A stretch of DNA of 64,000 bases from Raillietiella orientalis (taxonomy: Eukaryota), in contig JAYWIR010000031.1 in NCBI GenBank assembly GCA_036172245.1, forward strand, positions 1,798,001-1,862,000, written 5' to 3'. Numbering within the stretch: position 1 is the first letter of the stretch; each line of letters starts with the position of its first letter. Position numbers and translations under genes: made by a program. This document shows, one piece after another, positions 1-64,000 of this stretch. The notes beneath the pieces are model-generated. The model was not told the origin of the DNA, made no database searches, and saw only the letters and a program-made list of their open reading frames with translations.

Positions 1-1071
1 ACTTCACTTCCACTTTCTCCTTTCAATAGCAGATGATCTCAGAATTACTCCCTACAACAGAGTTTATCAATGGTCCAGAGTCAGACATTTTGATTCTCCC
101 GGGGTTTCATTCTCGAAACAGTCTTCTAACCATGACCGGCCTGCAGTGGATTGCCTCGAAGATTGCACACCTTTCATCTGAAAGAAAGGCACAAATAGAG
201 AGCAGTTTCACTTTCACCAGAAGTGATCCTTTTGAGACGTTCGCAACACCCAAGGAAGGCATGGCTGTCTCTGCTAGCACCCTGAGTGAGATTCATAGCT
301 CTTCTTGTTGATCTTTCCTGCCCAGATGCCCTCTGTACTTGTTAATTTTTCTGTTCTTTAGTTTGGTTGTGAGCTTGCCAACGTATTGGTTCGAAGATTG
401 CCGTCATTTTTTTTGATGGAAGCCTTACTGACGTAAGGTAGGTAAGGCGTCTATGTTTCCCTCAACTTTGCGTCTCTCAGCCAGCACACATACTGAGAAA
501 CAGAATTGCCCAATGTCCTCTCTCGGGGAGGGGGGGGGGATTCAATGTTACTTCGCATTGAAGAGGATGAGCAATCTTCCCGCGGAAATTTTAGGCTCGG
601 ACACGAGCACGCAATCCAACTATCGTAGAATTACTCGATATCATCTCTGGAAGCTCGAGACGTTTACAAAGAGTGCTTTCGAATAGTCAGCAGTTAGCCC
701 TGTCTAGGCTCTAATGAAAAATCGATCAATCTATTTCAAATGGAGGGAATTTTCCGATGGAAAATCTGTCCGCATCCATCTCTGTTGTACATCCAACAGA
801 AGTCCTCGACAGGGATGCACGTGTTCAAGACGCCATCTTCATCTTGATAACATGTAACTCTAATCAAGCACTAATACGGTCTCACGACGATACTAGTACA
901 TGAGACTGCATCGATATATGAGTATACTGCTATGTTCACACACCCGTGTGGTTGATACATGGGAAATATTCCTGGTTGAAAGTCTCCTTGGATTTCTTGG
1001 CTGTGGGTTTCGGGAAGGCCGTTGCGACGGGGACGTAGGTTTGTAAGAAGCAATGGAAGCGGAAAAGGGTT

Positions 1072-1106
<35 letters not shown>

Positions 1107-4100
1107 AAGTCATCTTCTGTACGATTGAAGTGCTTCTCATGATGATGCCTTTTTGTAGGCGGATGTCGAATTGGTGATGAAACATGAAGACTGGACAGAA
1201 TCTAATGATTCGACATCCATGTGGGAGCATTTCACCGAATTTTTCAACCGGAAATGCACAGTTTTCATGCGGACCCCTCCGAGAACGAAGCAAACAAACT
1301 TTCTCGAGCGTTCTGTCCATGGCAAAAGTTCTCATGTGTTGATAAACATGTACTCAGATGTCCTCGTTGATTGCTACTTTCATTCATTGTAAATTGCTTC
1401 AGGATGTGTTTACCCATGCACCGTTCATTTATCTTTATCCGACTGCAGCCGAGAAAAAACAAGACGCAGAATTTCCATGGACCAAATTTTGTACGGCCGA
1501 TTTCTTCGCAGGTTGTGTTTGCTGCGTTCCCGAGATCACTGAAAAGTTGAGGCATCCCAGCTGTATCTTCTAATTTTGACCTCTCCCAGCTCCTCTCTTG
1601 CTTCGGTCAAGTGACTCTCTCGCTTCTTGGATTCCTGATTTTTCAAGTAGCGTTCTTTTTTTCTTATCTGAGCCACACAGTTCTGCATCCTTCCCTCTTT
1701 GATCACTCCGAGTCATAAAGTGCATTATGGAGTTTCCCTCTTATTATGTATCTGATCAACTGTATGCGTTGCATAACGAATTTTGCAATCTGCGTTTAAG
1801 CTGAGTGTTTTGCTCGTGGGGCAACGCCATCGACTGAGGGCATTTCTCATTGACTCACGCTGATAATTAACGGTATTGAAACATGAAGAATTCTCGTGAA
1901 AACTTTCCTAATGTGTTCGTCTTTGCTTTTTCCTTTTGGCTTCCGATCTTCATTTCATTCTCTTGATGATTCGTAGCTTTAAATCAGTCGAAACGCAGTG
2001 AAGGAAGAAAATTTTCTGCTGGACTGAAAGGAAAAAATGACGTCATTAAGGGGTAGAAGAAAGCAAAACGGACCTTGGGAAGGAAATGAAAAATTTGTAT
2101 TCGGGGAGGGGGGGGGCTAGAAATCAAGAAAAAGATGTATTTAGAGTGCAGAAGCGCAAAAAGAAAAACAAAAAAAAATGCTTCCTGCTCACCATGCACA
2201 CAATAGCATTCAGTCTCTTACATTTTTCGTGGCTCCTGAAAAATTCTTTGCGACATACCACAGCAGCAGAAGCCTTTGTACATTTCGAGCTGGAGGGACC
2301 TTTCCCTTCCAATCTTTTAGAAAGCAGAGAAGACTTTGCTGGACCAAATCGATGTCCAGGTGTTCTTGCAAAGTTTGTCGAATGAAGTCATTCTGGAATC
2401 CTCGTTGCCAGGGTCTAGCAAAAACGAGACAGCTGACAAACTGAAGGGAGCAAATGGAGATGGGAAACGTTTTAGAAGGTGTTTAAGGAGACTGCTTTGC
2501 ACATTTTCGTGACACTCGATCAACCCGAGCAGTTTATGGCAGCATGCAACAGCATGCACACAAAGAAGGAAAATACCATAATGTCGACTGGGATGCTGGT
2601 TCCTGCCGAAGTGGGGCCGCTTCTGGATTAGCCGCCAAAAGCCAGCTGTCTTGCCAGCAAGGTCTGCTTTGGGAAAAGAAGTGGTGAGGTATCGAAAAAA
2701 AGAAATGAAAAGATGTTCAACTTTTTGTGTGTGGTGGTGGGGGGGAAGCACGAGGAGAGTCACTGATATTCCTCTGTATCGCGGGCAGGATACTTGCGAT
2801 TCCCACCTGAAAACCCTCAAGAAGGAGGTCATCAGGGTGATGGTGTTTCCGTTGCGTCGTGCTCTTCCAGCTGCACTTCGCGCGGCGACTGTGCTGCGAT
2901 GGCAGCATTCAGTGCTTTCCTACACCTCTGGAGGGAACCATTTGTCCTTGAGTTCATCATCGTTAGAGATGCACGGGAAACAAAATTGTCCTAACCAGCT
3001 AACCAGATAACTGTCGTTCCCCTCAAAAACGGTCCATTCTCCGGTTCTCTTACTTAATATCCGTGATTTCAAGATATTTCGAACCTGGTAATTCGGATTT
3101 GAAGGAATTAAAATGCAATTCATCTTAAGTAATATCACTGATACCATAAGCCACTGATCCGGAAAGCAGTATGGAGGAGCAAGCAGCACCGCAGATGGCG
3201 GCGCTCATAGGATTCACCTGCCTCCTCGGCATACAAGAGCCATTTCCAGGTCGCAGAATGATGGCGAGACCTCAGCTTCCCAACATCATTTTTCGAACGA
3301 TTATTTAACCTTGAATACATGATGCAATGTTGCGGATGTCAGTTGACAAGGACTATGTAACGCATCCAGGAGGGAATCTTGACCAACCTTCATTGGATGT
3401 CTGCAAACGTAGGTCTCGAAAAATCATTACACGAGTGTGAAGAAGCAAATGAGGATAAAAAGACAAGGGCATTCTTCACTGAAAAGCGTCTGCCTCCAGA
3501 AATGATGAGAAGGAGATGAATCTCACAATATCCATATCGTCACGGCTTCATGAAGGAGGATTCCTAGCTTGCCTTCCTGGCGGGGTTTCCTCAAGCATCT
3601 CCACATGCCGTTGGGTGTCACATGATCAGAGAAGATGCAGAAGAGAAAGCAGAGATCAAATGCGTAGTTCTGCTCGCATGAGGTTAGACACTTGAAACCA
3701 TGACTCTTGGCAGTACTCTTCCACATGCGAGATCCGAAATTTAAATCATTTGCCGATTTTCGCCAGTGGCTGAAGAAAATCTACAAGTCGCTGGATGAAA
3801 ATCTCAGCACGTTTCGGTGTTATTGTTTCCTGCCAGCATTTATCTTCCTCTCATGACAGTGAGCTTATCGGATGATGACTTAGTCTAATGAATGTAAAAT
3901 TTCCCTTCTCGTAGAGGCTACAATAAATCCTTTGATGCAGACGCTCCACGGAGTACTTGCGCAACGCAATCCTAGCAACGAGGGGCATAATTTGGAAACC
4001 GTATCTGAATCTCAGAAGCCGATCTCAGAGTCGCATCTAATAGAATGAGTTTTAATGGCGGGAATTTCATTCTAGATCATCCGTTGAACTGCAACGTGAT

Positions 4101-4598
4101 ACTCCACGGTAAGCTGCCGGAAAGTCGCACTGTAATCAGCTGCTCAATTCCAGTTCTTTGCTGATACAGGAAGGTCGAAGTGTCACAAAGCCAACCCGAT
4201 ATCGTGGCAGTTTGTCACCGGATGCAGAGACGTTGAGATCGGAACGAGATTTCCTGCTCCCCCGCTTGAATCAAGAAATTTTGAATTCATCGCGATTCAC
4301 CGGGAAGGAAGATGTGTCTGATGGGAGGGATTTCTACCCAAAGTGGGTGGAATTTGTTGCAAGGCATATGGTGACACGGCTGGTGACGCACTGAAACGCA
4401 TGACTGCATATCTTCCGAATGCTTCATCTTTGAACGATTCCATTCAATCGAGAACACATGGAACGGTGATCTTCCGAAGATCTGCTCACAGTACCCTCTA
4501 CGACAATTCTCTTTTCCATTTCATTGGACTGCGAACATCACGAGCAAACTCTGGCACTTGTTTCTCATTGGCACCACGGATTGCAAGCGATGGGTTAT

Positions 4599-6200
4599 CA
4601 CCCGGTTGCTCAGGGGCTTTTATTGTAGAAATAAACATACAAAGTGTAGAAACATCGGCCCTACAACGTTCCGAAATGTTTGGAACTTGCCGAGGAGCCG
4701 GCGCGCAGGTCGGCGAGGCTCGCCTCAGCAGCGGAGGCAGAAGGGACAAACCTATGTGCAAAAAAAAAAAAAATGGGAGGGTTAGGCAAAGGATCACATT
4801 CCGATGGAAGTCGTCCTCTGCACCCTTTCCAGGACATCCTTTTGATGTTATCCCAGATGGGACCATCTTGCTGCCGTCCTCAGGATGCGCAGAGAGAAGC
4901 AGATGGCGTCCCTATCGTGCCGTCTTTCTCTCGTGTATTTCCAGGTCGCCACAATCTCAAGCAGGCAGCACAGAGCTGCTTGGGCCGCAGCAGGAGAAAG
5001 GACATCGCGCACGAAGAGGCTTCATTCTCTTAAACACGAATCTGGGTTTCGTTTGTGCACCTAGGGACGTTGCGAAACGGCAACCACAGGAACCAGAGGG
5101 AAACACAGTCAACAAGCAGGTGCAGGAAGGATTCCCGTTCCCCGCATCTGCCACAGTTCGGGTCCAGTGAGGTTAGCGAGCGTTGCTCAGGATGCTCCAG
5201 TGCAACAACAGGAGTGCCGACTACAGCCACTTCAGGGAAAGGACCCGTTTGTTCTTCAGCGCTGGGCCACTCGAGTACTTCCTGAGGAATTCCCAGCAGC
5301 TCTCTCCAGAGCAATAGTCCCTTCGGTAGGGCACTTGGAGTCGCAGCGTCCATTAGCTGGCCCGTGGTCCAAACACCTATTGCTTCGGTCTTTCACCAAT
5401 CTCATATCGGACCTCCCATTAGGCCAGCTGGTCACTACCCAAGTGCTCCCTCAGGGAGAACATTTGCCGTGGCTAGGGAGGTTCATTGCGCCCACGCAAT
5501 GACGTCCAGCAGCAAGCAATTGTTGTTGAAGGAGTCCAGCAGTCGCTTTCGCATCTCCGGACTCGCTTCGTTCTTCTTGGCTCACGGATGCTGTTTCCTG
5601 CAAGCAGGTACAACTGTTTGCGTGCCAGCAGAAGATCAAGTTGTTGGTCCTGGTCAAGTTGGCTACTCGCCGGAGCTCCAGTCCGCGCTGAGACACCTTG
5701 CGTCTGCGCCACCCCTCCAGGAACGAAGACAGTCCAGCGTAGCCGATGGCTCGCTTGACCAGGCATCGTGCAGACTCGCAGCAGTTAGTGCTCCATGCCA
5801 CTTAGGAGACTGCCTTTCACTGGAGCTGCCACTCCAGGAGCTTCAGCAAAGGAGACAAGTTTCGGCGGAGACCGAAGCCTTTGTCGCGACGCGGGACGCA
5901 CAAGTCCTTCAGGTGGACTCGGGACCTCCCTGTGCCCCATAGGGCTATTCGCAGGAGGTCCTTCGTCAGCCTCTTGGTTCTATTCGTTGGCGAGCAAACA
6001 AAAACAAACGGGCGGAAAAGGGGGGGTCACGAACGTGTTCCACACCGCGTCCTGTTCCAACAAGAAAAACTTGTCAAATAGAACGAGTCGATCGCCGACT
6101 CTGCCTTCCGAGTAGTCGGAGGTGTTTTTCGTTCTCTCCGCGAAAGGGAAAGGATCTCCGAGTCGGTGACCCGGACATGCTGCGCTCGGAAGAGTAGTTG
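4599..6200 (-). mobile_element. 5'-truncated, frameshifted L1/Tx1-clade LINE (RT C-terminus, zf-RVT, 3' UTR)
   Basis: Minus-strand fragments (AVWNTFVTPP, WRELLGIPQEVLEWP, CGRCGERESFLHLLVDC) align by eye with the 9990-12510 copy. AATAAA plus terminal hairpin at 4601-4624. Confidence 0.85.
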
Positions 6201-6259
6201 ACTCGCAAGTGCGCCGCACCTTTCATGTAAATATTTTTTTCAAATTTTTTTGTTTCTGC

Positions 6260-7010
6260 CATGGTTGCATGGTGGTTGTGTGACAGCTAGTGTGGGTAGC
6301 AGCCAACGTCAGCAAAGAACACGCCTGCCACCGCACCAGAGGCGAAGCGGAGCAAGAAGGAGTCCAGGAAGACTCCCATACGAAAAGCGGAGAAGTCTCC
6401 CCTCCCACTCGACGCTTGTGGAGCGATGTCGACGCGGCAGCGGTGGCTTACGAGGGCCCTCCGGCGGATGCATAATTCGTGCATTTATACCCCATGGCTA
6501 TAATCACACAATTCGCTACAAGGTCAAGTCATTTACCTATTAAGGGGTGATCCGCGAACTCGGCAGCGAGATCACAAGGGTCGGCGTACACGAGGGAGAC
6601 TTGGAGTTCCTTATACTGCTTGCGTGGGACCAAGGCTGGCAATTGGTCTGCCAAAGTGCGGAACTCACCCAACGCCTTCCACGAAGAACGTTGAGCATGA
6701 GGGGACGAAGTGTTTTCCCTTTCAAGGAGGATCGGTGTTTCATCTTCCACTTGAAAGGCATCCGGTCGGGCGTGTCCGATAGCGATGTGATTGCGGAGCT
6801 GGCAGATCACGCCACCGTGCACGCCCTGTGGGGGAAAGGAAACCTTTTGAAGAGTTTCACATCTGCGTACAGCGGGCTTGCTGAGGCACGGGTTTCCCCC
6901 GAGAGAGAAAAACTTCTCCCATAAAGTGGAGATCGAAGAAACGCCGGGCTCTGGTTTGTGGGGAAGTCCAAGGTTTGTGGAGAGTGCGGCGAAGCTGGAC
7001 ACCTCAACAT
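6260..7010 (+). mobile_element. LINE ORF1 (gag-like) relic, Tx1/L1 type, with RRM-like region and zinc knuckle start
   Basis: ORF 6547-6924 (FIFHLKGIRSGVSDSDVIAELADH..., RRM-like). After a frameshift, VCGECGEAGHL at about 6973-7005 matches the start of a CxxCxxxGH knuckle. Confidence 0.65.
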
Positions 7011-7049
7011 TGTCCCCATCTACGACAAATGGTGAGGTGAATTTATTTA

Positions 7050-8090
7050 GAAGAAACTTTAAAACATTGAACATGCAACGCTGGGCCTGGGCGTATTCGT
7101 CCATCTTTAGGAGGATGTGGCGATACGTCCAGGCTGGGGCCCTTTCGTAGTTCCTGATCCCGATTTCTTTCTTCAATAGAACTCTCAAATCTCCCACGCC
7201 GACACTCTTCGTCCCGACGTATACATCTTTGCCCTTCTGATCACAATAGCTGTGATGAAGAGGGCAAGCGTGGTAAGTACCATCGGGTTGTACAGGGGAA
7301 CGATTCCGGTCTCCTGAAAAAACCCCTCCAAAATTTCTATTTTCATCTTTCTCTGCGGGCAGGTCACCGCCTTTACCGTGTGCCAGTCGGGTCGCCGCGT
7401 GGAGCATGTGAACACGTGGAGCTGCTTTTCTACCGCTCCACACGCCTTGCAGAGTTCGTCCTGGAGTTCCTGGTCCAATGCCGCAATCTGGAACCACTCA
7501 GAGTCCCTCCGTGATAAAACAACAGGAGGTTGTCCTGAGTGTCCTGGGGAAAATCACTTTTCATGAGTGCAGCCCCTACGGCCAGCACGTTTGCGTGAGC
7601 AAGTCCGTAGCGGCTCGAGGCTGCATGGAGAGCATCGTTGTCCTGGTGTTTCTTTAGAGTTTCTCTCTTTATGTTGGCTTTGGTCATCAGCAGCCACGCC
7701 TGTTGAGGCAGCTGTTTCCCGGGTTCGGTGGTTAAATTTTCCTTTTACGTCCATGATCAAGCGATACAGTAGCGCATTGTGGCAATCCCCACTGGTGGCA
7801 AACTGTTCCCAATGCTCCATCTTTAATCTTGGCCTCTGGTGAATCCAATTTGCTGTCTTCTTGGGGATGGGTACAAAGTGAGGCATCACTAGATCCAGCT
7901 CTTCTTCCCATAATTCTCTGCTCCTGGTCACGATCTTGGATTGGTGAAGCCTCCTTAGTGCCTGTTTTCGTTTCCAAGTGGGGTTGATGTTTATCTACTC
8001 TCCAGTAGCTCCTATCAACGCAGGCATCAGGCCTCTCGAGTTGTTCAACAACCTCGAGTAGGCTCTGTACGCTGCAAAAGGCCACTCGTC
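7050..8090 (-). mobile_element. C-terminal ORF2 fragment of a second, distinct L1-clade LINE family
   Basis: Consecutive frameshifted minus ORFs containing LLLFYHGG and CKACGAVEKQLHVFTC (zf-RVT CxxC...H...C pattern). Confidence 0.6.
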
Positions 8091-9019
8091 TCAGTTCGTG
8101 GTGTGTTCCAGAAGTTGCCCCTCATCCGTGGATTCCACGCAGTGTTGTAGCCTAGCAGTTCATTCCGGTTCCACCTTCCTCTCGAGGGTGGCACAGCAGT
8201 TCGAGCCTAACCCTCAAGGGCGAAACACCTCAAGAAGAGGCGTCCGAAGACTGAGCCGCGGCTGAAGCAGCTTGGACACTTAAGGCGTGTATGCCCTGCA
8301 AACGCATCAGATGCTTTTTACCCGAATCAGAAACAGCCTCCGACTCGCGAAGCGACGTCCGCAGAAAAAGAGGCCGCTCCAGAGGAAAGAATTTCCCCTG
8401 GAATGAACTCTTGGGAGAATCCCGGGGAATAAGACAGCTCCTGGACAACGGTGTCCAGGACGGCGAAGAGCGAGCGTCGACGCGAGCTCCTTCAAGTGAG
8501 CGCGGTGGAAAGTAATCCACGCAAAAAGTGCGCGAAACACTTCCGGCTCAAGCGGAGAGCAGGTGGCGCTTCGTTCTGCACGGTTTTTGCGGAAGAACGA
8601 AGTCGTCCTCGAACGGTGCAAAGATGTCGCCCCTGCGATTGCGTCCTCAAATATTGTGCATGTAAGCACAACTGAAGACACGACTGCAAGGAGGCGTTGC
8701 TCACTGCAGCAGAGAGGGACCTGCGAGTCTCAAGCTTCTGATTGTGGGGAGTTGGACTCCGTTGCGGCCTTAGGCAGTGCACCATTCGTCGCGCTAGGAC
8801 ATAAGCCCAAGGCGTGCTGGGACGAGGCGGCGGACAAAATGGAGGAGGAAGTTGCCTCTCGCGACACTTCAAAGGAGGGTTGCACCAGAGAGCGCCATCC
8901 AAGCGGGCTCAGGCATGAGTCCATGGACGACCTATCTGCAGTCGCTATGTCCATGGCTTTCCCACCAGGGCAGAGACTATGAGACTCCATCATGCTCCCT
9001 GCCATGACGCGCAACCTCA

Positions 9020-9985
9020 TCTCGTCGTGGAAGGTGGAGATGGCGATCGACCCGTTCCAGAACGGCAAGTTTTGCTTGCCGGAACGGGCTGCGGTGTGGT
9101 ACTCATTTGCGGTTCCCTTCCTCCGCCCTTTGCTTTTGTTTAACCCGCCCCACCTGACTTAAGAGGAAGACCGAGGATCTCCTGAGAAAAGCTTTCCGGG
9201 GCACAGGGAGGTCCAGAGTCAGACTCAAAGACTTGTGTGCTCCGTGTAAAGATGACGGACTGGACCTCCTTACGCTGGAGAGGATGGAGCGTCAGTTCCA
9301 ATTTAGAAGATTCGCCCTTGTGGCGAAACCATGGTCAACACCCTGATGCATATCAGCATGACTCCTTGAGAAGAGCGCAATCGGCTGCGAGGGACTCACA
9401 ACCCTCCTCGTTGCTCGCGGGAAATCGCTGAGGCGTTGAGGATGTCAACTTCGCTAGATGGTTGCCCTGGTGGAGAACACCTGGATCTACTGTTTCCCCG
9501 AGAAATGCACTGCCTGGATTCAGGAGGTGGCCTTCGTCTGGTGAAAGATCCACGGCGCGAGAGAGGTGGGGTACGCCTGCCTGCAACGAGGAGTCAACAC
9601 TTGCAATTCGTTGGAGGAGATCGTCCTCAACTCACAGAAGATGAGGTGAGTCTCGTCTGCTCCCTTTGCCCCAGTACTGCCCTCCCTAAGGGACGCAAGG
9701 GAAAGTGTAATCCCGGCAAGGTGGGAAGTGACTGCATAGCAGCAAAAACAAAACTTCTTGGAACGTGGACAACTCGGTAAGTGGCGGATGCTGAGACCCC
9801 GAGTGTCCCACCCCACGGACTTGTACGCTGGGGAGAGCTGATCACTATCCCTCCTGAGGAGGTGATGTGGCCTCCGGCGTGCTGGAACAGTGCAACACTC
9901 CTCCTCAAGTGGCAGGAGTCGACGTTGCTGATATTTCATGGAGAAATCCTATGCAAAGTGCGCCTTCACCATTGGACACGAGGGA
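9020..9985 (+). mobile_element. Degenerate L1/Tx1 LINE ORF2 fragment (main family), truncated at both ends
   Basis: GKFCLPERAAVWYSFAVPFLRPLL and RWGELITIPPEEVMWPP...LKWQESTLL match the corresponding segments of the 9990-12510 copy. Confidence 0.8.
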
Positions 9986-9989
9986 GTTC

Positions 9990-12510
9990 TCACCTGGTCA
10001 CGCCGGGGCGTTTATTAATAAACACTTTACATTTGTGGTACGAGGCCCCGCTACGGCCTGTTCATGGGACCTGCCAGGAAGCCGGTTCGCAGACCGGCTT
10101 GACTCTCCTCGGCAGCGGAGGGGATAAGGGGTAAAACAAAAAGAAAAATAAATCAAACAAACAAAAAAAAAGAAACTATTTGGGGGGGCGGGAAGGGATC
10201 ACAGTCCGCTCGAGGAAGAGACCATCCTTTCCAGGATGCCCTCGAGGTCCCTCGTCATAGCTCCCAGATGGGACCATCCGATCGCGATTCTCAGGTAGCG
10301 ACCCGCGTGTACGATGGCGTCCCTATCGCTGCTTCTTCTGTTTGCTGCGCTCCACGCAGCCACAATCCCTCGGAGGCAGCAGAGCGCTGCCAGGGTTGAG
10401 GCTGGTGGCAGGGCGTCTCGCACGAAGAGGAGTCTCCCAACGTCTCTGGGGGTACTGCCGACCGGCATACGGAGGGTCGTAGCAAAACGTTCTCACAAGG
10501 GCTGGAGGGCAGCGCAGTCCACTAACAGATGTGGGAGGGATTCCTTCTCCCCGCACACTGCACAGTTCTGTCCCACGTTCCCCAACGTCCAGTGGTGGCA
10601 GCACGCGTTGCAGGGAAGACCCCAGTGCAACAACAGCAGAGCCGTTTCCAGTCACTTGAGGGGGAGGGTGGATGGGTCTCTAAATAACGGGGGCCACTTT
10701 AGGTCATCCAGCGGGATACCCAGCAGCTCGCCCCATCTCCGTATTCCGCGCGGGAGAACGCTTGGGGTCGCGGCGTATGCCAGTTCCCTCATGGTCCACC
10801 CACTTAATTCCTTCTCCTTGCCCGCTATCCGGCAGGTGACTTGCCATCTCAGCTTCCGGCAGTTTTGAAGAGCCCTTCTTAGGAAGGGCAGCGCCGTGGT
10901 CAGTGGGGTCGTCTCCGCCCACGTGCTTCTGGCAGGACACTCGATCATGTTCCGCAGCGTGCAGCGGGTGTAGATGCCGGGACGCAGGCGGTTGCAGGAT
11001 TTTCCACTAGGCTGGTTTAACTTCGCCCACGTGCCAATTGTTTCTTCCAGCCATGCGCTGGAGTTGGCGGGGCTGCAGGCCATCCATCCGTTCTCCTTTG
11101 CCAAGGTGGCCATGCGTCCCAGGAGAAGGCTGCATCTTCTTATTTTCCTGCGGGGACACAGGCGAGGAGGCGAGCTGGAACGCACCAAGGGGTGCTCCAC
11201 ATCTTCGCCACGATGGCTAGGGTACGCCACCGCAGCTGTGTTTCCACGGGCTCCAGCATCAGGACGCTAAGACCTCCGTCCCGACGTGGAGCGCACAAGT
11301 CCTGCAGAGGCACACGAGGCCTCTTGCTGCCCCATAGGACGATGCACAGGAGGTCCTTCGTTCTCTTTTTCATCTCACGGGGTACGGGGCAAACAAAAAG
11401 CAGGGGGCGAAGGAGGGGGGGCGCAAACGCGTTCCACACCGCGGCCCGTAACGGCAAGTGAAACTTGCCTTCCAGCAACGGGCCGATAGCCGACTCCACT
11501 TTCTGGAGACGACCTGACCAGGCTTCTGACTGGCAGGAATCCCCCAACGAAACGCCAAGGTACTTTAAGTACTTTTCCTTGGGGATCCTTAGGCGGATCC
11601 AGTCAGGTCGTCCTGCCCACGTTGCACCAACCGCAACTAGCGACGACTTCGTCCTGTTCACCCGTAGTCCTGTCCCACGGCTCAACAAGTCGAAGAAATC
11701 CTCGACTGCGGCAGCTGGGGCGGACATGGTCAACATCAGCAGAAGATCATCAGCATACGCCGACACGGTCGGCGTACCGGGGCACGAGCTTGGCAGGGCA
11801 GCCAATGTCACCCTGTATGCTCTCAGCACCAGTTCGAAATAGGTGCTAAAGAGCAGGGGACTCAGGCTGTTGCCCTGCCGGATGGCGCGCCTTACCGGCA
11901 CGCCGAACACGTTTTGTCCTCTGAAAGAAACGGTGATTATCGCATTGCGCCAGCAGGAGCGCAGGTAGGCCGTGAAGGCGGCCGGGAAGCCCATGCGATC
12001 CAGGAGCTCCAGAAGAAGTTCCTGGACCACGCAATCGAACACTTTATGCAGATCGACTGCAATCGCTAGAGCCCCCTTTCCTCCCCGGTCGTCCCCTACC
12101 TGCCCCTCTGGCGCCCCAAATCAGGGTTGCCGACATTCCGTTTTTCCTTGTTTTCTTCCCGTTGCACATGGAACCATGTGCTGGAGAACAGGTTCGCTTC
12201 CATGCTTCGCCCGGGAACAGCGTACGTCTGTTCCGGGCTGACGAAGCTGTCCTCCACCTGTTCCAGCCGCGCAGCCCACAGTCCAGCCAACAACTTGGTG
12301 TCCGCGATCACAATCGCGATCTGACCCCAGTTGCTTAATTTTCGGAGGTCTCCTCCCTTAGGAAGGAGCCTCACCCTGGCTGACCGAAACGAGGTGGGAA
12401 CATTGCCTTCGTCTCGGATCAGCCGTGTCAACTCGAGCACCAGGGGAGTCAGCTCTGCGGCGAAGCACTGAAAGAACTCCGCCGGCAGGCCGTCCTCCCC
12501 TGGCTCCAAA
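9990..12510 (-). mobile_element. L1/Tx1-clade non-LTR retrotransposon, 5'-truncated within RT; pseudogenised ORF2 (RT + zf-RVT) and 3' UTR
   Basis: ORFs 12096-12509 (PGEDGLPAEFF, LLPKGGDLRKLSNW), 11140-12042 (IRQGNSLSPLLF, YADD at 11746-11757, KYLGV, DGGL), 10652-11230 and 10199-10468. CAVCGEKESLPHLLVDC zinc finger. Frameshifts and stops present. Confidence 0.95.
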
Positions 12511-15500
12511 ATTCAAAATAATCAAAATATCACCTTCATAAAGCTCTGCATCTCTCATCCTTATCTCCTTAGAACTAAGTAAATAATAAGGGATTTATTA
12601 CGAGGAGGTTTTGGAATTAGGGCTGCTTTTGTGAAGATAGCGTCGTGTCATTACTTTTAACGATCACCCGTTTAATTCAAAAATATGGTAATTGCCGTAT
12701 TCTAGGAAACTCTGGAGGATAATTGTAATCACAGATCAGAAGTCTGTGATAATGCAGATGAATCAGAACGTGTCTTTTCTGCCAAACTGCCTGAATGCCT
12801 CATGTTTTCAGCCATGCTCTTTTATCCTCATGTGGCTGAATATACCAACATCTAATCGCACATCGAGTGGACAGAAATGCACTCCCGTGTAAAGAGCGGG
12901 GGGTCTACAAAGACCATAGCCAACACAAATAGCTGGAAGGTGCAAAAAACGCTGGAAAAGATGCTTTTGCTTCTCACAGAAGGAATTGTATCAGTTGTAT
13001 CACTTGAAGAGAAATTCAGCAGAAAACCATTAAGATGCAGGGAAAGAACCACGTGCTCTGGAATCTCAAATGTGTGATCGAGGATTTTCCCGTGTAGTGA
13101 AACACTGCTGGAGAGGCACGGGAGCTGTATTACGCCCGTGCAGTGCTTTAAACCCGGATTTCAGATTATGACTTGGAACAGCCTTTGCATTGCATGCAAC
13201 GAGGCAGGACACGGCTATTCAGTATCATTTGTAAGCCGGAAGAGATGTGATCTCATAATTGCTTCAATTGGTCGCGCTCAAAATGCTGAGTAGAATTAAA
13301 ATTGGTAGCTGGAGCAAATCCCTTCTCATCCGTGCCTCTCTAGCTCCATCTGACTACATGGGAAAAATCCTTGATCACACATTTGACATCTCAGAACACC
13401 TGATTCTCCCGCCATCTTAATCTTCCCCCGTTTTATCTCTCTCCGACTGATCCGAAAGCGGCAGCGCCCTTTCTGTAGCAAATTTTGTGCTTTCTGGGAG
13501 CGGAAAAGCACGGAAGCAGCAGCGTCAAAGTTGCATTTCGAGAGGGAACTGTACAAAGTGCTTGAGTACGAAGCAGTGGGTTGAATGTGAGTAAGCAACG
13601 TTTAAAACGCCTCGTATGTGAGCAGGAGGTAGTGAATAAAGTTTACAGGATTCATTGAAAGATAAGTAAACAGCTGGCGCAGGGAAATCTATCACCTGGA
13701 AACGTGTCTTCTGAGCGGCATTTCACAATCGGACTCTCAGAAGAAGAAAGCCTGTCCCATGATCAGATGTATGAGCTAAGGAGTCTTGAGCACCGTTGAA
13801 CACCTTTGGAATGATCCCCGAGCAAGGAATTTATAATGATGCCCATGGATGACACTTATCAAAAGAAACGAACTGTTTTCATACCTATTCTGATCCGTAC
13901 AAGAACGGTTATGTTGATCTTTGGGGAAATCATCCACAATAAAGCGTTCGCAACATTCTCAAAATAGTAATGAAAAAAGATGGATTTCTGGAAATACGGG
14001 GCTGTCAGATAGAAGGATCGTCTGCAGCGTGTAGCATCGTTTCATCATTCAGAATTCTCAAGGCTCGAGCACATGTTTTTCGCAAGCAATCTTTGATAAG
14101 AAACTTGTGATGAATCCACGATAACGAACTGCTCTTATTATCTAATTAGTCATTTAACGATCCAAAGGGAAAGACGCTCGATGAATGAAACCGTCCAGAA
14201 TTTCTTCAGTAATTATAATCTCGAGTATCCCATTAATTGATGGTAAGGGCTGGTATCGCAGGAGGAAGAATACATCATCTGACCTCCACGAAAAAGATTC
14301 ATTCCAGAAGCCGCAAAGGAGTCTCCGAAATTTTCCGAGCCATCAGGTTCATTTTCTTGTATTGGATACGTGTTTGAGTTTTTAGTAGTAGTTGCTTCGC
14401 TAGGATCACCTGCCACCGCGAATTTCGCTTCTTCGGTGCCGATTCTTCTTGTTCGTCGGTTTCGTTGGAAAGTGAAACGCCTTCTCCTTGTGCTCAGCAG
14501 TGTGCCATCCTTCTGCTGCAGAAGTTTGCTGTACCACTACTTATCGGATTCGGTCTTTCCACAATTGCAGTGGACGCACTGTATTTTTTCCCGAGGTTTC
14601 TTCCATTTCCGACCCCGGATCAGGGCCCTTTGATATTGCAGCATCTCTCATCCATGCCACTTGAATGTGTGACCCGAGCTGTTCACCGTTACTTCCGCGT
14701 TCGGCGTTCTTATTATTTCGTGCGAGCGCAAAGTGCAACGAAGTGAAGTCTGCTTTTCTTATACGGCTGTCCACTGGGTTTCACCCTCTGCATGTGTTCA
14801 GGTACAATATTGGATGTCTCCTTGAAATCAGAAGGAATCCTCATTCCTGTTGTTCGTTCATTTCCTTTGCCGTCATGCTATTGCGCTCTCGTTCTTACGC
14901 TTCAAACGAAGGAAAATTTTCTTTAGAATGGTTGTTTCCCCGTTCCCCCCTTTCTTATTTCTTTAGAAAGCTGTCGCAGCATCAAAACCAGGTTTTCATG
15001 TGAACGCATAATGATTCCTCGTGGCTCAGCTTCCTCTTTGACTTTTTCCTGCGGAAGCGCCAACCGTTAAAAAAAGTCGGCACTGACGAGAGGGCAGACA
15101 CATCGGTTACTAAGCAAATTGCTCCCTCTTCGGGACAAGGGCAAAGAGTAGCTAAAAGGAAAAGATGGGAATGCCTCTGGCATGGCATGCCAATGGATTC
15201 GAGATTCGAGCTCTCCCTAATCTGACGGAAATCTGAGAGATTCCTGAGATGCAAAACATGTACACTGCTGTGAAAAAAGTTGTGCTCAAGGAAGAGGCTG
15301 GCACATCTTGAAAAATGTCAAATGAAGCACCGGGAACTCCAAATAAAGGGAGATTTGTGAATGGCTTCCATAGAAAACCCTTTGTCCCCTTTCTATCTTT
15401 GGGAGCGTTGTAAACACAATGCACGCGCGGTTGCCGGTGGCAATGTACGAGATCACGGTCCACTTTGCTGAGACGCTGACTTTTCGCTGAACGATTCTGT

Positions 15501-16013
15501 ATACCTCGAAACCTCGAACATACGAAAGTTACTGACTAATCCTTACGAAAGATTCATGTAACGAGGCATCCTGCAACCAACTTTCCCCTCTGGAGGATTC
15601 AAGACAGGGATTGTGAGGGAAACTTTCGAAATGGCAGGGGTGTTCGTGTTAAGTGTATCTATGGAATCTGATAGTTGAGCGAATTACCAAGCATTTGCTA
15701 CGTCCACTATTTGCAAGCCTATTTGAAGTACTGCGTCCCCTCTCTAGGTTGTGATGCGGATCCAAGAGGGAGACGAAGGTTCGACCACTGTTCACAGTTC
15801 ACAAGTTGACGACAGTTCGATGCTTCGAAGCATAAAGAATTGTTTCGTGCAGCATCCGTTCAGAAGGGTAGCACGGATCTGCGGCTCCTTTGGGTCAGCG
15901 TCTTAGCAAAGTGGACCGTGATCCGCATACACTGCCATCGAAAAGTAAGGGCGGTTTGGATACCAAGAAAGAACAAACAAAAACATGTATTGGTGCCTCG
16001 AAACATCCCGATG

Positions 16014-16480
16014 TCATTCTTCTACGAAGTCACCATTTTTTTCCCAAACACCTTTGATACCGCTGAAGAAGCTTTTTGGACCCCTCTGCATCAAATCCCA
16101 CCACCTGGGAGTCCATCCAGTTCAGCAGCACTGCAGTTTTCAACCCTCACTTTCCCCCTCGAATCGTCGAGCCACTTCTTGAGGTGCAGGAAGACGTGGT
16201 CTGGGGCGAGGTCAGGACCGGGTGATCAAAAAGCTCCCATTTGAATTCTGAATTGTCTGGGATGTGCGGACAGCATGTGTTGTTGCCAAGGCGCGCGTTG
16301 TCGTGAAGGAGAAGAACAATTCCCGATCTCAGCATCCCACGTCGTCGGTTCTGAATGACCCGCCGCGGTGTTGAAAGTGTTCCACATTGGACTTGCGCAC
16401 AGTAGATGGTTGTTCCAATCTCCAGTAAAGTCCACAAAAAGCAAACCCTTTTGGATGTGCTCGTGTACAGAAGGCATCCT
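16014..16480 (-). mobile_element. Mariner transposase relic (C-terminal catalytic region)
   Basis: IQNRRRGMLRSGIVLLLHDNAR, FKWELFDHP, PDLAP..FLHLKKWL, KKLLQRYQRCLGKNGDFVEE* across frameshifts; typical mariner motifs. Confidence 0.88.
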
Positions 16481-17779
16481 AAAAAAAAGTCCTCCGGAAA
16501 CGAGCGCATCGTTTAGTCCCATCGAGAAATCTCTAAAACAACGGATTTCCGGTAGCCACACACTCTTCATCATTCATTTCCGACATTGCTTCAGGAGTCT
16601 GGATGTGAAGAAGAAAGCACTGCACACGTGGTAAGAGTGTACAACCGAAATATAGCGGCGTCTCGCCTTGGGAAGGAGAGGAAGAATAGACACTGTGCAT
16701 GTGCATTCATCGTCAACTGGAAGCAGTGAAGGGATGACCAGATGACCCCTAGGACAAGAGTCGGGTGAATCTGACAGATGTCAGCATAGGTTTCCGCTGG
16801 ATTCCGAATGACTCTCCTTTTCTTTGTCCCCCTCACCTTAATAACAAATGTCCATTTAATTACCCTCATGGCATGGCACGGATCCGCACCCAAACTGGAT
16901 GATAGCACCGCATCTTTCTCGTGGAATGCAGTGATGAAATCCCGCCCTAATTTTTTTTGGTAGTTGATAAATATCATGGAGCAACCGCACACTTGTTTCC
17001 CCAACCAACCCATCTGATGAGCAGCCATATTCGGTCAAGGTGGAACGGAATTCCACTACTGCAAAGGTTCACGATCAAAAGGGGGAAGCAGACAACTCCT
17101 TGTTTGGTGACGTAGGGGAAGCGGCAACCTCCACGAAATGGTTGACAGATGGTTCGTTGGTGCGCATGCGTAGTTCACGCGAAGTGCAGGAAACAGATTT
17201 TGCTTAATTAGCAAGGACCATTGCTTGGGATGAAGCAGCAGCGAAGAGACCGTGGATCAATGTGGCGTGGGGAAGACAGTGGTTGAGTTGGTCACGATTG
17301 TTAGCACGCTTTAAGCACTAGAGAGAGGGAATCCTGAAATTCAAGAGTCCCGTTGCACCCATGCAGTGTTTCAAGCCACCTGCTTTGGGTGCAACTGCTT
17401 CAGATGAGGTTCGGTACCACTCCTTTCCGAAGCAGCTCCGTGAAACGTCTTCGACGATCAGAGACGTCTTCTTGCTGAAAGGCGGGCTCCCTCTGGTAAA
17501 GAAACATGAAGTTTAGGAAACTTGCAGATATCGTTTTAGCTTCAGCTTCTTCGTCAGCTAAGCGGTGGTTCTGATGCCACGCACACTCCGCCTTTCTCAC
17601 TCTAAAGACAACTGGCTGCTTTAACAGCAGCTTTGGAAGAGATCACAGTTGGGCGACTCGCCTCTGGGGCTTAAATCCTGCAGTGGCAATTAATGAACGT
17701 GGATGGCTGTCACACAGCCTCATGCTTCTGGCATTCCTTGGGTTGGACCTAAATCTCCTCCTTACAGTTCCAGAGGTAA

Positions 17780-18330
17780 TTAATGGACTAGGGCTGCATT
17801 GAAAGATTTTCATGCGAAACACCAATTCCTTCAGGTTCTGAGAGCTGAGGATCAACTGACCTATGAGCCGGAAGGCTGTTCGCATGGATCCCTCCTCCAC
17901 ACCATGGAGCACTTGCTACCAAGACCGAGGTCTCTGAGTCGATGTTGGCCGCAGGCGAGCCCGCGCCAAAACACTTTCGCGCGCGCCATCGCCACCCTCC
18001 TGCGAGCGGGAAACGGGGGAACGTGCCGTCGTCCTCCGGCATCGTCCTTTCGGAATCCTGGAAGGCAGGAACGGCGGTGGAGTGCGGTCTCGTTGGGAGA
18101 TTCGACGGTTGCCACGGTTGAGTCCCGCCGTCCGCGGCAACCAGCAGCTCTCATGGATGCGACGCCCATCGGATCACATGAAATCGGGTTGCACCCCGCG
18201 AGCCGGCGTTCGGCTCGTGAGCGCGCCAGTTGTGCTTCTCGAAATGGTCCCGCCGGTGGAGCTCGGGTCTCCGGCAGCGCGACCTTCAGCGTTCAGGCTC
18301 TTTCACCACTTGAAGTCGGAGAATAGTTTG
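17780..18330 (-). mobile_element. Degenerate LINE ORF2 C-terminal (zf-RVT-like) fragment
   Basis: KVFWRGLACGQHRLRDLGLGSKC.. followed in another frame by WCGGG resembles zf-RVT; GC-rich block. Confidence 0.4.
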
Positions 18331-18649
18331 AGGACCGTTTCGCTCCCCATGGCCTCCACTTTGCAGGATGGGACTCCTCTTTCTCCTCTCACCTCAACAG
18401 ACCCCAGATAACCCGAGGGAAATTTCGGCGGTAACCAGCTTCCAGATGGTTTCATTCTCCTTTTGTCCCTGCGTGCAGATTTTATGACCAATTTGAGCTT
18501 TCGCTGTCGTTGCGGACATTCACCAGAGTTCTTTGTGACTTCCTCCTGGAGCGACAGAGTTCATCGTGCTGTTTTACTTTTTCCTCCTCTTCAATTTCAT
18601 CCAGACAGCAATAGCAGCCGGCCCCAACCTGCCGACCCTTGCTTATGTG

Positions 18650-19790
18650 CTCAGTCTTCAGCGACAAAGGTGTTCTGTTGCTGATCCTCTGCTAGATGAC
18701 ATACCATATATTTCGGTTGGCTCCACTCCGTCAACCTGTTCTGTGTGGCACTCAGCTTTGCATCGATTTCACACGTTTTTTTACGACGCTAATATCAGAA
18801 AGGCATGCCGAGGTGCGATTGGGGTCGCAGCAGCGCTCTCTGATCTTTGCTGTGCATCCGCACTCGTTCCCAAGGAGCCTCAGTGCACCCGTAAATGCAG
18901 CCATTGGCATCCACTGGGCGAATCTTCGTCGTTTCAGAAGACCACCTCGATGCTTGCGGGTACCTGGAAACCTGATGAGAATACCGATCATATCTGGAAT
19001 CAAGTTTCATCCGGTATGAGCTGGCATCGACGGCTGATACGCAAGAGCCTGCACATAGATCACCACAATCAGTTGTTTGCTGTAGCAGCTAATGGCCATG
19101 AGGCGAGATGAGAACCCTTCCGTAGCCTGGCCCTTGGTTTTAAATCGTCTCAGTATCATTTCTTCCGCAAACCACAGTATCCTTGTCAATCCAGATAAGA
19201 AAAATGATATTTGTATTTCCATTTGAGAAGAAGAAGGGCTGCACTGCTGCACCTACTCATGTGTAATTCTTCAAATCCGTCTCCAGAACAAAACGTTTTC
19301 GCTTCTTCGAAGATAATGGCTTCTTTTCTGTCTCCTGCTTTCTCATATAGAAGAATAAGAGCAAATCAACATGGATTGAGGGACGTTCGAGGCTTCTGTG
19401 AACACCTTCAGCAAGGAGTTAACCTCGTAAACGGTCACCATCATTTCGCGGACATCTCGGACGCTTGGCACGATCGATTCCTTGTTTCCCGGGAATCTGT
19501 GACCTACCGTTACATCCCTGACCAACCCAGTGGCTACATCAGCGTGAGTGTTCCGGTAAACTTAGAGCCAATCTCCATCGTACCACTTGATAAGCTCCTT
19601 TTCTTTAACGGTTCCTCGCGAGTCTAACATCGCATCAGAGGCGATCCCCTCCATCACTCCATGAATTTCTCCATGGGAAGCCTGCCTCCAGCTACTGCTG
19701 TCGAAGTTGCTTCCAACGTCCATAGCAAAACATTTCTTTTATAGACCAGGCACGTGTTTACATGGCTCATGGAAATCCCAATCCTTCGAC
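18650..19790 (-). mobile_element. Highly degenerate L1-like ORF2 C-terminal relic (related short piece at about 20270-20470)
   Basis: 18850-18990 and 20280-20430 are mutually similar (KIRPVDANGCIYGCTEA vs KIRLENASSCIFGRIEA, zf-RVT-like). EGLGFP near 19780. Confidence 0.4.
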
Positions 19791-19839
19791 CTGGCAAGAA
19801 GCCGAACTCCGACCGAGAAGAGTTCGCTTCCTTCAGTAA

Positions 19840-20093
19840 GAGTTGACTCCATGATTCCTGGAGGAACCACAGAGAGTCAGCTTCCAGCCCTGGTCATTCA
19901 ACGGGTGCATCCTGCTTCCACCAGTACCACACCCAAAGTCCGTGGGCCAACCAGCTTCATCTTACGAGGGGACTCGAAACTGACGACGCACCCATTTCAC
20001 GGCGTCGATCCTTCCCTGGGTAGGATTCGAACCCTCAACGCCTGGTACCAAGCACGAAGACCACAGCTACACGGTCTCCAACGCGGATCCAGG
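19840..20093 (-). repeat. tRNA-headed SINE-like repeat, partial copy
   Basis: B-box GGGTTCGAATCC (reverse complement at 20023-20034) followed by the body shared with other copies. Confidence 0.75.
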
Positions 20094-20999
20094 TCCCAAA
20101 AAGAGTTGGTACAGCAGCAAAAATTCGCAGTGCTAAGCGCAAGGCTGTGGACTCGTTGATCCATTGGAGAGAGTGTCCACATTGTGGTTGCTTACGATCC
20201 ATGTCAGTGTAGGGAGTAGTCCGCTAACAAGCGATGAGGGGGAAGGGGATTTTTCCAATCATATTCTCCAATGTCGAAAAGGTGCATCCACGCTCGTTTC
20301 CAGAGAGCCTCGATGCGCCCAAAAATGCAGCTACTGGCATTCTCTAGGCGAATCTTTGTATTCTCAGTTTTCGTCGTCAAGGTGACAAGACTACCGATCG
20401 TTGCCTCGATGTCTGCAGACACCTGGAACCCTTCATACCCGCAGGACCTCGATTCCATTCATCTGGTTCTCTGCAAGGGGCTGTGATCCTAGGGAGGCAG
20501 CTCGTCAATCACCAGCGGCCCAGTCCATGGTCCCAGGACACCTTGCCCTTCTCCTTTCTGATGTTCTCTGCTTGACTCCGAAGGATCTTCAGCCAACAAC
20601 TCTTTGCCCTAACGCGCCTCCGTCTCGTACCCTCTGTGGCCACTGCGGGATCTCCGAAGGGGACAGACCACGTCCAATAGCATAGCTCTGGAGCGCCCTG
20701 GAGACCACATCGGAGCTCCGGAAGTCGGTCCCATTGTATCGACTGGCTGTAGGACACCAGCTCTCAATGCAAACTCCCCGATGAACTCCTTCCATTTCGC
20801 CCCAATGCCCTCTTTCCTACCCCCTGCCCTTACCTCCTCCCGTCACTCTCGGAAACGCGCCGCGCTCCAGCGTTCCGTCAGTAACGAGGAAGCCGGGCGG
20901 AATGGCAATCCTCACTGAGGAAGATGCAACGCTTCTTGTTTACTACCCTTAGGGCATTTTCTTGCTCACCTACTTCTGTTGTTGCGCTTCCGGGTAGCC

Positions 21000-21960
21000 T
21001 TTTGGCACATGCGAAGTGATCCGCCATCAGAACTCGAGGTGGCCGCTGCTTCCTGACATCGCGCTGAAGTCGCCAGCCGTCAGGTTAGGCTCTTCTGAGG
21101 AGGTTGGTGCTCCACGGAATCTGATCTCCAGCACCAGTTCTTTGATGGCCCCTGGAGCTTCCAAACGGGTTGCCCGGGGATCACTGCAGATTGCGTCCAT
21201 CGCGTCAAGGCCTCCGCCTTCGTCTTGCACAAAGTCCTCTTGCCCGCTGCTCCCAGACTCGGAGCGCGGGTGGATTCTCGGTTCCCTTTCTGCCTTGAAG
21301 GAGAGAGATCCGAGTCAAGTCCGGGCTCCGCTTCCCCCGGTATTGCACGGACCGATCCTTCAAGGTCGGGTCCGCGACCTCCGCAGCCTCCAAATTTCCA
21401 GTCCTTCGCGGGCACTCACGAGAAGTCTCTTCCTAGAGCGCGGACTTCCCCCCATCCCGTAGTCCAAGAGGTCACTCCTGAACCCCATCCTCGCTCGCTC
21501 GAGATCATCCCGTAGCCGCTTCTTCGAAGTTGCTGAGGTCCATCTGAACCTCGATCGGACGTGTTGCGTCCCATGCGCTCCTCAACGCGTCAGGGCGCGT
21601 GAGCACCCGATCCACCGTTTCTCCGACCCTTCCTGGACTGAACCTTAAAAACTTGGATTCGGAGGGGAGAACAGAAATTTCCTCCTCGACTCCTTGTTGG
21701 TCCCGTTCACTGCTGCCACTGCCTCATCCCCGGAAAGAAACTGATCTTTCTGGAAGATCTCTCGAGCGGGAGGGTCGAGTTTTGATGCTCCTGCTTTTTC
21801 CCTACTCCTCCCAGGATGAACCCTTCTCCCTCGAGATTCGAAGCAAGATGCAAGTTGACCTCCGACCGTTCACCTTTCTGCTTTCCTTTCCCTTCCTTCG
21901 AAACGGGGAGAAGAAAAGAGAAGGGGAGCTTGGCCTGAGGAAGCTAGTTTTCGCGATGAT
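21000..21960 (-). mobile_element. Possible LINE ORF1 relic
   Basis: VQYRGKRSPDLTRISLLQGRK resembles the L1-type ORF1 C-terminal Y-x-G...PDL-S/T motif; otherwise scrambled. Confidence 0.3.
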
Positions 21961-23255
21961 CGCTTACGAGCCACCAGAAATCAGGAGGGGAGACTGTCTG
22001 AACAGATGAAAAGGAGAACCGCTGGGGGAGGGCTGAACGTCTGACTCACCGTCGCTGCCCATCCGCGAAGAGACCGTGAGCTCCCATGGTGACAATATCA
22101 CTCTAAGGGAATTCCGTCGTCATCCTTTCCATCTCTCAGCTGCTTTTATCCCAAACTTCCTTTCAGAGCAGAAGCAGTAGCAGTTTTCGCGAACAGGGTA
22201 GCCAGTAGCGTCGAAATGCACGCGGCTTCCCTCACTCCCTGGCGAGTGCTTCGTTCTGTGGTCGGGTTTTCTTGCTTCCTGCCGACTCTCTCCGGCCCTA
22301 CTCCTAGCAGGCAGCTCTTTGCCTGTAAAAACTGGAGGAATGGAACTAACGAGCCTTTGATGACGTGACGTTGTATCTCCCACCGCGCCCACGATCGCCT
22401 CCTCCGACTGGAGAAACAGAATGAGGAAAACACGTGGTCCGAGCGTATTTTCTCCGGGGTAACGGTGTCGTCTAAGATGAGGGGAGGATCACACGTAACC
22501 TAGGACAAAATAGCAACTGATGGCTGAGTGAAAGGACTAACGGAGTTTGCCGATGTCGGGAAGGGCTGCAAAGACTAGGAAACCACGGGGGCGCGATAGC
22601 TTACCGCTGACTCTGGTCCTCGGATGCTCCTTAGATTCTCGAAACAGGTTTTCCGAGATGCGCACACGTCCCATGGAACAAGAGAAGGGATGAAGCGGTT
22701 TCAGAAGAGTGGCCGTTCCGACTGTCTGAACTCTGAAGTTACACGTCCGCGGTCCAGCATCTCACGGGTTGCTGCAGCTTTACACACATGCAGAAGTCTG
22801 CGAGGGGGTATCAGCTTCCGAAGGAGAACGGAACTAAGGAATGTTTCTGAAGAGCAAGAACTGCCAACAGCATCGGAGACAAATCCTTCCATGACAATGC
22901 CGTTTGCTCACGAAGGTGCCTCGGAAGATGGATGTAACTACAAAGTGATGCTTCAAGGTGGAAACGTGCTCTGCGAAACGGGAGCTAGCAACGCATGATC
23001 ATTTTAGAGAATATTGTTTTTATTTATACAAGAATCCCATAATCTCATCCTTTTTTCTTCAATGTCACGACTCACGCCTCGGGTGGATTAACACATTAGC
23101 TAGTGACCAACGTATCAAGCTCGCCCACTTGGAGAGTGGACGAGCTTGTTTTCTGACGATTTCCTCGTCAGAACAGTGGCGGTTCCTCCTTCCACCTTCA
23201 GAACATCAGGGAGCTGATCCATCCGCACAACGGGAAGAGCAGGAGTTGGTAATGC

Positions 23256-23885
23256 TGACCGCGTTGGCGGTTGCGTGGCTGCGGTCTCCGCTCCAAGTGT
23301 TGCGGGATCGAATCTCCACATGGACGATCGACGCTGAGAACGGGGTTGCGTCGTGAATTTCTTGTCTCCCCCCCCGCAAGACGATTGGAAGTTGAACTTC
23401 CTGGATCCTTCCAGGAATCAAGGAGTGGGCTCCACCCCAATTGTGTTGCATCCTACCTTCGCCCCCTTCCCCTCAGGGGATGACTCTTCATCGAGTATCA
23501 TGGAGCAGTGAATGGATGCCTCCCAAGAGTGTCAAGAAGTGCACTGTTCCCTCCGAGGAGCGGACCCATCAGAGAAAATTTGGAGGCTTCCCTTTGGGGT
23601 TGTCTCTAGAAAGGGAAACTACGCTGCGCGTTCCCTCCAGAGCAGAAACTCCAGGAGCGGATCCTTTCCAGGTTCCCTTCAGAAAAGAAATTTAGGAGCA
23701 GCGCCCTCTCTGGGGGGTTCCCCCAGAGAGAATAGGAAAGAGTTTTTTTCATGGTTCTCTTCAGAGACAACGAGGGTGGGAGGTTCCCTCCCAAGCGTAA
23801 GAGAGAAGGCCTCCTTTATCCGGAGCTTTCCTGGATTCATGATTCATTCCTGGGGTGGCCTCCTCCCCTATAACTGCTTGTAGAC
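23256..23885 (+). repeat. tRNA-headed SINE-like repeat
   Basis: B-box-like GGGATCGAATC at 23304-23314; body GGAAGTTGA...TCCTTCCAGGAAT and GGTTCCCTyCAGAGA subrepeats shared with other copies. Confidence 0.8.
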
Positions 23886-24418
23886 TGTGTTGCTCTCCGG
23901 CCCCTGTGGTTGCGCTACGCAATGCCCCTTGGGGTATCAAAGGACAATCCCAGAGACGTGTTGAAGCTCCTCTTCGTGCGCGGTGCCCTTTCGCCTGCCG
24001 CATCCCCAGCAGTTCTTTGCTGTTTACGTGGGATTGTGGCGGATTGGAGCTCCGCGAGAGGAGGACGGCGCGATGGTGATGTCATCTGCTTCGCCATGTG
24101 CTTCATGAGGACGGCAGCAAGATGGCTCCACCTGGGTCATACTTAGATGGAGCTTGCTGCCATCCTGGTATGGATGCAGAGGACGCCCTCCAACACCCCA
24201 TGATCCCTTCCCTAACCCTCCCAATTTTCTTGGAATTAGTTTTTTTTATTTCACTTTCATTCTTATTTGTCCCCTTCCCCTCCGCTGCCGAAGCGATCCT
24301 CGCCGGCCTGCATGCCGGTCATTCAGCAGGTTCCGAGCATTTTCGGACCATGTAGGGCCGATGGCCATACACATGTATGTTTATTATTTTTTATAATAAA
24401 CGTACCGGTGTGAAACCC
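23885..24418 (+). mobile_element. L1/Tx1 LINE 3' fragment (ORF2 end and 3' UTR)
   Basis: CCLRGIVADWSSARGGRRDGDVICFAMCFMRTAARWLHLG matches the family C-terminus; AATAAA at about 24395. Confidence 0.85.
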
Positions 24419-24869
24419 TATAACTTGAGGAAGTCCAGAGGAAAATGACATCACACTTTGAACCAGCATGCGTTTGCTTGCCTCTCTCCCTCCCGTTTTT
24501 CCTCCCGTCGGGTGGGCGAGGCAGTCCTTTAGTAAAGCTCGACCACCCCTTTTCAAATTCCAGCGCCTGCTTGCTTGCATGCACCCCGGACCGGGAGACC
24601 CTCTGTCCAAGCTTGCGATGGCCGGTTCACGTTCGAGGAATGTCCCAGCAGGGAAGCAGGGAGCGAAACCGAACCCTCTTGTTGCACCTCCTGGTCCCCT
24701 TCCTAGAAACAATCAGGCGGAAGATGAGGAGCACGGAAAACACGAGGGTGGGCGACGGCCCATATCATTTGAGCGGAATAGCGCGCCGCAGAGAAAGAGA
24801 CCGTTTGAAAATGAGAGCTCCACCAACACCTTGGAAACTGAACCAGAAACTCATTTGCGATTGATCCTT

Positions 24870-25547
24870 TCATCGATTTCCAGTGTCGTTTGATGTACTG
24901 TTCCCCAACACACTAAAGCTCGGCATCCCTGGAAACGAGCGAAAATGGCACTTGAAGGTCATGGGCAGAATTCCCTGAGGTATGCAAACGCTGCCGTATT
25001 TATACTCCAGGCACCTGGTGCCGCACTCATTACTAGGAGCGACGTTGATCATAAGCCTTCCTACGAGAATGCTGCTAGGCATTTCCAGCTGCTCATTAAA
25101 AATGTCCGGAAAGCATTCGGCTGAGACTGATTTGTACGCTTTTAACTCAGGACCCACTGTCAGCATAAATGCGGAATGCTCATTTCTACTTGAAGTAGCG
25201 ACGGCTGTGGAAAGCTCATTGATAACACTGAAGAATTCAGAACAATTCCACATGCCGAAATCCTCAAGTATAATAGAAAGAGTTCCAAAATTCTTCCTGC
25301 CTGCGGTTATCAAATGGGTATTCCAAACACAGGTTCTAAACTCTGAATACACCGTGCGTGTACAGCAGACCGCCACTGTCAACGCGGATCCGTACGAAGC
25401 GGCGGAAAAATGAACGCGCCGGAGCAGCCCTGTACGGAGCTCCGGATGAATTTCAATTTCATGGAAGGACCGTTTTTTGGAAAGGCCACGTGAATTAGGT
25501 GAGTTGAATTCCACTCTGCTCAAATCTTCCCGAATGGAATGGAACAA
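24870..25547 (-). pseudogene. Possible caspase-like (peptidase C14 fold) domain lacking catalytic residues
   Basis: 225-aa ORF with FNSPNSRGL, EHSAFMLTVG and SSILVGRLMINV, ordered like the caspase p20 motifs (NxxxRG, FVxxILSHG, LxGKPKLF). No His-Gly or QACxG. Similarity is weak and judged by eye. Confidence 0.3.
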
Positions 25548-28500
25548 GATACGTTTTGGGGCAACGAGGACAATAGAGCTGACCTACAGATGAATTCCTC
25601 AAACTGATAAGGTGGTATTTTATTCTGTAGGTGGACGTGAATTCACACGAGTGGAAAATCGTCAACCAGACCTTCTAAAGACTGCGATTCAGTGAAAGAG
25701 CAATTCTCGAATCTACGAATGTTCTTAATAAGGACTGGCTGTCGCGGCAAACACAAATTCCCAATCCAAGGTTCCCATCAACTTCACGCAGAAGAGTAGG
25801 AATGCTGTGTCGAAGAGGTCCATGAAGAGGTCTGTGCAGTGATTCTTTTAAGAAAGGCTCCGTGTCGGGGAGCTCTGCGCACATCATCTGAGGTCTGTAG
25901 CCGAAGCAAACATCCGGGGAAACTGAGCATTTGACGTTTTTCATGTCATACCATACACCCGTTGATATATACCATTACTGGCTTCCAGCGAAATTATCTC
26001 TTCCCTGATACCAAAAAAAATCCCGGAAAATGACCAGAATCTATTACATGCATCTGCTGCAAGTATCTGCAGGGTATTCTGTTGAATCGGATAGCAGATA
26101 TCATTTGTGGTAGAGAATGGCGACAAACAGATGTTGGTGGACTTCATTTGCGTAAAATGTTGCCTATTCCGTGGACCCATTTTCAGGGTCCGATTGATTG
26201 AGCTACTCGTTACTGTATTCAGGACTCTTGTTACGGAATGTACATGACAAAGACAAAAGCGGACTTTCTGGTAATTATTTGATCATGAAATAGTTTACGT
26301 CACAAACTTTGGTGCACCCACGGTGTACTGACTTGTCACTTGATCAGGACCGATAATACCTGGTGTAAATTTAGTCTCGAAGATTTTTTTCTCCTTCCCG
26401 AATGATTTCGGGAAGAGTGTATTCCAGGATTCCATTTGCGATACATGGATTTCCTCTTCGAACGGCAACCTCTGCTCCATTGCAAAGATGAAAAGTGAGA
26501 AAACTTTCCTAAAGAAGAGGATAAATTCTTTCCAACCATCACGAGCCAACGGCATTGTGATGAACACCTATTGACGGAAACTGCATTGTGTTGCATTTTA
26601 TTAATTTGCAAAAGTGTTCTCAGCGTGCGTACACAAGGATGCGTACACTTTGCTTTTGCAGAAAAGGTCGGAAGCCTCTCTTTTATTAAATGAAATCACA
26701 GTAGTCATGGTACTTAATAAATGATGTTGGCCTCGTAAAGGATTCATCTCTGTGAATGTGAACGGATGTGTGCCTCGTACAATCTACAGTACTTTTATGG
26801 ATCACACTTTCTTATACTTATTATTTATTATATTTCATTTACTGACTTTGTTGCATACTGATTTCATAATCATGTATGAAAATCTCCTTTCAAAGGGTAT
26901 TCACAATTATATAGGATGGAATTTTGCATTTGCACTTACATAATTAATAAGCTGCATATACATAATATGTATAATAAGTACAAAACAAAAGAAAGGTTAA
27001 GATAAAGTGAAAATATGAGATCATTTCCTTACATTTAGTTACCATCAAATACAACAACTTTGGCAGTCGTGGTGAAATCCAAGTCTCATAGAACACCAAA
27101 GCCTCTCACATCGCACAGTACACTCTCCATATTGCCTTTTTTTGAGCTTTTAATTCTTTCATACTTGTACGAAGCATTTTGTATATACTCTAGTGCTCTA
27201 CATCTGAAAATAGCCTTTATGTACTTCGTGCTCCTTAGGAGGAATTGAAAATTGCAGTGCTTTACTTTCAAATACTGACCAAGGGAGAGAGACCTTCATT
27301 CCAGATCTAAGTTTATATTACTTAAGGGAGGCGCCTTCGTAATTCTTTTGCTTTATTTATGGCGGTACGACCACTCAAGTTGTTCACTGAGAAGTGCATT
27401 CGCCACGGCTCTTTATGATTATTAGCGGCGCTCCGAAGTTTCCACGGAGTTCCATTCCTTCCTCAGTTCTGCACGGTTTCAGCGTATATTCACAAAAGAA
27501 AGTCTCCCTGAAATTCCTCCATCGAAATTCATCGGGGACGTCGGCGGAAGCACGTTGTTCTGGCCGAATACTCTTACGGATAGCCCGTCCCTCTAAAACA
27601 CGGTCCTGGACCAAGGACGCAAGTTGAGGGATTCCTGTGAGTCCAAGGAGACCGTAGCCACCAACTGCTGCCAACGCGGTCGTGTGGCTGAGAACGAAGC
27701 AAGAAGATAGTCGTGGGAGGTCATTCTTCACCAATGGGGAGTTCCGACGGCTACTGCTTTATGGAATCCCTCTAGACGCTCCAGGTGGGGAAGCATGTGG
27801 GGAGGCATCTCACCGTCGGTGGACTGAACACTCCACCCGCACTTTATCATGTGATTACTCGGCAAAAGCACCGCCCTCGACAGCCGGCTCATCCTGGAAT
27901 GATCCATGGCAGTTTTGAGGATCCGCAAGGAGGTGAACGGATGGAACTGGAAGAATGGTGAGTACCCACGTCTTGGAAAAGCAAACTGGCAGTGCAAGCG
28001 ATCTTCAGCGATCTCATGCCTTGACTGGTTGATGCACTCTCTCCGCTGCATGCAACTGCTGTGAACACTGAATCCAATCTTTGAGTATAAATGGCTTTGT
28101 GATGAGCATTTTTTTTTATTTAAATCGCTTGGAGTTGCACTCGGAGAATGGCGCAAAAGTTGTTCTTTTCGCAGATGTCCTCAAGCCAAAAGCACCGCCC
28201 GTCAGCTTTGCCAGATGTTCGGGGGGATTCCATTCTGAAACGTTCCAGCATCCAGCATGTGAATCATGAATAATCTCCCGGTTTCGATTTTCGTTTTGAA
28301 GCGATTCTCAAACTTGTTTGCATGCATGAAACTCAATCGATTCCAAGTTTCATTCGCTTCGACGAGTCAGTTCTCAGTGGCTACTTGTACCATTTTTCTC
28401 TGCTCTTCTCTCAAAGAAGAAATGGCACGAGTGGCTTGGGAACTTTTTTTCCCGCATATTTCCTTATTTCGGAGTGTTTTTCTTCTCATCGAAATGAAAT

Positions 28501-31175
28501 TAAGGGAGATCAGGGTGAGGGTTGTTGACCAAATGAGATGGTCATTGCTTTTTCAAGTTGTGTTTGTATAAACTCATGTAAACTCATTGGGCTCATTTTA
28601 CGCCCCTGGAACGTCATGAGTTCTCAGATGAGCGTTTGTCGCCATTGGATTCTGAGCAAATTTCCGCATCTCATTCCCAATCCTTTTTATCACAGCGATT
28701 AACTCATCGTCCTTTCGCGGGAGGGCTTCCAAGTTACCTATCTCCTCAGTACAGACATCTGCCCAAGTACAGAGCGCATTGTGATGAAATCTCAATCCCT
28801 ATATTTCTGTGCTTATTTAATGATCCAAGGGATGTAGCAGTTTCAGTTACGATAAAGTGGTTGATGATACGTTCTATAAAGAGCACCTCCGAGTCTGTAC
28901 GAGTAATTTGTTTTTTAAATTTCACCGGAGGGTGTTTTGCCAAAGTTCCATTATTCATTTAGGAAGCATGAAGTTTCGATATTCGGTGCTTCTGGAAGGT
29001 GAAATTTTTTGTTTTTCTTCGTTTCTCTTTCGTGGGTCCTCCCTCTCGAGGCACGCGCCGTTTGTTCGGCCCTTCAAAGATAACGATAAGGAACTGAACT
29101 CGCTGGAAAAGTGATCTTTCCGTTTTCATTTCACTCTGCTTAAACAACCGTTGGGGGGAGTCAACTGAAGACATTCACGCTCAAAGAAGAATTCTTACCT
29201 CCACGCACTGTGTCTGAGGATTCCGAAATCCAAAGCAACCAAAGGACAAAGTGGCGAGTGCATCACCGTTTCTACGGCGACTTGAGGAATTTCAAGATTC
29301 ACCACCACTTCTTAAAAGGTCCACGAATTGTCAGCCCGTACCGGCTTTCTGGTGTGGTTTTTTGAAGTGAGAACTTCCGATTTCAGATTATCTTTATATA
29401 CTTCTTTGATCATTGAAGAATTTTTTTTTAAAAAAAAAAAAAATCGCATCCATCTTGCGGTTCTCATTCGCGGATACAGAGTCTGCACCACGGATAATCT
29501 GTTGATTCTAGAATCGATGTTTTGTTCCCAAACCAGTTCTTTCAGTAATTTACTTTCTCAATCGAATGCTTTATCCATGAGAGGGATTTGTTTGGAACTC
29601 ATCCCGAATTCGTGTCTTGGCATTTCGGTGCAGTCATTTTTTTTTTTTCTTTTTAACTCAAATTAAAGTTGGATATTTTGATAGGTTCCGCGAACAACTC
29701 ATTGAGTTCTCGGGAGGTCCTTATGCAGCAAGTAGTCCTTTGGCATAAGCGGCATGCCATCAAAACATACCCGCTTTCACCACGTCCTACACCTTGTGGC
29801 AATGACAGCTCTTCGGCAGAGCAAACTTTCCCTGAAATCATTCATCGCTCTTCAAAGCACATCTTTAAGATCGCCGCCGCTTCGTTCTCTGAGGCTCTCT
29901 GTTGTGTACTTCAGCATCTGCAGCAAAATGGAAATCTTCTCCACCGACCACGCGTAAAAGCCCAATTCGGTGAATGAAGGCGCATTCTACACTTCCACTT
30001 GGTGAGAAAACCTGGGGGTTTCCCAAACGCATGCTTTCCATTTATCCTTATCAAGGAATTTGGGATACGGTATTTCAAGGCCGTATTCAAAAACACTGTA
30101 GACTCTTATTTGGTTGACTTTAAACTGGTTCAAAAGGTCGCTGGCTTGAGCAGCGGGGTTGCTCAAAAGTGAGTCTATTCTCTCGGAGGATTCTTATATA
30201 TTCAAATGTTTTCACACATCAAGCATCAGTTCCCTGTCGTTTTGCATTGTAGTTCGTATAACAGCTCCCGGAAGCGCCAATAACATCTGCTTGAGAAACC
30301 ATCTTACTCAAATTTGACTTCAGTGAGAATCTCCCATCAACCCTTTTTCCATCGTTTTCCAGAGGGACTGAGGTGATCACGTATTGAGGGTCGCACGTTT
30401 CCGAGAGTGCTGTTCCTTCTTTTTCTTATGATGAGAGAAACGCCATGCCATCTTCACGAAAATCCAGCGCTGTCTTGTTCACTGGTGCAGTGTCCCAGTG
30501 TGTTGGTGAAATCTCGCGTCCGGCTGTAACTGGGTATGTCCTCTGCTCTTCCCACGATTGCGGCATTTCCAGGATTGCATTCCTGATGACGCCCATGTTC
30601 TAGACCTTAGGACATGGACATCAAAGTATTCTGGAACCATCACACCGACTGTGCAAACATTCACGGTGCTGTACACATCATTTTTCCACTCACTCGAAGA
30701 ACTGTCTGCTTCCCAAGTGGTTTCGAAAGGCCGTAAGAATGAGATCCGGAACGTGCTGCTGTGCTTGTCTTGGGCAGCATCTTCTGCCCGAAGGATAAAT
30801 AAAGATCAGTTTGCAGCTCTTGATGTACTATATCCACCTCGGCGCCTAGACAGACGACGACGCTTCGCAGAAATTGCAAACAATCCACCCTTTCTCTTAC
30901 GAGAACGACCAGCGCAAGGTCACGCCATTCCGCTGCTTGACAGCGTACTGACCACCTAAGTCAATCCCCCGCCCTTTTTTAGTCTGGCTGGTGGGCACGC
31001 CCACCCGACTTTATCAGCCTTCCACGAGGTCGGGTTACGCCACGCACTTCCCACGTGGACAGCAACAGCCTGTTCCGCATTCCAAAGTCTTCCACGATTG
31101 CGGACAAAAACCAGCCACTAAAAACATCACTTACAACATATCGGAATTTCCCAAGGTTTTGCGTTGTCAGCGAAA

Positions 31176-31208
31176 TGCAATCTTGGTAATACTGTTTACC
31201 AGATTGCA
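31176..31208 (-). promoter_or_regulatory. CRESS-DNA virus rolling-circle origin: stem-loop with nonanucleotide CAGTATTAC
   Basis: TGCAATCT-T-GGTAA...TTACC-AGATTGCA inverted repeat. GTAATACTG at 31186-31194 is the reverse complement of CAGTATTAC (NANTATTAC). Lies about 90 bp upstream of a Rep ORF. Confidence 0.88.
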
Positions 31209-31215
31209 ATTTCTG

Positions 31216-31236
31216 CGCAGTTACGCAGTATAAATA
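31216..31236 (+). promoter_or_regulatory. Putative iterons (CGCAGT x2) and Rep TATA box (TATAAATA)
   Basis: CGCAGT at 31216-31221 and 31224-31229, then TATAAATA at 31229-31236, between the origin and Rep. Confidence 0.6.
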
Positions 31237-31293
31237 CAACTACACCGACAACCAAAGCCAAGTCTTACTTACTGTGAATTTCTGACCACAAAG

Positions 31294-31775
31294 GTGCCAT
31301 ACGCACTTTTTTTCAACTGGTGCTTCACATTGTGTAACTTCACAGATCAAGAACTGAAAGAAATCAAAGACTGGTGCCGTGCCAACTGTTTCTTCGCCTG
31401 CATAGGCAAAGAAGTCGCAAAAACAGGGACGCCACACCTACAAGGTTACTTTCAACGGAAAGAACCAAGAACACTGCCGGGACTCAAACGGAAAACTTTT
31501 CAAAAAACTCATCTGGAAAAAGCAAGAGGTTCACCACAGAGCAACTTGAGGTACTGCACTGAAGAGGATAAACAAGCATGGACCTCCGGAAAAATCCACG
31601 ACACAAACGAACCTTCAGACTACCAAGACCTGGTGAGCCAAAAACCGTTAACGACAAGATCAACTCCATATCTCCACTAGATACTTCAACTAATCGAAGA
31701 CGGTGCAGATGAACGTTTCATTTTAAAAAATCATACAAAGTTTTATTCCGTAAACATAAACTTTGTAAAGGAATG
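31294..31775 (+). pseudogene. rep: Endogenous CRESS-DNA virus (circo/cyclovirus-like) replication-associated protein, HUH endonuclease domain, truncated
   Basis: Motif I WCFTLCN (31318-31338), GKEV...TGTPHLQGY (motif II at 31432), HLEKARGS, motif III NLRYCTE (Tyr at 31552). In-frame stop at 31678-31680 with read-through ILQLIEDGADERFILKNH. No ATG start and no SF3 helicase downstream. Confidence 0.93.
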
Positions 31776-32979
31776 CTTCCGTCTCACACGCAGCTGCAAT
31801 GTCACGAGCTCATCAAAACCCCCCAGCTAGCAAACTCTGCTTCCTTCCTTTCAAGAAGGAAGCTGCTTTGTCCATCACGTGGCTGCTCAGATGGTGCTAG
31901 TCTGGAAATCAGACATTTATCTAAGTCGCTTTGGAATTCCAAAGGTTCCGTAGTAGTTGTATGATTCCGCAGTTCCTGTAATCGCTTAATGATTCCACAG
32001 CCTTGTCCCTGAAAAAGCTGGAAGGAAAAAAGACGAAGCTATTTGGAAAAAAAAAAAGGAAGACTTTCTTCGTTATCCTCTGCAAATATTCCTCCCTCTT
32101 TTCTGGTTGCTCCATTTTCGAGTAGTGGACTCAGTACCCGATCCAATCTCCAGAAGCGGGAGCAACTATTCATGCTTTGGTGCCAGCGCGATCCTTTCAA
32201 GGAGAAACATTCAAAGTTGCTGGCGTCTGCTGCCCAGACAGCAGTGCAGATGGCACTGGGTCTCATCGTTCCTCCTCCGGAAAAAGGAAAAAAAAAAAAA
32301 AGTTCTTTCTTTCTTGTACAGAATCTTTCATTTTTGAATTCTTTCTTTTTTTTTAGAAAAAAACCTTCTGTCATTTATCTGAGCACGAGTGGTGAGGATT
32401 CGCTAGAAACGCCGCCTGACTCTTAATGCCAAAGAACATCGGCCAGCTCTCGGACTACTCTCACCTAGTACTCGAAATTTTCAGCTAAATGAGCAGGAAG
32501 CTGTGATTCAGAATGCTGAGCTACTTCGACTAGCTGGAAGTTGTGGCAAAGTTTCCAAATGCGTTTGCGTCGTTCGCCTGCGGGTTCCCCGGCGTTGCCC
32601 CCGAACACAGGAGGTTGTGGCCTGGAAACGCAAAATCACTGAGCTGTCATCTGCCCATTTTTGATCTTCGCTTGAGGATTCTATGGCGCACATCCCACAC
32701 CTCGAGAAGGACAAATCGAAACGGCTGGATCCCTAATGTTTCCTGTTGCCGAGCTTGTGGCGCTGTACCAAGCTCGCAGCGACCCCAACTGCAGTCGCTT
32801 TCCTACCCATTTCATCTTGTTTCAAGATCCTCCCCTTTTCCGTCCACGGATGACTCTAGTTCGCGCCTTCTTTGCAAATAAAAGCAATCGAGGCACATGA
32901 AAAGTCGATTTTTAGGTGGATCGCTTGTTGTTTTGAGTAGCTGAGATGACATTTTGTTCGGTCAACACCGAACGCTGTT

Positions 32980-33480
32980 TCATTTTCTCAAGGCAATACA
33001 AAAGCGCTATTTTATGGAGCAACCAATGGAGGCGCTCAAAAGCGCAGCAGAGAGACTCAAGCAGCAAGCTCGGCCAAAGTTGTGCACGCTTCCTGTGCTG
33101 GTCATGCTTTCCTGTGCGTGTCGTGTCACACCTGTTGGTAAGCAGACAAGAGGTGCAAAAACTCGAGAAAATCTCCTGCGAGCGAAGATGATTAACAGAG
33201 GAGACGCCGATGAGCTGAATAAACTAGGAGGGCATTTGTACTTCCATCTGTGGAAAGATGGAGGAATCTGGAAAACAAGAAAAGCAAGGACTCGACAATC
33301 GCATCTGTGGACAGAGAGATGTTTGTGGTGCTCGAAGAATAGAGAGGATCTGTCCATTATTTGCATCAAGCCGTCTTCCTCGAGCAAAGATCTTTACTGA
33401 ATCTAGCACCAGATGATTAGCAGACTGCAAAACTGCTGGAGCATCTGCCAAAACTTCGACTTAGATCTATTAGCAATGAC
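32980..33480 (+). pseudogene. Possible NACHT/NLR-type NTPase gene relic (helical region)
   Basis: LCTLPVLVMLSC resembles the NACHT LCxxPLxxxMxC motif; downstream sequence is disrupted. Confidence 0.25.
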
Positions 33481-36369
33481 GGCCATAGAAATGTCCAAGA
33501 GGTAAATTCCCTGTTGTCTGATCTCAAAGAAATGGTAACCGATAAACGGCGAAGATGTATGGGAGGAAACGATGATCCCGTTTCTGCTCACAGATCGCTT
33601 CCTCTGTTTTCTTTCCGGTAGCGACGCCGTGAGTAGTTTCGATCCTTCCACCGGATCCTATCGATACCATGGTATTGGTGCATTCCTTGGCAAAGCTTTG
33701 TCGGCAAGAGGTAGAATCCGCCATTTTTTTCTCCCTGACTCCTTATTGGATGGGACGCATGTCGAAAAAATCTCCAGATCCACTGAGGTCCTGGATACAC
33801 TTAATTGGTAGGTGTTTCCACAACCAGAATCGATAGACCGTACATTCACACGTCAGAGACTGATGATGCAACCTCCGCTACCGCGCCGCTTCCACCCTGA
33901 AATGCCCCATTTCCCCGGTTCCCCCTTCACGAGGAACCAGCAATCCCGTGTCACTTCTCTTCACAGTACACTTCTTTTCCTTGAAGACAGCCTTCCAGTC
34001 TGGGGCGAACATAGGGAAGCGAGAGACTCGTGGGCACGCCTGGTCAACATCTCGTCTGCTGAGAACTCCTTGGACAAATGAAGCGTCGGTCTTGCAGGTG
34101 CAGGAGGAGTACTGATGGGGGGCAAGGGGGAGGCTCTGCGAAGTCCCGCTGTGTTAATGCTTATCATTCTTGTAAGTATCTACCCAGTATCAATGGCACA
34201 TGTTGTATGTGAACGATAGGTGGTCAAACATCCGGAAGAATGCAAAAGCCTGTACCTTCGAAGATGGATAAGTCGGAATAACAGCCGAAAGATTCGCGTT
34301 TGACTCAGGAGGCGCAGATTCACCACTGGGATGAGCTCGCTGCAGCGCAAGGAAGCATGGCATCCCCTCGCCCGAAAGCATCCGGACCAAGGGAGGATCC
34401 TTGACTCGCGCTGCCTCAATTGCGACGCGCGAGCTTCCAGCTTCCTTGCTGACGGGAATGACCACCGGACATCCGAAGACAGAGACCCCGGAATAGCAGC
34501 CGAGGGAGTTTGCACGCGATGGACGCAGGAGACACCGCGGAGGTCGGCAAGCAGATCAGGGGAGACCCCTTCCCTGCTTCCGATCCTTGCACGCCAGGGA
34601 TCTCCTGCTCGCTCCAGCTCGCTCGCCGTTGCGCTGTTCGGATAACCGTGCGGGCCGGCGGCCTCCAGCAGGAAGCGGCGACCTCCGGCTCGAACGTGCA
34701 GGGGGCGCTCTTCACGGGAAGGGGGCATCCTGAATGGTGGCGGGCGAGGTTCCAGCTCACCCGCTGAGGGTGCGTGACCACCTGGTCCGTTGCATCGTGG
34801 GAGGGAGCTGGTGGTCCCCAGGGACAGCCGATACAGGGAGGGGGGCCAAGTCAGGACTCTGGCAGCCGGACCTGGTGCCCCTCCAGGACGAAGGTCGGGT
34901 CGGGTCATCGTGCTAGACGCTGCCTGCGTACGCGAGCTCGCGGCAACAGCGTCAGAGGAAACGCAGCGAAGGGAAGGCACTGCGTGTCTGGGTGGAGGTC
35001 CACTCTTCCCGACAGAGGACCTCGGTTCGGAAGCTGGCGGCTGGGTCCTCAGGAAGCGAAGAACGACGGGACGCCTGGAGATCTCGACGGTCCTCGCGCA
35101 CGCGGGCAAAAAAAACCGAAAAGGAGGACGGTAGCGTACGCCCGCATCCAATGCAGCCGGGTCAGGGGATTTACCGGGGCACATCCTGGGGTCAGCGACC
35201 ATGGTGAACGACTGCATGCGTGCTTTTGATAGCGGAAGAAAAGAATGATGGAAACTGTGGAGGATTCCCTCCTCCTCCTCAACGTTTATCCTATGCAACT
35301 GAACAGCACAGAGATCCGTTTTCCAAAGAAACGGGAGATTTACGATGATTCATCCATCGCATGAGTAGTGGCAACGTTGCTTCTTCGTCTCACTGATCGC
35401 CATCATAGCTGACAGTAATGGCTTTCCATTTCCCGTCTTCCCCGAAGAACAGATCCGCGTGCGTGCACGTGCGGCAGTTCGACTCCAAGCCGATTTTCCC
35501 TCCCATCAGTCAGAAAGGACGCTGGCATCGTCCATCAGGGAGCGCGCTGACGTGAGTGGGGCGAGGTGAGCTCAAGCAGCAGCAGTTCCTCGCCTGTGAA
35601 ACTCAAGGGACACTGCTGTTCTTCATCCCCCAAAGACATCTCTAGAGATGTTTCTGAGATTCTTGCAAACGGTGGCGTTCTCGAGCGTCTCTTGCGGAAA
35701 GATTCCAGGTCACGGCCTGAGCTGCCCTCTCGCTCCACCTCGGAAGTTGCTAGCGCTTGCTGGAAGGTGCATGCATCGCGAGAATCTTCCTTCTCCTCGC
35801 GAGGAGCATTCCCGCAGTCTCAGGTTCGGATCTGAAGAGGAACGTTTCCCTGCTTTTTTCATGCCGTCCTCCAGGTCCAGCCGGGATTGTCTTTCACTCT
35901 TGCGTGATGATCCACGAAACGGTTCTCCGCGGTACTGAAGGAGGAGACGTTGGACGCGGCGTGCAGTTTCCTCCGGTCGGAGATTCCATACGCGACGAGC
36001 GCACACGCCTCCTACCGGACGCGCTCTCGCAAATTCCCGTTCGCTACCTTCGTGATAAACCCTACTTCCAGAAGTTTCTCGGATTGGCTTTCAGTGGGAA
36101 TGGCGGTTTCTGGAAACGTCCGAAGCACAAGTGGGAGCGGCGACCTTCCGCTTCCCTCTCTGCTCCGCGCTCTTCCCTATCTCGTCGTTCCGTGCTCACC
36201 GCCCGCGTAATTTTCAAACTTCCAGCCTCGCGCGCGTGGATTCTTTCGAAGACTGCATGTCTCGAGAAGGCAGCGTTCCTCCTTCCTCCCGTATCCGGCT
36301 TTCTGTCTCCGCGGCCTGCATGCCATCTTAAGGGGTCACTGATCCCCTTTGCCTTACCATTAACTTATT

Positions 36370-36665
36370 TCCCTGGAGGGTGCTCCCTGAAGGGTGCAGC
36401 GCTCTTCTGAATACTCTAGAGAAGCAACCCCCTGAGGTAGGGGTGTCAACCAGCTTTACGGTACTCTATGGACAGCTCCATTTTCACAACCAGAGGGAAA
36501 CCCCGAAGGGAACGGGCTCCTTGACTCCTGGAAGGACCCCAGAGAGTCAACTTCCAATTCCGGGCACTCTAGGGGGGACATCCGGATTCCCATAGTGCCC
36601 ACCCGAAAGCCCGTGGGACAACAGCCACTATCCTGCGAGAGGACTCGATTTGTCCCAACCCGCAA
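36370..36665 (-). repeat. SINE-like repeat, internal fragment
   Basis: ACTCCTGGAAGGACCCC...GTCAACTTCCAATTCCGG...AAAGCCCGTGGG matches the reverse complement of the SINE body. Confidence 0.75.
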
Positions 36666-37688
36666 CAACTGGCACCATGCAAGGGAACCGCATCCACACG
36701 GATGCCAACGCGGGCAACCGATTAGTAAAGTATGAACGGGAAGAGATGCGATTTTCCTGTTGCTTCGAATCTGTCAGCAGTGTCCATCAATCTGAGCACA
36801 AAGCAGACGTCAGCAACCATCAAACCGGTGGCTGTGAAATGAGGATTCACGCGATCCCTCACTCGTTTCCAGACGAGATGGTTCCCTTTTGCTCGCACGC
36901 CGGTAGTGCGGTTCCAGCTGGCTTCAGATACGCTGCTTATGTCGGTTGGCATGCCCAGAGTGCGTGGATGGATTTAGCGGCAGCTGCGGAACACAAAATC
37001 TTGTGCTCCGCGGAAACAAGCCATACACCGTCGGCGAAGCGATTTAGCGTCTTGCTCCGAAGATTCTTGACTCTTTCTCACCTTGGCCCGGATTCTCTGG
37101 AACATTTCCTTGCTTCCGTTTGATGGTTGCCATTTAGGGCAGTTCGTCCCTATGGTGTTGTCCTCTCGGAATAGGAAAAGAAAGACACAGAGAACACTCC
37201 CGAAGGACCATCTTCATTTCTGCTTATCGGTAGCAGACGTCACTGGTTCCCGACAAACTCTCCTGGTCTGGGAAAGCGGACAGCCGGCCGAAATTCCGAA
37301 TGCATTTCAGGTATCAGAAAGACTCTCTTCAGCATTTTAGCGGCGAACTCGTCGAAGAGGAAAAAGGTGGATGACAGGCGAGCCATCCAGAAGCGAACCT
37401 TCGCAGAGATCGTCTCCTGTGCAGCCAAAAGCTCGCAAGCAGGGAGACCTCTGCTTTGCAGTTGTCAAGACAAAATTTTGCGCATCTTCGAAAAAGAGAT
37501 GAAGAAATTTTTTGGTTCCGATACGACTTTCTTTGGTTCAGAGCTGAAGATAATGTTCCGCTGCAGTACTGTGTTTGGAATCATCTGCCGCAGAGTTGTG
37601 CACGAACTTTCCCCGATGAAAAATGTTGCCAAAGACACGAGTCATGAGGTCTTCCGTATAAACCATTTGCTCATAGGAAGAAGTCTTT

Positions 37689-39050
37689 CGCCAGTCATGC
37701 CATGGCGTTTCTTTTATAAAAATAAAAATCACTTGGGAACACGTCGATTCCCAAACGACGACAACAAAAGCCAAAGGGAAGGGTCCACCGGCACGCAGGA
37801 CGGAATAACGGATATCCGAAGAGGGAGAAGGGATCAGGGGACAACACACAAAAAATAAACTCTGTGGGATTGGACAGGGATCTTAGAGTTCGCTCCGAGG
37901 GGTACTGGGATAAAAACAAACACACCGGGGAAGTTGCAGAAAGAATGGAGATAGGGAATGAGAAAAAAATTAGAACAAATAAAAGGAAGCAGGGGATAAG
38001 GATCACCGGTGTCCGCCGTTCCTAACTTCCCTGAAAGCGGCGCTGGATGCCGGCGATCTCCTCCTTCGCCCCTTCTTCCAAATGAGGCCACCTCGCAGCC
38101 GTCCTCATGTAGGCGGCTGTCATTCTGGTGACTTCCCTAACTGCGTGGGCGTCTCGAGTAATGGTGGGCCGTGGCAATGGCACGGATTCAACCCATGGTT
38201 GAGATCACTGCTCCCGTCAGTAGTCCTCCCGGAGCGAAGAACCGTCGCAGCAGGTCGCGGGCGGTGCCCTCCTGGTGCACGAGTGCTGCTGAGTGCTGCC
38301 AGCCTCCTCCATTGTTCCTGGAGAGCACCGCAGTCCAGAAGCAGGTGCGACGGGATCGAATCCGTCGCCCCGTACCTGGCACCATTCGGGGACGCGACCC
38401 CTCCGGAAACTCGGTACCACCGCTTGTTGCACGGGAACCTCCAGGGAAAGAAGAGCAGCACACGCCCTGTTTCCGGGAGAGCGGCAACGCAGAAGTGTCT
38501 CGACATTGGAGAGGATTCGGGGATACACTGAAGAGCTCGCTCCACCGAAGGAGTCAGTTCGCGAAAGCACGCGGAGTAGCGGCATCCACCAGCTCGCGTG
38601 TCTTCCATCCGCCAAGGAGTTCGGTGCTTCCCGCGATGGTGCAGAAAAACTCCCACCTCGCCGGTCAGCTACTGTCGTCTCTTGTCCTGAGGGCAGACAG
38701 CGCTGCGGCGAAGGGTGTGGTGGCCAGGGTCGACCACTTCGCCACGCCCCGCATCCCCACTTCCAGAGGTGGTGGCACCAGATGTCGCAGGGGGAAAAGT
38801 TCCTCCGGGCGTAATCCCCGGAATGCAGCTCGGGACTCATCGGCCTCCTGCCGCCAAGCATTGGAGTTCGTCGGGCGGCAGGAGACCCGCAGCTGGACTT
38901 CCACTAGTGAGGCGATCTGCCTCAGGAGGAAGCCGAATCCCCGCATCTTGTAGTGGGTGCCCGGCAGCGGCGAGAGAGGTCCTTCGCTGCCATCGCTTCT
39001 CCGCAGGGTGACGCGTGCAGACGCACGCAACGGGGCTTCTAGAAAGAAGT
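37689..39050 (-). mobile_element. L1/Tx1 LINE 3' fragment
   Basis: SHLLLDCGALQEQWRRLA and AYMRTAARWPHL in minus frames; T-rich 3' UTR. 38179-38989 is an inverted near-identical copy of 49731-50541. Confidence 0.8.
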
Positions 39051-41559
39051 AGAACATTTGTTTCAACAGCACGCAAACGTGTGCCACTGGACGGAGGAGG
39101 CCAGCAGACAGGCTTGCAAATCTTTGGATGGAAACGGAAAGAGGGTCAACGAGGTCATTGCGGGACAACCAAACAGCTGGTGGAAAAGAGCTAGCCGTTT
39201 CACGAAGACTATCGAACGCTCGGATGGAAGGAAAGGCAAGAAGCTGGAGCCTTTCCGGGAGAGAAGATCATCTTTCCAGCTTCCTCTTCACTGCGGCATT
39301 CGGTACGGTTGGCAACGGTTTTGTTTGTTGCCATCATTTCATCCTGGCATTTGGCACATTTTCGTAACTAGGGGTTGCACGTTTCCTCACAGGATCTTCA
39401 TCGTGCAAGACGTGCGTTCAGATCTGTGAAGAGCTGTAGTAGGGCTCCCCATCTTTCAGCGATGTATCAGCAATCCTTCTAGCAACGGATCCAATTTACC
39501 TTTAACTTGATTTGGAATTCTGGCGTGGACTCGGTTTGTCTTCCCCTTCACAGGCGTTGGTAGCACACCTATGCTGCACGTGAGCAATGACATGGATAGA
39601 ATCGCCAGCATCACGCATAGGGTGGACAGACGGATCCCATCTCACGCCCACGCACAAGCTACGTGCGACGACACAACAAAGACGCGAGTCTACAAAGTGC
39701 GGCGACGCAGTGGTCTTCTGCCTGGGAACCCGACAGTAGCACCGACAGCCCGTTACGAAGATTTCCCTCTTTCGGTACTTCCAGGAAGCCGCCCATCCTT
39801 CGAAAGGCAGAATTCCCTCCGAAAATAAGGAAAAGCCTTTGGTCAGGAGCCCTTAAAGAGAAAATGGCTCCCAGCTCTGCCAGGAAAGCTGAGCGTTGCT
39901 GCAAGCGGCCGCGGTCGCTCCAGTCGGCAAGGAAGAGAGCGATGCGATGCCGGGCGACTCCGGAGGAGACGTAATGATCGCGGAGCAGCCGAGAGCGCTC
40001 CCTCCCTCGTCTCTCGGGCTCGTCACTGGGTTTCGTCGGGCTAACCCCAATCTCCCGACTTTCCGGACTCGATGATGAATGCCTCTAGGTCCTCGGAGAG
40101 AGCACGGATCTCCCTCTCTCCTTCATGGTTGGATGCCAACCTCTCCCGGGATATCTTGGCTGGAGAAAGGGAGAAGAAAGAAGAGCACGCGATTCCGGAA
40201 CCCTCGTTACCCCCGTGCATCGTTCACCTCGTCATCCACCGTCTCTTCTTGGGGAAAAGGATGTTGCTGACGAAGCGGACCGGAACTCCCTCAGGCGAAA
40301 CAGCTGCAGGGCAGACAAATGAGAACGCCTTGAAAGGAGGGATAAGGGACGCCCGCACCGGGGCATCGAGCATGGCTGGAGCACCGTACGGACAAGCGGA
40401 GTCTGAGCGGACCAGAGAAACGGTGAATTCAGGACTGGTCAACTCACGCAGCCGGGTCAATTCACTCCTCGTGGTCCTCGTCCCTCAGTTGCGATAGCTT
40501 TGGATCCGAGGACGACCCAGTGGGAGAGTTTCTCAGAAAGGAGAGGGAACCACACTTTCAGGGTTGAGTCCAGAGAAGGGTGTCCAAAGGAACGTCCTTC
40601 TCGAGGGAGTCTCCGGAGACCTAATGTCCGTTCCACTGACCACGGGAAACGTCCGGTGCTGAGAGTCTCCCGGAGGCAGATTCAAATCTCTCGGGATCCG
40701 TTTTGGCCTCCGCTTCCTTCCTGGTGGCTCCTTCCTGTGAACAGCCCCAGGAAAGCAACAACCTCCTTTCCTTTACTACTGGAGGTCAGTCCTCGTTTTT
40801 TTGTGGGCGGCGGGAATGGCGGGGCACTCGTGGGACAGCATGGGGCGCTTCCTCGTAGGCAGAAGCACCTTCTTTGTTCAGAGGGGCTCTGCGGCGAGCC
40901 CGAGACACAAATGAGTCCCATCGTTCTTTCTCTTCGTCCAGAGATCACTCCTGCAGCATGCGCAGGGCATTCTCTTTGTCCCCAACGGAGCCACACCTCT
41001 CAGCGGGCGCAGCCCGAGATCGCGGTCAGTGTCCCCCGTTGCAAACGTCCCGAAGCGATCCGAACTTCCGTTCATCTCCATCTCTGCCGAGCTCCTCTGT
41101 TCCTGTGCAGCTTCCAAAAAGGAGCCATGGCATTCTCCTTTTAGACTTATGAATGCCACGAAGATCCGGTTTTGCGCAAGGGAACAGCACGGGACGGACT
41201 TTCCGTCCCTCTCATAGAACTGTTTAGATCTGCCTCGCTGCTGCTGAAGGCCTTGTTCTCCAAGGGCGTTCAACAGCGACAAGGATTCCTTGTAAAAACG
41301 AGGACTTTGTGCTCTCCTCGAAGCCTTGTCATGAACCTTTCATCTGCTGGACCAAGACTTTCTGCTTGCGAACCTGAAGACTGGTGGTCTTCTCTCAGAG
41401 ACTTAACAATGCAGCTCTGCTCTCGGCTGTTCAGTAGTGTCTCTCAGATGGTGAGTCCAGTAAATGCCCTGGGTGCGTGGAAAGCTGGGCGACACCGTCA
41501 AAATCATCACCAGTAGCATGGGAAGCATCCGGACGACTTGAAAGCGAGCGAAGATCGAA

Positions 41560-42290
41560 CAAAGGGCAAACGAAGATTTCAGAGAGCGAAGCGCGCAGAA
41601 GCACCTCTGGTGACTTTCGACGAGCATGCGCGGAAGGTCACCCACAGCCTGCGCAGCACTCGACGCAAGGCATCTCTGGGCATTCCTCATCTCCGTGACC
41701 CTCGGATCGAAAGGAGGCGTGTCCTGCGTCGAGCAGCCTCGGCGGAGCAACCCAACCTTTCGCCTGTGCAGGCACCTCCCTCCAGCGACGGAGCCGATAG
41801 CTTGTGCGGGGGATGCGGAAGGGGAGAAGAGATCGCAAAGTCACATCCCCGACAGAAGCGTCGGCAGTCTGACGGTAACCGCGAAGAGTCGAGCGACGAC
41901 CAGGACGGCCACCCTGAAGCACGCAGGGCATTGGTGGTCTCCGATCAGCCCGTTCCAAAGGCAGGTTCGAAGCTCGGGCCTGTCCTAGTGCTCCAGAGCG
42001 TGGGGAAAAGCCCTACTGGACGTCTCTTGCCTCTTTGGGCACTCAGGAACGGCTCCAGAAGAGCAAGGCAGCCTCGAAAAAGTGGACCAGCGTCGAGGAC
42101 TGGAGCCAGCGGTGAGGTCCTTCGCCGCGGGATCTCCGCGATCCGGCAAGCGACTGAGGAGTGCCGAGAAAGTTGGAGCTGCAAGGGAACAGCCGGGGCG
42201 CATCCGAAAGGACATGGCGTGTTCGAACACTGCACACCACCGGGATGCGCACTGGAATGACCGGACGGGCCATCGCGATAGAACATCCTC
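41560..42290 (+). mobile_element. Degenerate RLE-type non-LTR retrotransposon C-terminus, Utopia/NeSL-like
   Basis: NLSPVQA...CGGCGRGEE, DQPVPKAGSKLGPVLV (like LRPDLV), LLDVSCLFG (like DVTxPF), VRSFAAGS, IRKDMACS...RDAHWNDRTGHRD (like RKLMVS...RDIYxEHxTGHRQ), in the expected order across frameshifts. Confidence 0.6.
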
Positions 42291-42460
42291 GACGATCAAA
42301 ACTCGTCGCAGGGACGGACCGAAAAGCACAACAAGAGAAGATGGTGAAGGCTCTTCGTTTGTTTGCATCGTCTTTTCTTAAATATATATAGAATAGTCTG
42401 AGTTGGTTCGTGTTTCATTTCTTGGAATGCTTAACGTTCATCCTCGTTCCCGGGATGCCA

Positions 42461-42918
42461 GGATCCGCCCGCGTTGACAGCCTTGTGACTGAGGTCTCCA
42501 CATGTGGCACCAAGCGTTGCGGGTTCGAATCCTTACATGGAAGATCTACTCCGTCATAGGTTTCGAGTCTCCTTTGCGGGATGACGCTGGTCGGTTCAGG
42601 AACTTCGGGTGTGGCACTGGTGGAAGCCAGAAACTGGATGTCCCGCTAAGTGGCCGGGATCGGAAGCTGACCCTCCGGAGTCCTTTCCGGAATCAACGAG
42701 CGGTCCCCTTACATGCTCCCTCCGGAGAAGATATTTCAGGAGCGGATTCCTTCCTAGCTTCGTTCGGAGGAGACATAATGGTGTGAGCCCCTCCGGAAAG
42801 AAGAAGGAAGAAGATTCCCTTCGAGGTTCCCTCCCAGGCGTAAGAGCAACCGACTGTTTCATCCATAGTCTTACTGGATTCATAGGGCGGTCCCTACAAG
42901 GTTGTCCTCCTTAGCTTG
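42461..42918 (+). repeat. tRNA-headed SINE-like repeat (uninterrupted at the LINE target site)
   Basis: B-box GGGTTCGAATCC at 42521-42532; empty site GGGTGTGGCACTGGTGGAAGC at 42607-42627. Confidence 0.8.
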
Positions 42919-42997
42919 AAGAACACGCACGTTCACGAACGAGCACGCTAGTTAACACGCACATTCGACAGAATGCTGACGGAACGCAGCCAAGAGC

Positions 42998-43034
42998 CTA
43001 CACTTTGATCTTAGCCAAAAGGCAGAGAAGCGAT
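42998..43034 (-). ncRNA. U2: U2 snRNA 5' fragment (nt 1-37), truncated/pseudogene
   Basis: Reverse complement reads ATCGCTTCTCTGCCTTTTGGCTAAGATCAAAGTGTAG, one mismatch to the conserved U2 5' end. Similarity stops abruptly before TATCTG. Confidence 0.92.
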
Positions 43035-46000
43035 CCAATGAGCCGGCGATGGCCACGCAAAGGCTAAAGATGGTGACCTCAACTTTCCACCTTGATTCTC
43101 AAAGGGAAACCCCGATCGCTTCCGGAGGAATCGCGTCGTCGTCATTACAGACATTTTCTTGCTCTTTGAGCACTGGCCGTGCTCACTTTATCTCCAAGAG
43201 AAACCGCGAGCTGACCATGCTGCAAGGCGATTCCGTCTCGATTGCCGACTTTTAGAGCCACCGGAGTCCCAGCAAATCCTGCAATTTTCGGTTGTATAAA
43301 AGTCCTTCTGGGTTTGAATTGCATCCTATATTCCACAAAATTCCATTATGTCTTCTTAGATTTGCGAATCCCATGGCTGCTTTCCACTTAACCAAATTGT
43401 CGAGACTTCTCCATCAACAAGAACACCTTCTATTTATGGTTTTGTGTTCTCCTTAGCAAGCAACGGCACGAACCAATTCCATTCTTCCTCTTCAAATACG
43501 AGCTCAGCAATTGCAGACTTCATACCGTATTCATTTGTGAGCTCTCGATCTGTAGACCAGATGGAGCTTCCGGAGTAGTCAAGGTAGAAATCGGAACGGA
43601 CATGAGATGCAGTGGAGTGGGGTCGGATTGAATTGATGCAATGTGAATCTCTGGAGGAATACTCGCGGAGGAATGCCCACCGATGTCTCAGAGAATCTTG
43701 GACCATCCGCGTTCTCATCAGAGCGATGTCGATATTTGTGCTATGGTCCACCAAGTTGAACTTGGAAAGCCGGATGTCTTTTCATCGGAAGGTGAATCTC
43801 CGTCGCTTGGACAGCGCGTGATTCACAGAATACATTGGTTCGTAGTGGGCAGATGTTTATTCACATTAGATATGCGTTCAGATCACATATCTAAGCATAT
43901 TAGATATCAGGTACATTAGGGAACACAGCGAATGACATTTTAAGCACTCGCTGGAATCGTGAGGAAATCAATGGCAGATGATTCAACCTGTAAATTCAAT
44001 TTTTTTTATGCCATCGGAAACTGAATCCTCTTCCCGGAATTTATTAGCCACCGATCCTGGATGCAGATTTCCGAGAGGATGGTTCGCCTGATGGATTAGC
44101 TATTGAAGACGCTAGATGGAAATGATCGATCTCGTTTTGGAGAATGACGAACGACTGCCCCTCCCTTCGCAATTTGCATGCTGGAAACTGGAACTTTTCG
44201 TTTCCTCCGTTCGCGCTTCTGGAAGGACGGAGCCATTTTTCACCAGGACCTCCCTTCCCCGGAGTTAACAGCTCCGTGCCCGTGTTTTCCAGTTTTCGGG
44301 TCATCAGTACCCGCGGCGTGCGGCAAGACCGTCACGGCAAGTTGCGAAGGATACCGCTTTGCAAGCAGTGTGCTCATTTGACCCCGATGTGACAAATCAA
44401 TGGCGATCCTCAGCTGCCGGAGGAACAGCAGCAGTTCTTTCCCCTTTCCGTTTCTCTCCGAGTCATGGCGGATTGGATGCGAGGCCGTGGTTGCCAAACG
44501 TCAGTGCTGGAGTTTCAATTTTCAGTCGCGCAGATTTGAAAGAGCTGAGACCTCGTCTTCCGGACGCAGACGAGACATCCTCGCTCCGGTTGCATTGTGA
44601 CTGGAGAAAATGAAGAAAATGAGAAACGGACGAAACGTCTAAGAAAAAAAAAAAAAAAAAATTCAAAACGTATTCCTTGCACAAAAAGATGCAATCGCGC
44701 TAAATGTATCGAGGGATCAAGAAGCACGCAAAACATGTAGGAATTCTTCCTCCACAGCTTGAGTACAGTTACTGGACCGATCGTTTCACGGAATCCCTTT
44801 GGAAAATTTCGTTTCAGCATTTCAGGAAGAGAAGGAGAATTTCGTGACTTTCGGCAGACATCCAGAAAGTCCTGAAGGTAGAAAGGAAAAAAAAAAAAAA
44901 ACTCGGAATCGCTCTTCCAAATCCGCAAGGATTGCCCTAAACTTGGCACGTGCCCCGTATACGCCGATGGCACACTGCACTTGCAGAATGGCACACCACG
45001 CATGCTCGCGTTTCAGCCGAGTCTTGGATAGGTTTGAAGCTGCCCTTCACCTGCATGCTGGACCGTCGCTGGATCAATGAACAGCTCAATCACGTCTTTG
45101 AGCTCGGTTGATACATGGAGGCGTGCAACCATTTCAGCTCTGCCTATAAATTTTTGCATGCAGTTGTTTGTTTGTTTGTTCCTTGCTCTTGGCACAGACC
45201 TCTTTGCAAATCTGTCTTTAGCGAGGAAGTGTTTTTTGTGTTCCGGAAACAAGAAAGGCTAACTTGGAGTTCATGAGCACCGAGTTGGCTCCATCAGAAT
45301 GCAACACGAAGCGCAGTCTCAGACGCCACTGTACCTGCCATGGAACCAAAAACGCCAGTTTATCAATCACCTCAGGCAACTGTCTTCCACATGGAAGGGT
45401 GATTGATTTTGCACGTAAGCACTTTTGCAAGGGACGCTTCGCTGAATGTTCTCTCACAAGGGACGTTCTCAATGGCGGTGCAGAATACATGGCGTCGAGA
45501 CGAATTCAATTGAACGAAAACAGAAAGGAAACTTCCAGACGAATGTGTGTGTGTGCGTTTCCTTCCCTCCCTCCCTACCCCCTTCTTGCGAATGCATCGA
45601 CACGACCTCTCGTCAGTGCGACTTATCCCGTCGAGTTGCAACGAGGAACTGGCAGAAATTGCCACAGGCATCGGAAAGCATCCATTGCTTCCTCATTACC
45701 AACTTGCGAAGAACGGTGGGGGCAACCATTCGAGGGCAGGCGTGACTTGGGAGGATTCAGCTATTAAAAGGCCATTTATCCTAGGAGCAACCACGAGCTC
45801 CCTGTTCTGTAAAAGTTTCCATTCCATTTCGATCCGGAGAGACTGCGACGGCAACCATAAGTGAGGAATGCTGTAACTGTAGAAACCTATCCCGGCTGGG
45901 TGATCTCCAAATTATTGCCAGTTTGCTGTGCGCTTCCAAATTAGAACGTCCTTTGTTATTCCTACATAAAGTTTCGTGCCTCAGAACAAATCAGCAACAG

Positions 46001-47054
46001 CAATCTGGAGAATTGCCGCGAAAAAAGCGCGGTTACAAAAGAGTCAGCAATTTCTGGAATAGATACTGCAAATCGATCCCGCCTTCCCGACGTTCTATCC
46101 GGGAAAAACAAAGGAAAAGAAACATCCGTTCTTCTGAAAATAACGCAAACTGCTCCTTCTTCAGCGACTCGCGAATTCGCACCGAAGATAAGTTGAGAAA
46201 ATCACTTCCTTATTGGGAATTCAGATTCTTCGACGAAGACTTTCCGCAAAACCTTATTCGTTCCACGCCACTGTCGGCGGACGAAGATTCCACACTCGCG
46301 AGGTTGAGCGCTGATGCTGGACTCGGATGGAATCAACTTTCAAGCCGATGAGGCAAAACCGATGGACCAACGGAGCAAAAGACTCTGCGTAAGTGCTCGC
46401 CGCAGTCTCTGGCAGCACCGGCGGCTGTCAAGGGCTCCCACGTGCTTGTGCTCCAAGAAAAAAAAGGGAAAAGGAATTCCACAGACCCGAAAACATCAAG
46501 ATGCTCCTGAGGTTTTCGTCATTTCTTCGGAACGGAAGGTAACGCTCGCCTCGTCTAATGAAGAAAGGTCTCGTTAGTCCAGGAGTGAATGGAGATGCAA
46601 ATCAAGTATCCGACTTTTTTTAATGGTCACATTTCAATTAATGGTGGCACTTAAAATGGCTGCGCATTTCTGGCGACAGGAAACAAAGCAGGCGCCTGCA
46701 ACGGAACTACGGGATACGCCATCTGAACCTTTCGTTTACTCAGCAGATGGGATTTCGACTCTTAATTGAATACCGAAGCATCGACTACTCATTAACTGAT
46801 TGCAACTTTTGAGGTTGCGAATCTGCCCAGCATTCTTTTTCTTTTTTTGGGGGGGAACTCTGAAAATCAGTGTAGTTCAAACAAGAAGATACGATGTGTT
46901 TTCTATAATAATAATAAAAAAAAAAAAGGAAACAAAAGGGGTAGGAAACGCAATAAGAAACAAACTGACAATAAACTTCTCTGCATCTCCCACAGGTGGA
47001 AACGAAATCACCTTATAGATTTACCTGAAGGAAGAGCTCGCCAAAATAAATCTG

Positions 47055-48590
47055 CGTCCGTGTTGGCTGCGGTCTCCGAGAGCGGTACCAAACGTGGCGG
47101 GTTCCAATCCACACGTGGTGGATCGACTCCGAGAAATTTGGGGGAACGGGGTGCGTCATGGGTCCCCTCCCTGCAGGCTGGTCAGCCCACGGGCTTTGGG
47201 CGCGGCACTGGTTGACACCCGGTCACGCCGGGGCGTTTATTTCTAAACCTACATGTCTATGGCAAGACGTTTGATCCTGCCACGTTATTTATGGATACGA
47301 AAGGGAACCTGCCAGGAACTGGCACACAGGCCCGCAGGGTTCGCCTAGGCAGCACAGGGGAAGGGGAGACAAACGAAATGAAAAAAAAAAAAAAGCAAAA
47401 ACTGCAGTCAAAAAGTGGGGGAAGGGGGGGGTTGGGGAAGGGATCGCTGTGTGCAGGAGGGCGTCCTCTGCATCCTTGTAAGGATGCCGGCAAATTCCTG
47501 TTTTATGGTTCCCAAATAGGGACATCTTGACGCTGCCCTCATAAAGAGGACAGCGAAATAGATTGCGTCCCTGTCGTTCCGGCCTCCTCTGGCGTTGCTC
47601 CATGCAGCCACGGTCCCGCCGCGTAGGCAACAGAGTACTGCTATTGATGCGGCCGGCATGACGGCGTCGCTCATGAAGAGGCGCTTTAAAAAGTCTCTAG
47701 CGTTGCCGTCGGGAGTTTCAAGGATCGTGGACAAGCGTCCCCAAAGGGGCCGGAGGGCAACACAGTCCACTAGGAGGTGCGGGAAGGATTCCCGCTCCCC
47801 GCACCTTGCACAGTTTGGGTTCATATGCACCCCATGTCCACGGGTGTCGGCAGGCGTTGCGCGGAAGGCCCCGGTGCAGCAGCATCAACGCCGACTCCTG
47901 CCACTTCAAGGGGAGGGTGTGGGTGTTCATGAGCACCGGGTGTTCATATTCCGGAGGAAGACCTAGCAGCACGTCCCAGCGCAAAAGTCCACGAAGTCGA
48001 TCAATCGGGGTCGCAGAGTCAGTGAGCTGGCCCGTCGTCCACTCGCCCAGGCCTTTTCTCCTTCCGGAGCTTTCCATAGTAAACTCCCATCTAGTCGTAA
48101 GACCGCTGCTACTCATATCTCCCTATACTCATAGCTCCCTAAGGGAGGGCAGCGCGGCTGCGAGGGAGGTTCTGCTTGTCCACGCACTCTTCACGGTATC
48201 TTCCAGGATCTCCCGGAGCGTGCAGCCGTTGTTGGTGCGCGCGTACAGGAAACGTCGCAGCTGTTCCGCGCTTGGCTCCTGGATTCTCGCTCATGTGCGC
48301 ATGGCTTCCTGCAACCAGGCACTACCGTGGGATGCGACACCGATAGAAACCGGACGCCCTTGTCGACTGGCCGGAATTGGAAGTTGACCTTCTGGGGTCC
48401 TTCCAGGAACCGAGAAGTGGGGTTTGTTTCGTGGTTCCACTCCCGTTGTGAAAACTGAGCTGTCTTCCCCCTCGGAAGGGGGGGAAAGGGGCAGCCTTCA
48501 TTGTGGTACCGTGGAGCTGGTTGATACCTCTCCAGAGTGCAACAAGCGCACTGCTCCCTTCGAGGAGCGCCCTTCAAAATCAATTTTCAG
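47055..48590 (+). repeat. SINE-like repeat interrupted by an antisense LINE fragment
   Basis: Head with GGGTTCCAATCC (47099-47110) to 47212; body resumes at about 48329. Confidence 0.75.
47213..48328 (-). mobile_element. 5'-truncated L1/Tx1 LINE inserted in the SINE
   Basis: CARCGERESFPHLLVDC, LPLKWQESALMLLHRGL; perfect terminal hairpin at 47218-47232. Confidence 0.9.
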
Positions 48591-49730
48591 AGTTCACGTC
48601 ATAAATCAATAGTGTGGGCAGCAGGGCTTGTACTTTTTGGTTCAGTTAGTAGTGGTAGCAGGGTTGAGCAAGATCTCAATCCCGCCCTAGACGTCTCTGC
48701 CGACATCAAGTCTAAACCTGTAAACGGAATTCGCGATACTTTGAGACTGTTTATGAGAAGCATCCGCTGATCTGAGGTCTTCGTAGTCTTCGACAAGTCC
48801 CTTAAATCGAAAAGGCAGCACACGATGGGGAAGTTCTGAGGCAGGTAGACCGTGGCCACGGAAACCTTCACGCGGGAAAGCGCAGCCAGCAGACCGGCGC
48901 CGAAAGGACAGCAAAAATTTCAAATGAGAGGAGGCATCCGAGAGCAGAGATTTTCTTCCGTGATACTTCGTCATTGAAAATCTTTTTCGTCGAACTGCAC
49001 CTGCTCCGATGCGCTGAGCGGCCCCGGTGTTTGAACACGAAAACTCGAGCGCGTTTGAACACAACAGCACGGATGCTCTTCACTTTCCTCTGGAAGGACA
49101 GTGTCGCTCAGAAGGAAGCGTATTGATCATTCGCATCCTGCACATCTGTTCTCACTGTAAGTGTCCGCAAGATGCTGAACATGAATCATAAAAGCAGCAT
49201 GGATACACACTTCGGGACCAGGAAGCAGTGCCAAAGTGCCAATCATATACTCCTGGCTACATGGGGATTGAAATTCCAGGAGCACGCACTGATGAATGAA
49301 GTTTCCTTAATTCGAAGCTTTTCTCGTGGAATGGCCAGTGCGAGGAATAAATCACGCAGATCCACACTATAAACGTGGGAAAGCGGCGGTTTTAAGAGTG
49401 CTCCGCATTCAAACCCAAAAATCGTGTAGCCGCTTCTGCGTCTCCCAGACGCTGCGTCTTGAAACCAGAAGATTTTTTCCTTCTCCCCTTGCCCAATATC
49501 TTGCAATGAGAGTTCTCCTCGCAGACTTTTACGGAACGCCGTTTCACGTGCCGTGCCATCCAAATTGAGATCTTGCGGGGAAAGGAGTTTGCGGCGTCGC
49601 ATAAGAAAAGATGAATGCTGCACGCAGCATCCGTATCAGCTCGTTTCATATGAAACTCGGCGTGGCTTTAGCATCGGATCTTGCCTGACTTTGCGCAGGA
49701 AAGTCAGGGAGTCTTCGCGTTGAGTCACGT

Positions 49731-50832
49731 CAGCGAAGGACCTCTCTCGCCGCTGCCGGGCACCCACTACAAGATGCGGGGATTCGGCTTCCTCCTGAGG
49801 CAGATCGCCTCACTAGTGGAAGTCCAGCTGCGGGTCTCCTGCCGCCCGACGAACTCCAATGCTTGGCGGCAGGAGGCCGATGAGTCCCGAGCTGCATTCC
49901 GGGGATTACGCCCGGAGGAACTTTTCCCCCTGCGACATCTGGTGCCACCACCTCTGGAAGTGGGGATGCGGGGCGTGGCGAAGTGGTCGACCCTGGCCAC
50001 CACACCCTTCGCCGCAGCGCTGTCTGCCCTCAGGACAAGAGACGACAGTAGCTGACCGGCGAGGTGGGAGTTTTTCTGCACCATCGCGGGAAGCACCGAA
50101 CTCCTTGGCGGATGGAAGACACGCGAGCTGGTGGATGCCGCTACTCCGCGTGCTTTCGCGAACTGACTCCTTCGGTGGAGCGAGCTCTTCAGTGTATCCC
50201 CGAATCCTCTCCAATGTCGAGACACTTCTGCGTTGCCGCTCTCCCGGAAACAGGGCGTGTGCTGCTCTTCTTTCCCTGGAGGTTCCCGTGCAACAAGCGG
50301 TGGTACCGAGTTTCCGGAGGGGTCGCGTCCCCGAATGGTGCCAGGTACGGGGCGACGGATTCGATCCCGTCGCACCTGCTTCTGGACTGCGGTGCTCTCC
50401 AGGAACAATGGAGGAGGCTGGCAGCACTCAGCAGCACTCGTGCACCAGGAGGGCACCGCCCGCGACCTGCTGCGACGGTTCTTCGCTCCGGGAGGACTAC
50501 TGACGGGAGCAGTGATCTCAACCATGGGTTGGATCCGTGCCCAAAGGAGTTGCCAGGGAGATCGCCTCCATCCAGAGCCTCTTTTAAGAAGGAAGAAATG
50601 TCTCACGCCAAAGACCCCTGTCCCCACTCTCCTGTCTCCTTTTATTTATTCATTGTTTCCTCCCTCCGTTCCCTAGTTTTTGGAAACCGAACTACGTATT
50701 GGTGGTTATCCTGGGTGAATCTTTTTCTTGGCATTTCTTGTTTTTTTGAGGAGGTTCTTTTCTCTTCTTCCTTGTAGTTTATTCTTTTTTTTTTTTTTTT
50801 TCAACATAAATGTCCCGGCGTAACCGGGTTCC
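49731..50832 (+). mobile_element. L1/Tx1 LINE 3' fragment
   Basis: Inverted near-identical copy of 38179-38989, plus its own 3' UTR ending in CCCGG-CGTAA-CCGGG (50814-50828). Confidence 0.85.
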
Positions 50833-51559
50833 AACCTCTCGCCATTCGGCCGGTTTCATCTCTGAGGTTCGGGCATTCCAACTTTCAAGTTCCATTTTTC
50901 TTTTGGGAGCCTTTTATTTACTTTTGCCCAACTGAGCGGCAGATTTTATTCCTCGTGTTGCGTCTGGACTTTCAGGTATTACATGGGGTTTCATGCATCA
51001 TCCGTTAAATGACCCAGTCTGTGTATCCAATAGACGTCTCTGCTGCATCAAATGGTTGAGGCAGGCATTGACATTCCTGATCATTTTCCACTTGCACATT
51101 CCATTTGATGAAATGCTGTTGCAGATCTGTGGGAGCGATTGAATCCCCGTATCTTTCGAGACTTTTTTTATGCTTAGTTGGTTCGGAAACGGAGCAGCAA
51201 CGATCGGCGTGGTGTGCATCTTCATTACCAGTCCTTCCATCCAAGCATTTAAGTGGTTCCTGTGAAGTTCGCTGTCGGTCCTGTAGTCATGGCCTTGGAT
51301 GGAGTTTACCACCCTCTTCGGGCTTCATCTCCAAGCGCCTGGATCCTGGAACAGATTTCTGGCACCGGAAAGGATACTCATTCGGGTCAGCCCTCCACCC
51401 TTTCTGGGCGGCAGCCACATTTAAGAGGACTCCGTGGAACCGGAAAAGAAACTTCGGACTTCTCAATGCTACTTTCCCCAGCATCCGAGACCGTTTCGAT
51501 CGGTCACGTCTTCATCTTTGAGATCCGGGAGGAGGAGGATGCTCCTGCAGCGTTGGTGA

Positions 51560-52330
51560 GCTGCCCTATCTCCGGGATCACTAGGCCCACCGGTCATCGG
51601 GAAACTGCTAGGCTGGCGAGCGATGCTACGCCGAAAGATTTGCAAGATACAGAAACGCTATCCACCTCTGCGGGCTAAAGGCTCGCAGAGGTGGATAGGG
51701 TTTCTAGGCATTTCCCGCGAAAACTTGAAGATCCCGGGATTCCTAGTGGGCGAACTCCACTATCGGCGGACCATCGCCTTGTTGGTACAACGGACCTTCT
51801 CCCGAAATGAGGAGTGCCGGCGCTCCTCATCGCAAGGGACGCTTCTGAGAGTGCTGCCGGAATGCGGGAAGCTGAGTCAGGGACGGGAGCGAGTCGCTGG
51901 GCGCTTCCGTTTTGCGGTATCGCCCCAGAAGACCTCTCTTAGAGAGGTGTACACGTCTTCAGGCTCGCCTTGCTGCTGGCGATGACTTGCCACGTAAGCT
52001 CAGCGTTGGCTGCCGCCATATATAACGAGAAGAAGAATGCGCGTGACAGACATCCCGGGAAGGGCACGTTGGCGATCGCCATCGCCTACACGCGAAGGGC
52101 GCCACACCACTCTCTTCCACCCCTCCTCTGCCCGACGCAGGCCTTCGGAAATCAAATGGAATCCGTGAGACCGGTCCATCTCATCCCCTATCTATTTATT
52201 TATTTATTGTCCCTGCCTCTACTCCCCCCTGCGAGGGCAGTCCCCATCGGTACGAGCCGACATATGCCGCCACTGGGCTGTAGGAATTTTTTGATTTATT
52301 TGTTCATTCTAAACAGATAGTCCGGCCGCG
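51560..52330 (+). mobile_element. Old, degenerate L1/Tx1 LINE 3' fragment
   Basis: RWIGFLGISRENLK (like RWGELLGIP..LK), decayed zinc finger LLRVLPECGKL, pyrimidine-rich 3' UTR. Confidence 0.55.
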
Positions 52331-53229
52331 TGGGATGAAAAGGGAAATCCATCCTGTAGCTTCAGAACATCTCCCGGGAGCGCTGTATCTTGCAGAAAAC
52401 TCTTTCTTTCCTGATGTGCTCGATTCGCCTTTTCCGGATTTTCAGTTGTTTTCTTGAGACCTCGTTCCCTGGGTTCCAAGCTCCGGGAGCCTCACAACAG
52501 TGGCTCTTCTTGATGTAAACAGTCCTTTACTGGGGTCGCGCCGAACCATACTTTAGCGTTTTCCGGGGCCTTTCCCTTAGGGCGGGAAATCGCCTTCCAA
52601 CGGGCAGGCGTCGTATGTGCTGTTCGGGTAGAGGGCGTCGGATTGAGACCAAGGAACGAAAGGAACCCCCTGCAGCCGAGGAGCAGGTGGAAAATTCCAT
52701 CCGCACTTGGAGCAGGGAACTTTCTGGAGCTTTGAGAGTTCATACAAGGAAGGTCATTTTCGTTTGCATGTGCACCACGAAGTGAAACCGAAAGTGGACG
52801 AAAGTTTGAGAAACGTTCGCGACTGGTTTTGGACGTTGGCTGGGGTCGGAACTAGTCAAGTGTGTGTGATTCAAACAAAAAAGCTCTCTCTCGGAAAAAA
52901 AAAAAAAAAATCGACGGAAGATGAAAGTGCTCTTTTCATCATGAAGAGATGCTCCCGAAAACACAGCGCCTAGACTTGACAGCATGTCGGAAACACCAAG
53001 AGATGCAACGTGCACTTGTGCACCGAGCATTTTCTCTAGCAACTTAAAAATCCACTCTGTCCATTCGGCTCGTGAGGAATGGGCGATCCTCTTCTCTCGG
53101 AATCACCCCGAACATTTCATCTACCCACCAACGCTTCTGAACGCTCTTTACAGTTGATGACACGTGCCGAGCAGGAGCTGGTGCGGTGGATGGCTTCTTC
53201 CTCAAACCAAACTCTACCAGATGTTTCCG

Positions 53230-54008
53230 TGAAACCTGGTTTCTCGCTCCCGTTTCAGGCTTTCCTTTTCCTGCAAATTCAAGCACTTAAGAACTGCCTT
53301 TTGCCTGGAGGTCCACGGAGCACTTTAAGACTGTCCATGCCACCCTGGGATGCATGTCAACTCTTCAAAATAGGAGGCACCCAGGAGGGGACCACCCTAT
53401 AAATCCAGGAAGGGCACCGCGGAGAGGAAAGTCCATTCCTCTCACATTTGGGGAGAGCCCAGAAGGGAACCCTCCACTCTGGTTACCTCCGAAAGGAACC
53501 TCTTTTTCGTTCTCTCCGGAATGGCCACTCCATTATTTCTTCTCCCAAGGGAACCCGGAAAGGATCGGCTCCTGAAATTTCTTCTCGGGAGAGAACCCGC
53601 AATGCAACCCGCTCCTTGTTCCCTCCTCCTCTAAAGAAAACCCTGGAGGGACGCTTGCAAATTTCTGTGAAGGGCGCTCTTCGAAGGGAGCAGCACACTT
53701 CTTGACCCTCTGGAGAGAGAACCCCCTGAGGGAAGTGTCAACTAGCTCCAAGGCAAGAGATGGAGGGTCCCCCAATAGCGGAGATGACTCCTTTTCACAA
53801 TCGGCGGCAAACCCCGGGGGCAACCCACTCCTTTAATTCCTGAAAGGACCCCTAAGGGTCAACTTCCAGTCCCGGCCACTCAACGGGGGCATCCGGTTTT
53901 CGGTTTCCACCGGTGCTGCACCCGAAGCCCGTGGGCCAACCAACGTCATCTTGCGGGAGGAACTCGAAACCCACGACGCTCCACCTCCCCATTTCTCGGC
54001 CTTGATCC
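53230..54008 (-). repeat. SINE-like repeat lacking its tRNA head, fused to a LINE 3' end
   Basis: Body matches the other copies from just after the B-box. Confidence 0.75.
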
Positions 54009-54016
54009 TTTATTTT

Positions 54017-54661
54017 CACCCGGTCACGCCGTGGAGTTCCTTGGAAAAAAAATATTTACAAAAAAACAAATCAAATAAGATACAAAATGCCCGTCTTCGT
54101 AGTGGCTTTACATGATCACGAAGAAGGGAAAAACCGCCTCGGAGGCGCTGCTTCGCGCGAACAGCTCCATCGGTGGGGCCCGCACACGAGGCGTGGGGGG
54201 AGGGGTAAACTAAAACAAAAGAAAAAAACAAACACAACAGTTCAGTTCGAAATTTGTGTTGGAAAGACCACAGATTTCTTCCTGGAGTCCACAGCATCCT
54301 CTGCAGGATGTCGACAACTTCCTCCTTCTGTTGGCCATCTTATCGTCTTCCTCGTGAAGGAGCACACAATTGCCATGACCTCCACTCGCCTCTTTTTGCG
54401 CAACCGCGATCCCACGAGGGCAGCACGGAGCTACAAGAGAAGCTGCAGGCGACATCCAGTCGCGAGAGAAGAGGCGCCATCCATAGGGAGTGGAAGGACC
54501 GCAGCGGAGCGTTCCCAGCACTCAGGAGAGCAACGACACAATCCAGTAAGAGGTGCGGGAACGTTTCCCGTTCTCCTCACCTGGCACACTCTGGGGCTAC
54601 GCTCCTCCTCGTTCACTGGTGGACTCGTGTGCTGCGTGGGATCACCCGGTGCAAGGACTGC
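54017..54661 (-). mobile_element. L1/Tx1 LINE 3' fragment
   Basis: Terminal CACCCGGTCACGCCG at 54017; zinc-finger region CARxGERETFPHL. 53822-54661 is near-identical to 62561-63400. Confidence 0.85.
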
Positions 54662-57584
54662 CATGTTGCTCCTTCATGAAGAAGGCGACAAGATGGCCAC
54701 ATCTCTGCCAACAAAAGAAGGAAGTTGCATCGATCCTTTGCGAGTATTCGAACCCGTAGTGCTTAGGTCACACGGCCTCCGGCTCAGACTGGTTTTCCTG
54801 AGGAAATTTCCTACCGTTCTTTCCGATCCTTCAAACAGCGTCGAGACGATCAAGAGAATCCCAGTCACCTCGACGAACCGAGGATTTGGGTGGCGGAGGG
54901 AGAGTTTCGCGCTGCTGGAGGCGTAGATGCGAAAAGAAGAGCCGGGTTGACCGACGTGCACGAAAAGAACGTTTCAGATTCTATCTTAATTTGATGATTC
55001 TGTGGGAGGAGAATCGCCTGCACCACTTAATCCTTCAACGGAAGCTGAGAATTTCGTCACTGGAGCTTCCGAGAGAGAATCTGAGAACGTTATCTCCTCC
55101 ATGAAATCTGGAGGAAATCTGTAGAGTAGAGAAATCTACTTCCTCACTTGCCATTCCAAAGAAGCCGTGCACACGTGATGAGATGAAGCAACTTTCTGCG
55201 ACGACGCGATCTGCCTATCAGAAAGCTATGCATTTTCGACTGATCCCGGGGTGTCCACCGGGATGTGGAGAATCCAGAACTCTTTCCCATCACTCAAACT
55301 AAGGATGAGCACTTGACCTTCGTTTTCCAAACATGGATGGGTCCAAACATGGGAAGACAATTCAAAGGCAACAGAAGGAAAAGGACGTTGTATTTATTCT
55401 CTCGTGGTAACCCGCTAAAGAAGGATCGTTTGAGAACATAAGCTTCCTGATGACTGCAATTACTGCAACCTTTATGTGAAACAAGTGGAAGGGCTACAGA
55501 TTCTGTAGACGGCACGGGAAGAATTGCCTTTTAAGGGACATTTAGATCGAAAATCATTTGGAAATGCTTCCTTGAAAAGAAACACCAATACGTTTTCTCG
55601 GTGCCTCTTCAGCATTCTTTTCTATGATCCCTATCAATGGAATTACCGAAACCCTCGAGTGCTTTTTGAATGCGATTGCTTTGGAGAATCCATTCTTCCT
55701 CTTCATACGAAGCTCAGCATGCTTAGGATCCACTCCTTTGCCAGCTATGGTTATTATTCTCAGTAAGGTTGAGTTGCTGCCAGATCAAAGGAGCAGAAGG
55801 ACCTCCGTTCCGTGCAGGATATCTTGGAATTGAATCTTTAAAATGAAGAAATGTCGAACAGACAGCTTTCCCAGATGAAACTCGTGAGGACAGAAAAGCA
55901 CACGGACTGAAGGCCAAGAAGGTGCCCACATTTTTTAAAAGACGGCACTTCTTTGCGTCGAGAGACCCCAGACACAGAAGGAACCATTGCTTAACGAAGG
56001 CTCCTCAACAGACAAAAATAAACTTAGGAATGACACGAAAAGGCAGAAAGATGGAAAACACCGAATGATTATTTTTTATACTCATTTAACCCTTTTCTCC
56101 TCCCCCCCCCTACTGCCTGGGTTGGGGTATTTTTGAGGGGAGGGACTAAAAGTTGTGCCCCGAACCTCTGTATCCGTACAGCTCACCGCCCACGCACATA
56201 TATGGGAAAATTTCCGTTCAACAAGTTTTGAGGGATGGACACCAGCTACCCAGATGTCAGTTTCCCCAGTGCTGCAGAGAGGTACTCAGTGCTTTCAACC
56301 CACAAGTTCAAACGGACACCGAACCGGGAACCACATCCAAACTGTCCATGGAGCTGATCATTTCGGCGCTATGACGACTGCTTCTCATATCACCTCCTAG
56401 CGGAAGCAGCGCACGTTCGATCTTTCTTGCACTGATGCGCTTCTTATAACGACTACAGAGCGAGGTTTCCCGGTCGTGGAAGACGCTTTTCAAACCAGAG
56501 GCATAGGAACAGTTGCAGCACGTCTGCTTTCAAAACGCACTTCCAATATATCAAAGTTTTCCGAGACAGCAGCATGATTTAAACTCTGACCAAAGTTCAG
56601 GAGAGAATAAGTTTGCATGAATTATTCTCAGAAATCTTCATTCCCTGATTTCCCTTAGTAATGTAAACCAAAACTCATCAGGAACAGATTTCGAGAAGCA
56701 CCACCCTGCTTGTGTGGAGCATTCGACTCCGACCTAAAACAAGGTGGTCCGACGCACTTCTATAACTCAAATACGAAAGGTGTTTCTCGCCGAAAAATCT
56801 TCGCCATGGTGATAGCGTCTCCAGAAGGAGTTGTCTACGCTGATGCTGGAAGACGAAAAGCTCATCCGATCTTCTTAAAGGAGTTTGGGGAACAGCTTCC
56901 CCTCCCCCCCTTCCTCTTGGGTCTTCCCCTAGCTTCGCTTCTCAATTGAAAAATCTTGGGGTAAATGGACTCTTTAGCGATTCCAGAATCTCCCTTCCGT
57001 CATCCCTAGGCAACCTGTCCAATATTTTCTAAGGCCGAGATGTACTAGAGGATTTTGTTCACTTCTTCACGTTTCCTTTGGGCCCTCACACTTCATTAGC
57101 CAGCTGCAACCAGCTGATGACACGAGGGAGTGGAGGAGGCGTTTTCACAAGCGTTCGATTCACTGCCTAAGTCACCACGATCCAAAAGTGACTTATTAGA
57201 TTTACACGCTGGTATCTGGAATTTCTGAATTGCTGAACCATCCTTTGGGGGAGGACCTGCATGCGCACGTGCACGGTTCACGTGATTCCTAGATGTCGTG
57301 ATGTCTTTCTGTGAGAGACTTCGATTACGCCTTCCAAATCCGTGCATTTCAGTTACCACAGATACGACCGAAGTCCGTACAGTTCAACTTTCAGCATGAT
57401 TTTCAAGTTATCTTGCCTCTCCGTTGTGAGGACACGCTAAACTGCCCTTTGAGGCGAGTTAAGTTGATACATCTGGGAGCATCGCTTCCAGTGGAGCTGC
57501 AAGTGCAGCCGAACTCTGTTCCTCTTCCATGAGTAACATAAGAGACCCCCCCACTTTCTAAATCTCACCGTGATCTCATCATGA

Positions 57585-58880
57585 GCGAGCGTGGGGTTCC
57601 AGTTTTCCCCGCAAGACGGCGCTGGCTGCCTATTAGGGCGCTGCGGCACTGGTTGACACCCACTCTCGCCGGGGCGTTTCTTTATAAAGAAGAAACACAA
57701 ATGTTTGTGACAGGACGTTTGATCCTGCCACGTTACCTATAGCTAGCGAGAAGGAACCTGCCAGGAACTGGCACGCAGGCCGGCGAGATTCGCCTCGGCA
57801 GAAGAGGGGGAGGAGGACAAACAAACAAAAAATGAAATAAAACAAAAAACATACAGTCAAAAAAATGAGGGGTTCAAGAAGAAATTACCGTGTGCTGGAG
57901 GGTGTCTTCTGTATCCTTGTGAGGATGCCGACAAGTTTCAAGACTCCCAGATGTTTCAAGACTGTTTTAAGACTCCCATCTTCATGCTGTCCTCATGAAG
58001 AGTACAGAAGAATAGATGGCATCCCTGTCGTTCTGCCCCCTCTGGCTCTGCTCCATGCAGCCACGGTCCCTCCGCGTGGGCAGCAAACGTGCTGCTGGGG
58101 ATGCGGCCGGCATGACGGCGTTTCCATTGCCTCCGGGGGTTCCAAGGGTCGTGGCTAAGCGCCCCCAAAGGGACCGGTGGGCAACCCAGTCCACTAGGAG
58201 GTGTGGGAGGGATTCCTGCTCCCCACACCTTGCACAGTTTGAGTCCACACATCCCGTGTCCATTGATGCCGGTGGGTAATGGTGGAAGCAGGAAACCGTA
58301 TGTCTCCATGGACTGGCATGTGCTGGAAGTTGACCCTGAGGAGTCCTTCCAGGAATGAATGAGTCCTTTGGGGTTCCCCTCTGGCTGACAATGGAGCCGT
58401 TCCATGGAGCTGGTTGATAACTGGTTGAGCTGGAGAGGCAACCCCCTCGGGGGATTGCCTCTCCAGTGCCTAGGAAGTGCGTTGCACCCTCCGGAGAGCG
58501 ACCCTTCAGAGTCGAAGCACCCCTCCCAGGTTTTCTTCAGAAGACTAACAAAAAGAGGATCCTTCCTGGGTTCTTTTCGAAGAAATAATGGGGTGGCTCT
58601 CCGGAGAAAATATGGAAGAGGTTCCCTTCGAAATTCCCTCCCAAGAACAAGGGGAAAAGAGTTCTCCCTTCAAAACCTTACTGGATTCATAGAGAGGTTC
58701 CTACGGAGTTGTCCTAGTTTGAAGAGTTAACACGTACTTTCTGGTGGCGCGGACAGTCTTTAAGAGCTTTGTAAGACCTCTCTATCGAGACCAACGGTTC
58801 TTCAGCACGTAAAGAACCAAAAAAAAAAAACTGGAAGGAAAGCAGCAAAACCAGGAGAACCCAAAGGTTTCCATCATGCA
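57585..58880 (+). repeat. SINE-like repeat interrupted by an antisense LINE fragment
   Basis: SINE sequence to 57653 and from 58271 onward, including the A-rich tail region at about 58819. Confidence 0.75.
57654..58270 (-). mobile_element. 5'-truncated L1/Tx1 LINE inserted in the SINE
   Basis: CARCGEQESLPHLLVD...DRDAIYSSVLFMRTA; 3' UTR similar to that of the 47213 copy. Confidence 0.9.
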
Positions 58881-59149
58881 CTGTCCAACCGAGATTCCCC
58901 CCAATGTCCGTCGAAACTGTCCAGCCAAAACAAGAGCCCGCAATGCCGCTTGTCTGAGGGGCGATGTTCACACGCTGGGATCTGAGAAGTAGCCTAAAAT
59001 CCTTCAGCATCTCTGCAAGGGGGAGTTTTCCCACACGACTGATGGCACTGTTGATTGGGCTTTCTACGGAAATCCACATTTTTCCCAGCGATCTTTCCGC
59101 CAAGCAGTCGTGTTTAGTGGACGGCGGGATACCCACCCGTGTTCCTCCA

Positions 59150-59560
59150 GCAGCAGCGCGATCGGGCAAAGAAGGTGGCACCATCCTCCGCCGTTCCTGA
59201 GGTCGCTTGAGAAGCTGTACGCAAATCCCTCGCAATTTACTGCATCCCTCATGAGAATTTGAGATGGGAGACACCGGCGAGCGTTCCCTATCTACGCCAT
59301 GATGTCAAACCTCCGGAACGATGCCTGCATCTGCATCCACCCGGCGGAGGATGACTTCGGATCCTTGTTCTTCGCGAGAGGGGGCGGTGGTGGTGGTCAA
59401 GTCTCGAGAGTGTAAGCAACCCGCGAACAGGAAACTCACGATCTTGTACGGTGACGGAAAGGTTGTATACCCTGACATTCACCTCCGGCATCTCGGGCAC
59501 GTCCCCCTCCCAGAAATGTCCACCGACCATTCACCGTTTGTGGATAAGAGGGTGCGTCCT
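59150..59560 (-). mobile_element. Tx1/L1-type ORF1 relic
   Basis: VNVRVYNLSVTVQDRE (RRM-like start of ORF1) and LPSQILM downstream. Confidence 0.45.
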
Positions 59561-61109
59561 TCCTTGAGAGAGCATGAAATCGGCTTCCTCGAGAGGAGCC
59601 GATTTCATGCTCCTGCCCAGCGACTACGGACCCGCAGTCCGTAGTCGGGCAGGACTGCTCGGTACCTTCCGGAGCTGCGGCGAGCAGCTCAAAGCACAAC
59701 GGTGGAAGGTGCCCCGTTGATTTCAAGGAAGAAACTGGCTCGCGAAACTCGTGCTTCCCCCTGTGAGAAAAAACGGACACGTAGACAGGGATCCCTATGA
59801 GACAGCATGAAATCAAATCTCCCGATGCACCGATACAAAAAACAGGGGGAGGGGGGTCGTGAGCTTCAAATAGTCAACCCTTCGTTCCCCATTTCGGAAA
59901 GGAAAGGAGTCGGAATTCAGAAGTATCCCAATGGAAAGCATCGGAAAGCGGGCTCACTTGTCTGAGGGCTGATCTCGGAATCTAGTGGCAAAGAGAAAGC
60001 AGTCCGTAGAAAAGAAAAATTTCCAGAGACTTCCATAGGAACGAGAGACAAAGTGATGTGAAGGGAAAGAAAGGAATATACCTTTTTTTCCGAAAGAACT
60101 CCAATGGAGTTTGGCTGCTTCAGCGACGCAAAATCGAGACCACGACGAAGAACACGAATGGGCAAATGCCGGAAACTCACTCGAGATTTGCACTCTCGGA
60201 TTATCTGCTGTGTATTCCTGGGAGAGCAGCATCTGCCTCTCTTCAAGAAGACACAGCCAGTAGTCGTGGCAACGGTCACAAGCGGGTGAGCCGAGAGACC
60301 CGCAACAACATGGAACCAGGGCCATGGTTTCAATTTGAAGGACTCCTCTTGAACCCTTCAGACCAGAAACTGCGAGGAAGCTCTCAGGAGAAGAAGAGAG
60401 TAAAGTCTATCAGGGATTGGTAGAAGACTCTTCCGAGAACTCCTTTCGGATGTCGCCCAGTTCCTTCCGAGAGATAGTCCTTGAATAAAAAGTTCTTCGT
60501 CCCACAGGCCGAAGGCCTGTCGATCTCCATGGGATGGCTTCACGGATTGGGTGATGAGCAGCACGGTAAGGCTTCATCCACACTCTGGGATAGGCTTCAT
60601 CCACAGCAGGAATGTTCGCCGGCAACCATCGTCTACAGCCACTCACCGATTAGCGAAAAAGAAAGGCAAACTCTCGGTGGAATAGGGTTCAAAACGCGAT
60701 GAGTGCCAATTTTTGCTGCTGATCAGCTGTTACGTCTTTACGCGAAAGCGGAAGTCATGTATAATCAAGTGGAAAAGCGCGGTGCAACGCGCAGTACTTC
60801 CCCAAGGGTTACAGCAGCGTTTCCAGGCAACGACACACGCAAGGTTCAGATGAAACACTTTGTGAATCCTGGTCTTTGCATAATCTTGAGCTTCAGGCTG
60901 CGTTCTTAGTATTCCTTTAACACACGGTAGCCTTTGGAGATGAATGGGAGTATGATGTAGGCAGTTTCTTCAATAAGGGAATTCTAAAACTAACTAGGAA
61001 ATAGGTATGGACCTATTAAAAGGCCGTCTATCCTTGGTATTTTATTTCACACTGCTTTCACGATGAAATCGATTGAGCAGTTCAGATTAATTCACTTACA
61101 CAGTGCACG

Positions 61110-61480
61110 ATGAGGATCTCCGCATTCCCCACTCTAGGGACAACGAAGGGACTGTCGGTTTCCTGGGTGGAAACCACAACAAAATGCTGTTTCCCAGGAG
61201 ACTGCACGGAAAAGTCATTAAAGATCATCAAAATAGAATCATCAAAAAGCATGATCGGTTTACAATTCTTTCCTTCCTTTTCTTTCGGCTGTCATATTTC
61301 CTGCTACTCCTTGCCTCCCTTTGAATGAAGCACCGCAGATCCTTCAGACGTCCCATGCGATGGTTTGGGGAGAAGACTTTTGCTTGTCCCACAATTTCTC
61401 CTCTTCAAACTCCGCAGCATCATTTCTGCTCGCTGCTGGGGTATCATTCCGCCTGTGATGCACGGCTCATATTTCATTCG
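61110..61480 (-). mobile_element. Highly degenerate mariner-like transposase relic
   Basis: IPQQRAEM (like LTPxQxxxR), IAWDV (like IVTGDE) and ILMIF (like KxMxxVF) in the expected order. Confidence 0.35.
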
Positions 61481-61612
61481 ATTTCTTCTTATAAAGCTCC
61501 GACTGACCATTTTGCTGTTGGAAAGCCTTTTGGGTGTGTGTGGGGGGGGGTTAACGAAAAGACCAGTAGCGACCTCGGGTGGAGATCGTTACTACCGGAA
61601 AAGGATGATTAT

Positions 61613-61995
61613 CACCCAGTTGTGCCGGGACATTCACTACTTAAAGGAATAAAAACACATTTTTGTGGTAGAACCAACGGTTCTACCATGCGCAATGAAC
61701 CTGCCGAAGAGCGGTACGGAGGCCGGCGAGGTCCGCTCAGGTTGCGTGGGGGAAGGGAAAACAAAACACAAAAAAATGAACAAACAAAACGGGGAGAGGG
61801 AATTTATATACGGGGATGGGGGAATCGAAGAAGGGATCTCGGTACGCTGCCAGGAGTCCTCTGCATCCTGTTCAGGATGCCGGCAAGTTCCGTCCGGATA
61901 GTGCCCGCGTGGGGCCATCTCGAAGCGGTCCTCAGGAAAATCCGAGCCTAGGGGATGGCGTCCCTGCCATTCTGGCCTCTTCCTCTCGCGTTGGC
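61613..61995 (-). mobile_element. Short L1/Tx1 LINE 3' fragment
   Basis: FLRTASRWPH in a minus frame; terminal hairpin variant CCCGG-CACAA-CTGGG. Confidence 0.8.
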
Positions 61996-61999
61996 TTAG

Positions 62000-62747
62000 G
62001 ATGATGGAAATCTTTCAGGACTCTTCTGTTTTGCTGTTTTCCTTCCAGCTTTTTTTTTTTTGGTTCGCTAAGTACTCAAGAACTGTTCGCCTAGGAGCTC
62101 ACGAGACCCTTTAACTCGAGGTCCATGCTACCCGAGGCTGCGTGTAACTTTTCCAGTTAAAGGACAGCCCCTTAGGGATCACTCTATAAATCCAGGAAGG
62201 CGCCGGAGGAAGGAATGCGTTCTTCTTACGGTTGGAAGAGAACCCCGAAGGCAACCCTCGTCATGGTTGTCTCCGAAGGGAACCCCGTAGAGAACCTCTT
62301 CCTTATTACCTCCAGGGGGATCGCTCCCCATTTTTCCTACAAAGGAAATCCGGAAAGAATTCTCTCCTGGAATTTCTGATCCACAGGATCCCCGCAAGGG
62401 AATTTCTACTTATTTTTTCCTCCCGTGAAGAGAACCCTAAAGGGACGCTTACAAATTTCTCTAAAAGACGCTTCCTCGAAGGGAGCAGAGCACTTGACAC
62501 TCTGGAGAGGTATCAATCCACTCTGGAGGCATCCATGGTAGTAGATGGACAGTCAAAGAGAACCCACTCCTTTAATTCCTGAAAGGACCCCTAAGGGTCA
62601 ACTTCCAGTCCCGGCCACTCAACGGGGGCATCCGGTTTTCGGTTTCCACCGGTGCTGCACCCGAAGCCCGTGGGCCAACCAACGTCATCTTGCGGGAGGA
62701 ACTCGAAACCCACGACGCTCCACCTCCCCATTTCTCGGCCTTGATCC
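62000..62747 (-). repeat. SINE-like repeat lacking its tRNA head
   Basis: Body and T-run tail correspond to the reverse complement of 58271-58880. Confidence 0.75.
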
Positions 62748-62755
62748 TTTATTTT

Positions 62756-63960
62756 CACCCGGTCACGCCGTGGAGTTCCTTGGAAAAAAAATATTTACAA
62801 AAAAACAAATCAAATAAGATACAAAATGCCCGTCTTCGTAGTGGCTTTACATGATCACGAAGAAGGGAAAAACCGCCTCGGAGGCGCTGCTTCGCGCGAA
62901 CAGCTCCATCGGTGGGGCCCGCACACGAGGCGTGGGGGGAGGGGTAAACTAAAACAAAAGAAAAAAACAAACACAACAGTTCAGTTCGAAATTTGTGTTG
63001 GAAAGACCACAGATTTCTTCCTGGAGTCCACAGCATCCTCTGCAGGATGTCGACAACTTCCTCCTTCTGTTGGCCATCTTATCGTCTTCCTCGTGAAGGA
63101 GCACACAATTGCCATGACCTCCACTCGCCTCTTTTTGCGCAACCGCGATCCCACGAGGGCAGCACGGAGCTACAAGAGAAGCTGCAGGCGACATCCAGTC
63201 GCGAGAGAAGAGGCGCCATCCATAGGGAGTGGAAGGACCGCAGCGGAGCGTTCCCAGCACTCAGGAGAGCAACGACACAATCCAGTAAGAGGTGCGGGAA
63301 CGTTTCCCGTTCTCCTCACCTGGCACACTCTGGGGCTACGCTCCTCCTCGTCCACTGGTGGACTCGTGTGCTGCGTGGGATCACCCGGTGCAAGGACTGC
63401 GATGCCCAGTCCTGTCCCTTCAGGGGAAGCGTGAAGCCGTCCAGAAACACTGGCAGAGTCTGTACCTCTTCTAAGGGAATATCCAGAAGCTCCGTCGAGC
63501 GGAGAATTCCTCTGGGGTGGGCGGCGGGGGTGCATGCATCACCCAGTTGAATCGCCGTCCAGCATTCCAGCTGCCTCTTCTCGCCCGCGATCTCGCAGGC
63601 TACTTTCATCTCGCGAGGCCATCGCTACGTCCACCTCGTTGGATGGTGATGAGCGTGGCTGCAAGTGGGGTGCCTTGCGCTCAGGTGGCCTTCCTTGGGT
63701 AGTCCATGATTTCCTGCAGCGAGCGTAGTTGGAGGATCGCAGGCATGGCGATGGCTCGTGCTGTTTCTTTTCGCCCACGCCTGAACAGCTCCCTGTTTCC
63801 AGGCACTGCGGTTGGCGTGGCTGCGCGAAATCCACCTATCAACCTGGACCAAGGCAGCCATTTTCCGGTGTTGGTACTCTCATCGGGGCAGCTCTCGCTG
63901 GCCATGCACGAGGAACGTACCGAGTTCCTCGCCGCCGGCTGCTCGCTTGGCGAAGAGTTT
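62756..63960 (-). mobile_element. L1/Tx1 LINE 3' portion
   Basis: ELLDIPLEEVQTLPVFLDGFTLPLKGQD, SAWKQGAVQAWA; terminal motif at 62756. Confidence 0.85.
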
Positions 63961-64000
63961 GGCTGGGACGCATCAATGGATAGTCGCTAGGGCTAATCTT

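Follow-up and report, generated by a model that had tools for sequence, protein, structure and literature searches.

For the thousands of CRESS viruses that are known from metagenomes only, endogenous CRESS elements provide some of the few hard clues to the host (PMC6069186, PMC7493932). Dennis et al. (2018, J Virol, PMC6069186) described CVe in invertebrate genomes. According to that report, all the new elements were rep-derived, and such Rep-derived CRESS elements, found across invertebrates, often had long, poorly resolved branches and no detectable capsid. Kinsella et al. (2020, Nat Commun, PMC7493932) reported whole CRESS genomes integrated in Entamoeba and Giardia, which assigned hosts to orphan virus families. 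What distinguishes cycloviruses from circoviruses, according to PMC8471302, is an origin located on the strand that encodes the capsid, rep being on the complementary one.

Here, we describe a dead CRESS-DNA virus fragment of about 1 kb, made of the origin and of the endonuclease half of Rep, very probably embedded in repeat-bearing eukaryotic DNA. It lies midway in the 64-kb stretch of DNA that was analysed as a whole (hereafter, the window), which contains no N; non-viral DNA flanks the element over 30 kb in both directions. This is a known kind of viral fossil, and the locus is a good new example rather than a new type. Like the invertebrate CVe of PMC6069186, it is a Rep-derived fragment in host DNA, with a long branch among unclassified CRESS Reps and a capsid that is undetectable by similarity. 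Unlike those elements as that study presents them, the window copy still has its origin hairpin, nonanucleotide included, and possibly the start of the capsid gene. The twig-ant CVe was validated by PCR (PMC6069186), whereas the insertion in the window is known from the assembly alone. As in the Entamoeba and Giardia integrations, the CRESS DNA lies in a eukaryotic chromosome and what is retained goes beyond rep. However, those integrations are described as whole genomes having 73-84% nucleotide identity to exogenous viruses and small-RNA evidence (PMC7493932), whereas the window contains half a genome and no close relative has been sampled. With Cyclovirus (Circoviridae; PMC8471302), the element shares (C/T)AGTATTAC on the strand opposite to rep and a hairpin between diverging rep and candidate cap starts. 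It differs from Cyclovirus by an identity of at most 43% to a named cyclovirus and by hexamers placed on the rep side of the hairpin. Of the ambisense genome of 1.7-2.1 kb with a capsid gene expected in this genus, the fragment shows a candidate Arg-rich capsid start. The added value over known elements is modest and consists of the retained origin of cyclovirus polarity and of the distance to any sampled relative; knowledge of how such elements arise is unchanged by this locus.

The rep part of the element comprises the following features.

31234 to 31677, plus strand: HUH endonuclease domain of Rep, 148 open codons with no Met (Pfam, PDB chains, phmmer and our own Rep profile)
31321 to 31338, plus strand: motif I, CFTLCN
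31432 to 31449, plus strand: motif II, PHLQGY
31552 to 31563, plus strand: motif III, YCTE
31678 to 31680, plus strand: in-frame TAG (direct reading)
31681 to 31830, plus strand: remnant of the endonuclease-helicase linker, in the same frame, closing at TAG 31828-31830; tblastn alignments run through the stop

From stop to stop, the Rep frame covers 31234-31680 on the plus strand (148 aa) and is followed, beyond TAG 31678-31680, by 49 further codons in frame. The read-through product (P0001) has 199 residues, with stops written as X. Residues 28-111 matched the Viral_Rep family (PF02407) over profile positions 3-82 of 82, with an E-value of 1.4e-14 and a score of 54.5 bits that exceeds the family cut-off of 26. 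Our own profile, built from 188 full-length Reps, found the frame at E 4.2e-44 over its positions 29-137 of 328. Nine distinct sequences were retrieved from the PDB at E<=1; eight are Rep or Replicase chains (E 3.6e-12 to 9.4e-5) and the ninth is an unrelated chain (E 0.91). In motif II, H68 and Q70 are common to all 128 aligned relatives, and the catalytic Tyr of motif III is common to 127 of them. Motif I is FTLNN-like and motif II contains HLQG, with a single departure, a Cys in a motif I column occupied by Asn in 126 of the 128 relatives. In motif III, Glu is found where 127 relatives have Lys and one has Arg, so that the YxxK pattern is absent from the window copy. We read this Glu as probable decay in a former family member and not as the sign of a different family. 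No Met occurs within the 199-residue read-through, and no ATG is present between 31209 and 31320 in any plus-strand frame. The base composition at 31234-31830 is A 0.36, C 0.25, G 0.18 and T 0.21.

Using 160 relatives as tblastn queries, 159 alignments were located at 31234-31857 on the plus strand. They end at 31794-31857, corresponding to residues 144-191 of the relatives, just before Walker A. The one remaining alignment was weak (20643-20780, E 0.006). No SF3 helicase and no second piece of Rep was found in the 64-kb window, either by tblastn or with the Rep profile on the six-frame translation, where the next-best matches elsewhere had E-values of 0.22 and 8.1. The gene is therefore cut off in the linker, the remnant of which (31681-31830) gave no profile match by itself. 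An earlier reading made from the letters alone (hereafter, the sequence-only reading) had proposed HUH motifs I, II and III in an A/C-rich island, a lost start codon, YCTE in place of YCxK, a premature stop and a truncation before the helicase; each of these points was recovered here. Because the copy has no start codon, departs from its relatives in motifs I and III, contains an in-frame stop and lacks the helicase, it cannot start rolling-circle replication. The present copy is dead and can encode no active Rep. A domesticated Rep gene was rejected on account of the absent start codon and the in-frame stop. The present value of the element is that of a record of a past infection in the host lineage.

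The relatives of the window Rep were searched for in two ways. A word-indexed search retained nine proteins among 36 candidates, 34-49% identical to the window Rep, 270-308 aa long and encoded on contigs of 1.1-2.6 kb; none of 119 longer candidates (350-2000 aa) scored. An exhaustive search gave 5290 proteins at E<=1e-3, 431 at E<=1e-10 and none at E<=1e-30, the best relative being P0011 (109 aa, 46% identity, E 2e-25). The sequence-only reading had considered a possibly undescribed virus, and this Rep indeed has no close relative, with 46-49% identity at best among 5.8 and 1.84 billion proteins. The relatives are full-length Reps, and their 78 IMG/VR loci are mostly about 2.0-2.3 kb long. The nearest named protein in phmmer searches was the Rep of Red mite associated cyclovirus 1 (43% identity), and a profile search added named circoviruses and cycloviruses. 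In a quick IQ-TREE analysis of 129 rows and 111 columns, which did not include reference Reps of other CRESS families, the window Rep was placed on a long end branch (1.08), within none of the starred clades and beside unnamed metagenomic Reps. In the free tree, it was outside a 32-row clade (support 85) containing all the named circo- and cycloviruses. A placement inside this clade was not rejected by the AU test (p-AU 0.787), and the tree obtained under this constraint was better than that of the quick free search. The tree itself resolves no family.

Upstream of rep, the following features were identified.

30929 to 31175, no strand assigned: putative 5′ intergenic region separating the divergent starts of cap and rep, C-rich (C 0.33), with a non-host trinucleotide make-up
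31176 to 31208, no strand assigned: bulged origin-type hairpin, with arms TGCAATCT[T]GG and CCAGATTGCA and loop TAATACTGTTTA
31186 to 31194, minus strand: nonanucleotide CAGTATTAC, rep being on the other strand
31216 to 31229, plus strand: two direct hexamers, CGCAGT-TA-CGCAGT, possible iterons
31229 to 31236, plus strand: TATAAATA, an octamer resembling a TATA box, located between hairpin and rep; its in-frame TAA marks the opening of the Rep frame

The DNA fold of the hairpin had an energy of -17.2 kcal/mol (z -5.15), and none of 200 shuffled sequences folded as well. The hairpin sits about 110 nt upstream of the Rep domain, and its AGTATTAC core occurs once in the window, both strands counted. 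A shuffle control for hairpins containing the core was limited to perfect stems and to loops of at most 16 nt; as the window hairpin is bulged, this control does not represent it and was not relied on. With CAGTATTAC read on the minus strand (31194-31186) and rep on the plus strand, the element has the strand arrangement given for cycloviruses in PMC8471302. When the genomes of the 78 IMG/VR relatives were oriented with rep on the plus strand, the nAGTATTAC hairpin was on the rep strand in 54, on the opposite strand in 19 and absent in five. One relative with the opposite-strand arrangement (L059) has a loop almost identical to that of the window. The 14-15-nt loop was the only match when region 30400-31320 was compared by blastn with the 78 genomes. 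Exact IMG/VR matches to a loop-plus-stem 16-mer, 35 in number, were discarded as chance, none being in a hairpin and none beside a Rep.

The CGCAGT hexamers could possibly be iterons. In 15 of the 19 relatives having the same polarity, tandem repeats are found on the other side of the hairpin, those of the window being on the rep side. Octamer TATAAATA occurs once in 64 kb and may have had a promoter role. A 14-mer, TTGCAATTTCTGCG, which spans the right stem arm and the adjoining spacer (31204-31217, plus strand), recurs inverted at 30879-30866 on the minus strand, inside the Arg-rich candidate capsid start. Taken as a 17-mer with one mismatch, such a repeat is expected about 0.04 times per 5-kb region by our estimate. 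This inverted copy may be a second Rep-binding site, or it may have arisen by chance. In several of the relatives with an opposite-strand nonanucleotide (L013, L024, L029, L073 and others), inspection of the flanks by eye showed no ATG immediately ahead of motif I, and the Rep frame seems to stay open in the direction of the hairpin.

On the other side of the intergenic region, a short minus-strand stretch may correspond to the beginning of the capsid gene.

30806 to 30928, minus strand: candidate 5′ end of a capsid gene (uncertain), with ATG 30928-30926, TGA 30922-30920, GRSRKRKGGLFAISAKRRRLSRRRGG encoded at 30919-30809 and TGA 30808-30806

Its ATG is 247 nt from the hairpin and is followed, two codons on, by a TGA. 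Arg/Lys-rich 31-residue windows such as the one found here occur in three places only in all six frames of the 64 kb. When a profile of 38 putative capsids of relatives was searched against the window, the candidate capsid start was the best site, at N-terminal profile positions 4-33 (E 0.17). Thirteen relatives of the same polarity have a diverging non-Rep ORF, with starts 42-576 nt apart, and in 10 of the 13 ORFs the first 40 residues include 10 K/R or more. In the window, the rep and candidate cap starts are about 340-390 nt apart and 13 K/R are counted. Similarity searches were negative or not significant. Pfam gave no match for the candidate capsid. With phmmer against 301 ORFs of the relatives, the Arg-rich part reached a best E-value of 0.0025 and the body one of 0.026, neither being significant. 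Atlas recognition of the candidate capsid (1037, best score 0.78) yielded nothing significant. By tblastn with the 301 ORFs from the genomes of the 78 relatives, nothing outside rep was found below E 0.01 except overlaps antisense to rep. A match of the capsid-cluster-1 profile at 31406-31546 (E 1e-4) was rejected as an alternative frame over rep. Overall, position and composition are what speaks for a real capsid start, and we regard the question as about evenly balanced. Beyond TGA 30808-30806, 108 open codons follow on the minus strand down to 30482 (30482-30805). Their trinucleotide make-up is host-like, and this frame is probably host DNA.

The extent of the viral DNA was derived from composition and similarity. 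Throughout the window, foreign trinucleotide make-up is confined to about 30900-31850. The strand-symmetric trinucleotide KL of 600-nt windows starting at 30901-31201 is 0.09-0.107, the 90th percentile of the whole window being 0.088, and that of 30301-30900 is 0.025-0.036, which is host-like. The left end of the element is probably near 30850-30930, and the viral part stops at about 31830-31860. The endogenous viral element is thus likely to measure 0.9-1.0 kb, roughly from 30.85/30.93 to 31.83/31.86 kb of the window. Compared with the 31176 to 31775 given in the sequence-only reading, the element is longer, reaching at least 31830 and probably starting at 30850-30930.

The surroundings are eukaryotic, gene-poor and repeat-bearing DNA. 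The window contains 311 stop-to-stop ORFs of at least 85 aa, two of which have Pfam matches (Rep and a reverse transcriptase); among the 310 ORFs besides Rep, the latter was the one match at E<=0.001.

11140 to 12120, minus strand: reverse transcriptase (PF00078, E 1.3e-14; Pfam)

Among solved structures, the nearest relatives of this reverse transcriptase are R2-type and LINE-1 ORF2 proteins, and it is thus taken as a non-LTR retrotransposon remnant; in the Atlas, the clusters nearest to it are eukaryotic, with Chordata and Arthropoda as the main sources. Comparison of the window with itself gave 28 repeat pairs, two near-identical and 26 at 64-79%. The latter point to old interspersed repeat families. 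The two near-identical pairs, a direct repeat of 844 nt (62561-63404 and 53822-54665, 99.8%) and an inverted repeat of 811 nt (49731-50541 and 38179-38989, 99.9%), are recent duplications or young transposon copies. None of the 28 pairs touches 29500-33500, so that the flanks of the element are unique in the window. The proposal that the fragment is embedded in non-viral, host-like DNA was upheld by the LINE-type reverse transcriptase, the diverged repeats and the lack of gene density. The description of the surroundings as TE-dense holds in part only: 28 repeat pairs and one reverse transcriptase are present, but no repeat lies within 29500-33500 and the reverse transcriptase is 19 kb away. 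No Rfam families or tRNAs were found in the window. An island rich in G+C (0.62-0.69) was observed at 34300-34900, under a minus-strand frame of 389 codons (34180-35349) without a Pfam match.

Within this one assembly, the element is contiguous with host sequence on both sides. In addition, its defects are those of a decaying insert and not those of a contaminating intact circle, and we therefore consider it as integrated within the assembly. The parent was very likely a circular Rep-encoding ssDNA virus of about 2 kb with cyclovirus-type polarity, and the inserted piece part of its double-stranded replicative form. Kept are the endonuclease domain and linker of rep (plus strand), the intergenic DNA 5′ of it that carries the origin hairpin and, probably, some 40 codons at the start of the candidate cap (minus strand). 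Lost are the part of rep for the helicase and the rest of cap, neighbours on the viral circle. As the kept parts are contiguous on the circle and the lost parts are too, end joining of a linear sub-genomic piece is the simplest route. The nonanucleotide is intact, internal and off the junctions, which also favours end joining over Rep-mediated joining. Entry would most likely have occurred by illegitimate end joining of a broken, linear, sub-genomic replicative-form molecule, not by Rep-mediated joining at the nick site.

Other explanations have to be weighed against integration of a viral fragment. An assembler could have joined a defective or sub-genomic virus molecule from the sample to host sequence, nothing being integrated. 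Neither junction is covered by independent reads: in one public DNA run (share 0.08), two contigs were 100% identical to the window, at positions 32141-32273 and 32317-32464, while the element and its junctions were covered by none. The same run contained a 151-nt contig with a depth of 4, as compared to 2 for the host-identical contigs, in which 35 nt are 85% like 31537-31571, the motif III region, and whose flanks differ from those of the window. Judging from its sequence, this contig appears to represent a further Rep relative, the sampled organism being the same or very closely related. Rep-bearing DNA would thus circulate in samples of this organism, which speaks for a false join. The decay is slight, with a single stop and zero frameshifts across about 600 nt, which fits a young insertion but would also suit a mis-joined read of a defective viral molecule. 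However, a contaminating virus is expected to be whole and intact, whereas this copy has no start codon, no helicase and no capsid body. It also departs from its relatives at two near-invariant positions of the catalytic motifs (Asn in 126 and Lys in 127 of 128), and its site is in the middle of a contiguous 64-kb stretch without N and with unique flanks. On this evidence, a false join is very unlikely. A Rep of a non-viral replicon, such as a bacterial pCRESS-type plasmid, an integrative element or a Helitron, is extremely improbable. The window shows no prokaryote-like gene density (311 ORFs of at least 85 aa for two Pfam matches) and carries a LINE-type reverse transcriptase, the nearest named relatives of the Rep are circoviruses and cycloviruses, and the nAGTATTAC hairpin with its divergent arrangement is typical of viral genomes of about 2 kb. 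Both the Helitron and the plasmid were rejected on these grounds.

An integrated viral fragment could, in addition, serve the host, either by giving rise to antiviral small RNAs (a memory of the piRNA or siRNA type) or as a transcribed non-coding exon. Such a use would be compatible with integration as proposed above. Small-RNA peaks are reported over CRESS-derived elements in Entamoeba (PMC7493932), the window is repeat-bearing and the TATA-like octamer is kept. Yet the immediate 4 kb contain no repeat common to the rest of the window, so that no cluster of transposon fragments is seen around the element, and its broken coding frame makes a function as a protein unlikely. We consider a host role unlikely for this locus. 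A more specific possibility, also rather doubtful, is that of a young insertion from an unsampled CRESS lineage of cyclovirus polarity that would include the metagenomic Reps P0011, P0026 and P0033, at a locus making small RNAs against exogenous relatives, the second Rep relative being a living virus or a sister insertion. If true, the insertion would pin the orphan lineage of P0011, P0026 and P0033 to this host.

For the integrated fragment in general, because the origin of replication is kept, the locus could link one host to a lineage of Reps, to an origin sequence and to a strand polarity, once this host is named and the junctions are confirmed. An animal host is plausible. The window has a GC content of 0.51, a CpG o/e ratio of 0.87 and a TpA o/e ratio of 0.48, and this CpG value argues against a CpG-depleted genome of the vertebrate type. 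In the run mentioned above, a depth of about 2 for 1482 million letters hints, as a rough inference, at a genome of several hundred Mb.

Follow-up and report, generated by a model that had tools for sequence, protein, structure and literature searches.

The analysed window is a stretch of 64,000 nucleotides from Raillietiella orientalis (contig JAYWIR010000031.1, positions 1,798,001 to 1,862,000 of the forward strand; all coordinates below are those of the window), in which copies of a LINE family are interspersed with copies of a SINE family. At two places, 10.4 kb apart and in the same orientation, a 5′-truncated LINE copy lies antisense within a SINE copy and begins directly after the SINE sequence GGCACTGGT. 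The parts of these two composites, A and B, are as follows.

47032..47212, + strand: 5′ part of SINE copy SA (profile positions 3-196; SINE profile run with nhmmer, E 1.7e-36)
47198..47212, unstranded: left target-site duplication of A, GGGCGCGGCACTGGT (sequence; profile positions 179-196 on both sides)
47213..48328, - strand: LINE A, 1116 bp, 5′-truncated, L1-like fragment (LINE profile positions 1596-2776)
48329..48344, unstranded: right target-site duplication of A, GGGATGCGACACCGAT (sequence, SINE alignment and profile)
48345..48601, + strand: 3′ part of SINE copy SA, truncated, ending at profile position 468 (SINE profile, E 1.5e-64)
57482..57653, + strand: 5′ part of SINE copy SB, strongly diverged (profile positions 9-196, E 3.6e-23)
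57641..57653, unstranded: left target-site duplication of B, CTGCGGCACTGGT (sequence and SINE profile)
57654..58270, - strand: LINE B, 617 bp, 5′-truncated, sister of LINE A (sequence, LINE profile, tree)
58271..58283, unstranded: right target-site duplication of B, GGTGGGTAATGGT; GGAAGC comes next, as it does in the empty sites (sequence and SINE profile)
58284..58879, + strand: 3′ part of SINE copy SB, reaching the profile end at position 889 (SINE profile, E 5.9e-159)

LINE A, with its 3′ end at 47213, lacks a poly(A) tail and contains an ORF with a CCHC motif (47408-47884); after the right duplication its host SA continues with about 7 nt missing. Because LINE B shares microhomology with the target, its 5′ end can be placed only to within about 20 bp.

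The SINE family

The SINE is a non-coding, multicopy element of about 890 nt (the consensus of 891 nt is long for a SINE), and its eight copies make up 7.4% of the window. We describe its head, which contains GGTTCGAATCC, as tRNA-like on the strength of a predicted cloverleaf at consensus positions 22-96, and also in copies S1 and S4, that ARAGORN reports at relaxed thresholds only; at default settings ARAGORN finds no tRNA in the head, and an Rfam search gives no match at E up to 1. Apart from SA and SB, the copies are these.

42456..42992, + strand: S1, with an empty site at 42607-42627 (sequence, SINE profile)
19657..20108, - strand: S4, site empty (SINE alignment, profile)
36336..36715, - strand: S5, site empty and degenerate (SINE alignment, profile)
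53253..54011, - strand: S2, profile positions 90-847, site 196 empty, broken at position ~90 by LINE F (profile)
61999..62752, - strand: S3, profile positions 91-889, site 196 empty, broken at position ~91 by LINE G (profile)
23256..23875, + strand: S6, profile positions 13-729, region of site 196 deleted (SINE alignment, profile)

The SINE and the LINE share no 3′ tail: when the SINE consensus was aligned with five LINE copies on both strands, scores lay within the range of 40 shuffled sequences or just over it (for LINE D, antisense, 16 against a shuffle maximum of 15). The possibility that the body or tail of the SINE derives from this LINE was accordingly rejected.

The LINE family and its affinities

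Eight further copies of the LINE family lie in the window.

9988..12599, - strand: LINE C, the longest copy, with a reverse transcriptase ORF at 11140-12120 (LINE profile, domain search)
4597..6165, - strand: LINE D, with non-SINE flanks (LINE profile, flank comparison)
23876..24415, + strand: LINE E, inserted in S6 in sense orientation (sequence, LINE profile)
54014..54665, - strand: LINE F, in the same orientation as its SINE, S2 (sequence, LINE profile)
62753..63981, - strand: LINE G, longer than F (LINE profile)
61610..61997, - strand: LINE H, at the 3′ boundary of SINE S3 (sequence, LINE profile)
37691..39022, - strand: LINE J, with a non-SINE flank (LINE profile, flank comparison)
49752..50837, + strand: LINE K, with a non-SINE flank (LINE profile, flank comparison)

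These copies have the hallmarks of a LINE, namely variable 5′ truncation, a common 3′ end (ten 3′ ends in the window) and target-site duplications. Exact duplications flank E (10 bp, CCCTATAACT, 23866-23875 and 24416-24425) and H (8 bp, AGGATGAT, 61602-61609 and 61998-62005), and K has a candidate one (CCTCTCGCC, 49743-49751 and 50835-50843); none was found in the flanks of C, D and J. The 3′ end of LINE C adjoins another LINE fragment (I, 9028-9985, + strand) rather than a SINE, and in a blastn comparison with the SINE the sequences flanking C, D, G, H and E gave a single 16-nt match only. LINE F is followed by an inverted LINE piece (54667-54729) and then by a remnant of a SINE head, where the repeat GCATCGATCCTTT (54727-54739) matches 53999-54011 at 11 of 13 positions. 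This head is significantly similar to two of five SINE heads, as none of 300 shuffles reached its scores with S1 and S4; its scores with S6, SA and S5 were reached by 50, 18 and 97 of 300 shuffles, respectively. In the F/G region, 53822-54665 and 62561-63404 are 99.8% identical over 844 bp, with adjoining SINE parts at 69%, and LINE J and LINE K are joined by an 811-bp inverted tract of 99.9% identity. Such near-identical tracts within old copies imply that repeat copies exchange sequence at this locus.

We call the element L1-like on three grounds: the reverse transcriptase domain, a CCHC motif and the structure match of its closest relative. The original prediction had proposed a Tx1 element; the evidence reaches as far as an L1-like one. 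LINE C matches RVT_1 (E 1.2e-14; its 54.9 bits clear the cut-off, 29.6), and the CCHC motif of LINE A, CARCGERESFPHLLVDC, has the pattern CX2CX7HX4C and lies after the reverse transcriptase domain, an order that recalls human L1 ORF2p; the zf-RVT match (E 0.0021, 19.1 bits) falls under its 27.5-bit cut-off. The closest relative, the protein P0001, is 67% identical to copy C, and all other proteins found are only 23-37% identical. The best solved-structure match of P0001 is human L1 ORF2p (PDB 8c8j, 8uw3 and 8sxt, E 7e-40 to 5e-39), and its matches to R2-type proteins are weaker (7e-17 at best, in the range 1e-15 to 1e-17). None of the copies in the window contains an endonuclease domain, all being 5′-truncated before that region, and P0001 likewise lacks an N-terminal endonuclease region; PF03372 occurs in distant relatives, for example P0003. 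In contrast to human L1, the LINE ends not in a poly(A) tail but in a conserved sequence (...AATAAACGCCCCGGCGTGACCGGGTGTCA), for which a small stem-loop of 5 pairs is predicted, with no covariation support.

A protein search with the C-terminal ORF of LINE A gave no matches, protein-guided scans of viral and of prokaryote-genome contigs matched 52 stretches each, none of which was confirmed, and a 22-mer specific to A and B had no match in either of these contig collections. A metagenome scan with the LINE 3′-end pattern produced two loci, both rejected as unrelated GC-rich contigs with no further similarity to the LINE.

Two insertions at the same nucleotide

The 3′ ends of LINE A and LINE B both fall at SINE profile position 196. 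The original prediction had placed them at the same nucleotide, and each string that it quoted was found in its place when the sequence was read directly; the duplications of about 13-16 bp that it described appear as a repeat of the SINE site on both sides of each insert (13-18 bp), and the insert lengths that it gave as about 1.1 and 0.6 kb were measured at 1116 and 617 bp. The structures of the composites and their duplications are thus matters of direct observation. The empty site reads GGGTGTGGCACTGGT^GGAAGC, and at both occupied sites GCGGCACTGGT is followed by TGACACCC, the LINE starting at 47213 and 57654. The duplicated segment corresponds to profile positions 179-196 around A and 184-196 around B, and the duplications are degenerate. 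Site 196 is present in seven of the eight SINE copies, occupied in two and empty and uninterrupted in five (at 42.6, 19.9, 36.5, 53.9 and 62.6 kb), and it is deleted in the copy at 23.3 kb.

The LINE 3′-end pattern TGACACCCNNTCNCGCCGGGGCGTTT has three matches in the window at up to three mismatches, against none expected from 100 shuffles: 47213 and 57654 are exact, and 9988 has three mismatches. The exact 9-mer GGCACTGGT occurs three times in the window, each time at this SINE site; with one mismatch allowed there are 15 occurrences where 12.0 are expected, and the 9-mer is therefore not special by itself. The SINE sequence spanning the predicted nick after GGT is GGGTGCGGCACTGGTGGAAGCC. The A/B subfamily can be recognised by TGACACCC at its terminus and, about 100 nt inward, by GGAACCTGCCAGGAACTGGCAC.

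Separate insertions or one copied composite

Several observations bear on whether A and B arose separately. In the LINE tree, A and B are sisters (support 100/99, branch lengths 0.10 and 0.17), and they are 79.0% identical (430 of 544 sites). Their hosts SA and SB, under the same gap filter, are only 57.8% identical (160 of 277 sites; Fisher p 3e-10), and both this divergence and the sister relation of the LINEs are directly observed. SA shares 67-69% identity with S2, S3 and S5, and SB 68% with S2 and S3, so each is nearer to other SINE copies than to its counterpart. In the SINE tree SA and SB, with end branches of 0.27 and 0.35, are not sisters. Moreover, SB, S2 and S5 carry a segment of about 20 nt after GGTTGATAC that SA and S3 lack, and a comparison of 44-56 kb with 56-64 kb revealed no collinear similarity beyond the repeats, as a segmental duplication would have left. 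From the close LINEs in distant, non-sister hosts, together with the indel and the lack of outside homology, two independent insertions appear more likely than a single copied composite.

The chief alternative, which we consider fairly unlikely, is a single origin: one LINE would have inserted into a SINE, the composite would then have been copied, as a retrotransposed SINE variant or by DNA duplication, and later a deletion between LINE-internal GGGTGTCGGCAGG... and the similar right-hand repeat would have removed the 5′ half of B's insert. Consistent with this, the 3′ junctions of A and B are identical, as are their left repeats over 11 nt, and the two composites are close together in one orientation; at the 5′ junction of B, where there is microhomology, the sequence of LINE A (GGGTGTCGGCAGGCGTTGCGCGGAAGG, 47841-47867) is similar to the target, so that a deletion within an A-like composite would yield the same structure as B. 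A tree constrained to contain an SA+SB clade is worse by only 0.62 log-likelihood units (p-AU 0.28), and the clade is not rejected. Furthermore, transitions are similar in the SINE and LINE parts (13.8% and 12.2%), and part of the SINE excess consists of transversions (17.0% against 6.8%), the pattern expected from misaligned, indel-rich SINE sequence, which counts against taking the excess divergence at face value. On the other side, a single origin has to accommodate the greater divergence of the SINE parts, the indel that groups SA with S3 and SB with S2 and S5, the absence of any homology beyond the SINE ends and a deletion that stopped exactly at the repeat. The comparison of LINE and SINE trees envisaged by the original prediction, run here locally, thus comes out in favour of separate insertions in that A and B are sisters while their hosts are not, and remains equivocal in that the tree test tolerates the SA+SB clade; the microhomology at B likewise tempers the reading of separate insertions.

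Ectopic gene conversion, in which the insert would have been copied from an occupied into an empty SINE by homology-directed repair via the SINE flanks, with resolution at microhomology within the LINE, is in keeping with the conversion-like tracts at this locus (F/G region, 99.8%; J/K, inverted, 99.9%) and is nonetheless improbable: no co-converted SINE flank is seen, leftward of the junction A and B remain similar for no more than about 15 nt, a length insufficient for strand invasion, and SINE copies of roughly 60-70% identity are poor recombination partners.

A probable target preference

The two LINEs at one SINE base point to a local target preference, with n=2. In simulations, two different SINE copies were hit at the same nucleotide and in the same orientation with a probability of 0.00015 for 9 random insertions and of 0.005 for 5 insertions placed uniformly within SINEs. 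At the level of the whole family, six of the ten LINE 3′ ends in the window lie in or at a SINE, at four positions and in both orientations, and the other four lie elsewhere; counting F and G as one, the fraction is 5/9. Given that SINEs constitute 9.1% of the non-LINE sequence, the binomial p is 8.5e-5 (6/10) or 5.7e-4 (5/9). The whole LINE family is thus SINE-associated and not sequence-specific. The specificity proposed in the original prediction does not extend to the family, whose other members entered three other SINE positions, the opposite orientation, another LINE and non-SINE DNA. It may hold for the A/B subfamily, both of whose copies occupy position 196, beyond chance; besides F and G, the other six copies of the family lie elsewhere in the SINE or outside it, and the sample of the subfamily is two copies in one 64-kb window. 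F and G both lie at SINE position ~90, but they have been homogenised.

If an abundant repeat carries an endonuclease motif, it can become a recurrent landing site without dedicated homing. The predicted nick sites are T^GGAA (A, B and H), G^GAGG (E), T^GCGAG (F) and G^TCC (K), and no endonuclease motif common to the LINE family was found in the window. Coincidence of this kind, in which the endonuclease loosely prefers a short motif (T^GGAAG, for example) that an abundant SINE offers, would account for the T^GGAA common to A, B and H, for the elsewhere insertions of other family members and for the supply of targets, as the SINE consensus contains four TGGAAG and 22 of the 96 TGGAAG in the window lie within SINEs; we regard it as very unlikely, because with 96 candidate sites two insertions at the same homologous one would hardly be expected, and the remaining three TGGAAG positions of the SINE are unoccupied in all eight copies.

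A model for the A and B insertions

We propose that A and B are separate target-primed reverse-transcription insertions of one L1-like, poly(A)-less subfamily into two already-diverged SINE copies, a reading that in our judgement has an even chance of being correct. In the predicted first step the endonuclease nicks the sense strand of the SINE at GGCACTGGT^GGAAG; the DNA 3′ end so released would prime reverse transcription of the LINE RNA, starting at the conserved 3′ end of that RNA. A second nick in the other strand, about 15 nt off, would give rise to the 13-18 bp duplications. Copying would have ended prematurely (1116 nt for A, 617 nt for B), and the 5′ end of B may have been joined at a LINE stretch resembling the target. 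The same nucleotide would have been used twice because the SINE site is strongly preferred by the A/B subfamily, and the LINE family overall would also tend toward this SINE, at other positions. We infer the nick positions, the order of these steps and the preference itself.

Relation to other site-preferring LINEs

Nesting among retroelements is known from older Alus, whose A-rich tails receive insertions of Alu and L1. In contrast, the site in the window is GC-rich and internal, and its duplication measures 13-18 bp.

Closer parallels are offered by Tx1 families that prefer other transposons, including Tx1L in the piggyBac-type Tx1D, Tx1-Mar in Mariner-N4_AMi, Tx1-9_AMi in Harbinger, and Tx1-8_Crp and Tx1-4_AMi in LTR elements (from the accessible part of PMC4494074). 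As far as that part describes them, these LINEs resemble the A/B element in the L1-like ORF2, the recurrent entry at one position of a multicopy mobile element, the target duplications and the variable 5′ truncation. The window differs in that the target would be a SINE with a tRNA-like head, the insertions number two and relatives in the window use other sites. A SINE with a tRNA-like head as a LINE target was not found in literature searches or in the accessible part of PMC4494074. It is plausible that the A/B element is a new example among LINEs that target other transposons.

A bolder reading, which we rate as unlikely, is that a LINE lineage homes to one SINE family, each subfamily at its own fixed nucleotide (A/B at 196 antisense, F/G at ~90 sense, possibly others), with the SINE as a multicopy safe harbour; this would be the first LINE with a SINE as its specific target, and its host would be an organism whose LINEs share only 23-37% identity with any named LINE. 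At present the locus offers a lead only, consisting of a clean insertion pair and a strong local association. The known target classes of LINEs are rRNA, snRNA and tRNA genes, microsatellites, DNA transposons and LTR elements. Site-preferring LINEs show how an endonuclease and an RNA 3′ end choose DNA, and they are natural models for targeted insertion. A SINE-preferring LINE, if true, would add a target class to the known list, and would present one retroelement living in another that relies on the same kind of machinery.

Composite repeats at a single SINE position

Seven of the eight SINE copies in the window retain position 196 of the SINE profile; five of these sites are empty, and two, in the copies SA and SB, are occupied by the 5'-truncated, minus-strand fragments LINE A (47213-48328) and LINE B (57654-58270), respectively. 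In the eighth copy, the site is deleted. The SINE profile aligns on the two sides of the inserts as follows.

47032-47215, SA 5' part, SINE profile positions 3-196
48330-48601, SA 3' part, SINE profile positions 179-468
57482-57656, SB 5' part, SINE profile positions 9-196
58274-58879, SB 3' part, SINE profile positions 184-889

Both inserts are thus antisense to the SINE and lie at its position 196. The plus-strand sequence at 47213 and 57654 is GCGGCACTGGT followed by TGACACCC..CGCCGGGGCGTTT, the reverse complement of the 3' end common to the LINE family, a terminal pattern with three matches in the window against zero expected. The original prediction had claimed two LINE insertions of different lengths at the same SINE nucleotide, with apparent target-site duplications; its coordinates and strings match the sequence exactly, the inserts measure 1116 bp (A) and 617 bp (B), and the profile alignment places 13-18 nt of duplicated SINE sequence on either side of each. 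In simulations of nine random insertions, the probability of a pair at the same nucleotide and in the same orientation in different SINE copies was 0.00015; for five insertions spread uniformly inside SINEs, it was 0.005.

The SINE and LINE families

The eight SINE copies span 4737 bp (7.4% of the window), whereas the LINE profile, built from eight window copies, covers 18.5% and recovers ten 3' ends (A, B, C, D, E, F, G, H, J, and K) along with fragments; since both profiles recover the copies from which they were built, these counts are minimum values. The 891-nt SINE consensus carries GGTTCGAATCC in its head, which ARAGORN scores as tRNA-like at relaxed thresholds only, and an Rfam search of the SINE gave zero matches. 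In both full-length copies, a common sequence of about 55 nt ending in TTTCCATCAT lies beyond the A-run (58880-58935 and 61999-62050), so that the A-run is internal and the SINE has no poly(A) end. A GGTTCCCTTCGGAG-like motif recurs several times in consensus positions 280-660 (e.g., window 42700-42850), which suggests that the SINE body may have an internally repetitive origin. No similarity between the SINE and the LINE was detectable on either strand, tail included, and hence there is no sign that the LINE family mobilises the SINE.

LINE C (9988-12599, minus strand) contains an RVT_1 domain (E 1.2e-14), and copy A encodes CARCGERESFPHLLVDC, with a zf-RVT match below threshold (E 0.0021). 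A search of longer proteins yielded 74 with E <=1e-3 among 8000 scored candidates: P0001, encoded on a JGI contig of 2870 bp, shares 67% identity with copy C, and the remaining 73, among them plant L1-type and vertebrate RT proteins, show 23-37% identity. P0001 matches human L1 ORF2p at about 1e-39, versus 1e-15 to 1e-17 for R2-type proteins. Together, the RT domain, the protein relatives, and the L1 ORF2p match indicate that the element is L1-like. None of the window's LINE copies reaches an endonuclease domain. The terminus, ...AATAAACGCCCCGGCGTGACCGGGTG(N)3, lacks a poly(A) tail; a 5-bp stem is predicted at this 3' end, for which no covariation was found.

The window as a whole (51% G+C, zero N) resembles repeat-rich eukaryotic DNA; it contains no long open reading frames and gave neither tRNA nor Rfam matches at default settings. 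Two short frames are of note.

31234-31677, plus strand, 148-aa open frame matching Pfam Viral_Rep PF02407 (E 7.7e-15, 55.4 bits, cut-off 26)
16150-16512, minus strand, open frame containing LLLHDNARLG...FKWELFDHP

The former is probably an endogenous viral fragment, since Viral_Rep comprises replication proteins of circular ssDNA viruses; the adjacent frame 32013-32423 has no Pfam match. The latter may resemble the catalytic region of mariner-type transposases, and its Pfam search gave zero matches.

One insertion event or two

In the LINE tree, A and B are sisters (support 100/99, end branches 0.10 and 0.17), whereas in the star-like SINE tree their hosts SA and SB are not (end branches 0.27 and 0.35). 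Under the same gap filter, the LINEs are 79.0% identical (430/544 sites) and the hosts 57.8% (160/277; Fisher p 3e-10); identity to the SINE copies S2, S3, and S5 is 67-69% for SA, and identity to S2 and S3 is 68% for SB. Moreover, a segment of about 20 nt is present in SB, S2, and S5 and missing with the same boundaries from SA and S3, so that the two hosts fall on opposite sides of this indel. Weighing both sides, we lean slightly towards A and B being independent insertions.

A serious, though on balance unlikely, rival is a single insertion followed by a deletion in an A-like composite that gave rise to B. The excess SINE divergence consists mostly of transversions (17.0% versus 6.8% in the LINE), with transitions equal (13.8% versus 12.2%), as misaligned indel-rich sequence would yield. 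Furthermore, the 5' junction of B falls where LINE A reads GGGTGTCGGCAGGCGTTGCGCGGAAGG (47841-47867), similar to the target GGGTGCGGCACTGGTGGAAG, a resemblance that would equally reflect microhomology-assisted 5' joining or later deletion. The original prediction took congruent LINE and SINE trees as the mark of a single insertion: among the window copies the host SINEs are not sisters, but a tree constrained to unite SA and SB is worse by only 0.62 log-likelihood units (p-AU 0.28). Segmental duplication including unique flanks is not supported, because SINE and LINE matches alone emerged when 44-56 kb was compared with 56-64 kb at high sensitivity, with nothing shared beyond the repeats.

Insertion pattern across the LINE family

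The wider family changed our interpretation of the A/B pair. Six of the ten 3' ends lie in or at this SINE and four elsewhere.

A and B, SINE position 196, antisense
F and G, SINE position ~90, sense
E, SINE position ~729, sense, exact 10-bp duplication
H, final bases of the SINE copy S3, exact 8-bp duplication
C, 3' end adjoining another LINE fragment
D, J, and K, within non-SINE DNA

With SINEs making up 9.1% of the window's non-LINE sequence, this association has a binomial p of 8.5e-5, or 5.7e-4 when F and G are counted as one (5/9). Given these several SINE positions and the ends elsewhere, the family is SINE-associated, without specificity for a single nucleotide. Apart from T^GGAA, seen in A, B, and H, the members revealed no common nick motif; of the 96 occurrences of TGGAAG in the window, 22 fall in SINEs.

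F and G form a second pair at a single SINE nucleotide with differing 5' ends; on the far side of F lie a SINE-head remnant and a repeat matching at 11/13. An 844-bp tract comprising the LINE 3' end and about 190 bp of SINE (53822-54665 and 62561-63404) is 99.8% identical, is bounded by an indel at one side and the F truncation at the other, and resembles the product of ectopic gene conversion or of very recent patch copying. Since this tract crosses the F/G junction and the surrounding SINE copies are otherwise about 69% identical, F and G are not independent evidence. At its 5' end (54667-54729), LINE F carries an inverted copy of about 60 bp of its own region at about 54315-54364, with 88-90% identity to the corresponding stretch of LINE G; this inversion at the 5' junction does not fit simple twin priming. 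A second sign of recent exchange between old repeats is an inverted 811-bp tract, 99.9% identical, within the otherwise dissimilar LINEs J and K (38179-38989 and 49731-50541, 11 kb apart).

Relation to known systems

Tx1 families are described as preferring transposons, namely Tx1D, Mariner-N4_AMi, Harbinger, and LTR elements, with snRNA genes and microsatellites also among the targets (Kojima 2015, PMC4494074). In the parts of the literature that our search covered, we found no LINE with a SINE as its preferred target. With respect to the proposed site-specific SINE targeting, the A/B coincidence at position 196 exceeds chance and supports a local preference, but other family ends lie at other sites and one-nucleotide specificity does not extend across the family. 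Strict SINE homing is possible but improbable; the best reading, to which we give roughly even credence, is that one L1-like subfamily has a real, non-random preference for one SINE position.
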